Source of the DNA: a virus
Virus record (IMG/VR): IMGVR_UViG_3300021437_000013
Coordinates: 1 to 64,000 of that record
DNA: 64,000 nt
Direction: 5' to 3' (one strand)
The translations under genes and the position numbers were made by a program. The number at the start of each line of letters is the position of its first letter. Within the stretch, counting starts at the first letter, position 1. Positions 1-64,000 of this stretch are shown here, in pieces. The notes beneath the pieces were generated by a model. The model was not told the DNA's origin. It did no database searches and saw only the letters and a list, made by a program, of their open reading frames with translations.

Positions 1-116
1 TGATAGTACAATCAATGCACCAAACCCACAACCTGCTAAAAATAAGAAAGTAAAGAATAAGTAATCATCAAATAGTATATGTAACGCTACTTGTGCAACT
101 GATATCATATAACCTC

Positions 117-569
117 CTAAAACTCTATAGTAAGCCCCACACCAACTTTCTTGTCGGTAGTTACCATCCCTGTAATTGATAGACTACCATAAACAGGGAT
201 TGTAGTCAATAGCCCAAAACTATGTTCGACTTTCCAAGGGTCAAAGGCAATAACTCCAAGCTGTATACCTCTATTAGATACTGTCTTAGTAGTTTCTTTT
301 GTGGCCGTTATATTAGTATCTTTATTATCTGTAGCATGTGTATCTTCCGAGATAGTAGTTTCTTTAGTTGAACTACCGTCTTTATTCTTATGCTCAATAA
401 TCCTAACATTCTTTTTCTTATCTTCCACTTTAACTTCTTTAATAACTTCCACAAGTTTCTCTACTGTCTTAATCTCCACTTTAGCTTTAGGTTGTAATAC
501 AAACCTACCAATAAGTAAAGCTATAATTACAGCTATAATACAAATCTTGTTTTCTTTAATCTTATCCAT
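117..569 (-). CDS. membrane-anchored protein with C-terminal beta-strands (spanin-like envelope protein candidate)
   Basis: Probable start MDKIK at 569 behind AGGAG. N-terminal hydrophobic segment ICIIAVIIALLIG, a K/E/T-rich linker, and C-terminal amphipathic strands ending GVGLTIEF. Confidence 0.5.
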   Translation of the reverse strand: MDKIKENKICIIAVIIALLIGRFVLQPKAKVEIKTVEKLVEVIKEVKVEDKKKNVRIIEHKNKDGSSTKETTISEDTHATDNKDTNITATKETTKTVSNRGIQLGVIAFDPWKVEHSFGLLTTIPVYGSLSITGMVTTDKKVGVGLTIEF

Positions 570-570
570 G

Positions 571-996
571 TTATACTCCTGTACTTCCAAACCCACCTTC
601 GCCACGGTCTGTACTTGTTAATTCTTCTACCTCTTCAAATGTAACTTCTGGCAATGGTAATACTACCAGTTGACCTATCTTATCCCCGACTTTATAAACA
701 TTATTACCATATGGCTTAATAGTATTAAAGCGTAACTTCAACTCCCCAACGTACGACTCGTCCACAAGTCCAATTGAGTTACAAAGACTTAAATCCATCT
801 TAGAGATACTACTTCTCGGGAATAATAATCCACAATGTCCGCTTGGTAATTCAATTGCAATACCCGTACCATACTCAATATAGGAATCAGTAATATTAAC
901 TGATACGGCCACTAAGTCTGCTCCGGCATCTGTTGCATGTGCTCTTGTTGGCATAACTGCTTCTGGTACTAATTTCTTAAACTTTATATTACTCAT
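571..996 (-). CDS. dut: dUTPase (trimeric)
   Basis: Motifs AGADL, PRSSIS, GLVDESYVGEL, KIGQLV and RGEGGFGSTG. Start MSNIKF behind GGAGG. Confidence 0.97.
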   Translation of the reverse strand: MSNIKFKKLVPEAVMPTRAHATDAGADLVAVSVNITDSYIEYGTGIAIELPSGHCGLLFPRSSISKMDLSLCNSIGLVDESYVGELKLRFNTIKPYGNNVYKVGDKIGQLVVLPLPEVTFEEVEELTSTDRGEGGFGSTGV

Positions 997-1216
997 GTGC
1001 AATTCCTCCTTTAACTCTTTTGACTGCAAAACCATATACTAACACACCCTTATGAAACAAGTCAACCGGTAAGAAAGATAGGTTATCGCTTTCAGGAATA
1101 GTGACCGCTTTATATAAACTGCCGGGGTGACCACCAATTGCCACTTTGGCTTCGCCTATGTATTCTAACTGTTCAATAAAAGATACTGGCATCGGATTGT
1201 CAATAAATAAAAGCAT
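989..1216 (-). CDS. hypothetical protein
   Basis: ORF tightly coupled to its neighbours in the leftward operon. Confidence 0.6.
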   Translation of the reverse strand: MLLFIDNPMPVSFIEQLEYIGEAKVAIGGHPGSLYKAVTIPESDNLSFLPVDLFHKGVLVYGFAVKRVKGGIAHE

Positions 1217-1473
1217 TATAATTTCTCCAAGATTTCGTTAGTTGATGGTATATACAAGCTGTAATATAAATATGCTGTAATTGTCTGTAGTCCTTTATCT
1301 CTGGTAAAGTATTCAACATCGACGGGAACCATTATATATCCTGAATGTTCGATAGCTCCGTCAACTTTGTATAAGTTACCATCCACAGGTGTTCCGTATA
1401 ATCTTCCTCTTCCTTCAATAGTTAAAGAAGACTTAATGTTGTTTGGTAAATCGTTAATCTCAAATATATACAT
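1216..1473 (-). CDS. hypothetical protein
   Basis: ORF coupled to its neighbours. Confidence 0.6.
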   Translation of the reverse strand: MYIFEINDLPNNIKSSLTIEGRGRLYGTPVDGNLYKVDGAIEHSGYIMVPVDVEYFTRDKGLQTITAYLYYSLYIPSTNEILEKL

Positions 1474-1479
1474 AATCCC

Positions 1480-1914
1480 CTACGGTTTAAACCAACGTGT
1501 TCCACCAGATACATAACTACTAAAAGGTTTATTTTGAGCATGAAGCCAGTTTGAATTGCCTTCTTCAAAGAATAGGTTAGCTTCATCTGCCGCTTCTCTA
1601 CCCTCTTTAGTATCTTTAAGCCACTTAGTAATTAACAATCTGGCATCAGCAATATCTACGGCCGCCGCATTTGTAACTGTTTCAAGGTGCTTTGATTTCA
1701 TCGGTATCTTAGATTGGTCTGTAATACCTTTCTGTGCGTAAATCCGTAAATGGTCTTGTAATGTTCTTACACCAGATGTTACAGTCATTGGCTTACCATA
1801 CTTAGTACGGATTATATTAATCTTAATTAATAAGTCTTGTTCTTCTTTAAGCTTATCACTGTCTAAGTCTTCGGGTTTAATCCCACAATGTATTATTTCT
1901 TCTAATGTTAGCAT
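1480..1914 (-). CDS. peptidase M15 family zinc peptidoglycan hydrolase (endolysin candidate)
   Basis: Motifs VTSGVR, SKH...AAVDI and NWLH give the His/Asp/His zinc ligands of M15 peptidases. Confidence 0.85.
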   Translation of the reverse strand: MLTLEEIIHCGIKPEDLDSDKLKEEQDLLIKINIIRTKYGKPMTVTSGVRTLQDHLRIYAQKGITDQSKIPMKSKHLETVTNAAAVDIADARLLITKWLKDTKEGREAADEANLFFEEGNSNWLHAQNKPFSSYVSGGTRWFKP

Positions 1915-1921
1915 AAAACCT

Positions 1922-2251
1922 CTATATATGAAAGTTGGCTTGTTTAGCATCTATTAAATGAGTACCACGGAACTTTAGCATACTATTTGTATTCTTTATT
2001 AAGAATAAAGACTCTGCACCGTTATTAAAAATGCAAGTAATAAATGTTGATGCTAATCTACCAAGTGCCACATCTCTACCAATCTTCTTATTAAAGTTAT
2101 CTTTAGGATGACATACTGAAATACCAATCTTAACAAAGAACTCTTCACCAGTAGAACAAGTGCGAATACTATTTAAATCATCCTCTTCTATCTCTATTAC
2201 TAATGTTCCATTTACTGTACTATTCCGTTTGTGTAAAAACATCTGTTTCAT
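1922..2251 (-). CDS. conserved phage protein, N4 gp49/Sf6 gp66-like motif
   Basis: GISVCHPKDNFNKKIGRDVALGRL resembles the GxSxCxxxxxFxxxIGxxxA motif. Confidence 0.5.
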   Translation of the reverse strand: MKQMFLHKRNSTVNGTLVIEIEEDDLNSIRTCSTGEEFFVKIGISVCHPKDNFNKKIGRDVALGRLASTFITCIFNNGAESLFLIKNTNSMLKFRGTHLIDAKQANFHI

Positions 2252-2490
2252 TATTCTTCCTCGTTTTGAATCTTAAACTTGATACTTTGTTCTAATATGT
2301 CACACTCTTCACCAGTGCAGCTTAAAAGCTTTAAAAGGGCTATAGCCTCGTCGGGGTCATTATGGAACATCTCATGAGGGGTCATCGTGTAGAACATCTT
2401 ATTCGGGCTATTAAGCCACTCATATCGCATATCTTCATCTGGCAATAAGTTAGATACCAAAGCATCAAACTCTAATTCTCTTAATGGCAT
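2251..2490 (-). CDS. stand-alone Xre/MbcA/ParS antitoxin C-terminal domain-like protein
   Basis: EWLNSPNKMFYTMTPHEMF matches the WLxxPNxxLxxxxPxxxL pattern. Confidence 0.55.
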   Translation of the reverse strand: MPLRELEFDALVSNLLPDEDMRYEWLNSPNKMFYTMTPHEMFHNDPDEAIALLKLLSCTGEECDILEQSIKFKIQNEEE

Positions 2491-2633
2491 ACTAATCTCC
2501 TAAATTATCCATTACCACCCTAAACAAGGTAATAACTATCATTATAGGCATAACTACAATGAATATAGTTAGGCTTAAGAAAAACTTAAGAAGTACAAAG
2601 GCTGCATCTAACATATAGACCTCCAATGTTTCT

Positions 2634-2662
2634 ATCTTAGCATACTAATATTAACGTGTCAA
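2634..2662 (-). promoter_or_regulatory. sigma70-type early promoter
   Basis: Minus strand reads TTGACA-17 nt (ending TGC)-TAAGAT, upstream of the leftward operon. Confidence 0.75.
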
Positions 2663-2670
2663 TACCCACT

Positions 2671-2679
2671 TAACAACTT
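2671..2679 (+). promoter_or_regulatory. late promoter motif variant TAACAACTT
   Basis: One mismatch to TAACAACTA, directly upstream of AGGAG and the lone plus-strand gene at 2697. Confidence 0.65.
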
Positions 2680-2696
2680 ATATATAGGAGAGTTTT

Positions 2697-3257
2697 ATGG
2701 ATGATGTAGACGATATCTTAGCACAAAAGAAGAAACAAGCTGCTTTATTGGCTTTAGCTCAAATAAGAGATGCCCAACCAGAGGCAAGTCAACCTTCTAT
2801 GGTCGTCAAAGGTGAAACACCTGATGAAGCTTCTGCACGTTTAACTGCTGATACTCAAAAGCACATTGAAGACAATGAAAACTCCCCAATGGGATATGCT
2901 AACCAATTAGCTTCTAAATTTGGATTACTTAAGAAGATGCTTGGTTCATCTGCTGAAAACTACGGTGTACCAGCTAACACTGTTGACCAAGACATACCAA
3001 AAATGGCTACTCTTAATAATGTTGCATTTGATAAGAACAAAGCTGATGTTCAAGATATTCAGAATAAAAGAAATGCAATACTTGCCATGGCACAAGCTAA
3101 CCAAGTTCAACAAGCAGTAAAGCCACAACAAGATGCTACAGCGGTAATGGCTCAATCACTTCAATCTAACCCTGACTTGGCTAACTCAATGGCTAATAAT
3201 GATGATATGAAGAAAGCTGAGATGTTAAAGAATTGGGCTAAGACTTTAGGCCGTTAG
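2697..3257 (+). CDS. Q/A/D-rich hypothetical protein, probably late-expressed or virion-associated
   Basis: Has an RBS and a late promoter motif. Low-complexity composition resembles the ejection proteins at 48-54 kb. Confidence 0.65.
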   Translation: MDDVDDILAQKKKQAALLALAQIRDAQPEASQPSMVVKGETPDEASARLTADTQKHIEDNENSPMGYANQLASKFGLLKKMLGSSAENYGVPANTVDQDIPKMATLNNVAFDKNKADVQDIQNKRNAILAMAQANQVQQAVKPQQDATAVMAQSLQSNPDLANSMANNDDMKKAEMLKNWAKTLGR

Positions 3258-3298
3258 TCTTAAATAGATTAACGCACAAATAATAAACATTATACCAA

Positions 3299-3520
3299 TC
3301 ACACACTAACACCTTGAATTTTAATTTCTGACTGTTTTCCGTTCTCATCAACGAGTATAACCCTACCGCCTTTTTTTAAAGCGTTCAAGACTGTATCGGC
3401 AATATCTACGGCCAGTTCAAGTGCATCCGTTTTTGTTTTCAAGTTAGCATCTTTCTTTATTCTATCAACTTTACTAACTGTTCCCTTAAACATTTCAGTT
3501 TGAATAATCGTAGTTGTCAT
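3299..3520 (-). CDS. small ribbon-helix-helix-like DNA-binding protein
   Basis: Strand-helix-helix pattern (KVDRIKKDANLKTKTDALELAV) followed by GGRVILVDENG. Confidence 0.45.
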   Translation of the reverse strand: MTTTIIQTEMFKGTVSKVDRIKKDANLKTKTDALELAVDIADTVLNALKKGGRVILVDENGKQSEIKIQGVSV

Positions 3521-4176
3521 ACACCTATTCCGTATAGTTTACAAATTGGAAACTCTTTACTATTACCGCCATGGTATATAGTCATTAACTCTTTTAAATA
3601 TTCTTCACCGTACAAACCTTTCATCTTCTTTTCATAATAAGAATGAATGGCTCTTAGTAAGAAGTTCCTATTCTTTTGTGGGAATAAGCTTATGAAGTCA
3701 AGAATCTTGCCGCTTGTTTGGTCTTTACTTTGATTACAGCTTATAATCAGGTTAATTAAAAAGAACGGTAGGAATAGATATGCTAATATTGAATCAGCAC
3801 ACAATCCAAAAATAAAGTAATTAGCTGGATTGAATGGTAGGAATCTTGTAATGTCGGTAGACTTCCCTTTAGTATTATCATAAGTACCAAGATGACGCAG
3901 TAAATACTTCCATATCTGTTTTGCATGGCCAGTATTATACGCTTTAGAGAATGATGTTATTGCAATAAGCTCGTCGTGGCTTGTTGTTTTAACTAAAGTT
4001 GGATTCCTGTTATATAATCCATCTTCTACTTTACAAACGCTCAAATGTTTATTCATTAATAAAACCTTATCTTTATCATCAGTGAGGAATAAGTAGGTAA
4101 CTAAGAATAATCCGGCATTTTCGGATTCTTTATCTAAGTCTGTCACTAATCCATTTTCAACTGTAAAATAATTCAT
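3517..4176 (-). CDS. hypothetical protein with a hydrophobic segment
   Basis: 219-aa ORF with an AGGAG RBS. Confidence 0.65.
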   Translation of the reverse strand: MNYFTVENGLVTDLDKESENAGLFLVTYLFLTDDKDKVLLMNKHLSVCKVEDGLYNRNPTLVKTTSHDELIAITSFSKAYNTGHAKQIWKYLLRHLGTYDNTKGKSTDITRFLPFNPANYFIFGLCADSILAYLFLPFFLINLIISCNQSKDQTSGKILDFISLFPQKNRNFLLRAIHSYYEKKMKGLYGEEYLKELMTIYHGGNSKEFPICKLYGIGV

Positions 4177-4188
4177 ATAACTCCTACA

Positions 4189-4992
4189 TTAAAACATGAT
4201 ACCATAATACTTATTTTTAATCAACTTATCTGATTTAATTAAATTATAAATGCTACAGCTCTTTTTAAATCCAAGAAAGTCGCAAGCATCTTTAGTATTT
4301 AAAAAAGAAATAAAAGGTTCTCTATTAATATTGTAAAGAGTAACTCTTCTTTTTACATCTTTTAGAAAAGTCTTTCTGTCTTTAGTATTTTCTATAATAT
4401 CCTTTATTGATTTATTTCTATACTTATATTTTTTATGTGCCGTATCATATTTTATATTATACAAGATACACCACTCCATTAGAGTTTTTTCTTGGCCGTT
4501 ATATTCTAAATAAATAGTACAGTCTCTATTATGAATTTGTTCTAGTGGAGTAGCCCATCTACAATTTTCCTTAAAATAACCTTTATTGTTGTCTATTCTG
4601 TCTATAGATAAACCATTCGATTCTCCCATATCCTCAAAGAAATTTTCAAAACTATTAAACCATCTACTACACATTGTTATATTTCTATCTCTATAACACT
4701 TAGAACTTAAATCATTTCTTCTTCCAGAAGTTCTCCCTTTTATTTGCGACCATATTCTATACTCTCTTGTTTTACTTTTACCATGAGTCTTGACTATTGA
4801 TGAGTGGTTACACCAGCAAATTTTTGTATATTCGCTTTTAGATATTAACGTATTTGTGCTTCTTATAATATCTTTTCCACACTCGCACCGACACTTCCAA
4901 TGCGCTTTTGAGTTTTTTACACTACCTTCCGCTAAACCTACTACTTCTAATTTTCCGAATACCCGTCCTGTTAAATCATTAAAATATTCCAT
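4189..4992 (-). CDS. HNH homing endonuclease
   Basis: DLTGRVFGKL...WKCRCECG N-terminus and LSIDRIDNNKGYFKENCRWAT HNH core. Free-standing next to thyX. Confidence 0.9.
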   Translation of the reverse strand: MEYFNDLTGRVFGKLEVVGLAEGSVKNSKAHWKCRCECGKDIIRSTNTLISKSEYTKICWCNHSSIVKTHGKSKTREYRIWSQIKGRTSGRRNDLSSKCYRDRNITMCSRWFNSFENFFEDMGESNGLSIDRIDNNKGYFKENCRWATPLEQIHNRDCTIYLEYNGQEKTLMEWCILYNIKYDTAHKKYKYRNKSIKDIIENTKDRKTFLKDVKRRVTLYNINREPFISFLNTKDACDFLGFKKSCSIYNLIKSDKLIKNKYYGIMF

Positions 4993-5000
4993 TTGTTCTC

Positions 5001-5621
5001 CTAAGTATCAAATATAATAGGTATCTTACTTTGTAGTATAGCTCCGATCTCTGTAGCTAAAAATCTAATCTCATCTTGTGCTTTTTTTGTTCTTCTCTTT
5101 TTAAGAAAGTCTCGCCATAACCTTAAGTTTCCCGTCATAACCATTTCAACCATAACAGCGTTATTAAGTGCGTTACGAGCTACTTGTGGCTTAAGTCCTG
5201 ATGTTGATAAGCTGATATAAAATTTCTCACAGCTTTCCATAGCTTGACAAAATAAAAATTGTTGCTCTGTAGTCCACTTATGATAATCCATAGGAGTAAT
5301 AAACTCAACACCATCTGGGTATTTATCTGTACGAGTAAAGTTACAAAATCTCTGACTTCTTGCCGAGTATGAAAATAATCTATGCCGTACTATTTGGTTA
5401 TGACATGCTCTACTACATTTAATTTTAACGCTTACAGATGCATGTTCTATAACACTCTCGTGAGCACTTTCTAATATTTTAGATAAGAGAACAGTATGAC
5501 TATTTTCATTTACTTTGTCATTGGAGTCATAACAAACTCTTGTTGCATGTTCAATATGACGGAGAACTGCTACTCCGTCAATATCAGTAATCAATTCTAC
5601 ACTAGGATTAATTAGCTTCAT
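5001..5621 (-). CDS. thyX: FAD-dependent thymidylate synthase
   Basis: HESVIEH, QIVRHRLFSYSARSQR (ThyX motif), MTGNLR and AQDEIR. Confidence 0.96.
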   Translation of the reverse strand: MKLINPSVELITDIDGVAVLRHIEHATRVCYDSNDKVNENSHTVLLSKILESAHESVIEHASVSVKIKCSRACHNQIVRHRLFSYSARSQRFCNFTRTDKYPDGVEFITPMDYHKWTTEQQFLFCQAMESCEKFYISLSTSGLKPQVARNALNNAVMVEMVMTGNLRLWRDFLKKRRTKKAQDEIRFLATEIGAILQSKIPIIFDT

Positions 5622-5802
5622 TTACTGAACCTGTTTCTTTTGTGATAAAATCAAAAAACTCAACATTTGATGTAAGACCAGTAGCCGCAAGAATCTCTTT
5701 GCGAGATTGTACTAAACTATCACTTATAACCGCTGCATCCTTTGTTTTACTTTCTTCTAAAAAAGTTTTCCATTCATTAATTTCTTTACTAAAATCTTTC
5801 AT
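5608..5802 (-). CDS. hypothetical protein
   Basis: ORF with an AGGAG RBS. Confidence 0.6.
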   Translation of the reverse strand: MKDFSKEINEWKTFLEESKTKDAAVISDSLVQSRKEILAATGLTSNVEFFDFITKETGSVNEAN

Positions 5803-5846
5803 AATATTCTCCTATTTTAAACTTGAAGCCACAAGTAAAACTTGCG

Positions 5847-6089
5847 TTATGGGTGCCACTTTATTTTTACACCACTACTAGTAAAAGTTACTCTAAACCC
5901 TCTATCCTCTAATAGTTCACGATTATTATTACTAACATAATCTACGATAATGTGAGACTTTCCATCGTAAGCTGCATCAAATAATATGTTTAATAAAAGT
6001 ATAATTTCATTATCCTTTTTTTGTTCTAGCACTCTCTCTGTAATTTTTGCCAAAATATTAGCATTGAGTTTTTCTAACGATCTATTCAT
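5847..6089 (-). CDS. hypothetical protein, paralogue of 6104-6352
   Basis: Shared pattern AAxxG...LxxRGFxV/I...KIxW. Confidence 0.65.
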   Translation of the reverse strand: MNRSLEKLNANILAKITERVLEQKKDNEIILLLNILFDAAYDGKSHIIVDYVSNNNRELLEDRGFRVTFTSSGVKIKWHP

Positions 6090-6103
6090 AATATTCTCCT
6101 ATT

Positions 6104-6352
6104 TTAAGTTTTAGAAAGCTTATACCAAGATATCTTCATAATGGTATTGAGAGTGTGTAGTTCTTTTACCTCTTCTATTGTGAAACCTCTAGAGTATAAA
6201 AACTCAGCACTCTGCACACTCAACCATCTCACTAAAACACAACAATCACCTTGGATTGCTGCATTATGTATTTCTTTCATTACTTTATTAATGCGTTCTC
6301 GCTCGGCAATTTCTGCCATTTTTTTAGCCGTAAACTCTTCTTGTTCTATCAT
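6104..6352 (-). CDS. hypothetical protein, paralogue of 5847-6089
   Basis: NAAIQG...LYSRGFTI...KISW. Confidence 0.65.
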   Translation of the reverse strand: MIEQEEFTAKKMAEIAERERINKVMKEIHNAAIQGDCCVLVRWLSVQSAEFLYSRGFTIEEVKELHTLNTIMKISWYKLSKT

Positions 6353-6591
6353 ATATACCTCTTTTTTAGAGTTGTGCCTAATTTCTCTAATGATTGCATA
6401 ATAAGAAGCTCTTCTAACTGTTCAAATATCAAGTCCTGTAAACTGGTCAAACTCCCTCCAGCTCTAATGTAATAATCAGTACAATCAACAAAGCTTTCAC
6501 TACATTTACATTCTACAAACTCACCAGAGTAATTACTATAGATTAAGTCTTCACATTTATTACAGAAGTATCTATCGTATCTATTACTCAT
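6349..6591 (-). CDS. small Cys4 zinc-ribbon protein, paralogue of 6584-6796
   Basis: CNKCEDLIYSNYSGEFVECKC. Confidence 0.7.
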   Translation of the reverse strand: MSNRYDRYFCNKCEDLIYSNYSGEFVECKCSESFVDCTDYYIRAGGSLTSLQDLIFEQLEELLIMQSLEKLGTTLKKRYI

Positions 6592-6796
6592 ATACTTTAT
6601 CTCCTAGATATAACTTAATTAAATCTTCATATATCAAGTCTTGAATCTTCATTCTATCGTCAGTGTATCTTAAAAATCCGAATCTAGCTTTATCTGAACC
6701 AAAGTCGCACTTACAACGTACATAATCCCCTTCATATCTACAGTAGATAAAATCTTCACAATTAGTACAAGTACATCTAACGTATTTGTTACTCAT
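6584..6796 (-). CDS. small Cys4 zinc-ribbon protein
   Basis: CTNCEDFIYCRYEGDYVRCKC. Confidence 0.7.
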   Translation of the reverse strand: MSNKYVRCTCTNCEDFIYCRYEGDYVRCKCDFGSDKARFGFLRYTDDRMKIQDLIYEDLIKLYLGDKVYE

Positions 6797-7254
6797 GAGT
6801 CAAACCCCATAACAAGATACATATTATCATAGTTTTCAGCTAATGTATTCATCTCACTACTAATAGCGTACAATACACCTAATACATAATTAGTATACTC
6901 TATCTCTTCCGTGTTGTCAACAACTTCGTCATCATCTTTATGACAAGGGCAACAACACTTAATTTGTGCTGGCTTCTCTGCACTGATTCTTTTAGATAAC
7001 TCGGCAATCTCATCTAAGCTTAAGTAAGTAAAAGAATGGTCACCAAGTAAAGCATCACCATCGGGAAACAGCTCTTTCATTTTATCGGTTAATCCTCTGC
7101 CAATTACACCATCAAGCGGCCTAATAAGATTACTTCTTACCCCTGCTAATGCTCCAAACAGTACATAGCTTCTAACGTCAATAACATCAACTTCTACTAC
7201 TTTAAGTTCACCTTGCTTTTCAGCTACATATGTTGCATGTATATCACAACCCAT
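6793..7254 (-). CDS. conserved phage hypothetical protein
   Basis: MGCDIH start, RSYVLFGALAGVR, DHSFTYLSLDE and C-terminal FDS, a pattern typical of a widespread phage family. Confidence 0.7.
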   Translation of the reverse strand: MGCDIHATYVAEKQGELKVVEVDVIDVRSYVLFGALAGVRSNLIRPLDGVIGRGLTDKMKELFPDGDALLGDHSFTYLSLDEIAELSKRISAEKPAQIKCCCPCHKDDDEVVDNTEEIEYTNYVLGVLYAISSEMNTLAENYDNMYLVMGFDS

Positions 7255-7416
7255 AAACACTCCCATCTACTATAATCTTCATTGCCTCATCGAACGTGAT
7301 AGTTGACGGATTATCTTTCTGAATCCATCCAAACCCGAAATCAACTGGCCGTACACCAAACATTACAAACATCTTTTCATACACGGCTTCCATTTCTGGG
7401 TTCTCTACTTTATCAC

Positions 7417-7767
7417 TCATAGTTCACCTAAGCATATCTTAACTCTTTCCTCTACGCTCTTTCTAAAGTCAGGATCATCCTTCATACTTTCTTCTTTAGC
7501 TTCAATCATTTTACTACGCTTACGAACCATACTACCTATTTGAATAGTATCCACCTCTTCATTTTCTAATGATATTACTCCATCTGGAGCTGAGTCACAA
7601 ATAACATAGTACACTTTGTATACTCCCTTCTTTGAAAGTTTCGGGATATTCTTTTTATTCCCATTCAACTCTACACGAATTGCATCATTAAGTATCTTAA
7701 AGATAAAGTTATATTCCTCATCAAACTTTTCTGTCATTTCATTAACATCAATTACTAAAGGTTTCAT
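7417..7767 (-). CDS. hypothetical protein
   Basis: ORF with an RBS. Confidence 0.6.
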   Translation of the reverse strand: MKPLVIDVNEMTEKFDEEYNFIFKILNDAIRVELNGNKKNIPKLSKKGVYKVYYVICDSAPDGVISLENEEVDTIQIGSMVRKRSKMIEAKEESMKDDPDFRKSVEERVKICLGEL

Positions 7768-7778
7768 ATTCTCTCCTA

Positions 7779-8012
7779 CTAAAAATTAAATGGTATCTTC
7801 TCTACTTTAGTCCAACTTGCCACTGTGGTCTTTGGTACTTTACCAAAAAATCCCATATACAAAACTTTACCGCTACTATTAATATACACCAAAGACAATA
7901 AATAGTCAAGCGGTGATTCATGTTGCACCCCCACTACTACAATGTAAGTAGAGGCTTTGTTATCTTTAAAGGTATCGCCTTCTTCTAACTTAAACGATTT
8001 CACACAAACCAC
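7779..8012 (-). CDS. hypothetical protein
   Basis: ORF overlapping the end of the RNR gene. Confidence 0.5.
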   Translation of the reverse strand: MVCVKSFKLEEGDTFKDNKASTYIVVVGVQHESPLDYLLSLVYINSSGKVLYMGFFGKVPKTTVASWTKVEKIPFNF

Positions 8013-9852
8013 CCGAACATGCTACTTGTTCTACTCTCTCCGTCTTATCTTCAACTTCTACTACTTTAGTTAAATCAATGCCATTAACAAGCTTACTCAT
8101 TTCCTCAAACTGCTCTTTAGTACAATCTTCAAATGGAGCTTGAACATAAGTATGGTCTGAGAAAGGTAATAGTGATACTCCATTATACAATTCTCTGTTA
8201 TTCCACATTAAATCCCTTACAGTTTCCCATTCAGTTTCTCTAACCGAAATAGTCAGGGATACGTTATGAGTATTATCACCGCTTCTGTGGCCGTTTCTTA
8301 CCCATTGTGTATTATATTGCATAGCTCTATTAAAAAGAGTTTCAGCCGTTTCATCATGTCTTATTATAGAACCTTCTGGCGATTCTTGAGGGATACTAAC
8401 TACTACACCAGTAGCACTAAACTTATCATCTTCTACTAAAGCAGGTATTACATTTTTTAAATATACTGCTAACGCATCATCTTTATTCATACGAATACGA
8501 CGAATATAATATCTTGCATGTCTTGCATGAATACCAGATGAAGAACCAAGTACACATGATGCCGTTCCTTCTGGTTTAACGGCCGTTATCCTTGCTGCTG
8601 CATTAATACCAAGCTTCTTTGCAAACTTAGCATTAACTTCTTTTGCAAGCTCCGCTCCCTCTGCTAACCATTCATCGGTTACTATACCTGAACCATCAGC
8701 TATACCAGTAAATGAAACACCAAGTAAAGCTTCTTTCTCGGTAGTCTCTTGCCAAATAGGGCGCAAGTAACTAAAGTCTGTGTATGTGGCTTGTAGTGTT
8801 CCAATAACAGTGGCGGCATATATTCTATTTAAAAAGTCTTTCTTATTTGCGATGTTAGATTGATTGACGGTAGTAAGGTTGCAGAACTGATTTGGCTGTA
8901 GTGCAATTTCACAGCAGGGATTAGTGCCCATATCTTCGTTATTAGTCCAGTAAACGCCGGGTTCACCAGAACCAGAATCACGGCACATATTATAAATATA
9001 ATCAAATTCTTCTTTAGTAGTTTTATCTCTTGGTAATACTGCAGAGTTATTTGCTCTTGCTCTGTATGGGTGCTTCTCCCACCAGTTGCCATGCTTACAA
9101 GTTAGCATTGCTTTATCTGTTCTATCAAACAAACTAATTAAAGCTGCACGACGAATCCCCCCAGCTAATACCGCATCTGATATAATACAAACAATATCAT
9201 GAACTTCAATAGAAGTTAATTTTCTTCCTATAGCCGCATCTAATCTTTCCTCTACTAATTTTAGCATTACTTTTAAAGGTTCTGGGCCGGGCGCTTTTGC
9301 TCCCGTAGTAACTAAGTAACTCCCTTTAGCTCTAATCAAAGAGAAATCAAAGTCTGGTTTAGTTTTGCTAAAAAAATATGCTTCCACTAATACGTTTAAA
9401 GAGTCGGCCCATCCACTAATTGAATCGTGGATAACAAATCTAACGCTTTCGGATGGTTTCTTTATCTTTGGTAACTTTGATATGTGTCGTTGTTGAACTG
9501 AATACCCAAACCCAACACCAGATAGTAAAAGAAATAGCGCTTCACTAAAAATCTTAGTGTCGTCTATTGGTGCAAATGAACAGTTGTAACTTCTAACATT
9601 ATTCTTTATAACAGCTTCACCAGCAAACTGTAAAGCTCTCATTGAGGGCATTACTTTTAATTCATGAATGTATTTAAATGCTTTAAGTATCTCATTTGAT
9701 AGATGAGGGAACTTATTTAGGTGCATAACCATTGCACGGTTGATAGTCTCTGATAATGTTTCTCGTCTTCCTAAATGTCCTATATGTTTTGCGTATGTTC
9801 TAAATGCGGTAACTTCTGATAATAGTTTATTAGATAAGTTCATAGAGGTCAT
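7990..9852 (-). CDS. nrdJ: class II (adenosylcobalamin-dependent) ribonucleotide reductase
   Basis: YNC, GGIRRAALI, TNPCCEI, FCNL, VKPEGT and C-terminal ACSGGLCEI. No small subunit is nearby. Confidence 0.93.
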   Translation of the reverse strand: MTSMNLSNKLLSEVTAFRTYAKHIGHLGRRETLSETINRAMVMHLNKFPHLSNEILKAFKYIHELKVMPSMRALQFAGEAVIKNNVRSYNCSFAPIDDTKIFSEALFLLLSGVGFGYSVQQRHISKLPKIKKPSESVRFVIHDSISGWADSLNVLVEAYFFSKTKPDFDFSLIRAKGSYLVTTGAKAPGPEPLKVMLKLVEERLDAAIGRKLTSIEVHDIVCIISDAVLAGGIRRAALISLFDRTDKAMLTCKHGNWWEKHPYRARANNSAVLPRDKTTKEEFDYIYNMCRDSGSGEPGVYWTNNEDMGTNPCCEIALQPNQFCNLTTVNQSNIANKKDFLNRIYAATVIGTLQATYTDFSYLRPIWQETTEKEALLGVSFTGIADGSGIVTDEWLAEGAELAKEVNAKFAKKLGINAAARITAVKPEGTASCVLGSSSGIHARHARYYIRRIRMNKDDALAVYLKNVIPALVEDDKFSATGVVVSIPQESPEGSIIRHDETAETLFNRAMQYNTQWVRNGHRSGDNTHNVSLTISVRETEWETVRDLMWNNRELYNGVSLLPFSDHTYVQAPFEDCTKEQFEEMSKLVNGIDLTKVVEVEDKTERVEQVACSGGLCEIV

Positions 9853-9869
9853 TTACTACTCCTAAGTAA

Positions 9870-10052
9870 TTAAAATTGTGATTCTAAAATTGATAATGCT
9901 TCTTTCAATTCCGCTATAGATAATAGCATCTTTGGTGAATTAACCTCGATAGCTACTACAGACTTGTTATCTTCTGATACTCTAAGTTTTAATACTTCCT
10001 CAGATTCATCAGCCATCTTAATAGATAATTCAAATGTCTTACTAATTGGCAT
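9870..10052 (-). CDS. hypothetical protein
   Basis: ORF with an AGGAG RBS. Confidence 0.55.
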   Translation of the reverse strand: MPISKTFELSIKMADESEEVLKLRVSEDNKSVVAIEVNSPKMLLSIAELKEALSILESQF

Positions 10053-10250
10053 ACTATCTCCTAATTTTTTGAATGTGCTTCTTGTTTCATCTTAGCTCTC
10101 ATACCTGCTAAGTCTGACTCATCTTGTAAAGCTTTATGGCCTGCACAAGCTGATACAATCAACAAGATACCAACTATCACAAGTAGCATCTCAATAAATC
10201 CATTATTCAAAAATCTTCCTTTACTCATACAATCTCCTTTTTGGTCTTTC

Positions 10251-10279
10251 AGTATATTCTATCTCATTACAATTGTCAA
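10251..10279 (-). promoter_or_regulatory. sigma70-type early promoter
   Basis: TTGACA-17-TATACT with an AT-rich UP tract TAAAATAAATG, identical to the tract of the promoter at 11662-11689. Confidence 0.8.
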
Positions 10280-10299
10280 CATTTATTTTAAGCTTATTA

Positions 10300-10728
10300 T
10301 TAGCCCTTTAAAGGGATTCTAATCTGCTTGTGTAGGGTAACACCTAAAAGCATCTCCAACGTGTTTAAACGCTTATAATGACGTTTAAACGTGTGGTAGT
10401 ATGTGTTGCTCTTAACTCCCTGCTTACCTAACTTCTTAGCACCCTGTAGCCCTCTATTATAACAAACAACCCACGAGAAATCTAAGAACTTACCACTAAG
10501 TTTATCTCGACATTCCTTTAGGATGCTTGTACCTATCTCAATATTCTTACAAGGGTCGAATATCTTTTTCTTATGTAATTGCATTAGGCCGTAATCTTTT
10601 GTTTTAGATACAGCTTTAACTTTGTAATTACTTTCCAGTGATACAATTGCATTGATTGCTGATACATCTACATTCTGCATTAAACTGGCTTTCACCATGC
10701 ACATCTGTATTATTCCCATGATTTCCAT
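10300..10728 (-). CDS. soluble lytic transglycosylase (SLT domain)
   Basis: AIVSLES (catalytic Glu), DYGLMQL, NIEIGTSIL and YNRG motifs. Confidence 0.9.
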   Translation of the reverse strand: MEIMGIIQMCMVKASLMQNVDVSAINAIVSLESNYKVKAVSKTKDYGLMQLHKKKIFDPCKNIEIGTSILKECRDKLSGKFLDFSWVVCYNRGLQGAKKLGKQGVKSNTYYHTFKRHYKRLNTLEMLLGVTLHKQIRIPLKG

Positions 10729-10751
10729 ATTATCCTCCTATTTACAGAAGG

Positions 10752-11149
10752 TTACATATTCGGGTCTTCAAACTCACCATAATCATATGATAGTTCACCC
10801 ATTAAAAATTGTAACTCTTCCTCTGAACCATACACTAATGCCATTGATTTATTCTTTAATTCCATTAGCATAAAATCTCTTATTACATTAGCTTTAATCA
10901 GTGTACCTTTCTTTTCTGGAATAAGCAATGGTTTTTTTAGTGTAGACATGCGGCCACCTTGTTTAGTTCATTAATAATCTCTTTATCATCTGCAATTGTT
11001 ATGCCAGAATTAAAGCTTAAGAACTTAAACCCCTTTGATGCACCAGACATGATTTCATAACGGCCAACAAGTCTCTCGGCATCTAATACTTCTAATAAAT
11101 ATACTAAGCCATGAATATTATGTATGTAAACTTCCCTATTTTGTAGCAT
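10752..11149 (-). CDS. two small hypothetical proteins (10752-10949 and 10937-11149)
   Basis: Coupled ORFs in the early region. Confidence 0.55.
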
Positions 11150-11157
11150 AATCGCTC

Positions 11158-11632
11158 CTAATTATCACCAAATTCTTGTTTAAGTGTGCTTTTGTTTTCT
11201 TTATCCATCTCGTTCTTAAGACGCTCTTGCGTGATTAAGTCTTTCATCTCATTAACCTTATCAGTTTCTTTGTTAGCATGAACAATTAAGAAAATGTTTG
11301 AAGATAATAAAAATGCAACTAATAATCCCATAAATGCTCCTATTTTAAGTGACTTTCAATAAACTTTATGATTGCTACTAATCCTACTGCCATTATAAGC
11401 GGTAAGATTATGATGCAAACTACTAAATATCCTACTAAAAAAGCTATTGTTTCCATGTGTCTCCTATTTTAATACGCTGTAAATCAAGTAAATGAATGGT
11501 GCTAACAACATTAAGCCACCAACAACACCTACTACACCAGTTTTAGCAATTGTTACTGTAGTATCTACATCATCAGTTGAGATTGTGAAGATAAAGTAAG
11601 CTACTACTGCTAAAATTAATAATGTAATCATC
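11158..11632 (-). CDS. three small hydrophobic membrane peptides missing from the ORF track (approximately 11158-11331, 11341-11456, 11465-11632)
   Basis: Translated by eye as MGLLVAFLLSSNIFLIVH..., METIAFLVGYLVVCIIILPLIMAVGLVAII... and MMITLLILAVVAYFIF..., each behind AGGAG. Confidence 0.55.
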
Positions 11633-11661
11633 AGGTACTCCTTGTTTTGTTTCTTGAATCT

Positions 11662-11689
11662 AGGATATCATATCCATTAAATATGTCAA
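11662..11689 (-). promoter_or_regulatory. sigma70-type early promoter
   Basis: TTGACA-16 (ending TGA)-TATCCT. Confidence 0.65.
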
Positions 11690-11697
11690 CATTTATT

Positions 11698-11919
11698 TTA
11701 AGCCACTAACTTCACTTTACCATAATTTACATAAGTCTTTGTCTTATCTTGTTCACTTCGTCTATTAAGCTCTAATAGCCATTTAAAGCTGTCTACGGCT
11801 CTACCCTCATAGATAGTAGCGGCTTCTACATCACCATGCTCTAATGCCTTAATAACCATCTTAAACTGGATTCTTATTGTATTAATCATGTGTTGTTTTT
11901 GTGCGTTTGTCATAACCAC
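11698..11919 (-). CDS. hypothetical early protein
   Basis: ORF directly downstream of a promoter. Confidence 0.6.
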   Translation of the reverse strand: MVMTNAQKQHMINTIRIQFKMVIKALEHGDVEAATIYEGRAVDSFKWLLELNRRSEQDKTKTYVNYGKVKLVA

Positions 11920-11929
11920 CTCTGATATT

Positions 11930-11957
11930 AGTATATCATACTAAATATCCATGTCAA
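11930..11957 (-). promoter_or_regulatory. sigma70-type early promoter
   Basis: TTGACA-16 (ending TGA)-TATACT. Confidence 0.75.
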
Positions 11958-12399
11958 TCTCTAAAAGCTCCATGAATAAAATATTATCTGCCATATCTGC
12001 GGCTAAATAGATAACTTCAAGTTGATTCTCGGATAAGTCTTCACATATTGCTATGTTTTGTAATGCGTTGATTGTTTCTTTAAGGTTACTTAATGCCACT
12101 AATGCTTTATCTTTGTTGTTCATATATGCTCCCAAAACTGAGTAATCCTATGCTCTCTTAACTAAGTAACTGTACTCTCTTCTGTACATTAAGCTACCAT
12201 CTGGTAATACTGTTTCAACTCCATCAGTTGATAAGATTGATGCTCTATCTTGTGGATTCTTTAAGCTGTTAGCATATCCATGGTCATTTACGAACATCTT
12301 TTGGCTTGAAGCTACATATTCATCCATCATTTGGTTAGCTCTGTCTAAAGTAACGATTAATACTTCTACTTTACGATTAGCCATGATTGAGTTTTTCAT
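11941..12399 (-). CDS. two hypothetical early proteins (11941-12135 and 12148-12399)
   Basis: ORFs with GGAG RBSs, the first genes of the leftward arm. Confidence 0.6.
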
Positions 12400-12427
12400 A
12401 TAAGCTCCTTGGTTGTTTGTTACCTGT

Positions 12428-12455
12428 AGTCTACCATACCTAAACTATCTGTCAA
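12428..12455 (-). promoter_or_regulatory. sigma70-type early promoter
   Basis: TTGACA-16 (ending TGG)-TAGACT. Confidence 0.7.
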
Positions 12456-12482
12456 TACTTAATTTACATTATTTTGATATTC

Positions 12483-12815
12483 GGGAATAGGAAGGGCAAA
12501 GTGTTCTTAGTCTTCATGAACAGCTTAGTATGCAGGTTTGTGATGCCCGAGGTCAAACATAGAGCTTGTAAGGTATGCATTGCCTAAGATTTGGTTAGTG
12601 TTTACACACCATGAAGAACTTAGGCCAGAGAAAAAAGGGTAACAAGAACTGTTTGCATATTATCCTAACTCGCAACTACTATAATCTATCAGCTTCTTTT
12701 CCCACTTTGCCTATTTCCCTTTCAAGATTGTAAGCTGACAGATTTGCTACACTTAAGTAGCTATATTTTAGTTTATGTCCAAAATAGATAAATGACGTAG
12801 GATTGTAGAATATCA
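12483..12815 (+). ncRNA. candidate structured ncRNA, copy A (homologous to 15913-16250)
   Basis: No ORF. Helices 12495-12503/12703-12711 and 12511-12518/12610-12617 covary with copy B, and the 3' block is 35/40 nt identical. Confidence 0.7.
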
Positions 12816-13181
12816 TAAGATGCAACAAATGTAAAGGTATAATACACTTACAACACATTGTAGCTACATTTTACTTATTCTTTAGTAATTACATGAGGTT
12901 ACTATGATACATCTATGATACAAGCTATATTTAATATACTAATATTAACAGGTTTGTTAATTTAAGTAGATTCATTATTCTAATTGATGATTAGTTGATA
13001 CATCTTAAACCAATGGCACTTATTGCCATTATTTGCCAAACGATAGTATATCAATCTTACTATAGTTTAGTGTTTCAGACTAACTTTTTCTATGTTTTTA
13101 TAAAATACAAGTAAGTGATTCTTTAGTAAATACTAGTAGTTGCTATATGCTTTTATGTACACAATATATTTCATGTACATT

Positions 13182-13221
13182 AAACTGTTACAAACTGTTA
13201 CAAAATGTTACAAATTGTGAC
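13182..13221. repeat. four tandem 10-bp iteron-like repeats
   Basis: AAACTGTTAC, AAACTGTTAC, AAAATGTTAC, AAATTGTGAC inside a very AT-rich non-coding stretch. Confidence 0.8.
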
Positions 13222-13395
13222 ACTATTTAGCAGATTAATGCTGAAATTTGAATTAACATCGTAGTATTAATTATAGGACATAATTACCTTTTATGCTGAA
13301 AATACCATCTGTAGTGTTAATATTTTGATACTAAACCTAACTAATATCTTGTATTAATTATACTAATATGTTAGTATGATAAAATAGGAGGTTCT

Positions 13396-14001
13396 ATGGC
13401 TAAAAAACTAAACATAAAGCTTATACTGGCCGCACAAATGGCTAAAGGTATAAACCCAGAAGATGAAAAGATTAGGATTAAGCAGAAGGTTGAAAATGAG
13501 GAAGAGAGATTGCGACAACTTAGGTTTGAAAATCTTAAAAGAAGTATAACTTATCAAGCCGGGCTAATCGAACATAGAGATGATAGTCAAGACATAATCA
13601 ATACTATGGTTAAGGATAAGAGGAAGCTGTTTCTAAAAGAATATAAAGGATTCTCAATCCCTAATTCTTATATGTCATATTCTCAATGGAAAGTAGAACA
13701 CGCTACAATTAGCCATCCTATGTCCTATTTAAGAAACGTAAGATTACATAAAGGAATAGAGTATTTAGGTAATAAAGAGGAGATACTACAAGATATTAGA
13801 AGTAGAATAGATACTTACAATATGTATCATCCTACAGATAAGTTTAATAATCGGATATTTGATGATATAAGACATATACTAAAGAATCTTGCTGAGTATA
13901 TACCTGATATTATGAGTGATTCAGAACTTATATTTGAGTTTAAAGCAAGACACATCACTCCTAAGAATAGACACAACCCATTTATACCGCTTAACAACTA
14001 A
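13396..14001 (+). CDS. hypothetical protein (basic, helical)
   Basis: 201-aa ORF with a perfect AGGAGG RBS and no motif I recognise. Confidence 0.75.
   Translation: MAKKLNIKLILAAQMAKGINPEDEKIRIKQKVENEEERLRQLRFENLKRSITYQAGLIEHRDDSQDIINTMVKDKRKLFLKEYKGFSIPNSYMSYSQWKVEHATISHPMSYLRNVRLHKGIEYLGNKEEILQDIRSRIDTYNMYHPTDKFNNRIFDDIRHILKNLAEYIPDIMSDSELIFEFKARHITPKNRHNPFIPLNN
13992..14000 (+). promoter_or_regulatory. late promoter motif TAACAACTA
   Basis: Exact motif, followed by non-coding structured sequence instead of an RBS and ORF. Confidence 0.7.
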
Positions 14002-14005
14002 ATGT

Positions 14006-14445
14006 GAAGGAATGATAGTAAGCCATAAAGATGAGGGGCGATAATACATCTCTTCTAAAGTTAATAGCTCGTAGGTCTGAGATAATGGAAACAAAGGGTA
14101 GGACTGAAATGAGTGTGTCCAGAGAGTAAGATGAATAAACTTACCACAGGCATTAAAGGAAGCAATAGCTTCACTGCTTATAACAACCAAGCTTAAGCAG
14201 AAGGATATAGAAAGTCTTATCCTTATTTAACTTTAGACGTTTCAACCTCGGTAAGTTGAATAGTTAATGGAGCATATATCTTACCCATTAACAATAAATA
14301 GATACTTCTTAGGAAGAACTATATCTAAAAGCGACACTGAGCAATACATTTACAATGTCTTAGGCAACTTGGTCATGAGACAAAAGGTTAAGTGAAAGTG
14401 TATGTGACTTAGCAGCTACATAACCAGTCCTCTCTTCTTACCTCT
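14006..14445 (+). ncRNA. candidate ornate structured ncRNA (RNA C)
   Basis: About 12 contiguous hairpins, a perfect 11-bp long-range helix (14054-14064/14227-14237) and a 5'/3' closing helix. Starts at a late promoter. Confidence 0.7.
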
Positions 14446-14498
14446 TAAGGTTATCTTAGTATAGCAACCTAACCAGTAGCATAACTGAGTAAAATCAA

Positions 14499-14521
14499 GG
14501 GGTTAGGGGTAGGGTAGGGGG
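14499..14521 (+). other. canonical G-quadruplex motif
   Basis: GGGG-TTA-GGGG-TA-GGG-TA-GGGGG. Confidence 0.75.
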
Positions 14522-14762
14522 TAAATAGGTAGCCTGTTGGGGACGTTTAACCGCTCATATTTACAAACTTAAAATTAAAATAGAAACATTACCAGAATAA
14601 CCCTGACTTGGTAAGTGGTTAAAATACATCGTATAAAGCTATTAGAGGCTTATAGAGGGGTTAGAATGGTAATGGTAGGGGGTATATAGGGGGAAACCCT
14701 TAATCCTCTTAAAATGCCTATTACAGCATTAGGATACTTAGAAACAACCTTGTTCTTGTTAG

Positions 14763-14771
14763 TAACAACTA
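14763..14771 (+). promoter_or_regulatory. late promoter motif TAACAACTA
   Basis: Exact motif upstream of GAGG and the ATG at 14787. Confidence 0.75.
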
Positions 14772-14786
14772 TCAGTAGAGGTTGAT

Positions 14787-15461
14787 ATGATTGATTTAAA
14801 CATAATAGGTTCATGTGTGTATGCATTAATTGATGATAATAATAAAGAGGTTATTGTTATTGGTACCAGTAATGGATATAAGGGATTAGTAGAAGAGATG
14901 TATTGTATATCTACTAAAGTTAAATATGATGGGTTTACAGTTACTAACGTTGTAGCTTCACCATTACCAGAAGAATCCAGAATCAGATTACAAACAATAG
15001 ATAAGCTTATTACTGAATACACAAATAAACAGTATATAGTTAGAAACAGCACTAGAAAACGTAGTAGTATGACTTATAAGATTATCTGTAAAAGTATGAA
15101 ACTTGGTGGGATGATAACCAGACAGAACATCTTCATAGTTATAGAGAAGAGTATTAAGTATAATGGTAAAGTCCGTGGAGTATTTGAGTCTAACGAAGAG
15201 GCTAACAACTTCATTGACTACTTAAAGAGTATGAATGAGGATATGTTACGGCCACTATCTGCATGTAATGCACTTACTAAAGCTTGGACATTAGAAGAAG
15301 AAAGACAGAAATCAGAGTATTTAATACCCGGTAAGAAGACTGTGACAGTAAGTATGGATGGTCACGGGAAAGAGGCTAGAAGGATATCTTATCCTAGAGC
15401 TGTAATACTACATAACATTAAGCAGATGTTAGCCGGGTTACCTACAATGCCACTTAACTAA
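14787..15461 (+). CDS. hypothetical protein, possibly with a degenerate GIY-YIG-like N-terminus
   Basis: SCVYALIDDNNKEVIVIGTS has GIY...YIG-like spacing but is degenerate. Confidence 0.6.
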   Translation: MIDLNIIGSCVYALIDDNNKEVIVIGTSNGYKGLVEEMYCISTKVKYDGFTVTNVVASPLPEESRIRLQTIDKLITEYTNKQYIVRNSTRKRSSMTYKIICKSMKLGGMITRQNIFIVIEKSIKYNGKVRGVFESNEEANNFIDYLKSMNEDMLRPLSACNALTKAWTLEEERQKSEYLIPGKKTVTVSMDGHGKEARRISYPRAVILHNIKQMLAGLPTMPLN

Positions 15462-15835
15462 TAATTATGCATATGTCGTAGTATTGCAACTTGATCTAAG
15501 AAGCTAATATTAAGCTTTTGAAGCTGTGTACGTTTAGCCTTAGGTACACTAGCCAACTCTAATTGTAACGTGTTTAAATCGAAATTAGGTGCCTTAGATA
15601 ACGTCTTAAGTAACACCTCTGCTGATATCTCTTTAAGATGCTTACGGTTGGCATACTTAACGTTAAATACACATTCTGGATTAAGGATATCTTTCTCATA
15701 CTCTATTTCTAACCCCATACCATCATATACACCAGTTAATACTAATTCTATCTTACTGTGACTAACTACATCAAATGATTCAGATACAATTAAGTAATGC
15801 TCAGTCATGTTGTGTTTGTATTTGTAATATTTCAT
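15458..15835 (-). CDS. hypothetical early protein
   Basis: AAGGAG RBS and its own sigma70 promoter. Confidence 0.7.
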   Translation of the reverse strand: MKYYKYKHNMTEHYLIVSESFDVVSHSKIELVLTGVYDGMGLEIEYEKDILNPECVFNVKYANRKHLKEISAEVLLKTLSKAPNFDLNTLQLELASVPKAKRTQLQKLNISFLDQVAILRHMHNY

Positions 15836-15852
15836 ATTTACTCCTTACCTTC

Positions 15853-15880
15853 ACTATATCATAGCTACATATTAAGTCAA
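15853..15880 (-). promoter_or_regulatory. sigma70-type early promoter
   Basis: TTGACT-16 (ending TGA)-TATAGT. Confidence 0.7.
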
Positions 15881-15912
15881 CAAGTATCTATAATAATACT
15901 AATATTCATTTT

Positions 15913-16250
15913 AGACAATAGGAGGGGCAAGGCATCTTTGTCCTAATAATAGCCCCTGGGGGAGGGTTATGCGCCGATAGACTTGCTTGGTAGTGTTGCT
16001 CAGGATTTGTTTAGTGCTATTAACACCATTAGGAACACAGAGCTGGAGACAAAAAGAAACAGAACCATTTACACTAATATCCAAGTTACGCTATCTCATG
16101 TCGGTGTATCATCTACTTTACTGTGCCTTGCCTTATCTCTTTTTGCAGCTTAGTAGTGAATTCCAGGTTATCTTTATACTGCTAACTCTCACAGTTGTCT
16201 TTTTAGGTTATGTCCAAAAAGGGTAAATGACGTAGGATGATAGAATAACA
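15913..16250 (+). ncRNA. candidate structured ncRNA, copy B (homologous to 12483-12815)
   Basis: Helices 15926-15934/16124-16132, 15941-15947/16028-16034 and 16107-16113/16236-16242, with compensatory changes relative to copy A. Confidence 0.7.
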
Positions 16251-16308
16251 CAGAAAGGTAGATAAATCAATAATTATTATATTATTTAGTTGACAAATGA
16301 ATAGAAAC

Positions 16309-16317
16309 TAACAACTA
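16309..16317 (+). promoter_or_regulatory. late promoter motif TAACAACTA
   Basis: Exact motif at the head of the terminase operon. Confidence 0.8.
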
Positions 16318-16335
16318 CTACTAAAGGATTAAAAC

Positions 16336-16560
16336 ATGGACTTAAGAGAATGTAAAATATGTAATCAGGTTAAGCCAAGACTTACACTTGGATTATTCCC
16401 AAATGGCAGAGCGCCTAAGTATGCAGATGAACATGGTAAGCTTTGGAATGGACTTGTATGCCCATCGTGTACTGTAGATAGAGCTAAAGAAACTATGAAG
16501 ATTACAAGAAGCAATAGAAAGCTGGCCGCTAAGATTGAGAAAGATAATGAAATTAGATGA
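16336..16560 (+). CDS. small zinc-finger protein
   Basis: CKIC...CPSC followed by a basic helix. Confidence 0.7.
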   Translation: MDLRECKICNQVKPRLTLGLFPNGRAPKYADEHGKLWNGLVCPSCTVDRAKETMKITRSNRKLAAKIEKDNEIR

Positions 16561-16909
16561 TATCAAATTGATTAATACTCCTAACCCTAACCAATACTTT
16601 GATAAGGATATCTTAGAGGAAGAGATTAATCTATTAGCTTTAGCATTATACAAACTTATTATTGCCTTAAACAATAAAGAAGATATGATACATGAAACTG
16701 ATGATATGCAGCTTAGATACATTATCAGTGAAGATTATGCCGCTATTGCTAAAGACTTCCTTAAGCTTGCAGACCAAGTAAAGATACGAATAGACTTATA
16801 CCATGAAATGTGTGACGAATTAGGATTACCAAAGGAAATAGATTATGTTAGACTTTATAAACAACTTGAGAAGTTTCAAATCATTAATCAAGATTTTGAC
16901 AATTGTTAG
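16547..16909 (+). CDS. hypothetical protein
   Basis: Coupled ORF in the late operon. Confidence 0.6.
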   Translation: MKLDDIKLINTPNPNQYFDKDILEEEINLLALALYKLIIALNNKEDMIHETDDMQLRYIISEDYAAIAKDFLKLADQVKIRIDLYHEMCDELGLPKEIDYVRLYKQLEKFQIINQDFDNC

Positions 16910-17117
16910 TGTGGCCGTAGCGGTTATTAAACCAATTGCAGCAATAATAGCTATTGCATTATTAGGTTATAGTATTGTTATGCGAATATTAGACCATAAA
17001 GAGAGTCAAGAAATCAATTCTAAGGTGGTTAATAGCCTATTAGACGAGATGAAAGAGATTAGGACGCACGTTTCATCAATTAAGTTAAAACTCGGCTTTA
17101 AACCGAACAAGGAGTAG
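16845..17117 (+). CDS. small membrane protein with coiled-coil tail
   Basis: Two hydrophobic segments and a charged C-terminus. Confidence 0.55.
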   Translation: MLDFINNLRSFKSLIKILTIVSVAVAVIKPIAAIIAIALLGYSIVMRILDHKESQEINSKVVNSLLDEMKEIRTHVSSIKLKLGFKPNKE

Positions 17118-17119
17118 TT

Positions 17120-17506
17120 ATGGATATAGATAGTAGCTACATTGAAAAACAGAATGAAGTATTATTAGCACTTAATAATAAAATACTAAAATTAGAGATG
17201 GAGAAGAGGGCACTAGAACATAAGCTTACAGAGATGACTGCTAATGCTCCAACTATTAATAGTCTTGATATATTTGATATCACTGATGAGGAAACAGTAT
17301 GCCTTACTCAGATAGCTTTATTAAGAGGTCTTGCCTTACAAAGAGAACTGTCTACAGAAGAAACTAAGAGATTCGAGGTTTATCATAAAGCTATGAATAA
17401 CTTAAGAGGTAGAAAGAAAGAGGAAGAGAAAGTAGACCTTAAAGATATTGATAATGACAACCTACTACAAATATTAGATGGCACTATAGTTAAGAAGACC
17501 GAATGA
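17120..17506 (+). CDS. probable terminase small subunit
   Basis: Helical 128-aa ORF overlapping the start of the large terminase. The call is positional. Confidence 0.45.
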   Translation: MDIDSSYIEKQNEVLLALNNKILKLEMEKRALEHKLTEMTANAPTINSLDIFDITDEETVCLTQIALLRGLALQRELSTEETKRFEVYHKAMNNLRGRKKEEEKVDLKDIDNDNLLQILDGTIVKKTE

Positions 17507-20052
17507 GCAAACCAACAGCTAAACAATTAACCAGACAAGAGCTTATCCATGAAATGTGGAGAAGGGGAAACTTAGTATATAAGATGCATTCAGTACAAAG
17601 AGAGATGTACGAAACTTTAGAATCTGCAGCTCCCAATTCTGTATTAGTTTGGATGACGTCCAGGCAGCTCGGCAAATGCCTAGAAGAGAATACTTTGGTA
17701 GCTACTCCACAAGGTTCAGTAAAGATAAAAGATATACAAGAAGGAAGCATTGTATATGGGTATGATGAGAAAGGTAAGATTACTCCTACTGAGGTTATAA
17801 AGGTTCATAATCAAGGTAAAAAAGAAGTAGTGGATTTGATGCACAGAGGGAGAGTAATCGCTACGGCCACAGACGACCATAAATGGTTAGCTTGGGATAG
17901 CTACAAGAATAAAGAAGTAGAAATAACCGCCAAACAACTTACGGGATATCCTAGATATAAAATTAGAAGAGAGTATTTTGATTATGTTGGAGGTAGTATT
18001 CATGAACCGCACGCTTACACTCTCGGGGCTTTATTGGGTGACGGGTACGGAAAACATAATAAAAGTTCAATGACTCAATTATGTGTATCTTCAAGAGATG
18101 ATAAAATTCCCGAGGCTATTTCTAGAGAATTAGGGTGTTTTTACTGGAAAGCAAAAGGTAATAACTTCTCATATATACTAAGTAACACTTTTAAGCCTAT
18201 GACTAAAGGTAAAACTTATGATTTAATGACTATAAACTACTATAAAGAGTGGTGTTCTGGTAAAAAAGCACATGAGAAATTTTGTGATTATGAAACAATA
18301 AGAACTTGGTCTAGAGAATCTCAAGTTAGATTTATTGCCGGATTAATTGATACTGATGGTAGTATACATCTCTCAGGAAGAGATAAGACGGAGTTACGAT
18401 TTTCTTTAGGTATGCAGGCAGAGACTGTTATACAATGTGTAAGTAAGTTAATGTTAGATTTATGGCAAGCGGAGACTTGTTATTTATTGGATAATAGACC
18501 TAAATATAAAAATGGCCCAGTACATACTATATATTTAAATAATAACTTTTTAGTAAAAAGAATACTAAAAGAACTGTCACCTCATATAGTTACGGAACAT
18601 AAAAAATATAAAGAAGAGTATGATAATTTTCCAGAATATAATCATATAAAAGACTATGTTGGTGTAATTGCTGGAAAAAGGTATGAAGTAAATACTTATG
18701 ACTTAAGTATTGATAATAAAACCCACCTATATTGTTTAGCTAATGGATTAATAACCCACAATAGTACAATGCTATGCTTAATCGCAATAATGGCTTGTAT
18801 AAAGAAGCCTAATAGTATTGTAAAGATACTAACTGATACTAAGGTTCATGCTCAAATGATTCTTGAACCTAAATTCATAGAGGTTCTAGAAGACTGTCCA
18901 GAAGAACTAAAACCTACTTATAATGCTTCTCGATATATGTACCACTTCCCTAATGGGAGTCAAATACAAATGGCTGGTACAGATGCAGGCTCCGCCGAGA
19001 GGTTGAGGGGTGGTAAGTCTGAGCTGGTTTTGGTTGATGAAGCTGCGTTTTGTTCAAAGCTTGAGTATAATATCCTATCAGTATTAGTACCAACTACCAC
19101 CCATACTGGCGGTAAGATTGTATTAGCATCATCAGCACCAGAAGACCCAGACCATGATTTTATTAAGTTTATGGAAAGGGCAGAAATAGAAGGAACTTTA
19201 GTAAGTAAAACCGTATATGATAACCCTCTACTTACTACAGAGAAAATTAAGACTATTATAAAGGGGTATGCGGGGGGTATTGATAATCCTAACTTTAGAC
19301 GAGAGTATTTAAATATCATTGAGAAGAATGAGAAGACAACCGTATTCCCAGAGGTTAATGAAAATACAATAAAAGAGATTACTTCTAATATTCCTCCCAT
19401 GCCTGCACATTATGATTGTTTTGTTGGTATGGACTTAGGATTCAAAGACTTAACGGGCATTGTATTTGCTCATTATGACTTTAGGAATAAGCTATTAGTA
19501 TTTGATAAAGAGATAGTTAAGAAAGGGCCTGAGGTTAATCTTAAAGAGTTACCAGATGAAATATTAAAGGTTGAGAAAGAACTCTGGAGTAATAAGCTTA
19601 CTAATGAAGTTAGAATCCCTACTAAACGAGTATCTGACATTAACCCACTTGTTACTCAAGAGATTGCCAGAAATAGTAATTATCAAGTCATGTTCTACAA
19701 TGCAGACAAGGCACAGCGTATGACTGCTTTAAATGCCTTTAGAGCCGCTTTTCAATCGGGGCAGATAAAGATTAACCCCCAAGGTTGTCCAGTGCTTATA
19801 CGGCATTTAAACAATGCTAAATGGAAGTCTTTGGATGACAAGAGCGACTTTGCTAGAAGTTCAGATGATTCACATTATGACTTAGCAATGGCTGCCTTAT
19901 ACTTATTCAGGGCCGTTAATTTTGATAAGAATCCTTATCCGATTGGTAGTCGTGACCCTAACACTAATCACTATGCTGATTGGCATAGTAAGAATCAATC
20001 CTCAAACGTAAACAAATACAAAGCTCTATTAGGAATCAAAAAAAAGAAGTAG
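17503..20052 (+). CDS. terL: terminase large subunit containing an intein
   Basis: Walker A SRQLGK|S split by the intein, Walker B VLVDEAAF, LASSA coupling motif, nuclease VGMDLGFKD and C-terminal HYDLAMA. Confidence 0.95.
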   Translation: MSKPTAKQLTRQELIHEMWRRGNLVYKMHSVQREMYETLESAAPNSVLVWMTSRQLGKCLEENTLVATPQGSVKIKDIQEGSIVYGYDEKGKITPTEVIKVHNQGKKEVVDLMHRGRVIATATDDHKWLAWDSYKNKEVEITAKQLTGYPRYKIRREYFDYVGGSIHEPHAYTLGALLGDGYGKHNKSSMTQLCVSSRDDKIPEAISRELGCFYWKAKGNNFSYILSNTFKPMTKGKTYDLMTINYYKEWCSGKKAHEKFCDYETIRTWSRESQVRFIAGLIDTDGSIHLSGRDKTELRFSLGMQAETVIQCVSKLMLDLWQAETCYLLDNRPKYKNGPVHTIYLNNNFLVKRILKELSPHIVTEHKKYKEEYDNFPEYNHIKDYVGVIAGKRYEVNTYDLSIDNKTHLYCLANGLITHNSTMLCLIAIMACIKKPNSIVKILTDTKVHAQMILEPKFIEVLEDCPEELKPTYNASRYMYHFPNGSQIQMAGTDAGSAERLRGGKSELVLVDEAAFCSKLEYNILSVLVPTTTHTGGKIVLASSAPEDPDHDFIKFMERAEIEGTLVSKTVYDNPLLTTEKIKTIIKGYAGGIDNPNFRREYLNIIEKNEKTTVFPEVNENTIKEITSNIPPMPAHYDCFVGMDLGFKDLTGIVFAHYDFRNKLLVFDKEIVKKGPEVNLKELPDEILKVEKELWSNKLTNEVRIPTKRVSDINPLVTQEIARNSNYQVMFYNADKAQRMTALNAFRAAFQSGQIKINPQGCPVLIRHLNNAKWKSLDDKSDFARSSDDSHYDLAMAALYLFRAVNFDKNPYPIGSRDPNTNHYADWHSKNQSSNVNKYKALLGIKKKK
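17677..18762 (+). mobile_element. intein with LAGLIDADG homing endonuclease (362 aa)
   Basis: Starts CLEENT, has block B TDDHKW and LAGLIDADG motifs LGALLGDG and IAGLIDTDG, and ends ANGLITHN followed by +1 Ser. Confidence 0.95.
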
Positions 20053-20075
20053 TTTCTAATGTTTTCTCGTCATCT

Positions 20076-20084
20076 TAACAACTA
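20076..20084 (+). promoter_or_regulatory. late promoter motif TAACAACTA
   Basis: Exact motif upstream of GGAG and the ATG at 20101. Confidence 0.8.
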
Positions 20085-20100
20085 ATGGTATGGAGAACAT

Positions 20101-20850
20101 ATGATAAAGAAAACAACCAAGATTCTAGCTGTATCAGTTGCATCAGCTTTACTAATTGCTGCTGCAGGGGTTCAGTTCTCTGACTTCCATAAGAAATTTA
20201 TAAGAAACAAGACTGCACCAAACACAGTTATGGTACTTAACCTTGAACAGAACTCTGGTGGTACTGGATTCTATCTTAAAGTTCCATCTGGCCGTTCAGT
20301 TATTATAACTAATCGTCACGTTTGTGAATTAGAGAAAGATGGTAATATCTTGATTAAAGAAGAGGGCAGTCGCCTTACAGCTATCCATAGAGTAATCACT
20401 ATTAGTAAGAATCATGACTTATGTGTCATTGATGCAAACGGAAAAGATAAGGGATTATCATTAGCTTCTGACATTAGTGTTGGTGATTCAGTATATGTTG
20501 TAGGTCATCCTAACTTACGACCGTTAATTATTACAGAAGGTGATTTAATTGATAAGTCAACTCCAAGTGCAGTTATCCATCACATGATGAAGCCAGAAGA
20601 TGCACCAGAAACTTGTAATGGGAAGATAAAAGAAATAGAGCCATTACCGGGTTTTAAGATTCCTGTTTGTGTTCAATATGATATCAGTTATTATATCTCT
20701 GCTATTTCATATGGTGGTAACTCTGGTTCACCAGTAGTTAATAAATATGGTAATGTTATTGGTGTTTTATTTGCAGGTAATCAAAATGTAATTAACGACA
20801 CTATGATTGTAAGATTAGAAGATTTAAGAGAATTTATCAAGGATTTATAA
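20101..20850 (+). CDS. trypsin-like (S1) serine protease with N-terminal signal or anchor
   Basis: Catalytic triad motifs ITNRHVC, HDLC and GGNSGSPV, plus a hydrophobic N-terminus. Confidence 0.9.
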   Translation: MIKKTTKILAVSVASALLIAAAGVQFSDFHKKFIRNKTAPNTVMVLNLEQNSGGTGFYLKVPSGRSVIITNRHVCELEKDGNILIKEEGSRLTAIHRVITISKNHDLCVIDANGKDKGLSLASDISVGDSVYVVGHPNLRPLIITEGDLIDKSTPSAVIHHMMKPEDAPETCNGKIKEIEPLPGFKIPVCVQYDISYYISAISYGGNSGSPVVNKYGNVIGVLFAGNQNVINDTMIVRLEDLREFIKDL

Positions 20851-20851
20851 T

Positions 20852-22855
20852 ATGTCTAATTCAAATACTTATTTTGCGGATTTAGATAGTAAAGAATGTG
20901 CGGCATTATGTATGCAACGTTCAGCTACATTTTATACTACTTTACAGCGTAATGCCTACCTAGAGAAACTACGTTCTATGTGGTTATTCTATCATGGTAT
21001 TTATGCCAATCTTGGTGCTGATGAGCATCAAATTTCTTTTGGTGGTGAACAAGGTGAGATAGTAAATATCCCGATAAACCATTTCAGAAATATTGCAGAA
21101 CATATTATTAATATGATTACTTCTAACCGTCCAATGATGGAAGCTAGAGCAGTCAATAATGATTACAAGTCTTTATCTCAAGCTAATTTGGCAGGTAGTA
21201 TATTAGATTACTACATGAGAAACAAAGGTATAGAAGACAAGATACATGCCTCGGTTGAAAAAGCCGTAGTTATGGGATGTGGATATATTAAGCTTGAGTG
21301 GAACGCTACAGCTGGAGCAGTTCATGATGTGAACGATGACACTGGTGAATTTATTTATGAAGGTGAAATTGAATGTAGTGGCTTATCTCCGTTTGACGTT
21401 GTAATGGACGGTACTAAAGAATCTTGGGATAATGAATGGCTTATTGCTCGTTCATTTAAAAATAGACATAATTTAGTAGCTAAGTATCCTGAATTTAAAG
21501 ATGAGATATTAGCACTACAAACAAAGTCAGATGATAACCGTTATAGTATTTCAATGTTTACAAATGATAGAACTGATGATATTCCAGTTTATGAGTTTTA
21601 TCATAAAAGAACAGAAGCAAAACCAGACGGCCGTTACATGCTATATTTATCAGATAACATTATCTTGATGGATACTAAATTAGTTTATAGAGAGATTCCA
21701 ATATACAGACTTGCTATGTCAGAGATTATGGGAACTCCATACGCTTACACTAATATGTTTGACGTTTACCCAATCCAAGAAGCCATTAATGGATTAAACT
21801 CTACAATCTTAACTAATCAAAATGCTACGGGTATTCAAAGTCTTTGGGTTCAAAAAGGTTCTGACTTTAATCTTGAATCTGTTATTGGTGGTATGAACTT
21901 AATTGAGTCTGAAACTAAACCAGAACCAATACAACTTACAGCTACTGCACCAGAGACGTTTAACTACTTAAAGAAACTTGAGCAAGATATCGAAACTATT
22001 TCAGGTATTAATGCGGTCACAAGAGGTAACCCTGCAAGCTCACTTCGCTCTGGTAACTCTTTAGCATTAGTTCAGGCGATGAGCTTACAGTATATGTCAA
22101 AGTTCCAAAAGAACTATGTAACTTTTATTGAACAAGTTGGTACTTCTTTATTAAACATACTAAAAGATTTTGCCTCTACCCCTAAACTTATGGAAGTAGT
22201 GGGAAGAAATAACAGAGCCTTTACTAAAGAGTTTACTGGTGATATGATTAAGGATATTAATCGTGTAGTAGTTGACGTTGGTAACCCATTATCAAGAAGT
22301 ACTGCTGGCCGTGTACAAATGGCAGAACAGTTATTACAAATGAAGCTTATTAAGAATCCACAACAATACTTTATGGTAATGAATACTGGTAGACTTGATA
22401 ACATGTATGATTCTGACATGAACCAGTTATTATTAGTTAAGAAAGAAAATGAAGATATGTTAGATGGTAAAAAGGCAACGGCCGCATTATTAGATGCTCA
22501 CCGTATGCACATCATCGAACACCAAGCGGTATCAAGTGATCCAGAGTTAAGACAAAATGCAGAACTTGTTGCTAATCTTTATGAGCACATTCAAGAGCAT
22601 ATTAATTTCTTAAGAACTGCTGACCCGGACTTATTACAATTGATTAATGAAACTCCATTGAATCCACCACAACAAGCAGGCAACCCAATACCACCAGAGA
22701 ATATGCCGCCACAAAGTGCAGTTGAAAATTCTCCAATGAATAATGTTATGAGTCAACAAGGTGGAGCACAACAAAATGCAGGTTCATTACCCGGACTTCC
22801 AAAAGTTGATTCGGCATTATTGCCAAATTCAGCGCTGAACCCTAACCCGAAATAA
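20852..22855 (+). CDS. portal protein
   Basis: 667 aa downstream of terL. INHFRNI..., GCGYIKLEW, SPFDV, QEAINGLNS and ISGINAVTRG resemble P22-type portals. Pro/Gln-rich tail. Confidence 0.85.
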   Translation: MSNSNTYFADLDSKECAALCMQRSATFYTTLQRNAYLEKLRSMWLFYHGIYANLGADEHQISFGGEQGEIVNIPINHFRNIAEHIINMITSNRPMMEARAVNNDYKSLSQANLAGSILDYYMRNKGIEDKIHASVEKAVVMGCGYIKLEWNATAGAVHDVNDDTGEFIYEGEIECSGLSPFDVVMDGTKESWDNEWLIARSFKNRHNLVAKYPEFKDEILALQTKSDDNRYSISMFTNDRTDDIPVYEFYHKRTEAKPDGRYMLYLSDNIILMDTKLVYREIPIYRLAMSEIMGTPYAYTNMFDVYPIQEAINGLNSTILTNQNATGIQSLWVQKGSDFNLESVIGGMNLIESETKPEPIQLTATAPETFNYLKKLEQDIETISGINAVTRGNPASSLRSGNSLALVQAMSLQYMSKFQKNYVTFIEQVGTSLLNILKDFASTPKLMEVVGRNNRAFTKEFTGDMIKDINRVVVDVGNPLSRSTAGRVQMAEQLLQMKLIKNPQQYFMVMNTGRLDNMYDSDMNQLLLVKKENEDMLDGKKATAALLDAHRMHIIEHQAVSSDPELRQNAELVANLYEHIQEHINFLRTADPDLLQLINETPLNPPQQAGNPIPPENMPPQSAVENSPMNNVMSQQGGAQQNAGSLPGLPKVDSALLPNSALNPNPK

Positions 22856-22869
22856 TATAAGGAAATATT

Positions 22870-23742
22870 ATGGATAAATTAAATGCCGCTACAGTCTCAA
22901 AGAAGTTTATGGATGAACTTACTTCGAGAATTAAAAATGGTGAACCTATTGATAGTATGTTATCTCAATATAGCCCCACAGCTATAAGAGACATTCTTGA
23001 GGAAGCTCAAGGTGTTGCAGCAGGTAACAAGAACCCATTAGATTTATTTGAGAAACCAGAACTTATTAAAAGTGTTCCCGTAAATGAAATACCTAATTTA
23101 GCAGACCATGGGGAAGCTTACTTTTATAAGAATGGAGCGCCTGCGAAAATCAATGTAAGAAACTTGGATGATAAAGGAACTCTTATTCATGAATTGCAAC
23201 ACGCTTATGATGCAGCAAGTCAACCTAGCATCCGTGTACCTACTGATATTTCAGATAACCCATCATTAAAAGCATTACAACAGTTGAAATCAGAACTTGA
23301 TATTAACCGTCCAATTAAAAGTGTGTCAGACTTAAAAGGTCTTGAGGAAACAACTCAATTCTTATCTAACCACTTTAAGCCAGATGTTGTAGAGGGTACG
23401 AGCCGTCTTAAGCAGTTAATCAACCTTGAAAGGATTATGAAGGGTGAACCCCTTAAGTCTATAGCAGCAATTGCCGCACCAGTAGCTAAAGGATTAGGAT
23501 TAGCTGGAGCAGGTCTTGCAGCAGCTTCAATTGGTAATAAAGCAATGGCCGGAGATTACTCAGGCGCAGCCACTGACGCAGTTGATTTAGGTACAGACCT
23601 TACACCCGGCGTCTCAGAGGCTAAAATGGCTTTAATGCCGTCTGATATTGGAAGTGATGAATCTATAGAAGACCCTAGTTCTGATGCGTTTAAACGGCGA
23701 TTAGATGCCTTAAACAAGCTCCGTAATCAAGGAAGTAACTAA
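22870..23742 (+). CDS. virion-associated protein with HExxH zinc-metalloprotease motif
   Basis: TLIHELQHAYD, with a Gly/Ala-rich segment further C-terminal. Confidence 0.6.
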   Translation: MDKLNAATVSKKFMDELTSRIKNGEPIDSMLSQYSPTAIRDILEEAQGVAAGNKNPLDLFEKPELIKSVPVNEIPNLADHGEAYFYKNGAPAKINVRNLDDKGTLIHELQHAYDAASQPSIRVPTDISDNPSLKALQQLKSELDINRPIKSVSDLKGLEETTQFLSNHFKPDVVEGTSRLKQLINLERIMKGEPLKSIAAIAAPVAKGLGLAGAGLAAASIGNKAMAGDYSGAATDAVDLGTDLTPGVSEAKMALMPSDIGSDESIEDPSSDAFKRRLDALNKLRNQGSN

Positions 23743-24242
23743 TGTCAACATTACCAAGTAAATTAGACCAAGCACAAGTCTTACAACATGTATTCGATGA
23801 GGATTTAAAGTCTCTTCGAGTCGCTTCATCTGCAACAATAGTTCCGGGTTCGTTTGACGTGGCATTAAGTGCCGCAGATGATACTATTGCCATAGCGGAT
23901 GCCACAAGCGGAGCTAAAGCAGGTGTAACAAGCTCTAATGAACTCAAAGTGCTTGATATTAATTCAGTATTACCTACCACACCAACTATCTACAATGCAG
24001 TAAACTTAACGGCCAATACAGAATATAGCTATAATTACCCAGCAAACACTAAAAAGGTTTATATTAAAGCTCGTAAAGGCATCTTAAAGGTAGCTTATGT
24101 TGTTAATGGTACTATCTCAACCAATAATATCTTAGTTGCTAAAGGTGCAAGTTATTGTATTGAGGGAATTAAGACCTCTGCTACGGTATATTTCTCATCT
24201 TCTTTTACTACTGACACGGTAGAAATCGAAACTTGGGCTTAA
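23742..24242 (+). CDS. putative structural protein
   Basis: Beta-rich ORF in the late operon. Confidence 0.6.
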   Translation: MSTLPSKLDQAQVLQHVFDEDLKSLRVASSATIVPGSFDVALSAADDTIAIADATSGAKAGVTSSNELKVLDINSVLPTTPTIYNAVNLTANTEYSYNYPANTKKVYIKARKGILKVAYVVNGTISTNNILVAKGASYCIEGIKTSATVYFSSSFTTDTVEIETWA

Positions 24243-24252
24243 AATCCACCCT

Positions 24253-24261
24253 TAACAACTA
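24253..24261 (+). promoter_or_regulatory. late promoter motif TAACAACTA (leaderless start)
   Basis: Exact motif with a 5-nt gap to the ATG at 24267 and no RBS in between. Confidence 0.75.
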
Positions 24262-24266
24262 ATAGA

Positions 24267-24647
24267 ATGGGAACTTCTAAAGAAAAACTTACATTTGACA
24301 ATACTGATGCAAGTAATAGTGATACCGTTGGGGCAACTATTATTGGTGCTGATGGTAATATCATTACTGACACGGTAGTTGGCCTTAAAAAAGGGTTAGA
24401 TGTTAATGTTATCAGTGACATAAACGTCACAACAAGTGCAACACCAGAAGAATTAAGCTACATTGACCAATATAGTGATACAGTTTTCTACTTTGGTTAT
24501 GCCGCTATAGGCTCAGTAACCTCTGGTGCAGTATGGAAAATCACAAGATTAACCATTTCTGGAACTATAGTAAAAACTGAGTATGCCGCCGGAGTCTCGA
24601 CGTACACCCAAGTATGGGATAATAGAACAAGTTTAAGTTATTCATAA
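24267..24647 (+). CDS. putative structural protein
   Basis: YFGYAAIGS...AVWKITRL...WDNRTSLSYS, a pattern common in phage virion proteins. Confidence 0.65.
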   Translation: MGTSKEKLTFDNTDASNSDTVGATIIGADGNIITDTVVGLKKGLDVNVISDINVTTSATPEELSYIDQYSDTVFYFGYAAIGSVTSGAVWKITRLTISGTIVKTEYAAGVSTYTQVWDNRTSLSYS

Positions 24648-24655
24648 GGATAAAT

Positions 24656-27600
24656 ATGTCAGATTTAAAATTAGTTAAGCTATTAAATCCAGCGGTAGTT
24701 GTAAACTCTAACGTTAAACCAACCGGTGCTTATTCTGCCATAGTAAATTATGGTATTGGTGATTCAGTAAGTTATACTAACGGTAATTCTTATATTTGTA
24801 TTTCCCCAATCTCTGGGGTAGTACCAACAAACACAACCTATTGGCAGTTATTAGCTCAACAAGGGGCTACGGGTGCAACTGGTGCTACGGGAGCCACAGG
24901 CGCAACTGGTTCTACTGGCGCAACTGGTTCAGCTGCTACTATCGCAGTAGGTACAACAACTACAGGTTCACCGGGTACTTCTGCAAGTGTAACTAACTCA
25001 GGTTCTTCAAGTGCCGCTACTTTCAATTTTACCATCCCTAGGGGCGATGTTGGGGCAACGGGAGCAGCCGGAGCGGCCGCCACAGTAGCAGTGGGAACAA
25101 CAACCACGGGAGCAGCTGGAACAAGTGCATCAGTTACCAATTCTGGTTCATCTTCCGCAGCTACATTTAACTTTACAATCCCAAGAGGTGACACTGGAGC
25201 AACGGGAGCTACTGGAGCAACAGGAGCAACAGGAACCGCAGCAACAATTGCAGTAGGAACAGTAACAACTGGTGCAGCAGGTTCAAGTGCTAGTATAACT
25301 AACTCAGGTTCATCATCAGCGGCAACATTTAACTTTACGATTCCTCGTGGTGACCCCGGTTCAAACACTCCAACGGATGCAGTATTTGCCGTTTTAGATG
25401 TTACTGACAATACAAAACAAGTAAAATTTGATGTAGCTGGAACTACAGGAACAACAACTACCATCTTAAGTTCACAAACTACAAATAAAACTATCACTTT
25501 ACCTGATGCCACTGACACATTAGTCGGTAAAGCTACAACAGATACATTAACCAATAAAACTTTAACTTCACCAGTTATAAACTCTCCAACTGGAATAACT
25601 AAATCCGATGTTGGTCTTAGTAATGTTGACAATACTTCTGACGCTACAAAGAACAGTGCTACGGCCACACTCACTAATAAGACTTTAACCTCTCCAATCA
25701 TAAGTACAATCAGTAACACGGGCACTTTAACGCTCCCAACAAGTACGGATACGCTCGTCGGACGTGCAACTACTGATACACTGACAAACAAAACCCTTAC
25801 TTCTCCTGTAATTAATTCACCTACGGGTATTACAAAATCCGACGTAGGACTTTCAAATGTAGACAACACCAGTGACGCAACAAAGAACGCTACAACTGCT
25901 ACGTTTACAAACAAATCTCTATCCGATTCTACTACGGCAATCGTTGATGTTACTGATGCAACAAAACAAATCAAGTTTGATGCAGCAGGTACTACCGCAA
26001 CAGCTACAACTATCCTTTCGTCTCAAACAGTTAATAGAACTATTACCCTCCCAGATGCTACAGATACACTTGTGGGTAAAGCAACTACGGATACATTAAC
26101 TAACAAGACTCTAACAAGTCCAGTAATCAATACTCCAACTGGTATTACTAAGTCAGACGTGGGATTATCTAACGTCGACAACACGTCAGATGCGACAAAG
26201 AATGCAGCAACTGCAACATTAACTAACAAAACACTTGATACAGCAACAAACACAATCACTGGATTAGCCAATACAAACATTAGTACATCTGCCGCTATAG
26301 CTCACTCTAAAATGGCAGCATTAACCGCTTCAAAAGTGGCAGTTACTGACGCATCAGGCTTTATTACTACAGCTACACCATCAACAACTGAAATAAATTA
26401 TGTAGCAGGTGTTACAAGTGCAATCCAAACACAAATAGATACTAAGGCTCCAATAGCTTCACCAACATTCACAGGTGTTCCAGCAGCTCCAACGGCTACC
26501 GCAGGAACAAATACAACACAAATTGCAACAACGGCATTTGTTACTTCCGCAGTTGCAGGGGCTACAGCTGGAGTTTCATCCTTTAATACAAGAACGGGCG
26601 CAGTAACATCGGCTAACGGTGATTACACGGCTACACAAATCACAAATACCCCATCAGGTAACATAACATCAACTACGGTTCAAGCGGCAATCAATGAAGC
26701 TCAGACGCACATTGATACTCACGTTGCAGGTACAGCAGTACATGGGGCAACTGGTGCGGTAATGGGTACAACTAATACCCAAACTGTAACAAATAAGACA
26801 TTCTTAGATACAACTACTATCATTGCAGATGTAACAGATAATACAAAACAGATTAAATTTGATGCTGCTGGTACTACTGCAACAAGTACAACAATATTAT
26901 CATCTCAAACTACAAATAAAACTTTAACTTTACCAGATATTACGGATACTTTAGTTACAAAAACAAGTACGGATACATTAACTAATAAGACGTTGACCAC
27001 TCCCATCATTTCTTCTATCTCAAACACAGGTACATTGACTTTACCAACGTCAACTGATACATTAATAGGTAGGGCAACTACTGATATACTTACTAATAAA
27101 TCATTAAGTGATACAACTACCGCAATAGTGGATGTTACTGATAACACTAAGCAGATTAAATTTGATGCCGCAGGTACAACGGCAACATCAACTACAATCA
27201 CGGGCTCTCAAACGGCTAATAGAGTGCTTACATTACCAGATGCAACTGATACATTGGTTGGTAAAGCTACAACGGATACATTAACAAACAAAACCCTTAC
27301 TTCTCCAGTTATTTCAACTATAGTTAATACGGGAACTTTAACTTTACCTACAATTACGGATACTTTAGTAGGTAGAACCACTACAGACACGTTAACTAAT
27401 AAAACATTAACTTCACCAGTCATTAGTACAATAGTAAATACTGGTACTTTGACACTTCCTACAGCTACAACTACACTAGTTGGTACTACAACTACAGATA
27501 CACTAACAAATAAAACACTTACGTCACCAGTAATATCGACAATTGTAAATACTGGTACGCTTACATTACCTACGTCAACAGATACATTAGTAGGTCGTGC

Positions 27601-28888
27601 TACAACTGATACATTAACGAATAAAACTTTAACATCTCCCGTTATTGGAACAATAGTAAACACTGGTACATTAACTTTACCAACGTCAACCGATACACTT
27701 GTTGGCCGTGCAACTACTGATACACTTACTAACAAGTCTTTATCTGATACTACTACTTCTATAGTAAACGTAACAGATGCTACTAAGAAAATCTTATTCA
27801 GTTCGGTTGGTACTACTGCAACTACAACAACAATTACAGCTTCACAAACAGCAAACAGAGTTATAACGCTCCCAGATGCCACTACAACGCTTGATGGTAT
27901 CAATAACGTAGCTACTCTTACTAACAAAACTCTTACTGCTCCCGTTATAGCTACAATTGTAAACACAGGTACTTTGACATTACCAACTATTACAGATACA
28001 TTAGTCGGAAGAACAACAACCGACACACTTACAAACAAAACTTTAACATCACCAGTAATAAGTACCATTGTCAATACGGGAACTTTAACCCTCCCAACAT
28101 CTACTGATACGTTAATTGGTAGAGCTACAACGGATACATTAACAAATAAGTCATTTTCAGATACAACTACTGCGGTAGTAGATGTAACTGATCCAACTAA
28201 GAAGATATTATTCGATGCTGCAGGTACTACGGGAACCACTACAACGCTACAAGCGGCTCAAACTGCTAACAGAGTCGTAACCTACCCAGATGCAACGGAT
28301 ACAATCGTAGCAAGAGCCACTACAGATACGTTAACTAATAAAACTATTTCAGGATTGTCAAATACAATCAATAATATTTCATTAACTACATCCGTTACAG
28401 GTGCATTACCTATAGCGAATGGTGGTACTGGACAAACTACAGCAGCAAATGCCTTTTCTGCACTATCTCCAACTACAAACCCGGGGGATATGATTTATGA
28501 AGGTGCCGTTGGTGTTGGTGTTATAGCATTACCAATAGGTACTACTGGACAAGTCTTAACTGTAGCAGGTGGTTTTCCAACTTGGGCAACTGCAACTGGT
28601 GGCGGCGGTACTGGCACAGCGGTATACAAAGTAATCCAATCTGTAGATTTTGGAGCTAATGACAATGATTATGTAACGGCCACAATATCCAATGCTAATG
28701 TATTATCCACTCATACCTTTTCGTTTAGTGTTGAACGTGATCCTTTAGACGGGGATTATGAGGACGCAATACTTGAAACTATCCACGTTTCAAAGGGAGC
28801 AGTAGTAAATAATACAAGTTTTGATATCCATGTTCATGCACCAGAGATGACTTGGGGTAGATATAATATTCATTGCACGTTTCTATAA
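24656..28888 (+). CDS. long fibre protein 1 (collagen-like GxT repeats plus TDTLTNKTL repeats)
   Basis: N-terminal CBM-like YGIGDSVSY...YW module, GAT triplets, three SSSAATFNFTIPRGD units, about 20 TLTNK units and LPIANGGTG. Confidence 0.85.
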   Translation: MSDLKLVKLLNPAVVVNSNVKPTGAYSAIVNYGIGDSVSYTNGNSYICISPISGVVPTNTTYWQLLAQQGATGATGATGATGATGSTGATGSAATIAVGTTTTGSPGTSASVTNSGSSSAATFNFTIPRGDVGATGAAGAAATVAVGTTTTGAAGTSASVTNSGSSSAATFNFTIPRGDTGATGATGATGATGTAATIAVGTVTTGAAGSSASITNSGSSSAATFNFTIPRGDPGSNTPTDAVFAVLDVTDNTKQVKFDVAGTTGTTTTILSSQTTNKTITLPDATDTLVGKATTDTLTNKTLTSPVINSPTGITKSDVGLSNVDNTSDATKNSATATLTNKTLTSPIISTISNTGTLTLPTSTDTLVGRATTDTLTNKTLTSPVINSPTGITKSDVGLSNVDNTSDATKNATTATFTNKSLSDSTTAIVDVTDATKQIKFDAAGTTATATTILSSQTVNRTITLPDATDTLVGKATTDTLTNKTLTSPVINTPTGITKSDVGLSNVDNTSDATKNAATATLTNKTLDTATNTITGLANTNISTSAAIAHSKMAALTASKVAVTDASGFITTATPSTTEINYVAGVTSAIQTQIDTKAPIASPTFTGVPAAPTATAGTNTTQIATTAFVTSAVAGATAGVSSFNTRTGAVTSANGDYTATQITNTPSGNITSTTVQAAINEAQTHIDTHVAGTAVHGATGAVMGTTNTQTVTNKTFLDTTTIIADVTDNTKQIKFDAAGTTATSTTILSSQTTNKTLTLPDITDTLVTKTSTDTLTNKTLTTPIISSISNTGTLTLPTSTDTLIGRATTDILTNKSLSDTTTAIVDVTDNTKQIKFDAAGTTATSTTITGSQTANRVLTLPDATDTLVGKATTDTLTNKTLTSPVISTIVNTGTLTLPTITDTLVGRTTTDTLTNKTLTSPVISTIVNTGTLTLPTATTTLVGTTTTDTLTNKTLTSPVISTIVNTGTLTLPTSTDTLVGRATTDTLTNKTLTSPVIGTIVNTGTLTLPTSTDTLVGRATTDTLTNKSLSDTTTSIVNVTDATKKILFSSVGTTATTTTITASQTANRVITLPDATTTLDGINNVATLTNKTLTAPVIATIVNTGTLTLPTITDTLVGRTTTDTLTNKTLTSPVISTIVNTGTLTLPTSTDTLIGRATTDTLTNKSFSDTTTAVVDVTDPTKKILFDAAGTTGTTTTLQAAQTANRVVTYPDATDTIVARATTDTLTNKTISGLSNTINNISLTTSVTGALPIANGGTGQTTAANAFSALSPTTNPGDMIYEGAVGVGVIALPIGTTGQVLTVAGGFPTWATATGGGGTGTAVYKVIQSVDFGANDNDYVTATISNANVLSTHTFSFSVERDPLDGDYEDAILETIHVSKGAVVNNTSFDIHVHAPEMTWGRYNIHCTFL

Positions 28889-28889
28889 A

Positions 28890-28898
28890 TAACAACTA
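28890..28898 (+). promoter_or_regulatory. late promoter motif TAACAACTA
   Basis: Exact motif upstream of AAGGAG and the ATG at 28924. Confidence 0.8.
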
Positions 28899-28923
28899 AG
28901 AGTATAAATAAGGAGATAATAAT

Positions 28924-30354
28924 ATGTCAATTAAAATTAAAGGTACAGCGAATACCGCAGAAGTAGACTCGTTTAGTCAGTTACAAGTAAATCTTCCCCT
29001 AACAGAAGCTAATGAGGGGTATGTATCATGCTCAGTTACCAATGATGATGGTACTATTACTGGTGCAAGATATGTAAAATCAATGGAAGTATCTGATGAC
29101 TTTAGATTACAAGTTGGTTCATCGTCAATGATATTCGATTCTAACTTTCCCGGTTCAGCAATCAATACTACTATTTGGCAAACTTCACTTACTACAATGA
29201 CTAACACTGTAACTAATGGTTTTTCAGTATTAAATGCCGGTGCTTCGGTTGCATCTGGTGCTATCGCTTTACAACGTACTTATAGACACTTTCCAGTATT
29301 TAAACAGGCAACAATGCGTGTTGAAATGGAATGTCAATTTGCTCAGTTACCACAAGCAAACAACGTAACGGAATGGGGTATGGGAATTGCCGCCGCCGCC
29401 GCCGCCGCCCCAACCGATGGAGCATTTTTCAGATTAACTTCTGCAGCCACTTTTGTTTGTGTTCTTAACTATAATGGTACGGAAACAGTTTCATCTACTT
29501 TTAACTTTTCAACTCTAGTAGGTACTAACATATCTCGTTCATTTTTAATTTATATTAACGCAGAGGCCGTAAGTTTTTGGATTGAAAACGTCTTAATTGC
29601 AGAAATCAATATTCCAGCAGGTCAGGCAGCTCCAACATCATCACAAAACTTACCATTATTTTTCCGTACATATAACTCTGCAGCTACAACATTAGCACAG
29701 ATTATTAAAGTTGGTAACTGTTCAATTCAGAAATCAGACTTTGATACAAATAAACCGTGGGGATATACAATTTCAGGTATTAGCGGTCATGCTACTCAAG
29801 GACAAACTGGCGGTACTCTAGGTTCTACTGCAATTTATACTAACGCCGCCGCAGCAGCCGCCGCAGCTTTAACAAACACAACTGCAGCAGCAGCAAATAC
29901 CGGTTTAGGTGGTATTATTAACGTAATTCCATCTTTGGCAGTAGGTACTGACGGTATTTTATGTTCTTACCAAGTACCCTTGGGTACTGCTACACTTCCG
30001 GGTAAATCTTTATATATTACTGGGGTATCAATAGACGGCGCAGTAACTGCTGCTTTAACTGGAGGACCCGGCCCAATTGCACATTCTATAGCATATGGAC
30101 ATACTGCAGTATCTCTTGCTACAACTGAATCAGCAACAACAAAAGCACCAAGACGTGTACCAATAGGTATGCAAACTTTCCCGGTTACTGCTGCAATAGG
30201 TACTTTAGGAGTTAGATTACAAGATGACTATACATCAGCTCCAATATACGTTCAACCGGGTGAATTTATACAAATAACATGGAGACAGTTAGGAACTGCG
30301 TTTACAGCTGGAACGATTACCTATGTAGTAACTTTAACTGGGTTTTGGGAATAA
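28924..30354 (+). CDS. virion structural protein (beta-sandwich rich)
   Basis: 476 aa, T/A/S/G-rich, in the late region. Confidence 0.65.
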   Translation: MSIKIKGTANTAEVDSFSQLQVNLPLTEANEGYVSCSVTNDDGTITGARYVKSMEVSDDFRLQVGSSSMIFDSNFPGSAINTTIWQTSLTTMTNTVTNGFSVLNAGASVASGAIALQRTYRHFPVFKQATMRVEMECQFAQLPQANNVTEWGMGIAAAAAAAPTDGAFFRLTSAATFVCVLNYNGTETVSSTFNFSTLVGTNISRSFLIYINAEAVSFWIENVLIAEINIPAGQAAPTSSQNLPLFFRTYNSAATTLAQIIKVGNCSIQKSDFDTNKPWGYTISGISGHATQGQTGGTLGSTAIYTNAAAAAAAALTNTTAAAANTGLGGIINVIPSLAVGTDGILCSYQVPLGTATLPGKSLYITGVSIDGAVTAALTGGPGPIAHSIAYGHTAVSLATTESATTKAPRRVPIGMQTFPVTAAIGTLGVRLQDDYTSAPIYVQPGEFIQITWRQLGTAFTAGTITYVVTLTGFWE

Positions 30355-30359
30355 AATAT

Positions 30360-30971
30360 ATGTCAGTAGTAAACACTTCTTTTAGTAACATAAAGAACTT
30401 AATAACTCAAAAAAATTTATTAGTTCAGTATGTTCAAAATTTAGACCAATATCATGTTCGTATATTTGATGGATTATTCATCCTTTCTTGTGATATAGCG
30501 ATAAGTGCAGATAACCCAGAATGTGTTGATTTTGAAACTAACTACAAGGCTTCTGCTAATAAGTCATTATACCAATTAGGACAACAACCATTTGCATCTA
30601 AGCAGATTGGTAGCAAGAAACTTTATAAGCGTGTCCATGGGGTTAAAAATGACCTTATACAAGGTGATAATGTGATAGTGTTTACTATCCCCTACGCATG
30701 GGCTAAAATAAATGGAATAGAGCTTGTCGGAGGTGAAAACCTTGATGCGGTATCTCTGGCCGTATTAGATTCAGCTACAGGAGCATACTCTACAATACCA
30801 AACTTACAGTTAAATCAATTTGGATTCCAGATTAACGTTAGTAAAGATTACTATCAGTTTAAAAGTGAATTTGATGCTGATTTATATCTTGGTATGCAGG
30901 TTAAGATTACATATACGTCCTTAAGTGCTAAGAATATCGGTATAAACTTTATACTAAATGAGTTAAAATGA
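30360..30971 (+). CDS. putative structural protein
   Basis: Probable start MSVVN just after the upstream stop. Confidence 0.6.
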   Translation: MSVVNTSFSNIKNLITQKNLLVQYVQNLDQYHVRIFDGLFILSCDIAISADNPECVDFETNYKASANKSLYQLGQQPFASKQIGSKKLYKRVHGVKNDLIQGDNVIVFTIPYAWAKINGIELVGGENLDAVSLAVLDSATGAYSTIPNLQLNQFGFQINVSKDYYQFKSEFDADLYLGMQVKITYTSLSAKNIGINFILNELK

Positions 30972-31396
30972 TTATTGCAACATCAAAACCTAACAAATTT
31001 AAGATTGGTGCTTGGCTTATAACTGTCTATCAAAAGACGACATATAGCCATGTTCTAATTATAGACAAAGATTTAGTATTCCAAGCAAGTCATGGGATGG
31101 TAAATTGTATGTATATAGATAATTTCTTAGCAGATAATACCATCATTGATAAGTTTGAGGTTCCTGACAGTGCTGTTGATATGGAATTTGTTAAGAAGAA
31201 ACTTGGTATAGGATACAGCTACAAAGAAATATTCGCTCTGGCCGTGAAGTTTGTAACAGGTATTAAACTGTTTAGTAATCATTCAGACCCTAAGTTTATA
31301 TGCTCAGAGTTTGTCGGAGATGCTTTGCATATCGGTTGGTGTAATGACTACACGACACCAAAAGAAATAGCTACATATTTAAGGAGTTTAAAATGA
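30968..31396 (+). CDS. permuted papain-like NlpC/P60 (YiiX/YaeF-type) amidase
   Basis: His motif YSHVLI precedes LGIGYSY and the Cys motif FICSEFV. Confidence 0.8.
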   Translation: MIIATSKPNKFKIGAWLITVYQKTTYSHVLIIDKDLVFQASHGMVNCMYIDNFLADNTIIDKFEVPDSAVDMEFVKKKLGIGYSYKEIFALAVKFVTGIKLFSNHSDPKFICSEFVGDALHIGWCNDYTTPKEIATYLRSLK

Positions 31397-31692
31397 ATAA
31401 TTTAATTGCTTGGTTTAAAAATAAGATGCAGGAGTATAATCAATCTGGTATTCCTATTATATTAATCAAAGATAATGCTACTGGTAAAGGTTCAGTATCT
31501 TTAACGCTATTATTTATCTCTTCTATATACGTTCAAGTAAGCTTATTAAACAAGTATACTGGTACAGGTAAAGGGGTAGACCCTGCCAATGCTTTTGAAT
31601 GGTTTTTAGCAACGAGTGGATTATATTTTGGAAGAAGTTTGTCAAAAAAGGTTCAAAGTATCCCAGAACAGAACAAACCAGAGGATAAGTAA
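31393..31692 (+). CDS. holin-like membrane protein
   Basis: Two hydrophobic segments and GLYFGR followed by a charged tail. Confidence 0.5.
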   Translation: MNNLIAWFKNKMQEYNQSGIPIILIKDNATGKGSVSLTLLFISSIYVQVSLLNKYTGTGKGVDPANAFEWFLATSGLYFGRSLSKKVQSIPEQNKPEDK

Positions 31693-31850
31693 TGGCTCGT
31701 TTTATTGCAAAACTACCAAATACCCCTAAAGATGTGGCTAGAAAGCAAGCAATTCACACCACAAAACACTTAAAACGCTTCAAAATAGCGTTTATAATCA
31801 GTATTTTACTTAATATTGGGTTACTTAGCAAGATTTTTAAGGTTTTTTAA
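31692..31850 (+). CDS. 52-aa basic membrane peptide (not in ORF track)
   Basis: MARFIAKLPN...RFKIAFIISILLNIGLLSKIFKVF, coupled by TAATG. Confidence 0.55.
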   Translation: MARFIAKLPNTPKDVARKQAIHTTKHLKRFKIAFIISILLNIGLLSKIFKVF

Positions 31851-31856
31851 CAACTA
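31848..31856 (+). promoter_or_regulatory. late promoter motif TAACAACTA
   Basis: Exact motif heading the scaffold/capsid unit. Confidence 0.8.
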
Positions 31857-31940
31857 GAACCGTACCATTGTGTGCATACTCTACCTTTTGGCGAGTAAAT
31901 GAAACGCTATCCTTAACAGGACGCAAAAAGAAGGTTTTAA

Positions 31941-32870
31941 ATGGAAAATAGTAATGAAAGTTCTGCCCCAGTAGCAGAAGTAAGTGAGAATGTTGAATCT
32001 CCAGTTGATTCTAGCATAGAAAATGCAGAGAGTCAACCAGAAGCAGCAAAAGAAGCTGTAATTGAAGCTAAAAAGAGAATTAAGCAATTGAAGCTTAAAT
32101 TTAATGGTAAGGAATCAGTAGAGGATTTACCGTTTGAGATAGATGATGACCCTAAAGCTATTGAATATATGACTAAGCAATTGCAAATGGCAAAGCTTGG
32201 ACAGTCAAAAGCTCAAGAGTTTAGTAAGTTGGAATCAGATGTATCTGCTTTCTTAAAAGAGTTAAAGAGTAACCCAAGAAAAGCATTATCTAATCCGGCC
32301 ATTGGTGTTGATGTTAAGAAATTTGCAGCTGAGATACTTGAGGAAGAGATTAGACAATCTCAAAAGACTCCAGAGCAGATTAAATTAGAAGAATACGAAG
32401 CTGAATTAAAAGCTTTAAAAGAAGAAAAAGAAAATAACGAGAAGACAGCAAAGCAAAAAGAATATGACAATTTAGTACAACAAGAATATGCAAGACTTGA
32501 TACACAAATTGCCGCTGCTATTGAGAAGACAGACCTACCAAGAAGCCCATATGTCGTAAGTAAGATTACTGACTATATGATTATGGCTTTACAAAGTGGT
32601 AAGGATGTTCCAGTAGAAAGCATCGTATCTTTAGCAAAAGAAGAGATACTTGATGATATTAAGCAGATGTTTGGTGCTATGCCCGCAGAAACTATTGAGG
32701 CTATTTTAGGTAAAGAAACATTAACTAAAGTAAGAAAGAATAAGATAGCGGCCGCAAAGAACCCACCACAACCGCTTAATTCAGCAATTAAAGAAGTTGC
32801 TGGTGCAAGCAGAGCGGCTTCAAGTAAGGCAGAAGAGAAAGTAAGTTTTAGGGATTTCTTTAAGTTATAA
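31941..32870 (+). CDS. capsid scaffolding protein
   Basis: Acidic N-terminus, KLKFNGKE...L motif, coiled coil, immediately upstream of the capsid gene. Confidence 0.75.
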   Translation: MENSNESSAPVAEVSENVESPVDSSIENAESQPEAAKEAVIEAKKRIKQLKLKFNGKESVEDLPFEIDDDPKAIEYMTKQLQMAKLGQSKAQEFSKLESDVSAFLKELKSNPRKALSNPAIGVDVKKFAAEILEEEIRQSQKTPEQIKLEEYEAELKALKEEKENNEKTAKQKEYDNLVQQEYARLDTQIAAAIEKTDLPRSPYVVSKITDYMIMALQSGKDVPVESIVSLAKEEILDDIKQMFGAMPAETIEAILGKETLTKVRKNKIAAAKNPPQPLNSAIKEVAGASRAASSKAEEKVSFRDFFKL

Positions 32871-33061
32871 GTTTTCGATTGTTTTAAGGGTGTTTCGGAG
32901 TAGTTTAATGACGTTGCCTATCCAATTGGACGGCAAACTATCAAAGAAAGAAAAAGAAATGCAGTATAAAAAACATGAGAGAGTAACAAAGTCCATGCTT
33001 AGTGTGGATTAAATAAAAAAATTATAGTGTGACTCACTCAAAACGTCAATAGGAGATATTT

Positions 33062-34327
33062 ATGGCAGCAGCAGCAGGAAGTAACCAATTTGGTGATTTA
33101 CAAAACACGGTTGGTAACTTAAACGGTTTTTTCAAAGATTTATATGCGGATAAACTACACACAGTTATTCCAGAAGGGTTTTATTTATTAAAAAACCTTA
33201 ACTTTTCTGAAAAAGAAAGACTAGGGAACATGTTTAACTGTCCAGTTATTACTGGATTGGAAAACGGGTTAACTTATGCTTCATCTATTGAAGATGCTTT
33301 TGCTCTTAACGGTGCATCAGCTGGTAAAACTCAAAACGCACAAGTAAAAGGTGCTCCAATTGTTATTCAAGGTACTCTTGGATATTTGGCAGCAGCTCGT
33401 GCCGCTAACGGTAAATCTGCATTTATGGACGCAACTAAATACTTAGTAGCTTCTTTAATGAAGTCTTTATCAAAAGCAATCGAATTAACAATTCTTTACG
33501 GACAATCAGGATTAGCAACTATTGGTTCAGTATCTGGTGCAGTAATAACTGTATCTGCAGCTTCATGGGCTACTGGTATTTGGATTGGTTGTGAAGGTAT
33601 GAAACTTGATATCTATTCAAGTGCAGGTGTTTTAAGAAACGGTGCTTCTACTCCAGTTACAATCGTATCTGTAGATTTAGATGCTCACACTATCACAACT
33701 GATACCACTCTTTCTTCAATCAGTGCAGTAGCTACTGATATTGTATTCCCATACCACGCTAAAACTAAACAAGCTCAAGGTATCGTATCAATCCTTTCTC
33801 AAACTTCTGGTTCATTATTTGGTATTGATCAAACAGCTAACTCAATCTTCAAAGGTTCTTCTTATGATGCTGGTGGAGCTGCTTTATCTTTCAATAAGAT
33901 AGTATCTGCTGCCGCTGTAGTAGCTGCTAAAGGTAAAGAAGGGAAATTAACAGTTCTTCTTTCTCCAAAAACTTGGGCTAACATTAACTCTGATCAAGCT
34001 GCTTTAAGAAAGTATGATGCTTCTTATTCAGAATCAGAAGCTAAAAATGGTGTTAAGGCTATTAAATTTTACTCTCAAACTGGGGAAATTGAATTAATTC
34101 CTTATATCTATATGAAAGAAGGTATGGCTCTTATGTTGTCTCTTGAAGATTTCTCAAGAGTAGGTTCTACAGATATTACTTTTAACCGTCCGGGTATGGG
34201 TAATCAACAATTTTTCCGTGATTTAGATCAATCAGCAGGATATGAATTAAGAGCGCTTTCGGATCAAGCGGTGTTTACGACTTCGCCAGCTCACTCTTTA
34301 ATCATCTCTAATATCGTAAACAGCTAA
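33062..34327 (+). CDS. major capsid protein
   Basis: 421 aa after the scaffold, with highly biased codons, a strong RBS and a terminator. N-terminal LNGFFKDLYAD and ILYGQSG are typical of HK97-fold capsids. Confidence 0.85.
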   Translation: MAAAAGSNQFGDLQNTVGNLNGFFKDLYADKLHTVIPEGFYLLKNLNFSEKERLGNMFNCPVITGLENGLTYASSIEDAFALNGASAGKTQNAQVKGAPIVIQGTLGYLAAARAANGKSAFMDATKYLVASLMKSLSKAIELTILYGQSGLATIGSVSGAVITVSAASWATGIWIGCEGMKLDIYSSAGVLRNGASTPVTIVSVDLDAHTITTDTTLSSISAVATDIVFPYHAKTKQAQGIVSILSQTSGSLFGIDQTANSIFKGSSYDAGGAALSFNKIVSAAAVVAAKGKEGKLTVLLSPKTWANINSDQAALRKYDASYSESEAKNGVKAIKFYSQTGEIELIPYIYMKEGMALMLSLEDFSRVGSTDITFNRPGMGNQQFFRDLDQSAGYELRALSDQAVFTTSPAHSLIISNIVNS

Positions 34328-34350
34328 TTTTACTAACTTTTCTCTTATCA

Positions 34351-34375
34351 GGGGAGCTATTCAGCTCCCTTTTTT
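34351..34375 (+). terminator. Rho-independent terminator
   Basis: GGGAGCT-ATTC-AGCTCCC followed by T6. Confidence 0.9.
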
Positions 34376-34400
34376 ATTTTAATCAAATTACATTTAATCA

Positions 34401-34429
34401 TTGCTTAGTCACACAACCCATGTTATATT
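34401..34429 (+). promoter_or_regulatory. sigma70-type promoter for the inserted endonuclease gene
   Basis: TTGCTT-17 (ending TGT)-TATATT, 6 nt before the ATG at 34436. Confidence 0.6.
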
Positions 34430-34435
34430 ACTTGT

Positions 34436-35866
34436 ATGGGAAAGAATAAATCAATGATATGGTACACAATTGAAATGCTCGACGAGGTTGCAAAGTCTCG
34501 TGGTGGCCGTTGCTTATCTACTGAATATACTACATGCTTCTTTAAGTACCTGTGGCAAGATCATTTAGGTAATCAGTGGAGAGCTTCATGGACCGCAGTT
34601 AGACGTGGCACATGGTCACCTTTCTTAGTTAAAGAAAAACAGCGTAACTTCAATCTTAAATATACTATAGAAGATTTGCATAAATATGCAGAGTCAAAGG
34701 GTGGTAAATGTTTATCTACAGTTTATACTAAGACTAAAGACTATTACGAATGGGTAGATAGTAAAGGTAGATATTTTAAAAAAACGTGGGAAGAAATAAT
34801 CACAGCTAAACAATGGTCACCACATGAGAAAAGAGAAACCTTAAGTAAACTAAAGACTATTTACAAAGAAGAATTTTTTATCTCTTTCCTATCTAAGACT
34901 GATATACCTTTTGCATTTCTGGGTATAGAAGAGGGCTCTTATCAGAGGTCAAGACGTGGCATATATAAAAATACTATTACTGGTAAAATTCACAAAATCA
35001 CCCCCTCTAGATTACTTAATTTCGGACTTCCTTCCAAATTCAACAAGATGCAACATGAAATATACAAGTTCATCTGCTCTCTCGGCCTTGAAGCTCATGA
35101 GGATAATCGAACTATAATAGCACCCTTTGAACTTGATATAGTAATCCCCTCTCTTAATGTAGCTATAGAACTTGACGGCCTTAGATGGCATAACAAAGAG
35201 AAAGACTACCATCTAAACAAGACAATTAATGCTAAAAAAGCAGGTTATGACTTAATCCACATATACGACTTAGAATGGAAACACCATAAAAAGCAAGTAA
35301 AATCATTCCTTACTACTAAACTTGGTAAAAGTAAGCGTAAAGTATATGCCAGAAAATGTGAGATTAGGACAGTTCCAAAAGACATAACTAAAGATTTCCT
35401 TAATTCCTATCACATTCAAGGTAACGTAGGTCACATAGAAGCATTTGGACTATACTATCAAGACGAATTATTATCCCTAATTACTATTGGTAAGCATCAC
35501 AGAGACTCTACTAAACTCGTTTTAAGCCGTTTTGTTGGTAAAGAAGGTGTATCTGTACTTGGTGGACTTTCAAAGCTCTCTAAAGCCGCTTTTAAGCGTT
35601 ATGGGAGCTTTATAACATGGGTAGATAGACGAATATCTAACGGTGAGAACTGGATTAAAGCAGGTTGGACGGTAACTAATGTTGCACGACCAGATTATTT
35701 CTACTTTGATTCAAATACCCGTAAAATCATAAGTAAACAATCCAGAAAAAAGAGCTTAGTAAACACTCCCGAGGGCATGACAGAAGTCGAACATGCTAAA
35801 ATTGATGGTTTAAGACGAATATATGACTGCGGTAAGATTACTTTAGAGTATAAACTACCCTCTTAA
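34436..35866 (+). CDS. free-standing homing endonuclease-like protein (Vsr/PD-(D/E)xK type, Hef-like)
   Basis: Two N-terminal AxSxGGxCLSTxY repeats, ELDIVIPSLNVAIELDGLRWH, LIHIYDLEW, VYARKCEI and RIYDCGK. Confidence 0.75.
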   Translation: MGKNKSMIWYTIEMLDEVAKSRGGRCLSTEYTTCFFKYLWQDHLGNQWRASWTAVRRGTWSPFLVKEKQRNFNLKYTIEDLHKYAESKGGKCLSTVYTKTKDYYEWVDSKGRYFKKTWEEIITAKQWSPHEKRETLSKLKTIYKEEFFISFLSKTDIPFAFLGIEEGSYQRSRRGIYKNTITGKIHKITPSRLLNFGLPSKFNKMQHEIYKFICSLGLEAHEDNRTIIAPFELDIVIPSLNVAIELDGLRWHNKEKDYHLNKTINAKKAGYDLIHIYDLEWKHHKKQVKSFLTTKLGKSKRKVYARKCEIRTVPKDITKDFLNSYHIQGNVGHIEAFGLYYQDELLSLITIGKHHRDSTKLVLSRFVGKEGVSVLGGLSKLSKAAFKRYGSFITWVDRRISNGENWIKAGWTVTNVARPDYFYFDSNTRKIISKQSRKKSLVNTPEGMTEVEHAKIDGLRRIYDCGKITLEYKLPS

Positions 35867-35872
35867 CAACTA
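35864..35872 (+). promoter_or_regulatory. late promoter motif TAACAACTA
   Basis: Exact motif overlapping the upstream stop codon. Confidence 0.8.
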
Positions 35873-35906
35873 ATATAATGTAGTCATATCATTATTAGGA
35901 GTCTTC

Positions 35907-36410
35907 ATGTCAGTTAGGATTGTAATTAAAAATACCCCAATAGACATTCCAGAACAAGGTGAATCCCAACCATGGGGGCCAGCAATTACAGAGGCTCTAC
36001 AAGCCCTTGCAGATGCCGTAAACGTGTCTACTGGTTCATATGACGTACCCCCTCAAGTATTACACATAGATTCATTCAATAGTGCTACAGATGTAACTGT
36101 AGATAACCTTTATTTCCCACCTACCGATGTTATTTCAGCATTTATCTTTTATTCAGTCATTAGACAAACTCAAGATTCTGGAGCAGGGGATGCAAAGAAC
36201 GTATCAGAAGAGGGAACAATGGAAGTAATCTATAATTCACTTAATCCAGTAGGAAATAAGTGGGAGTTAGTAAGAAGTTCTACTAATGATGCTAGTATTT
36301 CTTTCAGTATTACAGATTTAGGACAAGTAACATTCTCAACTACAGCCTTAAGTGGTATAAATCACGTTGGAAGCATATCGTATAGAGCACTTTCTATTAA
36401 CAAACTTTAA
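35907..36410 (+). CDS. putative structural protein
   Basis: 167 aa with an AGGAG RBS in the late region. Confidence 0.65.
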   Translation: MSVRIVIKNTPIDIPEQGESQPWGPAITEALQALADAVNVSTGSYDVPPQVLHIDSFNSATDVTVDNLYFPPTDVISAFIFYSVIRQTQDSGAGDAKNVSEEGTMEVIYNSLNPVGNKWELVRSSTNDASISFSITDLGQVTFSTTALSGINHVGSISYRALSINKL

Positions 36411-36433
36411 TTATTTTATTATAAGGGAAAACC

Positions 36434-39400
36434 ATGTTAAACATTAAAAAATTCTTTGTTGGTATCGCAGTTAAAGCAAAGTCAATATTAGCATCTGATA
36501 CTAAAGGTGAATTAGAAGTATTAGACAGTGATGGTAGCTTAAATTACCATAACGGTTCAAGTCGTGCTAAAGTACTAACTGATTCTCACACGGCCACAAT
36601 AACAAACAAAACAATCAATGCACCTGATAACACTATCACTAATATTGCTAATGCTAATATTAACGCTTCGGCGGCAATTGATGCTTCTAAAATCGCAAAT
36701 GGTGTTGTCTCTAATGCCGAGTTTCAATACCTTGATGGTGTTACCTCTGCAATACAAACACAAATAAACACTAAAGAGAATAGCGCAAATAAAGGGGTAG
36801 CCAATGGATATGCACCTCTTGACTCAACTGCTAAAATATCCTCTACTTACCTCCCATCTTATGTTGATGATGTTTTAGAATATGCCAATCTTGCATCGTT
36901 CCCCGTAACTGGTGAAACAGGTAAGATTTATGTTGCTTTAAACAACAATAAAACTTATAGATGGAGCGGTTCAGCTTATATTGAAGTATCCCCATCAGAA
37001 GTAAACTCTGTAAATGGTTATACTGGCGTTGTAGTATTAACTAAGTCTGATGTTGGACTAAGTAACGTAGATAATACATCTGATGCGACAAAGAACGCTG
37101 CAACTGCGACATTAACTAATAAAACTATTAATGCCCCAGACAATACAATTACTAACATTGCAAATACTAACATATCTGCAACTGCTAATATTGATGCCTC
37201 TAAGATTGGTACTGGTATCGTATCTAATACAGAATTTAACTACTTAGATGGTGTTACAAGTGCGATTCAAACTCAATTAAATGCTACAGCTTCAAGTTCA
37301 GCTTTATCAGCTCATACGGGAGCCTCTACGGGTGTTCATGGTGTAACTGGTGCGGTAGTTGGTACTACAGATACACAAACACTAACAAATAAAACAATTG
37401 ATGTATTAAGTAATACAGTTTCAAACATTGCAAACGCTAATATTAGTGCATCTGCTGCAATTGTTGATACTAAACTTGCTACAATATCTACAGCAGGTAA
37501 AGTAAATAACTCAGCTACTACGGCAACAAACTTAAATACAGCATCAGCAATCGTTGCTCGTGATGCTTCTGGTAACTTCACAGCAGGAACAATTACAGCT
37601 AACTTAAACGGTAACGCTACAACTGCCACATCAGCAACATCTGCTACTACTGCTGGAACAGTAACAACAAATGCAAACCTTACTGGCCCTATCACTTCAA
37701 TTGGTAACACTACATCGGTAGCATCTCAAACTGGTACAGGTTCAACTTTTGTAATGAATACTTCACCAACATTAGTTACCCCGAATCTTGGAACTCCATC
37801 AGCTTTAGTTGGTACTAATATCACAGGTACAGCGGCAAGTTTAACAGCAGGTACAGTTACTACTAATGCTAATTTAACTGGCCCTATTACATCAGTAGGT
37901 AATGCAACCTCTATAGCTTCACAAACTGGTACGGGCACTACATTTGTAATGTCAAATAGTCCGACAATAACTACACCAGTAATATCTTCTATCACTAATA
38001 CCGGAACTTTAACACTTCCAACAACAACTACAACTTTAGTAGGTAGAGTAACTACAGATACATTAACAAACAAATCTTTATCAGATAGTACAACTGCGAT
38101 AGTTGATGTTACCGATGCCACTAAACAAATTAAATTTGATGCGGCCGGAACAACTGCTACAGCTACAACTATTACAAGTTCACAAACTGCTAATAGAACT
38201 ATTACTTTACCAGATGCCACTACTACTTTAGATGGTATTGATAATACAGCCACACTTTCTAATAAAACTATTTCAGGATTGTCAAACACAATCAACAACA
38301 TATCACTTACTACTGCGGTTACTGGAACTCTTCCAATAGCCAACGGTGGTACAAATGCAACTTCACAATCAGCACCAGTAAACTCGATAAGTCCGTTAGT
38401 ATATTTTGATGGTACTAAAATGACTACTGATGCTACACCTGCACACTTGGGGTATAATGCTACTACTGATACAGTTTATACAAGCTCGGTTTCATTATCA
38501 GCAGCATCCACTAACTCTTTACAGATGACAAATACCCAAACTGGTTCATCAAGTGCTGGTGCTGGTATCTCTGGCTTTTCTGACCCCGGAGCGGCAATGG
38601 CTTCTGGTAACAGATTAGGATTCATGACTTTTGGTGGTGCTAAAGATGCGGCACACACTACAGCAAATACTACGGCCATAACTGGTTTTGCTACAGAAGC
38701 TTGGAGCAGTACGGCTACAGGTTCAAAGATTCAACTTGAAACAACTCCAAATACAACTACTACAAGAACAGTAGCAATGACTATCGACCAATCTGGTAAT
38801 GTTGGTATTGGTTCTGCTATTACTTCACCTTCTAACAAACTTCAAGTTGCAGGTACAATTGAATCTACAACTGGTGGATTTAAATTCCCAGATGGTACTA
38901 CACAAACTACAGCAGGCGGCGGCGGTACAGGTTCATTAAACACTATATTCCAATTAAAAGCTGATGAAAGTATTGGTACTTGGTCATCAGGTAACAATGC
39001 TACTTTCCTAGGTGGTGGTACTTTATCAGGTACTTTCTCAATAAATAATACAACTCCGTTACAAGGTGCTAACAGTTACAATTATGTAACATCTGGTGTT
39101 GGTTCTGCTAACGATTATATTGTATCCGCTAACCAAGCGGTTGATATAAGATTCAGAGGACAACAAGCATACTTTACTTTCCCATATAGCTTTTCTGGTA
39201 ACTCTACAGATATGAAGATTGTGGTATATGATGCCACTAACTCAGCTATCATTTCATCTACTACCGATTATGTTACTCCTACTATAGCACTTGGCGGTTC
39301 TGGTACTACTATGAATACCGCAGTAGTTGGGGTTATCATCCCTGCTACTTGTGCAAACATAAGAGTAGGATTTCAATTCATGACTGCAGGTGGTGTTACA

Positions 39401-40873
39401 AGAACATTCCAATTCGACTCTCTCCAACTCTCTCTCGACATAGGAGCCATTACTAACGTAGCTAACCTTACAGACTGGACAAGTTATACTCCTACATTCA
39501 CTGGTTTTGGCACTGCTGCATCTATAGAGTTTTTCTACAGAAGAGTGGGTAATAACTGTGAGATTAAAGGTAGATTCACTGTAGGTACTGCAACAGCCAC
39601 AGAAGCAAGAGTATCACTACCTACTGGATTAACTTCACAAGGTACTTCTGTTATACCAAGTTTAGTAATATGTGGATATGGTTCTGCTGCAGGTGCTAAC
39701 ACTACTGATTTTGGTGGAAAAACTGTACTTATTGAACCGTCAGTATCATATGTAACATTCGGAGAGATAAGCGCAACTACTAACAGTAGTACAACTAAAC
39801 AAAATGCTAACGCAATTACAGTTTCATCTGTTATGTTCCAATTCAATGCGTCAGTGCCTATTCTCGGTTGGGATAGTTACAACTCCAACGTCATTGTACC
39901 TGTCAACCAAGTATCATCTGACACTATGAACTTTGTATTTCAATCTACAGCATTAACTGGGAATGAGGCAGTTGGTACATTTAATACATACACATTAGCA
40001 GCAAACTCAAATACAGCAACTATATCAGCATCTGCACCAACACAAACAACATCTTCAATGTCAACTAATGGCGTGCAAGTATTTGCTAGAGCATATAATG
40101 CAGCATCAACAACCGCCTCGCCTGCAGTAGTAGACATAGTAGTAGGTAAGGGATTAAAGAACGTATCGGCATACGCTTATAGTGCCACAGGAAAGACTAA
40201 TTCAATATCATATGACTTGGCAGTAGCATCTTCCACAGACGAACGTGGAGCATTAGTAAACTATAATGAAACTACTGGTATATTAAGAATAGAAGCTGGG
40301 TTTTGCTGTTTGGCTACTAATACTACAAGATTAATTGATGCTCACGTTGGTAATGCTTCTGCATACTTCGTAATTAACGCTGCAAAAACCCCATCTGCTG
40401 CTGCATTACCAGTATTGCTTCCTAAAATTGCTTATTTGAGTGAACAACAAGCAAATGGTACAGCTGGAGGTACATCAGTAGCAGCAACTTGGACGAATAG
40501 AACATTAAATACTATAGTAGATTCATTTGGTATTGTTACCTCATTAGCATCAAACCAATTTACATTACCGGCAGGTACTTATAGAATCAGTGGATATACT
40601 ACATTATTAATGGGGGATGCTCAAAAGTGTAGATTAAGAAACATAACAGATTCAACTACATTATTAGTCGGGGCAAGTACATACTCAGGTAGTACGGCCG
40701 GGTATGCTTCTTATAACTCAACTTTAGACGGTGAAGTAACTATTACAGCACCAAAAACTTTCGCATTGCAATATTATGTTGGTACAGCAAAGGCGACGAA
40801 CGGATTGGGTAACCCTACTACATCAACAGAATTTGAAATTTATTCAGCAATTCAAATAATGAAAATTAAATAA
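36434..40873 (+). CDS. long fibre protein 2 (tail fibre / receptor-binding)
   Basis: KGVANGYAPLD, LPSYVDDVLEY, KSDVGLSNVDNTSD and TLTNK repeats, WTSYTPTF head module and C-terminal FTLPAGTYRI domain. Confidence 0.85.
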   Translation: MLNIKKFFVGIAVKAKSILASDTKGELEVLDSDGSLNYHNGSSRAKVLTDSHTATITNKTINAPDNTITNIANANINASAAIDASKIANGVVSNAEFQYLDGVTSAIQTQINTKENSANKGVANGYAPLDSTAKISSTYLPSYVDDVLEYANLASFPVTGETGKIYVALNNNKTYRWSGSAYIEVSPSEVNSVNGYTGVVVLTKSDVGLSNVDNTSDATKNAATATLTNKTINAPDNTITNIANTNISATANIDASKIGTGIVSNTEFNYLDGVTSAIQTQLNATASSSALSAHTGASTGVHGVTGAVVGTTDTQTLTNKTIDVLSNTVSNIANANISASAAIVDTKLATISTAGKVNNSATTATNLNTASAIVARDASGNFTAGTITANLNGNATTATSATSATTAGTVTTNANLTGPITSIGNTTSVASQTGTGSTFVMNTSPTLVTPNLGTPSALVGTNITGTAASLTAGTVTTNANLTGPITSVGNATSIASQTGTGTTFVMSNSPTITTPVISSITNTGTLTLPTTTTTLVGRVTTDTLTNKSLSDSTTAIVDVTDATKQIKFDAAGTTATATTITSSQTANRTITLPDATTTLDGIDNTATLSNKTISGLSNTINNISLTTAVTGTLPIANGGTNATSQSAPVNSISPLVYFDGTKMTTDATPAHLGYNATTDTVYTSSVSLSAASTNSLQMTNTQTGSSSAGAGISGFSDPGAAMASGNRLGFMTFGGAKDAAHTTANTTAITGFATEAWSSTATGSKIQLETTPNTTTTRTVAMTIDQSGNVGIGSAITSPSNKLQVAGTIESTTGGFKFPDGTTQTTAGGGGTGSLNTIFQLKADESIGTWSSGNNATFLGGGTLSGTFSINNTTPLQGANSYNYVTSGVGSANDYIVSANQAVDIRFRGQQAYFTFPYSFSGNSTDMKIVVYDATNSAIISSTTDYVTPTIALGGSGTTMNTAVVGVIIPATCANIRVGFQFMTAGGVTRTFQFDSLQLSLDIGAITNVANLTDWTSYTPTFTGFGTAASIEFFYRRVGNNCEIKGRFTVGTATATEARVSLPTGLTSQGTSVIPSLVICGYGSAAGANTTDFGGKTVLIEPSVSYVTFGEISATTNSSTTKQNANAITVSSVMFQFNASVPILGWDSYNSNVIVPVNQVSSDTMNFVFQSTALTGNEAVGTFNTYTLAANSNTATISASAPTQTTSSMSTNGVQVFARAYNAASTTASPAVVDIVVGKGLKNVSAYAYSATGKTNSISYDLAVASSTDERGALVNYNETTGILRIEAGFCCLATNTTRLIDAHVGNASAYFVINAAKTPSAAALPVLLPKIAYLSEQQANGTAGGTSVAATWTNRTLNTIVDSFGIVTSLASNQFTLPAGTYRISGYTTLLMGDAQKCRLRNITDSTTLLVGASTYSGSTAGYASYNSTLDGEVTITAPKTFALQYYVGTAKATNGLGNPTTSTEFEIYSAIQIMKIK

Positions 40874-41202
40874 TGGAGATTAAAATGGATATAGCATTAA
40901 AAATAAGTAAATATTTAGAGAAGCATAAAGATAAAAGAGATGAAAATGACTCTCTTAATCTTGTAGAAGGTAGCATTGTAGGGTGGGATTTTGTAAATGT
41001 TCCAATGCCTACAGAACAAGACCTAGCAGATGCAGAAGCAGAGATGGTAGCATTAGAGGCTCGTAATAGCCTTTTAAAGGCGATTGAAGCACTAGAGGCT
41101 AGCATTACCCCTAGACATATGAGAGAAGCACTTATAAGTGGTAATATGACCTTTATAGAGGGTATAGAAGCTAAGATTGTAGAGTTAAGGAAAGGATTGT
41201 AG
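40873..41202 (+). CDS. putative tail fibre assembly protein
   Basis: Directly follows the fibre. IVGWD...PMPTEQDL and IEALEASITPR...REA. Confidence 0.55.
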   Translation: MEIKMDIALKISKYLEKHKDKRDENDSLNLVEGSIVGWDFVNVPMPTEQDLADAEAEMVALEARNSLLKAIEALEASITPRHMREALISGNMTFIEGIEAKIVELRKGL

Positions 41203-41203
41203 T

Positions 41204-41383
41204 ATGTTCAAATCAGACAATCAAAGGAAGCTCTTTTACGCAGTAGCTAACAGTAAGAAAGTAGCTAATAAAGTCAATATGAAGCAAGATATGGCCAGAA
41301 AGTTCATAGAAGATGCTAATAACGATAAGCCTAAGAAGCCTAAATTTAATAAATTAGAATCAATGTTCAATAAAAAGGTTTAG
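41204..41383 (+). CDS. 59-aa basic protein (not in ORF track)
   Basis: MFKSDNQRKLFYAVAN...KPKFNKLESMFNKKV. Confidence 0.55.
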   Translation: MFKSDNQRKLFYAVANSKKVANKVNMKQDMARKFIEDANNDKPKKPKFNKLESMFNKKV

Positions 41384-41411
41384 GATGATGTTTAAGGCTA
41401 GGATGGCCTCT

Positions 41412-41420
41412 TAACAACTA
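41412..41420 (+). promoter_or_regulatory. late promoter motif TAACAACTA
   Basis: Exact motif upstream of the ATG at 41437. Confidence 0.8.
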
Positions 41421-41436
41421 AGAGGATGAGGGATAT

Positions 41437-41916
41437 ATGGTAGATGTAACAATGTCAGATAGAGATAGTTCACAGATTAATCGTTATGAACACGACGATG
41501 ATTTATTCGCTAAACGTGTTATGATTGTCGGTGGGGAAGTAAATCTATCCGTAGATTCTTCCGCTATAGCAGATGCTGTTAAGGATAGCTTAAGCAATCT
41601 TAAGATAGAATCAAGTTCACCTGTATGTAACTGTAAGCCAGAAATACAGATAGTTGAAAAGCAAGTCTTTATCCCCTCTGAACCACAAGTCATTCACATT
41701 AAAGAGTCAATACCCGTAATTTCTTCGGTAGTTCAAACTGTGGAAGTACCTGTAATTGTTAAAGAAATAGAAATCAAGATAGTGGAAGTTCCAGTAATAG
41801 TTAAAGAAACTGTACTATTAGAATCTCCGGCCGTAGAGAAAAAATCAGAATTGATAAGTAAATTAATATTAATTGCACAGATAGTAATTAGCGTAGTATT
41901 ATTAACAAGAAAGTAG
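41437..41916 (+). CDS. protein with VEVPVIVKE repeats and C-terminal membrane anchor
   Basis: Repeated (I/T)VEVPVIVKE and a hydrophobic C-terminus. Confidence 0.65.
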   Translation: MVDVTMSDRDSSQINRYEHDDDLFAKRVMIVGGEVNLSVDSSAIADAVKDSLSNLKIESSSPVCNCKPEIQIVEKQVFIPSEPQVIHIKESIPVISSVVQTVEVPVIVKEIEIKIVEVPVIVKETVLLESPAVEKKSELISKLILIAQIVISVVLLTRK

Positions 41917-41924
41917 GAGTAGTC

Positions 41925-42302
41925 ATGAAAGGATTAGAAGCATTAATTGGTAAAAAAGGTAAATCATTAGACGAAAATTCAGCTAAAGCACAAATGGAAG
42001 TTTTAAAAGACTTAAAAGCTAGAGCAATGGAAGCAATGGGTAACAAACTTGACGGAGCTAAGAAAGTAGAAGTATCTGCTAACTCTTCTGAGGGTTTAAA
42101 ATCTGGTCTTGACAAAGCTAAAGAACTTCTAGGACAAGATTTATCTCCACAAGATGAAACTGATAATCATGACGAAGAAAGCGAAGATGAGTCACCAGAA
42201 GAAGAATCTAATGAAAGTGATGAAGTAGAAAGCTTAGAAGACATCGAAGCTAAAATCCATGAATTACTTGCTAAAAAACAATCTTTAATTGGTAAAAAAT
42301 AA
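41925..42302 (+). CDS. acidic hypothetical protein
   Basis: AGGAG RBS and a D/E-rich tract. Confidence 0.65.
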   Translation: MKGLEALIGKKGKSLDENSAKAQMEVLKDLKARAMEAMGNKLDGAKKVEVSANSSEGLKSGLDKAKELLGQDLSPQDETDNHDEESEDESPEEESNESDEVESLEDIEAKIHELLAKKQSLIGKK

Positions 42303-42314
42303 TTAGAGGTGCTT

Positions 42315-43511
42315 ATGGCTCTCACTACTCCATGGCTTACTTCTAATGACTTAATTGACATAGTAAAGAAGCGCATAGCGTTTCCTATATCTCAAAATAC
42401 TTTATCAGAAGAAGACATACTAAAATTCGCATCTTATGAATTATTTGATTCACAAGTACCATCCATCATGGAATTTCATGATGAATATTTCGTATTTCGT
42501 CAATCAGTATTAATTGAAAATGATAAACTAAGATATCAAATACCAGACCGTGCAATCGGTATGAAGCTTAGAGATTTATTACTTGAAATGCCTGATAACA
42601 GCGTAAGAGAAATGACTCGTATTACTCCCGAGTCTGTAGCTTACTTTCAACAAGTTGGTAGTAACACTACTGACATATATCGTTTTTATGTAGAAGGTGA
42701 TGAGATAGTTCTTGCCTCTAATCAAGTTGCGGCAACTGGTCAATCCTTAAGATTTACATACTATTTACGTCCTAACTCTTTAGTAAAGAATGATAGAGCG
42801 GCAACAGCTCAATACTTCACTAAAAACCTTGCTATTGATAATACTACACTTACTAACGGTGATAGCTTCAAAGTAGGTTCATTAACTTTCACGGCCGGAA
42901 TAGATTTTGCTATCGGTGCAAATACTAATATTACAGTATCTAATATCCATGTGGCATTATCAGCTTTAGGAATATCTAACGATGTTAACGGCCAATCAAT
43001 AATGTTAAGAAATAAGAATGCTAAAACTGTTTATAGTTCAACTAATCCAGTAGCATTGAGTTTACAAAATGGTCTTGGTATTGAGTTTGACTTAGTACCT
43101 TCAATCATCACTAACGGTTCAGTAATTGATTTCTTACAAACTAAAGGCGGTCATAGAACTTACTCAATTGATGTTGAAATAGGAGCTTCGGCAATCTCTG
43201 GTAATGTAATCAATTTTGACTTAGGCGTAATCCCACCAAGTTTCGTAGTAGGTGATTATATTTGTCTTGCAAATGAATCAATCATACCTCAAATCCCATC
43301 TGACGTACACAGCTTACTTGCTGAAAGAACTTGTGAACGTATGCTTATGTCAATTGGTGATGTTCAAGGTAGTCAGATATCAGCACAAAAAGTGGCACAA
43401 CTTGAGAAACAACAGTCTGCAATGGTTGACAACCGTGTAGAAGGTGCCCCACTTAAAATCGTTAATCGTTTCTCTCCATTAAGATTAAACAAAAGATGGC
43501 GCAGACGCTAA
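42315..43511 (+). CDS. head-tail adaptor (tail tubular protein A-like) with inserted domain
   Basis: N-terminal helix DLIDIVKKR, YQIPDRA and C-terminal IPSDVHSLL. Precedes the nozzle gene. Confidence 0.6.
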   Translation: MALTTPWLTSNDLIDIVKKRIAFPISQNTLSEEDILKFASYELFDSQVPSIMEFHDEYFVFRQSVLIENDKLRYQIPDRAIGMKLRDLLLEMPDNSVREMTRITPESVAYFQQVGSNTTDIYRFYVEGDEIVLASNQVAATGQSLRFTYYLRPNSLVKNDRAATAQYFTKNLAIDNTTLTNGDSFKVGSLTFTAGIDFAIGANTNITVSNIHVALSALGISNDVNGQSIMLRNKNAKTVYSSTNPVALSLQNGLGIEFDLVPSIITNGSVIDFLQTKGGHRTYSIDVEIGASAISGNVINFDLGVIPPSFVVGDYICLANESIIPQIPSDVHSLLAERTCERMLMSIGDVQGSQISAQKVAQLEKQQSAMVDNRVEGAPLKIVNRFSPLRLNKRWRRR

Positions 43512-43520
43512 AGGGAACAT

Positions 43521-46500
43521 ATGTCAAATCTATTTGTACTTCGTGCTAAAGGCTTAAATACGTCTCCTAATGAACTAAATAGAGAAGAAGGCTCTTTAAT
43601 AGAAGCTACAAACGTCACCATACGTCGTGACGGAGTCATAGAGCCTGTTCGTGGGTTCAGCCTGTGGGGTAGTAGCCTCCCCATCTCTAATCAGCGTATA
43701 AACCAATTAATAAGCTATAGAGGCCGTATATTCAGACAATACTCAAGTAAAATGAGTTATGATAACTCTGGTAATGGTGACTTTGTTGATTGTGTTGATT
43801 CTTTATCAGAAACACAAGATGGATTACGAGTTAAGTCTATTGAAGCTAATGGGAACCTTTATATTACCTCATCATCTGGTATCAAGAAGATATCAGCTAA
43901 AAGTACAGATGACTTTAAGACTACAGCTGGATTTATAACAAACTCTGGTGGTATTAAAGCCGCTGACTTCTCTCCTACTCTTCAAGTAACCCAAGGAGAT
44001 ACAACAAGTTTCTTTCTTGGTGATTCAACTATAGCTTACCGCATTGTATGGGGTACTAAAGATAAGAATAATAACTTAGTGCTTGGTTCACCATCTCAAA
44101 GGGAAGTAGTATATAATCCACTGTTAGGTATGATTTCAAATGACTTTGTTACATTACTTAATACTTTGGATAGCTTAAATAGTGCAACTCCGACTACAGC
44201 AATGATTAGGGATGCTAACTACCTATCTACTTTAAAAGTTACTTTATCTGATTCTGCGAATACTGTTCTTGCTAATATGATTGCATTATGTACTAAACTT
44301 GATAATGATATATTCTTAGCAAGTCAATCCTCATCACAACCGTTAGTAATATCTACAACTACAATTGCCTCTGGTCTTTGTACTATAAACTTTTCAACTG
44401 GTAACCCATCAACATATTTAAGTGTTGGTAAGAAGGTTAATTTAGCTGGGTTCAGTCCTACCACTGGAACTTTAAATGGTGTTCAAGCTTTAACGGCCGT
44501 AACATCAACCTCTATTACATTTGCTACAACTGCAACTGGTGCGGTTACTTTATCAACTGCACAAATTCACTATGCTCAATATCAATCAATTACACAACCT
44601 GCTACACCATCAATAATAGCTACTACACAAGAGCTCACTAATATTCAAACATATTTACAAGATATTTTAACTAAACTACAAAATGAACCATTAACTATTA
44701 TATCATCAACTGATGCAGTATTATTATCCAGTATAATTATAACATCGTCAGCTAAAGTAAAGCTTACTATTACTATCCCAGAGGAAGTAACAAGTAACTA
44801 TTTCTTTCAAGTTTATCGTTCATCTTTAACTACTTCACAAGGTGTATTCACATTAGACTCTTTAACTCCTGATGACGAGTTACAACTTGTTTATGAAGCT
44901 TACCCAACAAGTACAGAATTAGCTGCACATTCGGTTACTATAGTAGATGATACACCAGATGAATTTAGAGGTGCTAACTTATACACTAACGCATCAACTG
45001 GTGAAGGTATTTTACAAGCTAACGAACTACCACCATTCGCTAAAGATATTAATCGTTTTAAAGGTTCTATCTTCTATGCCAATACGAGAACAAGACATAG
45101 TATGTCGCCATCTCTATTAGGGGTAGTAAAGATGCGTACTGACTTTGAAGCTGGTAATATCCCATCAATAACCACTTCTGATAGTACCAACATATTTCAC
45201 ACTTATGACTTTGTTGAGGGTATTAAACAACAAGTAGCCATAACTTGTGTTGCCGATGTGTCTAATAGCTTAAATGGTAAATACTTCTTACTTGATACAT
45301 CAACAGTATCATTATGTGTTTACTTTGAAACTACCACAGCAACTGACCCAGCTATATCAGGAAGAACAAGCGTAAAAGTTAGTATTTCAACTGGCGATAG
45401 TGCGTCAACAGTTGCCACTAAACTTGCTAATAAACTATCTACAAGATTATTTGACTTTAATAACGTAGCAGTATCTACAGCTACAGTTACAACTACTGAC
45501 ATTAATTATGTTGAGGTTGTAGCATCTACAGCAGGTAATTCAGGCTTTAGTATATCTAATACACTTGGCCGCGGTGAAAAGATTGCTCGTAACGTGACAA
45601 GCATTACTTGCCCTGCCGCATCTGCATTTGTATCAACTGCAACAACTGCGGACTACTTCACATTAAACTCTACAGGTGATTATAATAATTACTATATTTG
45701 GTTTAAAGTTGGTTCTTCAATAAGTCCAGCATTAGCAAATAAACAAGGGATTATGATAACCCTTACTGGTGCTGAAACTAACGTACAAGTAGCAGCTGCA
45801 ATATTAGCGGCTATCCCATCAGACTTTACAGTAACGGCATTATCTAACGTATTAACTATTACTAATATCAGATATGGAAAGTGTACGGCCGCTACAGAAG
45901 TAGTTGCATCAAGTAGCTTTATCCTATCTACTACCGTAACAGGTGGTATAAATGTATTATTATCTGCTGAAATATCTCCGGCATTAGCAACTGACCAAAC
46001 TGCAAGAAGTTTAGTAAGGATTATCAATAAGAATGAAGATGATATCATATCCGCTTATTATATGTCATCCGCAACAGATGTTCCGGGTAAACTATTATTT
46101 CAAGATAGAAGTTTAACTGAAAATGCTTTTTATATCACAGCTAACAATACTAATACTGGTGGTAGCTTTAATCCTGACATATCCCCAACAGTTAATATTG
46201 CAAGCACTACCGCAGTTGGTGACAAAACATTAATCACTACTGCCACAGCTCACGGCCTTACAAGTACAGATAGTGTTATCATTGGGTATACTAACTCTGT
46301 ACCAGTTCTACATGGTATTTATGCCGTAGAATATAATAATGCCACAAGCTTTTATATAGCTCAAAAGACAATTACAAATGCTACATCAGGTGGTTATACT
46401 CCATTAAAAGATGCAGTAACTTCTGAGAATGAAGCTAAACCAAATAGAATCTATTATAGTAAGTATCAACAACCAGAGGCAGTACCTTTAACCAATTATT

Positions 46501-48158
46501 TCGATGTTGGGGCAGAAGGTAAAGAGATACTAAGAATATTCCCATTAAGAGATTCATTGTTCGTATTTAAACAAGATGGATTATATCGTATTTCTGGTGA
46601 GGTTATTCCGTTCAGCTTAACCTTATTCGATTCATCTTTAACATTACTTGCCCCAGACTCTTTAACGGTTCTTGATAACTTAATTTATTGTTGGACTGAT
46701 AGAGGGGTTCAAGCTGCATCTGAATCGGGTGTACAAGTTGTTTCAAGAGCAATCGACAATATAGTATTACCTCTTTCATCTGCTAATTATGCTAACTTTA
46801 AAACCGCTACATGGGCAGTAGGTTATAAATCAGATAACTCAGTTACAATGTGGACGGTGTTAGATAAAGCTGATACACATGCTCGTATCGGGTATAGATT
46901 CAATACTTTAACTGGTAGTTGGACTACAATCAATAAAGAAACTACTTGTGGCATAATTAATGAAGTAGATGACAAAATGTATCTTGGTTGTGGTGACGTA
47001 TCTTATATTGAAAAAGAAAGAAAGAGTTTTGACAGAACAGACTTTGCAGGTAGAGAATACACTGTACTATTATCAGCAGGTAAGTTTTTTGGCACTACAA
47101 TGAAACTTCCAGTAGTATCTAACTTATCAGTTGGGGATGCCTTAGTACAAGCTCAACTTGTATCTTTATTTGAATTTAATATGCTACTATCTAAACTTGA
47201 CTTAGATTCAGTCATTGCAGCTACAGACTTTAGAAGTACATTAGCTATAGTGGCAGGCGATAACATGCGTTCTAAACTTGAGTCTTTAGCATTAAAGCTT
47301 GATAATGATCCGAGTGTTCAGCAGGTTAATTACTATCCAAGTATAGCCGCTAAAACTGGAACAGTAACAAACATCACGGCCGGAACAAACTCAGTGATTA
47401 CAGCTACAGAACACGGACTAATCAGTGGTAGAAGAGTTAGGATAACATCATCTAATTCTACTCCGTCAATTGATGGTGATTATACTATCACGGTTATTGA
47501 TGCTAATACTTTCTCAATCCCATTCGTAGTAAATATTGCAGGTACATCAGCAAACTTTGCAACTATCATTCAAGACCAGATAGACGTTAAAACGTGTTAT
47601 AACAAGATTATAACCCTTTTAAATAACGATGGCGGCGTTGGGTATAATAACTATTCACAAGCTAATGGGATAACCACCCAAGAGGCTATTATCACTAAAA
47701 TCAATATAGTAACTAAAGAGGTTACTGTAAATAAAGCTATGGATTTCGTAGTAGGTGATATTGTAGCATTTAAGTCAATTCAAGCAAGTGTTACTTACTC
47801 CCCTAATACTTTCGGTGACCCTCTTAACTTTAAGCATATGAGACAGGCTACAGTAATGTTTGATTCAAGAGCCTTAACAAGTGCTACCTTATCATTTAGA
47901 AGCGATTTAAAGCCTGTTTTTAGCCCCGTAGAGGTGGCTTTAGATGGTAGTGGTACGTTTGGTAGTGATGCCTTTGGTGATAGCTTCTTTGGTGGTAGTT
48001 CTAACTCTGCACCGATAAGAACATTAATACCAAGAGATTGTATGCGTTGTAGATACTTAATAGTGAAATTTGCACACAATATAGCAAGAGAACACTTTGC
48101 GATGAATGGTATCACTTTAACTGCTAATATGCCGTTAGGTGAAAAGGCTTACAGGTAA
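43521..48158 (+). CDS. tail nozzle/stabilisation protein (tubular B or P22 gp10-like), enlarged
   Basis: GLNTSP...ATNV...G start, NRIYYSK...P, LFVFKQDGLYRISG propeller motifs, and inserted TxxHGLxxG beta-barrel repeats. Confidence 0.7.
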   Translation: MSNLFVLRAKGLNTSPNELNREEGSLIEATNVTIRRDGVIEPVRGFSLWGSSLPISNQRINQLISYRGRIFRQYSSKMSYDNSGNGDFVDCVDSLSETQDGLRVKSIEANGNLYITSSSGIKKISAKSTDDFKTTAGFITNSGGIKAADFSPTLQVTQGDTTSFFLGDSTIAYRIVWGTKDKNNNLVLGSPSQREVVYNPLLGMISNDFVTLLNTLDSLNSATPTTAMIRDANYLSTLKVTLSDSANTVLANMIALCTKLDNDIFLASQSSSQPLVISTTTIASGLCTINFSTGNPSTYLSVGKKVNLAGFSPTTGTLNGVQALTAVTSTSITFATTATGAVTLSTAQIHYAQYQSITQPATPSIIATTQELTNIQTYLQDILTKLQNEPLTIISSTDAVLLSSIIITSSAKVKLTITIPEEVTSNYFFQVYRSSLTTSQGVFTLDSLTPDDELQLVYEAYPTSTELAAHSVTIVDDTPDEFRGANLYTNASTGEGILQANELPPFAKDINRFKGSIFYANTRTRHSMSPSLLGVVKMRTDFEAGNIPSITTSDSTNIFHTYDFVEGIKQQVAITCVADVSNSLNGKYFLLDTSTVSLCVYFETTTATDPAISGRTSVKVSISTGDSASTVATKLANKLSTRLFDFNNVAVSTATVTTTDINYVEVVASTAGNSGFSISNTLGRGEKIARNVTSITCPAASAFVSTATTADYFTLNSTGDYNNYYIWFKVGSSISPALANKQGIMITLTGAETNVQVAAAILAAIPSDFTVTALSNVLTITNIRYGKCTAATEVVASSSFILSTTVTGGINVLLSAEISPALATDQTARSLVRIINKNEDDIISAYYMSSATDVPGKLLFQDRSLTENAFYITANNTNTGGSFNPDISPTVNIASTTAVGDKTLITTATAHGLTSTDSVIIGYTNSVPVLHGIYAVEYNNATSFYIAQKTITNATSGGYTPLKDAVTSENEAKPNRIYYSKYQQPEAVPLTNYFDVGAEGKEILRIFPLRDSLFVFKQDGLYRISGEVIPFSLTLFDSSLTLLAPDSLTVLDNLIYCWTDRGVQAASESGVQVVSRAIDNIVLPLSSANYANFKTATWAVGYKSDNSVTMWTVLDKADTHARIGYRFNTLTGSWTTINKETTCGIINEVDDKMYLGCGDVSYIEKERKSFDRTDFAGREYTVLLSAGKFFGTTMKLPVVSNLSVGDALVQAQLVSLFEFNMLLSKLDLDSVIAATDFRSTLAIVAGDNMRSKLESLALKLDNDPSVQQVNYYPSIAAKTGTVTNITAGTNSVITATEHGLISGRRVRITSSNSTPSIDGDYTITVIDANTFSIPFVVNIAGTSANFATIIQDQIDVKTCYNKIITLLNNDGGVGYNNYSQANGITTQEAIITKINIVTKEVTVNKAMDFVVGDIVAFKSIQASVTYSPNTFGDPLNFKHMRQATVMFDSRALTSATLSFRSDLKPVFSPVEVALDGSGTFGSDAFGDSFFGGSSNSAPIRTLIPRDCMRCRYLIVKFAHNIAREHFAMNGITLTANMPLGEKAYR

Positions 48159-48162
48159 TCAT

Positions 48163-48576
48163 ATGAAAATGCCATCATTTAAAAGGATATTCGATACTGA
48201 CTTTGATGAAACATATAAAGCTATGATTCAAACTCTGGCCGTGACAATTAATAACGGTTTTGAAGTTATTTATGAAGCGTTAAATAAGAAGATATCTATT
48301 AGTGAAAATATCCAATGTACGCTTAAAGATGTTACTTTTAAGGTTGATGCCTCTGGTAATCCAACTACAAGAGTAAGCTTTATCAGTGACATACCGAATA
48401 TGAGGGTAATTGGTACTCAGGTTATAAAAGTAGTAAATAACACAAATTCAAGTGTTTACCCGACTAGTGGAGTATTTATTAGCTTTACAGAGACTAACAA
48501 CGGCATTGAGATAAATAATGTAACAGGTTTAACTATAGGAAATACTTACACTTTACGCATTGTAGCATACCATTAA
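48163..48576 (+). CDS. putative tail-associated protein
   Basis: Follows the nozzle gene. Confidence 0.6.
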   Translation: MKMPSFKRIFDTDFDETYKAMIQTLAVTINNGFEVIYEALNKKISISENIQCTLKDVTFKVDASGNPTTRVSFISDIPNMRVIGTQVIKVVNNTNSSVYPTSGVFISFTETNNGIEINNVTGLTIGNTYTLRIVAYH

Positions 48577-48582
48577 CAACTA
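48574..48582 (+). promoter_or_regulatory. late promoter motif TAACAACTA
   Basis: Exact motif overlapping the upstream stop codon. Confidence 0.8.
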
Positions 48583-48610
48583 AAAGGGTAAACTTATATA
48601 AGGAATTAAT

Positions 48611-49960
48611 ATGGCCGCACAAACTGGTACAGGTTTTACAAATTTAAGTAAGATTTTAGGAGCCAATCAAGGTAATCAACTTGGTCAAACAGTTGCGTCA
48701 AATATCCAAAATGCAGGTCAACAAGTACAATCAGGTATTAACCAAGCTTCAAATCAATTCAAGACTGATGCAGATAAGAATAGATTAGATACTGCAGAAA
48801 ATAAGCAGTTTGTAACGGATACCGTTGGTGGGATAGTACAAGCTGACCCAAGTAATACAGCGGCACAAACAGCTACACCAGACCAATTATCAAGAATGTC
48901 AAAGATTATGGGCGGTACTTATCAAGGCCCTACAGACTTAAACAATACACAACAATTAAATGCTAGTGCACAAAATGCACAAGATTTAGGTAACCTATCT
49001 ACTTCGGGAAGTGGTAGACAAGAGTTATTAAGACGTACAGTTGGTAACACTGGTTATAATGCAGGTGCGAGAAAGGTAGATAGTGCTTTACTTGGTCAAT
49101 CTGGACAAGACTTATCAAGAGCAAGACAAACCACACAAGGATTAGTACAGAATGTAAATGATGCTTCACAACAAGCACAATTGACTGGTCAACAATATCA
49201 AGGTCAAGCTAAACAATTTGCAACTGATACAAAAGATACAATCAATAAGAATTTAGGTACTATGGATGAAAAGACTGCAGCAGATTTTAAAGCCGCACAA
49301 GATGCGGAAGCAGCAAGAACCGCAAAGATTGCGGCCATAAGTCAATTTGCTAACAATCAAAAACCAGTATTAAATCCAGATGGTTCTCAGAAATTAGATA
49401 TGAATGGTAATCCAGTAATGGAAGCTGTAACTAATAAAACAGGAGCCGATACATTAACGGATTTCCAAAAATTATTAGAGTCAAAAGGTGTTTTAAATGC
49501 CGACCAATTAAAAACTTTATTTGGTCAAGGTAACTTAAGCGAAGCTAATGCAGCAAGATTAGCAATTGTAAATCCAAATATAGCAAATCGAAACATAGCA
49601 ACGAGAAATTACATGCATGATATGGCAGAGGATAATTATGTTAGAAATATACTTTCACAGCCTTATAATACAACAATTAATAATGCAAATAATGCTTTTA
49701 CTAATGTTGGGGGCATTGCCGCACAAAAAGCATTACAAGGCGACTCTGCTATCTCTAGTTTGTATGCCAACTTAGCTAAACAATTACAAAACTCTACAGG
49801 TGCACAAAACCTTACACAACAAGGTGTTGCATCTCAAGACTTAAGAAATAAATATACAGCTTTACAACAATTATTAGGTAAACAAGGAACTGACTTAACT
49901 TACAATAATGCTCCAGTATATCAAGCTGGTCAATTAGGAATAGATACCAGTAAATTATAA
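48611..49960 (+). CDS. internal virion / DNA ejection protein candidate
   Basis: Q/N/A/G-rich and helical, located after the tail genes. Confidence 0.6.
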   Translation: MAAQTGTGFTNLSKILGANQGNQLGQTVASNIQNAGQQVQSGINQASNQFKTDADKNRLDTAENKQFVTDTVGGIVQADPSNTAAQTATPDQLSRMSKIMGGTYQGPTDLNNTQQLNASAQNAQDLGNLSTSGSGRQELLRRTVGNTGYNAGARKVDSALLGQSGQDLSRARQTTQGLVQNVNDASQQAQLTGQQYQGQAKQFATDTKDTINKNLGTMDEKTAADFKAAQDAEAARTAKIAAISQFANNQKPVLNPDGSQKLDMNGNPVMEAVTNKTGADTLTDFQKLLESKGVLNADQLKTLFGQGNLSEANAARLAIVNPNIANRNIATRNYMHDMAEDNYVRNILSQPYNTTINNANNAFTNVGGIAAQKALQGDSAISSLYANLAKQLQNSTGAQNLTQQGVASQDLRNKYTALQQLLGKQGTDLTYNNAPVYQAGQLGIDTSKL

Positions 49961-49966
49961 CAACTA
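49958..49966 (+). promoter_or_regulatory. late promoter motif TAACAACTA (leaderless start)
   Basis: Exact motif with a 5-nt gap to the ATG at 49972. Confidence 0.75.
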
Positions 49967-49971
49967 TAGAA

Positions 49972-50367
49972 ATGGAACTTAAAGAAGCAATAACCAAATT
50001 TTATAGTAGTGATAATGATTTAATAGAGAAGTTTCATATTATAGCTGGTAGTGGGTTAGAAGCTTGTGTAAATAGAACGGTAGATGATTTAGATAAGGTT
50101 GACATAACTTATATCTATGATAAAGAGGAACTAATAGGATACTTTGCAACAGATACACAGCCTTATATTACCTATTTAATAGGGTTTTTTATAATGCCGG
50201 AGTATCGGAAAGATAAGAAGTATTGGAATGAAATAATAGATACTTTGCCAGTTGGTACAATAAGTGGCCTTTATAATAAGAATATAAGAGCCCAGAAGTT
50301 TTACAGTAAGCAAGGTTATAAGATATTAAGTAAAACGGTAGATGGACGCATTTATCGAATTAAATAG
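49972..50367 (+). CDS. GNAT-family acetyltransferase-like protein
   Basis: LIGYF, FFIMPEYRK and NIRAQKFYSKQGY. Position resembles T7 gp13. Confidence 0.75.
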   Translation: MELKEAITKFYSSDNDLIEKFHIIAGSGLEACVNRTVDDLDKVDITYIYDKEELIGYFATDTQPYITYLIGFFIMPEYRKDKKYWNEIIDTLPVGTISGLYNKNIRAQKFYSKQGYKILSKTVDGRIYRIK

Positions 50368-50375
50368 GAGTAAGT

Positions 50376-51434
50376 ATGCCAATGATATCAGCCGCCGCTA
50401 TAGTAGCCGCCCCAGCAATAGGTGGGATAGTCGGTAACATTTTAGGTGCAAGCGATAGAGACGCAGCAAGAGCTAATATGGCTCAAGCTTTAAATGAAAT
50501 CATGTCAACAGGTACACCACCTGATATGGCTAAAGCTTTATTACTCGATAAATTCAAATCAGCAGGTGTGTTAACTCCAGCATTAGAAGCTGACTTAGGG
50601 GATGTATCATCTAATCTATCTCAATATAAAGAAGATGCCAATCTTAAAAATTCACAAATGGACGCCCTTAACGCTTTAGCACAACAAGCTAAAACGGGAT
50701 TATCAGCAACTGACCAAGTAGCTTTAAATCAGATTCGTAATAAAGCTATGACTGATGCAGAGGCTCAACGTCAATCGGTTATGCAACAAATGCAATCCCG
50801 TGGTATGGGGGGTTCAGGTGCAGAACTTATATCTCAATTATCAGCAGGACAAAATGCCTCTAATCAAGAAGCTAATCAAGGAATGTCAGTGGCTGCACAA
50901 GCTCAACAAGCAGCTTTAAATGCCCTTATGAACCGTGGACAATTAGCAGGTAATATGAGAGGTCAAGACCTTAATACTGCACAGGCTACAATGGGAGCCG
51001 CTGATGCTATGGCTAAATTTAATATGCAAAATAGTATGGGTAGACAAGCAGCAAACGTTGGTATTGCTAACCAAGCCCAAGCATCTAACTTAGCAAATGC
51101 ACAACAATTATCTAACATGAACGTAAATCAACAAAATGCAGAAGCACAAAGACAAGCTAATGCAGAACATCAAAAATGGGTTGATTCACTTAATCTTAAT
51201 ACCGCTAAAGCTAATGCCCTTAACGGTCAAGCTTCACAATTACAAAACCAAGCTAATGCCACTGGTGCTTTATGGAGCGGTGTTGGTAGTGCAGTTGGTG
51301 CAGGTGCTAATGCTTATAATAATTACTCACAGAATCAAGCAGCAAAGGCGGCATCAGCAGGTAGTTCGTATACTCCATCAGCATCACAAACTATGAGTGA
51401 CTACTGGAAGAATAATCCATATAGTAACAACTAA
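50376..51434 (+). CDS. internal virion / DNA ejection (pilot) protein
   Basis: Gly/Ala-rich termini, Q/A/N coiled coil and SRGMGGSG. Confidence 0.65.
   Translation: MPMISAAAIVAAPAIGGIVGNILGASDRDAARANMAQALNEIMSTGTPPDMAKALLLDKFKSAGVLTPALEADLGDVSSNLSQYKEDANLKNSQMDALNALAQQAKTGLSATDQVALNQIRNKAMTDAEAQRQSVMQQMQSRGMGGSGAELISQLSAGQNASNQEANQGMSVAAQAQQAALNALMNRGQLAGNMRGQDLNTAQATMGAADAMAKFNMQNSMGRQAANVGIANQAQASNLANAQQLSNMNVNQQNAEAQRQANAEHQKWVDSLNLNTAKANALNGQASQLQNQANATGALWSGVGSAVGAGANAYNNYSQNQAAKAASAGSSYTPSASQTMSDYWKNNPYSNN
51425..51433 (+). promoter_or_regulatory. late promoter motif TAACAACTA
   Basis: Exact motif overlapping the upstream AAC-AAC-TAA. Confidence 0.8.
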
Positions 51435-51449
51435 TAATTAAGGAATCAT

Positions 51450-52985
51450 ATGAATATACAAGAACTATTAGGATTGATTAAGAAACCACAAGACGATGAT
51501 AATATACCAAGTAGTATTGCTCGTCCAAGTGACGAAAATATGCTTGTATCTAATCCTGAGGCAGCTAAGAAGTTTATTCAGATGTATGGTGGAACTGTAG
51601 ATAAGAACGGTGTGGTAGTATCTCCTACACAACAAAACGTTACAGCATTACCAAATAAGAACGCAGACCTACCATCTTTCGCTGATGTTGAATCTCAAGC
51701 TAAAGAAGACATTGGTAATAACGTAGAAGACTTAAAGGATGTTTCAACAGAAGAGTCAGACAGTCAACCAGATGTTGAAAACATTAAATCACAATACCCA
51801 TCAATTGATTCATCAGAAGTATGGAACCGCAATAAAGATAAGACTTTAAACCCAGAAATGGAAACAGCTGATAAAGCCCCAGAACAATCAAGTCAACAAT
51901 CTTTAGTTGATGCTTACTTAAAAACTCAACAAGCACCATCACAAAACCCACAAGACTTATTAGCAATGCTAAAACAAGCTCAAGATATTGAGAATCAAAA
52001 ACAATTATCACATGGCCTATTACAAGCCTCTACTATGTTAGGTCAGGCGTTAACTCACCAAAAATTAGATACTTCTAATGTTGATAAAATTGGTACTGGT
52101 GAGAATCAAGTTACAGCGTTACAAAAACAAATTTCAATGGGCCAAGAGCAATCTAATATTGACATGGCTCAGAAACAACGTGACCCTAATAGTGCTATCT
52201 CTGTTCAAGGCAGAGAGCTATTAAAGAAGGTTGGTATTAATGTTCCTGATACTTTCTCAGCTGCAGATGCAGAGAAGTTAGGACTTAACTATTCTAACTT
52301 ATTAACTCAGAAAAATTCACAAGATTTAAAACGTGAAATGATGAATGAGACTTTAGGAAGTAAAGAAGCTATCGCAGAGTTAAGAGGTTCTTCTAAAGGT
52401 AATGATGCTCAAAATAAAGCTTATGAAAAGGCAGTTCAACAAGCGGAAGCTGTAAGAGGCGATAAAGCAGTTCAACAAGCTAAAGCAGATATGTATGCAA
52501 TTAAGAAAGTTAATTCATTAGTTAATCTAAACGGTGACCCTAATAATCTTGACCAACAACAAGTAGAATTACTTGCCTCGGAAATTGGTAAAATTGCAAC
52601 TGGTGGAGTTCCAACTATCCACGAACTTCAAACCCTTAACCCATCGTCTATTAGTAAATCTTTAAGAGAAGCAGCAACGGCCGTTTCAAATCAACCAACT
52701 CCAGCTAACCGTGGCGAGTTTGTTAATGCTATGAAAAAGTATGCAGATAGCATCAATCATGATGCACAATCTACTATCAAAGAAAAGTATCAAAGAGCAT
52801 TAAGTGCATTTGAATCTAAAATGGGTTCTGATAATGTAGCTAATTTTAAAAAAGCATACATGGGTGAGGATAATCCGGTACAAGCAATGTCACCGCAAGA
52901 TGCGCAAAAGATGACTAAGCCACAAACGGTTATACAGAACGGCCACACGTATACACTTAATCCATTGACGGGGGCTTACGAATAG
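51450..52985 (+). CDS. internal virion / DNA ejection protein candidate
   Basis: Helical and Q-rich, with C-terminal QNGHTY. Confidence 0.6.
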   Translation: MNIQELLGLIKKPQDDDNIPSSIARPSDENMLVSNPEAAKKFIQMYGGTVDKNGVVVSPTQQNVTALPNKNADLPSFADVESQAKEDIGNNVEDLKDVSTEESDSQPDVENIKSQYPSIDSSEVWNRNKDKTLNPEMETADKAPEQSSQQSLVDAYLKTQQAPSQNPQDLLAMLKQAQDIENQKQLSHGLLQASTMLGQALTHQKLDTSNVDKIGTGENQVTALQKQISMGQEQSNIDMAQKQRDPNSAISVQGRELLKKVGINVPDTFSAADAEKLGLNYSNLLTQKNSQDLKREMMNETLGSKEAIAELRGSSKGNDAQNKAYEKAVQQAEAVRGDKAVQQAKADMYAIKKVNSLVNLNGDPNNLDQQQVELLASEIGKIATGGVPTIHELQTLNPSSISKSLREAATAVSNQPTPANRGEFVNAMKKYADSINHDAQSTIKEKYQRALSAFESKMGSDNVANFKKAYMGEDNPVQAMSPQDAQKMTKPQTVIQNGHTYTLNPLTGAYE

Positions 52986-52986
52986 T

Positions 52987-54585
52987 ATGGAAAAGCCAAA
53001 GTTTAACCCCAATGCTCCATTCCAAGCTGCTGAGAAACCTAAGTTTGACCCGTCTCAACCGCATGAGATAGTTCCCTCTAATCCTCAACAAGAGGAACCT
53101 AATTATATTGAATCATTAGGAAGAGGGTTACTACAAGGTGGAACACTAGGATTTTCAGATGAAGCAACTGGCGGGGTTCAAGCTTTAGTAGATGCTATAA
53201 AGAAAGGCAGTATGTCAGACATTAGCGATGACTATACTAAACATACGGAAGAGTCAAGACAAGCTAATGCAGCAGCACAAAAAGCTAACCCTATAACTTA
53301 CAAGAGCGGTGACATTATCGGTATGTTAGCCCCGTTCTTAATGTCAGGTGGTGCGGCAGCAGGTGTTAAAGGTGCAGCGGCCGTTGGTGGCGGTGTATCA
53401 GCTTTAAACGCATTAGGTACATCAGAGAATCAATCAGCGGAAGATGCTACAAAGAATGCTTTATTAGCAGGTGCAATTGGAGCAGGTACTGGAGCAGCGG
53501 CAGAAGCAGTGGCACCAGAACTATCATCTTTAGTAAGTAAATATTTAAGGGGTGGAGCAGAGAATCTAGCAGTTAAAGCAACTGGAGCTACAGCATCACA
53601 AGCTAAGAAGTTTGCACCAGAAGCCGGAGCAGAGTTATTAGATAAAGGATTCATTCAACCATTATCAACACCATCCGGACTTGTTGACCGTTTAACTAAA
53701 GCAGCTCAAGAATCGGGTGACACACTAAACAGCACTTTAGCAGATTTATCAGCTCAAGGCGGTAAGGTAAATAAATCAGACATTATTAAATCATTAGAGG
53801 ATAAAATAGCTGAACTTGGTAGTAATCCCGGTGAAGCTGATGTTGTTAAAAAACTATCTTCAATGAAAGAGGATATAATAGCATCTCCGGGGGATTCAGT
53901 ATCTTTAACAGATGCAGAAGCCATTAAACGTTCATTTGGTAAGAATATCAGTAATTGGATGGACCCAGAGAAAGCATCTGCAGCTAAGACTGTTTATGGT
54001 GCATATAAAAATGCAGTAGAAGATTCTGCTACGGCCATGAATCCCGATGTAGCTAATCAATTCTTACAAGCTAAAAAAGACTACGGATTAATAGCTCCAC
54101 TTAAAGAAGCTACAGAAAATACAGCTTTAAAAGCTCAACAATCGGCATTTGGTGGATTAGGTGATACAACTGACTTAGTGGCAGCATCTGCCCTTGGTGG
54201 AGGTCATGGAATGGCCACAGCAGGGGTTTTAGCAGCAAAGAAGGCTATCCTACCAATGGCATCTCAAACCCTCGCCTATGGGGCTAATACAGCGTCTAAA
54301 GCGGTGTCTGCAATGGGTGACTTAGTAGCTCCAGCGGCTTCAATGGCTGCAGCTCAAGTAAAACCTGCTGACCAATCAAAACATTTATATAGTATGAACA
54401 ATATGCAGTTAAACACTGTAGCGAATCAATTAGCGACTAACCCATCTACCAAAATCTATGCAGATTCTTTACAAGATGCAATAGCTAAAGGCGATGAACA
54501 ACGCAAGAACGCTACGTTATTTTCCATGCTACAAAACCCTGCGGCCAGAGATGCCGTAAGTGGAATTACAACACCTCAGGAGTAA
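52987..54585 (+). CDS. internal virion / DNA ejection protein candidate
   Basis: Duplicated EKPKFxP N-terminus, GLLQGGTLGFSDE and Gly/Ala-rich membrane-like helices. Confidence 0.65.
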   Translation: MEKPKFNPNAPFQAAEKPKFDPSQPHEIVPSNPQQEEPNYIESLGRGLLQGGTLGFSDEATGGVQALVDAIKKGSMSDISDDYTKHTEESRQANAAAQKANPITYKSGDIIGMLAPFLMSGGAAAGVKGAAAVGGGVSALNALGTSENQSAEDATKNALLAGAIGAGTGAAAEAVAPELSSLVSKYLRGGAENLAVKATGATASQAKKFAPEAGAELLDKGFIQPLSTPSGLVDRLTKAAQESGDTLNSTLADLSAQGGKVNKSDIIKSLEDKIAELGSNPGEADVVKKLSSMKEDIIASPGDSVSLTDAEAIKRSFGKNISNWMDPEKASAAKTVYGAYKNAVEDSATAMNPDVANQFLQAKKDYGLIAPLKEATENTALKAQQSAFGGLGDTTDLVAASALGGGHGMATAGVLAAKKAILPMASQTLAYGANTASKAVSAMGDLVAPAASMAAAQVKPADQSKHLYSMNNMQLNTVANQLATNPSTKIYADSLQDAIAKGDEQRKNATLFSMLQNPAARDAVSGITTPQE

Positions 54586-54587
54586 GT

Positions 54588-54878
54588 ATGGGAAATCTAA
54601 TTAATGACAAAGATTTATTTGAAAGAGTGCTAGACCGTTTGGATAGTATTGATGAAAGACTTAACAATGTTGATAAGACATTAGTAAAGCAAGAAATGAA
54701 TCTTGATGAGCATATGAAGCGTTCTGACTCTCTTGAAACTATGATCAATCACGTTAAGATGGACTTAGAGCCAGTAGAATCTCATGTGAAGAATGTTAAT
54801 TTAATCTTAAAGATAATTGGTATATTAGGTTCAAGTATATGTGCCATTTATTACGCTATAGAGATTTACAAGCATTAA
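54588..54878 (+). CDS. coiled-coil protein with C-terminal TM helix (XhlA/holin-like)
   Basis: Heptad region followed by LILKIIGILGSSICAIYYAI. Last gene of the late arm. Confidence 0.55.
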   Translation: MGNLINDKDLFERVLDRLDSIDERLNNVDKTLVKQEMNLDEHMKRSDSLETMINHVKMDLEPVESHVKNVNLILKIIGILGSSICAIYYAIEIYKH

Positions 54879-55276
54879 TCAATATCATAACTATTGTCTG
54901 GATATAAAGTATCAAACTCTTTATTGTCCAAGTCTTCAATAGATAGCATCTTTCTTTGTACTACGGCCCTAGAATAAATATCACGGTTCCTATCGTTATT
55001 CTTGTCAAAGCAAGCTTTCTTCCATTCAACAGTATCCATCATATTCTTAGTTACATCACCTTTAGCACCTGCGTTGATGTATTCCCCGACAAACTTATTA
55101 AGCCAAGCTTTTTCCTCATCGTTAAGTTTATTAGCGTAAGAAGCTATATCCATAATCTCTTCTCGTCTTGAATGAAGATTGTAAGCTGGGTCAAGATTGG
55201 GATACTTTACGTTTCGTCTACCCTTCTTCTTCGAACTCTTGTTCAGTAGAGCTTTCTCCTGTGCTTTCTTTCCCAT
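54875..55276 (-). CDS. hypothetical protein
   Basis: Probable start MGKKAQ. Its stop overlaps the convergent late-arm stop. Confidence 0.65.
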   Translation of the reverse strand: MGKKAQEKALLNKSSKKKGRRNVKYPNLDPAYNLHSRREEIMDIASYANKLNDEEKAWLNKFVGEYINAGAKGDVTKNMMDTVEWKKACFDKNNDRNRDIYSRAVVQRKMLSIEDLDNKEFDTLYPDNSYDID

Positions 55277-55916
55277 CTTTGATGCGTTTTTGTCTTTGTT
55301 CTTTAACATACTTACGACCTTCATTTATTATATATGTGTATACTTCTTTAGGAAATATATCGAATAGCTTCATATCAAGCAGAGTAACCATCAAATCATC
55401 TTTACCAATTCTTCTACAGCTTATTATTGACCTAAATGTATTCTCAAAAGAGTTATACCCAATAAGAGGGTGGTTATCTAACTCACAGAATAAAAGATAT
55501 TTGTAGTATAAAACATCAACTGGTATAGGATTCAATCCTTTCTTAAGTTTATAACGAGAAATAAACTTTTGAACTATATTATAGCTACTAAGTCTTATTG
55601 GCTTATGTAATTTAAGCTCTTGTTTCTTAATAAAGAACTCAATTGGCTTATCAATCTTAACTCTTTTAGCATCAAGACATTCAAATCTACTTAATAGAAT
55701 ACTAATAAAGAACTCTCTCTTTACTTTACGCTTAGTATACCAACAATAGAACTGGTAAATGTTTGAAATGGGAACTACATTATCGCCGGGATTAATGTCA
55801 TATCTTTGTAAGAACTCAGGAACATTAGTTACAATTGAATAATCTTCATCAACAAGATTCTCGCCTGATTCTAATGCCGCTAATAACTCTTCATCTGATA
55901 TTTTGTGCTTTACCAC
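55218..55916 (-). CDS. hypothetical protein with two winged-helix-like repeats
   Basis: FLQRYDINPGDNVVPISNIYQFYCWY and FISRYKLKKGLNPIPVDVLYYKYLLFC. Confidence 0.6.
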   Translation of the reverse strand: MVKHKISDEELLAALESGENLVDEDYSIVTNVPEFLQRYDINPGDNVVPISNIYQFYCWYTKRKVKREFFISILLSRFECLDAKRVKIDKPIEFFIKKQELKLHKPIRLSSYNIVQKFISRYKLKKGLNPIPVDVLYYKYLLFCELDNHPLIGYNSFENTFRSIISCRRIGKDDLMVTLLDMKLFDIFPKEVYTYIINEGRKYVKEQRQKRIKDGKESTGESSTEQEFEEEG

Positions 55917-56445
55917 GTTTTGCCTTCTTATTTTTAGCTTTTTCTATCATGTCGTTTAAATAGATAGTGTATTCTACCTCAAGAGTGGCAATAAGTAAAG
56001 GGGAAAGTTCTGTAAATGTATTATTAATCTTCATTTCTTTGATTCTTTTGCGCATAAATCGTTCAGTATTACTTTTTAATGTATGGCAAGATGGGATATT
56101 GTTATTCTCACTAAGTTTAGTGGAGCATAACACTTGTAGATTAGAGGCATCACATACAATACCCTTTACAATTTCATCATAACTCATTTCTTCCTCAGAT
56201 GAATCAATGGGGATACAAGGGATAATATGGTCTACGGCCACATTCTTTTGAGGGAATAGTTCACCACATATAGCACACTTAAACCGTACTTGTTTCTTTT
56301 TACCAGTAGAACCATCTTTAAGCTTAAGAGGCGGTAGTTCAACTCTAGCCTTTTGAAGTACAGACTTATGACTTTCGGTCCTGCGAAAAGCCCTGCGAAT
56401 TCCTGCTTTGACAAGTCTTTTCATTTCAATGCTATTCCACTTCAT
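55891..56445 (-). CDS. HNH endonuclease
   Basis: CAIC, VAVDHIIP, NLQVLC and CHTLKS. Confidence 0.85.
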   Translation of the reverse strand: MKWNSIEMKRLVKAGIRRAFRRTESHKSVLQKARVELPPLKLKDGSTGKKKQVRFKCAICGELFPQKNVAVDHIIPCIPIDSSEEEMSYDEIVKGIVCDASNLQVLCSTKLSENNNIPSCHTLKSNTERFMRKRIKEMKINNTFTELSPLLIATLEVEYTIYLNDMIEKAKNKKAKRGKAQNIR

Positions 56446-56839
56446 TCATTACCTCTTCATGCCCAGCACTATCATATACTACTTCTCTTTTTTTACATAC
56501 TTCACAGAAGTAAATAGTCCTCACCATTGAAGTAGCAAGAATCTTGTACGGCCGTTGACAATCTTTACACTTATCTTCGTGTACTTCTTTAGCTTCTTTA
56601 TCAATCTTCTTTAATTTGTTTTCTTGTTTTAAGGCTTTAATAACCTTTTCGACTGGAACACCATCAAGTTTGTTATCAATAAAGCTGCGAGTTTTATCAA
56701 ATGCTTCTTGTAATGTTTTAAGTTCAGATATTAACTTCTGTTTATCAGACGCTAATCGTCTTATTTTTGATTTCAGTTCTTTTACTTCACCAGACTTACC
56801 ATCTTCTTTTGAAAATGATTTATGTTTACGACCCATCAT
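56432..56839 (-). CDS. coiled-coil protein with C-terminal zinc ribbon
   Basis: CKDC...CEVC. Confidence 0.65.
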   Translation of the reverse strand: MMGRKHKSFSKEDGKSGEVKELKSKIRRLASDKQKLISELKTLQEAFDKTRSFIDNKLDGVPVEKVIKALKQENKLKKIDKEAKEVHEDKCKDCQRPYKILATSMVRTIYFCEVCKKREVVYDSAGHEEVMNEVE

Positions 56840-56849
56840 ATGGCCTTTG

Positions 56850-57349
56850 TTAAATGTTTTTCAATCCTTCTCTAATCTTCTGAATCTCAAGCATCATAAT
56901 AGTGTATAATGGCTTAATTTCAGGTCTGTTTAAGTAAAGATTAACGGGAAGGTAATTATTAACATTATCAAGGTTAAGTGCTGTATAATCAGCCATTTCA
57001 CTTGAATTTTGTACTAATAATACTCCATTCTCATTAATTTCTACTTGACACACATCATTAGTTGTTAGATTAACCACCCTAAAAGCAGATAAATATAAAT
57101 CACTTAAGAAAGTTTCTGGATATTGGTACATAAAATCCTCCTAAAAGTGTATTAAACTGGGCCAAAATCAATTCTGGTCTTAGGAAGCTGTACTGGTTCA
57201 CCTTGGTCAAATTGAGGTGCCTCTTCATCTTGGTATTCAGATATAAGAATTTCAATCTTCTTTTGTTGCTCATTCCATGCCAATTCGGCAAGGTCATAAG
57301 CTTGAATAGAACAATCAGGGAATTGTGAAATAAAGTCTTTAAAAGTCAT
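56850..57349 (-). CDS. two hypothetical proteins (56850-57131 and 57152-57349)
   Basis: Each has an AGGAGG RBS. Confidence 0.6.
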
Positions 57350-57358
57350 AAATCCTCC

Positions 57359-58006
57359 TTAAATATACTGCTTACGGCAAGAATACCACATTTGAAGGTC
57401 ACTTTCAAGAGCAATTTTAGTAGTATCATTAATAACTACTAAATCATATCTATCATTCAATTGCTCAAGCTCTGATTGATGCGCTAATTCCCGTTTAAAC
57501 GCATTTGAAATGACTGGCCTATCCAAATACATCAATATAGCTCCAAGAGCCTTTAAAGCGGCTCTTTCGCTGTTAAAACGTGCATCTGTAACAATGACAT
57601 GCCCATCAATGCTCTTAATCTTATTTAAAGTGATATCAATCCAAATATTAGCATCAACAAGATTTCTGCATAAGTCAGTACCAATAAAGGTTAAAGCGTG
57701 TCTTGGTGAGGTAATAGTAGTATTCTCATACTCAATGAATCTTGAGGGAGTAACCTCAATACCAAACTCGTTAAGCTCAAATGCCAAGTTGGCCGCTAAG
57801 TCTTTATTGAATAAGAAGGGGATATCAAAATCTTTATCTTTCAAGGTAGTTTCATGGAAGTAGGTAATGGGAAGTTGCAACACTTTACTACAGACTTCTT
57901 TAAGGGTATCCGCAAATGCTACTCTGGTAAAACCAAGCTTATTAACGAACATACTTCCCACTACGTCTTTTCCACTTCCGGCCAAGGCTGATACTGATAT
58001 AATCAT
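57359..58006 (-). CDS. deoxynucleoside monophosphate kinase
   Basis: ALAGSGKD, VAFADTLK, PRHALTFIGTD, VTDARF and HQSE. Confidence 0.9.
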   Translation of the reverse strand: MIISVSALAGSGKDVVGSMFVNKLGFTRVAFADTLKEVCSKVLQLPITYFHETTLKDKDFDIPFLFNKDLAANLAFELNEFGIEVTPSRFIEYENTTITSPRHALTFIGTDLCRNLVDANIWIDITLNKIKSIDGHVIVTDARFNSERAALKALGAILMYLDRPVISNAFKRELAHQSELEQLNDRYDLVVINDTTKIALESDLQMWYSCRKQYI

Positions 58007-58008
58007 GT

Positions 58009-58902
58009 TTACTCCAATTTCATTTCTTTTAGTATATGACAAATAACGTCAACTGTCCATCCATCCCCTAATAAATCTTGCGCTTGTGGATAAGATACAC
58101 ATTTTGTATATCCCACAGGAACAGTTTGAGCTTGTTCTAATTCTTCTCTGGTTAAGTATCTGCAAAAATCCTCAAATTGAACTAACCCAGAATTAGGAGA
58201 GCGGTCTTGTTTTCTTGTTAGACATTGAACTTTATCAGCATAAGTAACATTAGCACAACCAGAAAGTGCGCCATTTCGTCCTTTCCCTTCTCTCCACATT
58301 TTAACTCTTGATGGAGTATTTTTTACTTTATACAAAGATTCAATCTTGGTATTTTTTTCTTTAAAATCTTGAAAAGAGATATTCTTATCTTTTGGGATAG
58401 TGATATTTGGTATATTACTCCAATATACTCTTGGTCTACTTTGAAAAGAAACTAAGTTGCTATTTATTGCAATTCCAGTTACTCCTAAATACTCATCTAA
58501 TTGTGATTTACTTTCTTTTTTCATAATAACATTTTCTAATAAAAAGTAAGTAGGATTTATTTCTTTTAGTAATCTCAAATATTCATAAAACAACTTAGAC
58601 TTGTCGCCGCTTAATCCCTTACCATTAACTTTTAGTAAAGAAAAGTCTTGACATGGTGAACCACCAATTAACAAATCAATCTTTCCAACATTAAATACTC
58701 CATTTTCAGTAGTCAATATACCATCTTTATAAGATACTTTTGTTACGTCACCGATGTGTATAGTTTTTGGGTAATTAGATAATGTTACTTTTATAGCTAA
58801 CTTTTTTATTTCGGAAGCGTAGTAATTATCATAATGAATACCTAACCTATTTAATGCGATTTGTCCACATGACATACCATCAAATAAGCTCAGTACGTTC
58901 AT
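58009..58902 (-). CDS. DNA (cytosine-5) methyltransferase
   Basis: VLSLFDG, GGSPCQ, FLLENV, QSRPRVYW and LGDGW. Confidence 0.93.
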   Translation of the reverse strand: MNVLSLFDGMSCGQIALNRLGIHYDNYYASEIKKLAIKVTLSNYPKTIHIGDVTKVSYKDGILTTENGVFNVGKIDLLIGGSPCQDFSLLKVNGKGLSGDKSKLFYEYLRLLKEINPTYFLLENVIMKKESKSQLDEYLGVTGIAINSNLVSFQSRPRVYWSNIPNITIPKDKNISFQDFKEKNTKIESLYKVKNTPSRVKMWREGKGRNGALSGCANVTYADKVQCLTRKQDRSPNSGLVQFEDFCRYLTREELEQAQTVPVGYTKCVSYPQAQDLLGDGWTVDVICHILKEMKLE

Positions 58903-59252
58903 TATAACCACCCATCAAGTAAATGAATCTCACCAGATGGTACATCATTAGAAGTAGATGGGCCGTGGTGTAAATCATGTAATCCTGCAGCTAACTTTAA
59001 ACTATGTTCATTAGCAAATGAAAGATTCTTTTTACAATACTTAACCAACAAATCTTCTCTAACTACTTTGTAGTCATTATCGTTAAGCTTAATTTTAGTA
59101 ATGTTTAAAGCTTGTGTATTAGATAAGAACTCAACTTCTAAACCAGTTTCAAGTATAATATACTCGTAAAAGGATAAAAGAGGGTCTTGGTGCTTGTTTG
59201 TACTTAAGAAGATGTTCTTAATGTCTTTTGGGTTAAATTTTAGTATTTTCAT
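58902..59252 (-). CDS. hypothetical protein
   Basis: Coupled ORF. Confidence 0.6.
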   Translation of the reverse strand: MKILKFNPKDIKNIFLSTNKHQDPLLSFYEYIILETGLEVEFLSNTQALNITKIKLNDNDYKVVREDLLVKYCKKNLSFANEHSLKLAAGLHDLHHGPSTSNDVPSGEIHLLDGWL

Positions 59253-59593
59253 TCATGCTCCTTTAATAGAAAAAACGTTTGCATATCTATAGCACATTTA
59301 ATAATACTGTGCCATTCTCTTGAAAATAATGTAGCTGTAATCTCTTCTAACTGTTCAGCGGTAATATTAGCAGAGTCAATATTACATTGTGCTAAGAATC
59401 CGTGCCAAAGCTCATGAAGTGCCGTGTCTAATAGAATCTCATCAGCTCTAAAGTGGATTTCTTTATATGCAGGGATAGTAATACCGCCACAATTACCATA
59501 CTTCAATTTAAAGGTTTTTGCTGCGTGACAACGTGCAGTCCAATCAGCCCCGAGTATTTTAAAATGATAAATGTTATTTTTTCGTTTAGCCAT
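59249..59593 (-). CDS. small zincin-like metallopeptidase
   Basis: DTALHELWHG and a downstream EE. Confidence 0.7.
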   Translation of the reverse strand: MAKRKNNIYHFKILGADWTARCHAAKTFKLKYGNCGGITIPAYKEIHFRADEILLDTALHELWHGFLAQCNIDSANITAEQLEEITATLFSREWHSIIKCAIDMQTFFLLKEHE

Positions 59594-59611
59594 AATATCC
59601 TCAGAGTAACA

Positions 59612-60001
59612 TTATTTCTTATCGTTGTCAATAATAGCAACAATCTTTTTAGTCATCATTCTCCAACCTTCAAGTTGTGCTTCGATAGTGGCATCAGAGA
59701 AGTATTTTTGAATCTTCTGTAGCTTCATTAATGACCAAGCTCCCTCGTCAAGTAGCACTCTTGAGACAGCACTATCAATCTTGTCAAGGTCTAATGAGCG
59801 TGAGTTACATTCGTCAAGGAACTCAGTATGACTATCAGTCTCGTAGACAGGTACGAATTTAGCATTAGGGAAACCGTGTTCAGGTTTAAGGATACTATAC
59901 TTATTGTTCTTCTTATGAATCATTTCATCTTTACCAGAGTATATATTTCTGATAGGTTCATAGAAGTATTCAACATCTTTAAGTTTAGCTAATAGGCTCA
60001 T
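59612..60001 (-). CDS. hypothetical protein
   Basis: Probable start MSLLAK behind AGGAG. Confidence 0.6.
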   Translation of the reverse strand: MSLLAKLKDVEYFYEPIRNIYSGKDEMIHKKNNKYSILKPEHGFPNAKFVPVYETDSHTEFLDECNSRSLDLDKIDSAVSRVLLDEGAWSLMKLQKIQKYFSDATIEAQLEGWRMMTKKIVAIIDNDKK

Positions 60002-60009
60002 AGTGTCTC

Positions 60010-60738
60010 CTATAGTTTTCCTATCCATCGTCCAGAAGTATCAAGCACCATAGGTATTAAAATTGGTTTAGAGTCGATAATAACAGAAGTTCCAATAACT
60101 GGTCGGCTTAAGTTAAGCTTATCATATGCAAATGCCAAAGATTTCTTATCAATTAAACAACCTGACTGTAAAGAGAATAATAGATTCTTCGGATTACCTA
60201 CATAATCAATTCTAAAGTCTTGGTGGAAGTGAAATTGAACTGTATTGATTCCTCTTTGTGTAGCAAGCTTTATACCATTCTTGACCATACCATGACAAAA
60301 ATAACATTCTTGGCCGTTAGGTAATATTACAGTTAGGTCATTAACCCATTGCCATTTATCGCTTACACCGTACACTTGTTGTTGTGTAGCTAAGAATTTC
60401 ATAGGGATACCGTTTATCTTAAACTTACGAGTAATCATACTTCCATGATTAGAATCTAATAAAATCATCTCAGGAAATAACTTCTCTAACTTTTTAATCT
60501 TCTCTAAGCCAAGTTTTAACTCATCTCCGGCAGAAGGTAAATCCAAATCGGACGGGTGGAAAGAGGCGTTGTGGAAATCCAACTCATCACCCCCATTAAC
60601 TACCAATGTAGGATTGTATTTTTTCTTTATAGCTGCTAAAAACTTGAACATATCTGGATGTTCATAAGGCATGTGTTGGTCAGAAATACAAAGTATTCTT
60701 CTTGTGTCTAAATCTTTCATTTTAGTTGTCTTCGCCAT
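60010..60738 (-). CDS. calcineurin-like metallophosphoesterase
   Basis: ISDQH, GGDELD, SNHG, FCHG and FHFH. Confidence 0.88.
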   Translation of the reverse strand: MAKTTKMKDLDTRRILCISDQHMPYEHPDMFKFLAAIKKKYNPTLVVNGGDELDFHNASFHPSDLDLPSAGDELKLGLEKIKKLEKLFPEMILLDSNHGSMITRKFKINGIPMKFLATQQQVYGVSDKWQWVNDLTVILPNGQECYFCHGMVKNGIKLATQRGINTVQFHFHQDFRIDYVGNPKNLLFSLQSGCLIDKKSLAFAYDKLNLSRPVIGTSVIIDSKPILIPMVLDTSGRWIGKL

Positions 60739-60976
60739 GTTCCATTTCTCCTTTAACTTCTTTTAATTTATCTCTTGCTTTCTTATATAATCCAAAATAC
60801 ATTCTATGAGCTTCATCCAAGTCTAACAGTATAAACTTCAATGAACGGTAATCTTTATAAACCTGTAATGCTTTCTTAGCTGTAGATATAGCTTTAAGAA
60901 TATCTGTAATCTCTGTTACAGCCTTTTCAAGCTTCTTAATCTTATGCTTAGAACCTATCTCAAGTAAATTTGTCAT
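60722..60976 (-). CDS. hypothetical protein
   Basis: Coupled ORF. Confidence 0.6.
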   Translation of the reverse strand: MTNLLEIGSKHKIKKLEKAVTEITDILKAISTAKKALQVYKDYRSLKFILLDLDEAHRMYFGLYKKARDKLKEVKGEMEHGEDN

Positions 60977-61413
60977 TTAAGCATACCAACAATATGTTTA
61001 TTCAACTCTATTAAATCATTCTGGTCAAAATTATAACATATAGTAGTAATGTTTGCAAGTCTAAATATCTCTGCTGATAGACTATTTTCTCTATGCTTTA
61101 AGTAAAAGATAAACTTAATACCTGAATAGGCTATGAGTCTTGCACATTCCGGACAAGGGTAAAGGGTGGTATATAATATACTGTTCCATAAGTTTTCTTT
61201 AGCATTAACTATGGCCGCTTGTTCTGCATGAATAACATAGTTATGCTTCTCGTCAGAATCCCACTTAGTAGTAGGTATGTCTTTTGTGAATTGATTGTAA
61301 CCAGTAGATATGATTTTATCATTGTTTTTGGAGACAATTACCGCACCAACTTTAGTTTTTGGATCAGGTGACTGTTGAGCTTCTATTAAAGCAAGTAACA
61401 TCATTGACTTCAT
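60973..61413 (-). CDS. dCMP deaminase
   Basis: SPDPKTKVGAVIV, TGYN, HAEQAAI and PCPECA. Confidence 0.92.
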   Translation of the reverse strand: MKSMMLLALIEAQQSPDPKTKVGAVIVSKNNDKIISTGYNQFTKDIPTTKWDSDEKHNYVIHAEQAAIVNAKENLWNSILYTTLYPCPECARLIAYSGIKFIFYLKHRENSLSAEIFRLANITTICYNFDQNDLIELNKHIVGMLK

Positions 61414-61579
61414 AGATACCCCAATAGGATAGCATCTTCAAATAATATAAAGTTCTTTAAGAAGTTATTATTATAATATTCATCTATATTACCAAGAGTA
61501 ACATGAAAATAATCCTCTTCTGCCAGTTTGATAAACATAAACAAGTCTTTACGAGGTACATAATATACCGCTTCTAATA

Positions 61580-61762
61580 TCATTTTGACTTCCTTTTACA
61601 ATCAACAAGCTCGGTTGATATCTGCTTAATTTCATTAGATGCAAAAATAAGCATCTTATCTTGGTTCCTCTTCATACCTGCTATCTCGATGTATTGCAGC
61701 TTAATGACGTAGTATTGAGTTAAGCAAACAGCGGATAGGATAGCAATGATTAGTAGTTTCAT
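61580..61762 (-). CDS. small membrane-anchored protein
   Basis: Hydrophobic N-terminus and a GAGG RBS. Confidence 0.55.
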   Translation of the reverse strand: MKLLIIAILSAVCLTQYYVIKLQYIEIAGMKRNQDKMLIFASNEIKQISTELVDCKRKSK

Positions 61763-61779
61763 AAATACCTCTTATGTCA

Positions 61780-61808
61780 ACTTTAGCATAGTAAGAATTA
61801 GGAGTCAA
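61780..61808 (-). promoter_or_regulatory. sigma70-type promoter
   Basis: TTGACT-17 (ending TGC)-TAAAGT. Confidence 0.6.
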
Positions 61809-62481
61809 CTTTATTTGTGATGGCTTGTATCCTGTTTTCCGCTATTTTAAAGTATGCCTCATCTTTTTCTATACCTATGAATTTACGATTAAGATTTTTA
61901 CAGGCTAAGCCTGTAGTTCCAGAACCCATAAATGGGTCTAATACTATTTGATTTTCATTACTGTGAATCTTAACCAAATCTTCCATCAATTTAAGGCTTT
62001 TCTGTGTGGGGTGTAATCCTTTATCTATTGAATGTACAAATTTAGGCCTTTGGTATTTATCATCTTGTCTATTAAATACCCACTTAGCACCTTTTTTTGT
62101 AAACCAGATAGCACATTCATAGTCTGTAATATATCGCCTATCTCTATTTCTAGGCATGGGGTTAGATTTTTCAAGTCTAATCATATCTTTAGTGTCGAAT
62201 CCATTTGCTTCCGCAAACTTAGATATATCTCCTAAGTTCTTCCAATCATTGAAGCATATAAAACTACCGTTCTTGTTTAAAATTCTATTCACTTCAACAA
62301 TATAAGATAAAATATCAGCATCTTTATCCCATTCACCGAAATCTATCCCTGCCCTACCCATAGTATTAAAATTATTATCTCTAGCTATATTGTATGGAGG
62401 GTCTGTTAAAACCAGATCAACGCTCCCTGTTTTTATGCTTTTCAAAAGGTCTAAACAATCGCCATTCAATAAATTAATCAT
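61798..62481 (-). CDS. DNA N6-adenine/N4-cytosine methyltransferase (beta class)
   Basis: LTDPPY, HPTQK and LDPFMGSGTT. Confidence 0.93.
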   Translation of the reverse strand: MINLLNGDCLDLLKSIKTGSVDLVLTDPPYNIARDNNFNTMGRAGIDFGEWDKDADILSYIVEVNRILNKNGSFICFNDWKNLGDISKFAEANGFDTKDMIRLEKSNPMPRNRDRRYITDYECAIWFTKKGAKWVFNRQDDKYQRPKFVHSIDKGLHPTQKSLKLMEDLVKIHSNENQIVLDPFMGSGTTGLACKNLNRKFIGIEKDEAYFKIAENRIQAITNKVDS

Positions 62482-64000
62482 AAATCCTCCAATAAGTGTT
62501 TATTCTTAACTAAAGAATAATCTATAAATGGATTTTCGTCAAGGATATTATCTAAAATACTTACCGTATCATATACCCTATTTATGAGCTTTTCAACATT
62601 AACATCATTATTATAATCTTCAATACACCTTAATCCAGTAATCTTTGTTTCTTTAACTTTTACTTTACCATTCTTTAATTGAGTTTCTTCTTTCAAAGAA
62701 GATATAACACATGGAAATAAATAAATCTTATCCCCTTCTTGTACTTCCTTTTTAGCTATAGCATCCCATATATCACGTTCATTCTTTCTTGCTTCGGGAT
62801 TCTTAGCACAATCTAAAACTGGCTTTGTTACTGTTTTCTTTTGACACCATCTTAGTATGTCAGTGACATTCATAGCTTCTCTTAAATAGCTATGATAGAT
62901 TTCTTTAAGATTACGGCCGTTATTTTCTAAGGAATCTCTAATTAAATCATCTAATAGCTCTTTTAAAGCCGGTTCAAGCTTACTACTCTTTAATGCGCTA
63001 CCTTTCTTAGTATATTTACTGCCAGTCTTTAATACATAATTCTTAGCTTTTAATGCTAAACAAGAATCGTAATATCCGTCATTTTCCCATTCAATCATAT
63101 CGGGAGATAAATCATTAATCTCTTTTGTTAAAGTTTCAATCTCTTCACTACTAAACTTGCTCATATCAGCTTTACAAAATGAAATTGAATCTGTATCACT
63201 TGGGCCAATAATAAAGTCATGTTGAATAGTAGCAGGGAGTTTTCCATCTAATGATAAATATTTCTGTTTATCAGCTTTAACTTGCATTTTAGCATAAAAC
63301 TTATCAATCCAATAATGATAATTATTCCCACTGGCCCAACGTAATGCCAAATCAATTACTTCTCTGGTTTCTTTAGTAATAATCTGTGCAATATGTGCAT
63401 CATTAAAATTAAGGCCAGAAGTATTAGTTACACCGTAGGAAGAATTGATAATTATCTTATTTACTGAATCTAAATCTTTCCAGTATTGTTCACCAGTTTC
63501 TTTAGCCAGTTTTTTATATTCAAAGCGTTTATTAGCAAAGTAATTAACCATATTATAAAAATTAGCTCTTGGGTCTTTAGTTTTATTATAAAGCTTTAAT
63601 CTTAATATTTGTGATGGATATGCCGACTTTATATCAACTTTAAATAAGTTATTATAAATACCAGGAATACCAAAACTAATACCGCCCTCCACTTTCTCTT
63701 CCGATATATCATCAGCTAATGGGATACTTTCACCTATTTGTAGATATGACCTAACTAAAAATGAGTTTATTTGTCCACCAGTAGCAGTTTCCATCATCAT
63801 TTGGAAACTCTTTGGGATATGTTGAGTAAAATAAAAAAAAGGAGATGCAAACGTATCAAATAGCTTTAAAGAGTCTTCTGCGTCCTCTTCTGCATATTGA
63901 ATAACTTTAAGCTTCATTTCTGGACTTTTCCAGTATTCAGCTATCTTACTGGCATCAATATATGTTCTATCCGCTTTATCTTGTCCTATAGCTTTAATAA
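62478..64000 (-). CDS. family B DNA polymerase (5'-truncated by the window edge)
   Basis: VDIKSAYPS, KIIINSSYG, SDTDS, KNYV and ExoIII-like YAEEDA. The frame stays open from 63917 to the window end. Confidence 0.92.
   Translation of the reverse strand, partial: IKAIGQDKADRTYIDASKIAEYWKSPEMKLKVIQYAEEDAEDSLKLFDTFASPFFYFTQHIPKSFQMMMETATGGQINSFLVRSYLQIGESIPLADDISEEKVEGGISFGIPGIYNNLFKVDIKSAYPSQILRLKLYNKTKDPRANFYNMVNYFANKRFEYKKLAKETGEQYWKDLDSVNKIIINSSYGVTNTSGLNFNDAHIAQIITKETREVIDLALRWASGNNYHYWIDKFYAKMQVKADKQKYLSLDGKLPATIQHDFIIGPSDTDSISFCKADMSKFSSEEIETLTKEINDLSPDMIEWENDGYYDSCLALKAKNYVLKTGSKYTKKGSALKSSKLEPALKELLDDLIRDSLENNGRNLKEIYHSYLREAMNVTDILRWCQKKTVTKPVLDCAKNPEARKNERDIWDAIAKKEVQEGDKIYLFPCVISSLKEETQLKNGKVKVKETKITGLRCIEDYNNDVNVEKLINRVYDTVSILDNILDENPFIDYSLVKNKHLLEDL

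What the first reader, a model, noticed from the sequence alone, without database searches (positions are those of the whole stretch)
12483..16250. Two diverged copies of a ~330-nt pseudoknotted non-coding RNA with compensatory changes
Seen: the ORF-free segment 12483-12815 (A) and the segment 15913-16250 (B) are colinear homologues. Their 3' blocks 12773-12812 and 16208-16247 (TTATGTCCAAAA..G.TAAATGACGTAGGAT..TAGAATA) are 35/40 identical, and GATTTG.TTAGTG...ACACCAT is shared. Where the sequences diverge, pairing is kept. P1 is GGCAAAGTG/CACTTTGCC in A (12495-12503/12703-12711) and GGCAAGGCA/TGCCTTGCC in B (15926-15934/16124-16132), three compensatory pairs. P2 is TCTTCATG/CATGAAGA versus TCCTAAT/ATTAGGA, two compensatory pairs. 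P3 is CTTAG/CTAAG versus CCTGGG/CTCAGG. A helix crossing P1 forms a pseudoknot: CTATAATC/GATTGTAG (12679-12686/12801-12808) versus TATCATC/GATGATA (16107-16113/16236-16242). A 3' hairpin shows the loop AG(T/G)TTATGTCC in both. G-U wobbles favour the plus strand. Each copy starts about 30-35 nt from the -35 box of a divergent early promoter. Inference: a selected, paralogous phage RNA family (ribozyme, protein scaffold or sponge, guide-like or packaging RNA). I do not recognise it as a named family.
Basis: partly seen in the sequence, partly recalled or inferred. Interest (0 to 1): 0.9.

Follow-up and report, generated by a model that had tools for sequence, protein, structure and literature searches.

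The report
Paired structured RNA elements behind phage early promoters
A novel 78-kb phage carries two diverged copies of a ~330-nt non-coding element whose long-range base pairing is kept by compensatory mutations, but each copy sits directly behind a typical early promoter on the opposite strand, so it is more likely an early leader or early RNA than the plus-strand pseudoknotted RNA first proposed.

Summary
A (12486-12815) and B (15917-16250) are colinear, non-coding paralogues: 57% identical overall, 86% in a 50-nt end block. A covariance model built from A alone finds B at E=7e-13. Of 32 modelled pairs, 31 form in both copies, and 9 changed on both sides (0-1 in slid controls). There is no Rfam match, and the genome holds only these two copies. 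No homologue appeared in 160 related loci, 30 whole related phage records, or motif scans of IMG/VR and GTDB genomes.

The interpretation needs revision. The conserved "3' block" contains TGnTATTCT on the minus strand, with a -35 box 17 nt upstream. This fits the phage's strict early-promoter class, whose other minus-strand members mostly sit directly in front of genes. These two promoters point into A and B. The block is therefore most likely the -10 box plus the first ~45 nt of a leftward early transcript: a 17-nt single strand, then an 8-bp covarying hairpin. Folding energies and wobble counts do not settle the strand. The proposed pseudoknot is no better than chance.

Function is unknown. 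My best guess is an early leader or early non-coding RNA acting on transcription or processing. This scan flagged the same island before, on this same DNA only. Interest is moderate.

The parts
12486..12815 (-). Element A: the whole homologous, non-coding segment. The strand shown is the best-supported direction of transcription and is not proven.
   Evidence: Alignments. CM R2 scores 262 bits. No ORF is shared with B, and the indels are not multiples of 3.
15917..16250 (-). Element B, the paralogue of A.
   Evidence: Found by a CM built from A alone at 59 bits, E=7e-13. These are the only two copies in the 77.8-kb genome.
12807..12835 (-). Distal early promoter of A: TTTACA, 17 nt, TGaTATTCT. 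The -10 box is 12812-12807 and the -35 box is 12835-12830. It fires leftward into A.
   Evidence: It belongs to the strict class TTGACx-16/17-TGnTAnnCT, seven of whose minus-strand members stand directly in front of a ribosome-binding site and ATG.
16242..16270 (-). Distal early promoter of B: TTGATT, 17 nt, TGtTATTCT. The -10 box is 16247-16242 and the -35 box is 16270-16265. It fires leftward into B.
   Evidence: The -10 box lies in the conserved block. The -35 box lies in non-homologous flank but at the same 17-nt spacing.
12764..12806 (-). Conserved start of the putative leftward RNA of A: a ~17-nt single strand (AUCCUACGUCAUUUAUC), then an 8-bp hairpin (12786-12779 with 12771-12764) with loop ACAUAAA.
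   Evidence: The stem reads UAUUUUGG/CUAAAAUA in A and CUUUUUGG/CUAAAAAG in B, which is two compensatory pairs.
16199..16241 (-). The same conserved start in B: a single strand, then an 8-bp hairpin (16221-16214 with 16206-16199) with loop ACAUAAC.
12490..12503 (.). P1 of A, first arm (GGAA + GGGCAAAGUG). It pairs with 12703-12718.
12703..12718 (.). P1 of A, second arm (CACUUUGCCU, a 2-nt bulge, then UUCC).
   Evidence: P1 carries 3+1 compensatory pairs against B.
12506..12528 (.). A, first arms of P2a (12506-12510), P2 (12511-12518) and P3 (12524-12528).
12584..12624 (.). A, second arms of P3 (12584-12588), P2 (12610-12617) and P2a (12620-12624). The conserved joining strand GAUUUGGUUAGUG...ACACC lies between them.
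15921..15960 (.). B, first arms of P1 (15921-15934), P2a (15936-15940), P2 (15941-15947) and P3 (15955-15960).
15999..16140 (.). B, second arms of P3 (15999-16004), P2 (16028-16034), P2a (16038-16042) and P1 (16124-16133 and 16137-16140).
12428..12455 (-). Proximal early promoter downstream of A (TTGACA, 16 nt, TGgTAGACT). It drives gene 12399-12148.
15853..15880 (-). Proximal early promoter downstream of B (TTGACT, 16 nt, TGaTATAGT). It drives gene 15835-15458.

Best explanation
A and B are two paralogous copies of a lineage-specific structured RNA module, about 315-335 nt long. Host sigma-70 RNA polymerase most likely transcribes them leftward (minus strand) early in infection.

Each copy starts at a conserved extended -10 promoter (TGnTATTCT). 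The RNA opens with a conserved 17-nt single strand and an 8-bp hairpin with a conserved loop. A domain follows that is closed by a 14-bp long-range helix (P1) around nested helices P2a, P2 and P3. The element ends about 30 nt before a second early promoter that serves the next gene.

Shown: homology, non-coding nature, selection for pairing, and the promoters' sequence, position and class.

Inferred: that these promoters fire, that the functional strand is minus, and the function itself. I propose an early leader or early non-coding RNA that acts on transcription or processing of the two leftward early units. The conserved single strand plus hairpin would be a nut/put-like site engaging the transcribing polymerase or a phage or host factor. 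P1 would be a folding clamp or processing stem that releases the enclosed domain.
For: Pairing is conserved through 9 double changes in 32 pairs. 98.4% of cells pair, against 36-57% in slid controls. B is found by a model built from A alone. Consensus-fold z-scores run from -2.5 to -7.7.

Genome-wide, the strict motif TTGACx-like -35, 16-18 nt, TGnTAnnCT gives 15 minus-strand hits and only 4 poor plus-strand hits, all inside the late gene block. Seven minus-strand hits are followed within about 10-35 nt by a ribosome-binding site and ATG. Two hits are exactly the right ends of A and B, pointing inward. A relative's early promoters use the same TGATATTCT -10 box (L147).

Conservation is highest from the -10 box to about +45 (86%), and both copies share the same fold there. 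The helix of this hairpin is 8 bp on the minus strand and 6 bp on the plus strand. No comparable plus-strand promoter lies upstream of either copy.

The closest relative with long flanks has, in its equivalent ORF-free island, an early promoter of this class that is followed by no ORF. The ~330 nt behind it fold better than shuffles (z=-2.9) and carry a terminator-like hairpin read by eye.
Against: Only two sequences exist, so the covariation counts are thin, and the alignment was fitted to the structure.

Wobble pairs at helix ends are more frequent on the plus strand: about 7 G-U cells against 1-2 on the minus strand. P2a pairs fully only on the plus strand. The plus strand also folds more stably, especially B (-62 versus -48 kcal/mol).

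No terminator is visible between the element and the proximal promoter on the minus strand, so 'leader' and 'separate RNA' cannot be told apart. No N-like or other RNA-binding partner was identified, and the neighbouring proteins are orphans. The proposed mechanism is inference only.
Confidence: 0.45

Rival explanations
1. One reading: a stand-alone plus-strand non-coding RNA of about 285-330 nt. It would start near 12487 and 15914 from weak promoters that overlap the divergent -35 boxes. It would end either at a weak hairpin plus U-run (12746-12770 and about 16180-16205) or after the conserved block, and would act in trans.
For: The plus strand has more wobble pairs at helix ends, and helix P2a forms only there. 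The plus strand folds more stably. Both copies have a small hairpin followed by a U-run just before the block. The -10-like words GATATT and AATATT lie 6-12 nt before the start of homology. On the plus strand the block can be drawn as a compact H-type pseudoknot, with stem 1 covarying (my reading).
Against: The candidate plus-strand promoters are poor: at best 7 of 12 consensus positions, no TG, and not in the phage's early class. No TAACAACTA late motif lies upstream. The terminator-like hairpins have only 4-5 bp, and such hits are no commoner than in shuffles. This model does not explain why a full early promoter of the strict class points into each copy from the other end. The claimed pseudoknot is at chance level. 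Plus-strand single-sequence z-scores are about 0.
Confidence: 0.25
2. Both strands are made. A weak rightward transcript and a strong leftward early transcript would overlap completely. The element would then work as a sense/antisense switch (transcriptional interference or an RNase III-sensitive duplex) at the two junctions of early and late transcription.
For: Promoter-like sites face inward at both ends. In A they form an 8-bp inverted match, TGATATTC at 12475-12482 and GAATATCA at 12808-12815. Each strand has its own strand-specific covarying helix: P2a on the plus strand, and GGAAA/UUUCU versus GAGAU/GUCUC on the minus strand. Both strands give significant consensus-fold z-scores.
Against: The left-end -10-like words lack the invariant final T (TATTCG, TATTCA). 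A simple antisense pair does not need conserved intramolecular helices. No data exist.
Confidence: 0.1
3. There is no RNA function. A and B would be a duplicated promoter-upstream or control DNA segment (operator, origin-associated or enhancer DNA), or a decaying duplication.
For: They lie in the control island at the strand switch, next to an AT-rich stretch with four 10-nt direct repeats at 13182-13221. Relatives also duplicate their early promoter regions (L147, 79% over 65 nt).
Against: Neutral decay to 57% identity would break most pairs, yet 31 of 32 survive, 9 of them through double changes. The arms of P1 are about 200 nt apart, too far for a DNA cruciform. Protein-binding sites do not produce compensatory changes.
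Confidence: 0.07
4. A and B are copies of a small non-autonomous mobile element (MITE-like) that landed behind early promoters.
For: The elements are absent from relatives whose equivalent intergenic regions are compact (about 80-170 nt in L147). A has an 8-bp terminal inverted match. The genome is rich in mobile DNA: an intein in the terminase and an HNH homing endonuclease.
Against: There is no target-site duplication. The terminal match is only 5-6 of 8 in B. There are only two copies, at 57% identity, and none in 30 related genomes. No transposase is present. Compensatory changes point to long-term selection on structure.
Confidence: 0.05

Closest known systems
putL/putR of phage HK022 (cis-acting RNAs that make RNA polymerase resistant to terminators). 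From my own knowledge of the literature, not tested here.
   Same: There are two diverged paralogous copies in one phage, one behind each of two early promoters. Stems covary between the copies. The elements are non-coding and are made by host polymerase at the start of early transcripts.
   Different: put RNAs are about 70 nt with two stem-loops. This element is about 330 nt with a long-range closing helix. There is no sequence similarity and no Rfam hit. A second promoter follows each copy here. Antitermination was not tested.
nutL/nutR of lambdoid phages (a boxA linear element plus a boxB hairpin). From my own knowledge.
   Same: A conserved single-stranded word is followed, after a short spacer, by a hairpin whose stem covaries and whose loop is conserved. 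It is present once per early unit, close to the start site.
   Different: The hairpin is 8 bp with a 7-nt loop, not 5 bp with a GNRA-like pentaloop. The word GUCAUUUA matches boxA GCUCUUUA at only 5 of 8 positions. No arginine-rich N-like protein is evident downstream. About 270 further structured nucleotides follow.
The T7 early leader (tandem A1-A3 promoters, a non-coding leader and RNase III sites) and rrn operon leaders with a leader-trailer helix. From my own knowledge.
   Same: Tandem host-type early promoters are separated by non-coding, structured RNA. A long-range helix could act as a processing stem around an enclosed domain.
   Different: P1 is 10+4 bp with a bulge, shorter than typical RNase III substrates. 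No cleavage data exist. There are two paralogous copies at two different operons.
Large ornate phage-associated RNAs (GOLLD, ROOL) and other Rfam families.
   Same: A long, structured, non-coding, phage-borne RNA of unknown function.
   Different: No match to any of the 4227 Rfam models, even at E up to 10. It is much shorter and is not next to tRNA genes (none in the window).

Membership tests
Any Rfam 15 family | A score at or above the family's gathering threshold. | tested here: not met
   There were 0 hits over the window at gathering thresholds. Over 12000-16800 at E up to 10, only three chance eukaryotic miRNA/snoRNA hits appeared, all outside A and B.
HK022 put RNA | Two adjacent stem-loops of about 70 nt directly behind an early promoter, in two paralogous copies. 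| tested here: inconclusive
   Two copies behind early-class promoters: met. Two small hairpins do follow the start, but they differ from put in size and sequence, and the element is about five times longer.
HK022 put RNA | Factor-independent suppression of downstream terminators in cis. | not testable with these tools
   This needs in vitro or in vivo read-through assays.
Lambda-type nut site | A boxA consensus, a boxB hairpin with a GNRA-like loop, and an N-type arginine-rich protein. | tested here: not met
   Only 5 of 8 positions match boxA. The loop has 7 nt. The downstream 83-aa and 125-aa proteins show no arginine-rich motif (read by eye) and no family hit.
Retron msr-msd RNA | Flanking inverted repeats plus an adjacent reverse transcriptase. 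| tested here: not met
   P1 resembles the a1/a2 repeats, but RVT_1 gives no hit anywhere in the genome.
TnpB/IscB omega RNA or IS110 bridge RNA | An adjacent RNA-guided nuclease or recombinase gene. | tested here: not met
   No hit to the TnpB-type zinc-ribbon domain or to the IS110 DEDD domain in the genome.
MITE-like mobile element | Terminal inverted repeats, a target-site duplication, and many dispersed copies. | tested here: not met
   There is an 8-bp terminal match in A only, no duplication, two copies in the genome and none in 30 related records.
Protein-coding gene | An ORF shared by the copies, with in-frame indels. | tested here: not met
   ORFs of 37-79 codons differ in frame between the copies. 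The indels are 1, 1, 3, 1, 14, 14 and 1 nt.
   The arms are complementary in both copies (9 and 8 bp), with one double change under an alternative alignment that I made by hand. Such helices are as common in shuffles, and the MAFFT columns differ.

The most novel reading that the evidence does not exclude
A and B represent a new class of large structured early phage RNA. Host polymerase would make it in the first minutes of infection from duplicated promoters. It would either reprogramme the transcribing polymerase, acting as a put-like processive antiterminator several times larger than any known, or be released by processing as a stable decoy or sponge against a host factor or defence system. 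The ORF-free islands seen at the same position in related phages might then hold analogous, unrelated early RNAs.
Probability: 0.25. Interest if true: 0.75.

Novelty: new variant of a known kind. Interest (0 to 1): 0.5.

Why it matters
If the element is real and functional, it adds a large, structurally defined RNA to the few known cis- or trans-acting RNAs that steer early phage transcription. Two natural paralogues already mark which pairs matter.

It also shows how reading one strand alone can mislead. The most conserved stretch is a promoter plus an RNA 5' end on the other strand.

The wider phage group consists of uncultured freshwater and soil phages of about 75-95 kb. Several of them have variable ORF-free islands at the same junction, so this region may be a hotspot for regulatory RNAs. 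At present this is one genome, two copies, and no expression data.

Tried and rejected
1. My first motif scan used the wrong spacing, 3 N instead of 4, and is void. The scans that count are the exact 15-mer (61 hits), the middle motif (4 hits) and a gapped block motif in IMG/VR (1 hit) and in GTDB genomes (7 hits). All hits lacked the neighbouring motifs and are chance matches.
2. BLASTN of A and B against cultured phages: no match.
3. nhmmer with the A+B profile, and with the extended island segments, against 160 loci around terminase relatives: nothing.
4. CM R2 over the same loci: best E 0.06-0.09, all short hairpins. Over 30 whole related records: best E 0.012, a 100-nt partial match.
5. 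A weak third hit of model R1 at 14298-14459 (E 0.09) was not recovered by R2, so I rejected it as a third copy.
Relatives cannot be drawn for a virus record.
8. The neighbouring proteins are not paralogues of each other and have no Pfam or PHROG family. The Atlas gave only a sub-threshold GIY-YIG lead for the 224-aa protein, which Pfam did not support.
9. Literature searches for the late motif and for early-leader RNAs gave nothing specific.
10. A 13-bp helix in A (12683-12695 with 12730-12742) is not conserved in B, so I dropped it.


Full report
CONTEXT. The window is the first 64 kb of a 77.8-kb IMG/VR virus record, estimated 91% complete. It is a lytic-type tailed phage. It has a T4-type large terminase interrupted by a LAGLIDADG intein, a P22-like portal and a major head protein. 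It also encodes family-B DNA polymerase, ribonucleotide reductase, ThyX and two DNA methylases. It is far from cultured phages: the best portal match is 28% identical, to a Silvanigrella phage.

Genes at 1-12399 and beyond 54875 run leftward. The structural block 16336-54585 runs rightward. The finding lies in the 3.9-kb island between these blocks, which is unusually poor in ORFs.

THE OBSERVATION. MAFFT aligns A and B colinearly, with 187 of 328 ungapped columns identical. The seven indels are 1, 1, 3, 1, 14, 14 and 1 nt, and no ORF is shared in frame, so the segments are non-coding. Identity peaks at the left end (18/25), in the middle joining strand (18/25) and in the right-hand block (20/25; 86% over 50 nt).

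I built a covariance model from A alone, using five helices that I specified: P1b, P1a, P2a, P2 and P3. It finds B at 59 bits, E=7e-13. On the resulting alignment 63 of 64 cells pair. Nine of 32 pairs changed on both sides and six more on one side. Sliding the partner by 1-3 columns gives 36-57% pairing and 0-1 double changes, and 2 of 500 shuffles reach the observed values. That alignment is fitted to the structure, and the structure came from A. But B's complementarity is independent information, and the structure-blind MAFFT alignment already shows P1 with three double changes. Consensus folding beats column-shuffled alignments (z=-2.5 to -7.7). Neutral divergence to 57% identity would have destroyed most of these pairs, so the pairing is under selection. 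Single-sequence folding energies are unremarkable (z about 0 on the plus strand), so the case rests on comparison, not thermodynamics.

WHAT IS NOT CONFIRMED. The proposed pseudoknot arms are complementary: 9 bp in A and 8 bp in B. However, helices of 7 bp or more between the end block and the rest occur about 13 times per shuffled sequence, against 7 and 13 observed. The 5' arms also fall in different MAFFT columns. The wobble argument for the plus strand is weak. All G-U cells lie at helix ends, while the cores of P1, P2 and P3 are Watson-Crick and therefore identical on both strands. Each strand has one private 5-bp helix with compensatory changes. The end-block hairpin is 8 bp on the minus strand and 6 bp on the plus strand. 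Energies favour the plus strand for B but not for A, and the z-scores of the unbiased alignment favour the minus strand.

THE KEY NEW POINT: PROMOTERS. The leftward early genes are served by a sharply defined promoter type: TTGACA-like, 16-17 nt, TGnTAnnCT. With a -35 match of at least 4 of 6, this motif occurs 15 times on the minus strand. It occurs only 4 times on the plus strand, always with a poor -35 box and inside the late gene block (16846-29988). Seven minus-strand hits are followed within about 10-35 nt by a ribosome-binding site and a start codon.

Two hits are different. TTTACA-17-TGATATTCT ends at 12807, and TTGATT-17-TGTTATTCT ends at 16242. A related phage (L147) uses the same TGATATTCT -10 box for its two early promoters, which there abut their genes directly with no such element.

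The block therefore reads best as the -10 box plus the first ~45 nt of a leftward early transcript. This stretch has a conserved 17-nt single strand (AUCCUACGUCAUUUAYC). An 8-bp hairpin follows, with two compensatory pairs and a conserved loop (ACAUAAM), and then a second small hairpin whose sequence differs entirely between the copies. After the P1 domain, and about 30-36 nt further on, a second early promoter of the same kind serves the next gene. No comparable promoter and no TAACAACTA late motif lies upstream of either copy on the plus strand.

DISTRIBUTION. The genome holds exactly two copies. I gathered 160 loci around terminase relatives (40-58% identity) from JGI metagenomes and IMG/VR. 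Neither nhmmer nor model R2 found a homologue there, nor in 30 whole related records, ten of them at least 90% complete. Motif scans of IMG/VR and of GTDB species genomes gave only chance hits. The small zinc-ribbon gene just right of B is conserved across the group. The space upstream of it ranges from nothing to 2.7 kb, so this junction is a variable control region.

The closest relative with long flanks (L071) has a 1.5-kb ORF-free island at this junction. It contains an early promoter of this class with no ORF behind it. The ~330 nt behind the promoter fold better than shuffles (z=-2.9), show a terminator-like hairpin by eye, and are unrelated in sequence to A and B. The four proteins of the island have no homologues in the relatives' loci. 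The genome has no reverse transcriptase, TnpB-like or IS110-like gene, which removes the retron, omega-RNA and bridge-RNA readings.

INTERPRETATION. I regard four things as shown: (i) two paralogous non-coding elements; (ii) selection for a nested set of helices closed by a long-range P1; (iii) a full early-class promoter aimed into each element; (iv) no known family and no detectable relatives.

I infer, at roughly 55-60%, that the functional transcript is the leftward one. With much lower confidence I infer that it acts on early transcription or RNA processing. The nearest analogies are the paired put or nut sites behind the two early promoters of lambdoid phages, and the structured leaders between tandem early promoters in T7. 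These analogies rest on my own knowledge, and membership was not met or could not be tested.

Whether the RNA is a leader that continues into the genes or a separate early RNA is open. The second promoter right after each element hints at a separate unit, but no terminator is visible on the minus strand. So, less likely, does a sense/antisense pair. A purely DNA-level role or a mobile element is unlikely given the compensatory changes.

LIMITS. Earlier notes of this scan on the same genome describe the island, the TAACAACTA late motif and a third ORF-free stretch between A and B. I used them as context only. The scan has no look-alike on other DNA.

Noticed in passing
window 14002-14786: A 785-nt stretch with no convincing ORF lies between the two orphan genes and starts right after a TAACAACTA motif (13992). 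It holds two G-tract clusters (about 14499-14522 and 14657-14694) that could form G-quadruplexes. It has no Rfam hit and no homologue in the relatives' loci.
   Followed up: partly
window 13182-13221: Four direct repeats with a 10-nt period (AAACTGTTAC-like) lie in the AT-rich, ORF-free stretch right of A. They could be iterons or operator sites of a possible origin or control region.
   Followed up: no
whole genome, e.g. window 11938, 11670, 12436, 57388, 59611 (minus strand): There is a sharply defined early promoter class, TTGACA, 16-17 nt, TGnTAnnCT, almost only on the minus strand and mostly directly before genes. This suggests a host with sigma-70-type promoters.
   Followed up: partly
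window 17503-20052: The large terminase is 849 aa and carries a LAGLIDADG-type intein. Relatives without the insert are about 485 aa, and many relatives carry inteins of several kinds.
   Followed up: partly
window 34436-35866: A 476-aa HNH-type homing endonuclease gene sits just after the major head protein gene in the late block.
   Followed up: no
window 12475-12482 and 12808-12815: An 8-bp inverted match (TGATATTC / GAATATCA) bounds element A exactly. The match in B is only 5-6 of 8. It may be chance, or -10-like words facing inward at both ends.
   Followed up: partly
L071 3795-5298: The closest relative with long flanks has a 1.5-kb ORF-free island upstream of the conserved zinc-ribbon gene. 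It has an early promoter at 4891 (minus strand). The ~330 nt behind it are ORF-free, fold better than shuffles (z=-2.9) and carry a terminator-like hairpin seen by eye. The island also holds TAACAACT late motifs on the plus strand.
   Followed up: partly
L076 about 7170-7420: Another relative has five tandem copies, about 57 nt apart, of CTATTGAATTYACATA-like words in its ORF-free island. These could be tandem promoters or iterons.
   Followed up: no
window 61701-61715: TTAATGACGTAGTAT matches the core of the conserved block with 2 mismatches. It lies about 60-70 nt downstream of another leftward early-type promoter, inside or next to a small gene.
   Followed up: no

Follow-up and report, generated by a model that had tools for sequence, protein, structure and literature searches.

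A gene-free gap of 785 nt in the genome of an uncultured freshwater phage (14002-14786, longest open reading frame 42 amino acids) appears, from the comparison of strains, to be under strong sequence constraint. It may well be a functional non-coding element, probably a new phage non-coding RNA. Several features of the locus point towards an RNA: the late-gene motif with flanks like those of other late copies, the lack of coding capacity, the constraint between strains, the fold of the core, a contig from an RNA library, the behaviour of the core and the upstream gene as a cassette, and the I-N-N-stop end seen among relatives of the upstream protein. Points against it include a fold of the whole 470 nt that barely beats that of shuffled sequences, and hairpins that could form on either strand or in single-stranded DNA. 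The strand, start site, 3' end, partner and function of the candidate RNA given below are those that we infer.

The locus lies at a gene switch point in an orphan phage

The DNA analysed (hereafter the window) covers the first 64 kb of an IMG/VR virus record of 77.8 kb, which is estimated to be 91% complete and has a GC content of about 35%. A leftward gene block for replication and nucleotide metabolism encodes ribonucleotide reductase, thymidylate synthase, DNA polymerase and methyltransferases, and a rightward block, from about 16.3 kb, encodes terminase, portal, capsid and tail proteins. The locus studied here lies at the switch between the leftward and rightward genes and is close to the minimum of the cumulative GC skew. 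The genome encodes a conventional large terminase of 849 amino acids and a portal of a general PHROG family.

The closest terminase relative in IMG/VR, and the sole one found, shares 23% identity. Related phage records were not detected by blastn in distant mode, and protein-anchored scans of viral, metagenome and genome contig sets, using the proteins encoded on either side of the gap (ORF201 and ORF224) and their alignments, returned no homologous locus. Exact 20-mers of the core had no match in viral and genome contigs and four chance matches only (20-22 nt) in metagenome contigs; a spurious minus-strand ORF of 89 amino acids, used as a probe for relatives, had no match either. Judged by these searches, the phage is an orphan lineage among the sequence collections examined.

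Elsewhere in the leftward block, on the minus strand at 3517-5621, a thymidylate-synthase-like ORF (5001-5621) covers only part of the family profile. Immediately after it come an HNH endonuclease ORF (4189-4992) and an unassigned ORF of 219 amino acids (3517-4176). The gene may have been split by insertion of an endonuclease or an intron; Rfam gave no intron match at the gathering score.

A late-gene motif precedes a gap without a gene

The motif TAACAACTW occurs 15 times where 3.8 matches are expected, a count reached by none of 100 shuffles. The exact 9-mer TAACAACTA is present in 13 copies, as the original prediction had counted and well above chance, and its one-mismatch variants are at chance level. 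An ORF lies 5-84 nt downstream of 11 of the 13 exact copies. Copies precede portal, capsid and tail genes, and the motif belongs to the late structural-gene set. A search of the literature for the motif matched only unrelated primers.

The copy at 13992-14000 (plus strand) is a putative late promoter: the exact 9-mer and the upstream context shared by the late transcription units (..acc..ctT, as in the strong copies) are both present. The next ORF of at least 50 amino acids is 786 nt away, outside the 5-85 nt pattern of the late units. This copy had been described as the only one that is not followed by a gene. It is indeed followed by 785 nt without an ORF longer than 42 amino acids, but the copy at 57059 is an exception too. 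That copy (57059-57067) is the only exact one on the minus strand; 219 nt without an ORF of at least 50 amino acids follow (56840-57058), with a gene at 56839, and it is perhaps a second motif with no gene immediately behind it. A further exact copy, at 14763-14771 (plus strand), lies 15 nt before ORF224, which thus has its own signal.

Other details of the motif's surroundings were noted. One base after the 13992 copy is an ATG-TGA start-stop pair (14002-14007). Late-gene start codons have, by eye, purine-rich GGAG-type sequences just 5' of them. At 24253-24269 and 49958-49974 the start codon comes just 5 nt after TAACAACTA and no such sequence is seen by eye before it; if the motif acts as a promoter element of the -10 kind, the messengers of these two late units would be nearly leaderless.

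A coding role for the gap was rejected, as it holds no ORF of more than 42 amino acids and, by eye, no ribosome-binding site like those of the late genes. Known RNA families are not represented: cmscan against Rfam 15 at the gathering score gave no match in the whole 64-kb window, and at E values up to 10 the region 13900-14900 had chance matches to unrelated families only. This agrees with the suggestion that the element is possibly of a new class. ARAGORN detected no tRNA or tmRNA in the window, the gap has no second copy in the 77.8-kb genome, and no terminator-like site was found inside it. The missing terminator is uninformative because such sites occur no more often than by chance throughout the late region. 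Two specific identities were tried and rejected. A CsrA sponge of the CsrB/RsmZ type would be expected to display many GGA motifs in hairpin loops; 479 nt contain 7 (3.8 expected), none in the loops of the robust hairpins described below. The 15-nt direct repeat at 14414 and 14463 does not make a mini-CRISPR, with two copies only, of about 21 nt, and a 26-nt spacer. The hexamer CTTACC and its complement occur three times each in the stretch. Since nothing in Rfam or in the sequence collections searched resembles it, the stretch is a candidate for a new family.

The proteins on either side are orphans

ORF201 (13396-14001, plus strand), which ends where the gap begins, encodes an orphan helical protein. 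An exhaustive profile-free search found three relatives at 43-45% identity, and the protein had no Pfam, PHROG or Atlas feature match. In its AF2 model (pLDDT 69), the N-terminus forms a long helix and residues 95-175 a helical domain predicted with confidence; Foldseek found no match for the model in the PDB at an E value of 0.001 or better. The last codons of ORF201 (L-N-N-stop) overlap the TAACAACTA copy at 13992-14000. One group of relatives (P0007, 44% identity, nine JGI contigs) likewise ends in I-N-N. Read at the level of codons, an I-N-N-stop end would fit retention of TAACAACTA at this position, as T-AAC-AAC-TAA would give. ORF224 (14787-15461, plus strand) also encodes an orphan protein, 72-99% conserved in its relatives.

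The core of the gap is nearly invariant between strains

Fourteen public runs carry parts of 13396-15461, one of which may be the source sample; they come from eight studies of freshwater, aquatic and microbial-mat metagenomes. Four of these runs (X2, X6, X7 and X9) were compared over 12400-16400. The strain contigs of X2 and X7 delimit a near-invariant core of the candidate RNA, about 370 nt long (14006-14375, plus strand). The X2 contig has no difference in 137 nt at 14239-14375 and none is listed for 13975-14125; X7 has two differences in 183 nt at 14085-14267.

The surrounding sequence is more divergent. ORF201 of X2 differs at 21 of 606 positions, nearly all of them silent, since the protein is still 98% identical; the two pieces of ORF201 in X7 differ at 9 of 138 and 9 of 184 positions (18 of 322). 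Overall, ORF201 differs by 3.5-6.5% between strains, the flanking genes by 3-6%, and ORF224 and ORF125 by 2.8-3.4%. The spacer upstream of ORF201 has 11 differences in 40 nt in X2. Given the flanking rates, the low counts in the core have a chance of roughly 1e-4 in X2 and 2e-3 in X7 by our own Poisson estimate. By this comparison, the core diverges far more slowly than silent sites, more than ten times so in two independent metagenomes.

Another segment is similarly quiet. The largely non-coding region 15816-16400, upstream of the first late genes, is also nearly identical (1 of 301 and 2 of 314 positions in X2, 3 of 615 together; 2 of 212 in X7), and the genes next to it differ by about 3%. 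The near-identity of the core may therefore partly reflect mosaic recombination, because this second segment is nearly identical in X2 as well. By blastn, 15816-16400 shares one 50-nt block with 12766-12815 (86%).

The core is followed by a strain-variable block of 90 nt (14376-14465, plus strand). In X2, one contig matches exactly as far as 14375, continues with about 90 letters that do not align, and is alignable once more from 14466; the X6 contig resumes at 14432. A larger replacement is seen in X6, where the contig aligns at 13258-13325 and 14432-14515 and the intervening 1106 nt give way to 1366 other letters. ORF224 in X6 is 96.6% identical, while ORF201 and the core are replaced (13325-14432). 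Going by these alignments, the X6 relative has exchanged ORF201 together with the core, in the manner of a cassette, or the two have diverged jointly. The non-coding segment left of ORF201 is variable too: in X6, about 240 other letters replace the ORF-free 12478-12745.

The predicted fold is stable in the core and marginal over the whole

The candidate at 14006-14475 has a folding energy of -112 kcal/mol, against -99 kcal/mol for shuffles (z -1.9; 4 of 100 shuffles do as well), and the full 781 nt give z -1.85. Stability is concentrated at 14095-14400, which reaches z -3.9 on the plus strand, with none of 100 shuffles as good and a centroid equal to the minimum free energy structure (the minus strand has z -2.3). 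Sliding windows of 150 nt peak at 14101-14350 (z -3.0, -4.3 and -3.8). The 3' 219 nt (14262-14480) are at chance level (z -0.3). In a null of 236 windows from the genome (mean -0.28, sd 1.19), four reach -3 and one reaches -3.8 or lower; the core fold thus ranks within roughly the top 1% of the genome but is not unique. As extreme as the core is a 150-nt window at about 64451-64600 of the genome (plus strand, z -4.3), which lies outside the 64-kb window.

Six adjacent hairpins (14126-14327, plus strand) are thermodynamically robust. They start at 14126, 14159, 14174, 14201, 14263 and 14299, and almost all of their pairs have a probability above 0.75 (mostly 0.76-1.0). All six are perfect Watson-Crick inverted repeats, and for that reason do not by themselves reveal the strand, or whether the folded molecule is RNA or single-stranded DNA.

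These results support part of the structure that had been proposed from the sequence. Every stem named there is present as a string. The picture of a stretch almost fully tiled by stems exceeds chance only in part, most clearly at 14095-14400; likewise, set against shuffles, the core folds clearly better, but the whole 470 nt and the 3' half do not. Among the listed hairpins, the six above are robust, but those at 14101 and 14241 have a probability of about 0 to 0.03, and many on the list are weak (-1.2 to -3.6 kcal/mol). The helix proposed to close the structure (14018-14039 with 14427-14441) has a pair probability of about 0 in the 475-nt ensemble. The same is true of the 11-bp helix (14054-14064 with 14227-14237), but this helix does appear in the centroid of the 781-nt fold and is a possible alternative pairing in these models. 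Enforcing the two long-range helices costs 4.5-8.3 kcal/mol. Furthermore, the 3' strand of the closing helix lies within the variable block at 14376-14465 and its 5' strand is unchanged, which argues weakly against this helix. A single ornate architecture of about 440 nt closed by the named helices is thus not borne out, with z -1.9, helix probabilities of about 0 and a 3' half at chance level.

A G-rich region and an RNA-library contig

Downstream of the core, at 14499-14521 (plus strand), a motif search places the only canonical G-quadruplex motif of the 77.8-kb genome. It falls in a G-rich direct repeat whose copies (14498-14529 and 14656-14690) are 83% alike and enclose an AT-rich spacer (14498-14690, plus strand). 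Seven of the 73 runs of four or more G in the genome are located at 14499-14693. In X2 this region has both substitutions and indels and is less conserved than the core; several indels also fall in the final 60 nt ahead of the ORF224 motif, and 14729-14760 is the least conserved segment. The G-rich segment is 3' of a promoter-like motif and a structured leader, which is the arrangement of R-loop primers of the ColE1 RNA II type.

The stretch is represented in the one RNA run, the freshwater metatranscriptome X9, by one contig of 219 nt that is 100% identical to 14262-14480. This single contig (k-mer depth 6.3) gives no strand or ends, and DNA carry-over is possible. Parts of 12400-16400 are without cover in X9, and the flanking genes are not thereby shown to be silent. 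The piece recovered is the part that folds no better than shuffles (z -0.3). Taken together, the late motif without a gene, the constraint and the RNA-library piece favour the proposed late-expressed functional RNA, but not in the ornate form in which it was conceived.

Alternative explanations

A replication element of R-loop or primer type, or another DNA-level site (packaging or single-strand initiation), is the main rival explanation, though a somewhat unlikely one. For an R-loop, the promoter-like motif would fire a structured transcript, its G-rich RNA would hybridise to the C-rich template, and an AT-rich unwinding segment would follow. The only G-quadruplex motif of the genome and the G runs are on the non-template strand right after the core, around an AT-rich spacer; the locus is at the gene switch near the GC-skew minimum; and the hairpins, as perfect inverted repeats, are usable as DNA. 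Invariance at nearly every base fits a joint DNA and RNA constraint, and co-replacement with ORF201 would fit an initiator and its site. Yet the motif belongs to the late structural-gene set, the gap at 12860-13395 is AT-rich, repeat-bearing and more origin-like, conservation is lower in the G-rich part than in the core (X2 substitutions and indels), and ORF201 is without a recognisable initiator or terminase fold. We consider it unlikely that the stretch is untranslated mRNA rather than an independent RNA gene. In that case it would be the 3' UTR of ORF201 or a long ORF224 leader, its hairpins would be stabilising or would regulate in cis, and the RNA contig would be a fragment of the messenger. 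Against this, ORF224 is preceded at 15 nt by an exact motif of its own, and the segment adjoining it, 14729-14760, is the least conserved and has several indels; a UTR more constrained than the coding sequence on both sides would also be unusual. Such a messenger would nevertheless agree with the lack of a terminator between the stretch and ORF224, with an RNA contig that gives neither ends nor strand, and with an overall fold of z -1.9 only.

The complete structure first proposed, an ornate multi-helix RNA of about 440 nt of the GOLLD/ROOL kind closed by both named helices, is improbable. Its helices exist as strings, the 11-bp helix is in the centroid of the 781-nt fold, and the three copies each of CTTACC and its complement allow alternative or intermolecular pairings. 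Against these stand the pair probabilities of about 0 for both helices in the 475-nt ensemble, the overall z of -1.9, the lack of Rfam matches at E values up to 10 and of nearby tRNA genes, and the location of the 3' strand of the closing helix in a block that does not align in X2 and that the X6 boundary cuts through, with its 5' partner unchanged. Weak hairpins (-1.2 to -3.6 kcal/mol) and a 3' half at chance level would also be expected of a decayed gene or filler DNA, with stems as chance products of AT-rich sequence. The sequence constraint makes this very unlikely: neutral DNA should diverge at least as much as the silent sites of ORF201, whereas the core diverges more than ten times more slowly in two independent metagenomes, and its fold has z -3.9.

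A model for the candidate RNA

For the functional non-coding RNA that we prefer, the layout of the locus suggests the following order. A plus-strand transcript would begin a few bases after TAACAACTA, near 14006, and would consist of an invariant 5' core of about 370 nt (14006-14375) around the six stable hairpins (14126-14327), followed by the strain-variable block of about 90 nt (14376-14465). The G-rich tract with the G-quadruplex motif, from 14499, may mark or protect the 3' end. With low confidence, we suggest that the core could be a protein-binding platform in late infection, acting as a ribonucleoprotein scaffold or a decoy. The protein encoded by ORF201 is proposed as its likely partner because ORF201 and the core travel together. 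A still more specific version envisages a new class of phage RNA, about 370-480 nt long and expressed late, in which the core and ORF201 form an exchangeable cassette, the 90-nt block confers specificity (for example as a guide or decoy) and the 3' G-quadruplex is stabilising. This version is rather unlikely to hold in full.

Comparison with known systems

GOLLD and ROOL are often found near tRNA genes in phage or prophage DNA. The candidate differs from them in having no covariance-model match, no adjacent tRNA genes and no significantly stable global fold. It resembles them as a large non-coding phage stretch without a known protein product whose expression in lytic growth is probable. GOLLD and ROOL are large ornate RNAs with cryo-EM structures that show homo-oligomeric, RNA-only assembly (PMC12286853). 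Kinship to GOLLD, ROOL or the packaging RNA (pRNA) of phi29, which had been named as precedents, receives no support from the Rfam covariance models, none of which matched.

Like the phi29 pRNA, the candidate would be a structured RNA that a phage encodes a few kb ahead of its packaging genes. The pRNA is about 170 nt long, is transcribed early and belongs to small terminal-protein phages, whereas the candidate has no Rfam match, follows a late motif and is found in a 78-kb phage with a conventional large terminase and portal. A different parallel is offered by ColE1 RNA II, T4 oriF/oriG and mitochondrial CSBII, where a promoter, a structured transcript, a G-tract on the non-template strand and AT-rich DNA serve in R-loop priming. 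The locus has a similar layout, from promoter through a structured transcript of several hundred nt and a G-rich tract to AT-rich DNA, but its promoter type is the late structural-gene motif, and it has no demonstrable antisense regulator, RNase H site or polymerase start. Computationally predicted structured phage RNAs rest on covariation across many homologues (PMC10690425). Like them, the present candidate is intergenic, conserved and predicted to form hairpins, with no assigned function, but it rests on constraint between close strains and one RNA contig.

Few large phage non-coding RNAs are understood, and the candidates are mostly from gut or marine lineages that have been well sampled. 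Here, one locus unites a promoter-like signal without a gene, a slowly changing core, a variable block and the single G-quadruplex motif of the genome. Should the element be an RNA, it would represent a new family whose own locus hints at a protein partner, ORF201; should it be an R-loop element, it would indicate where replication starts in an orphan phage lineage.
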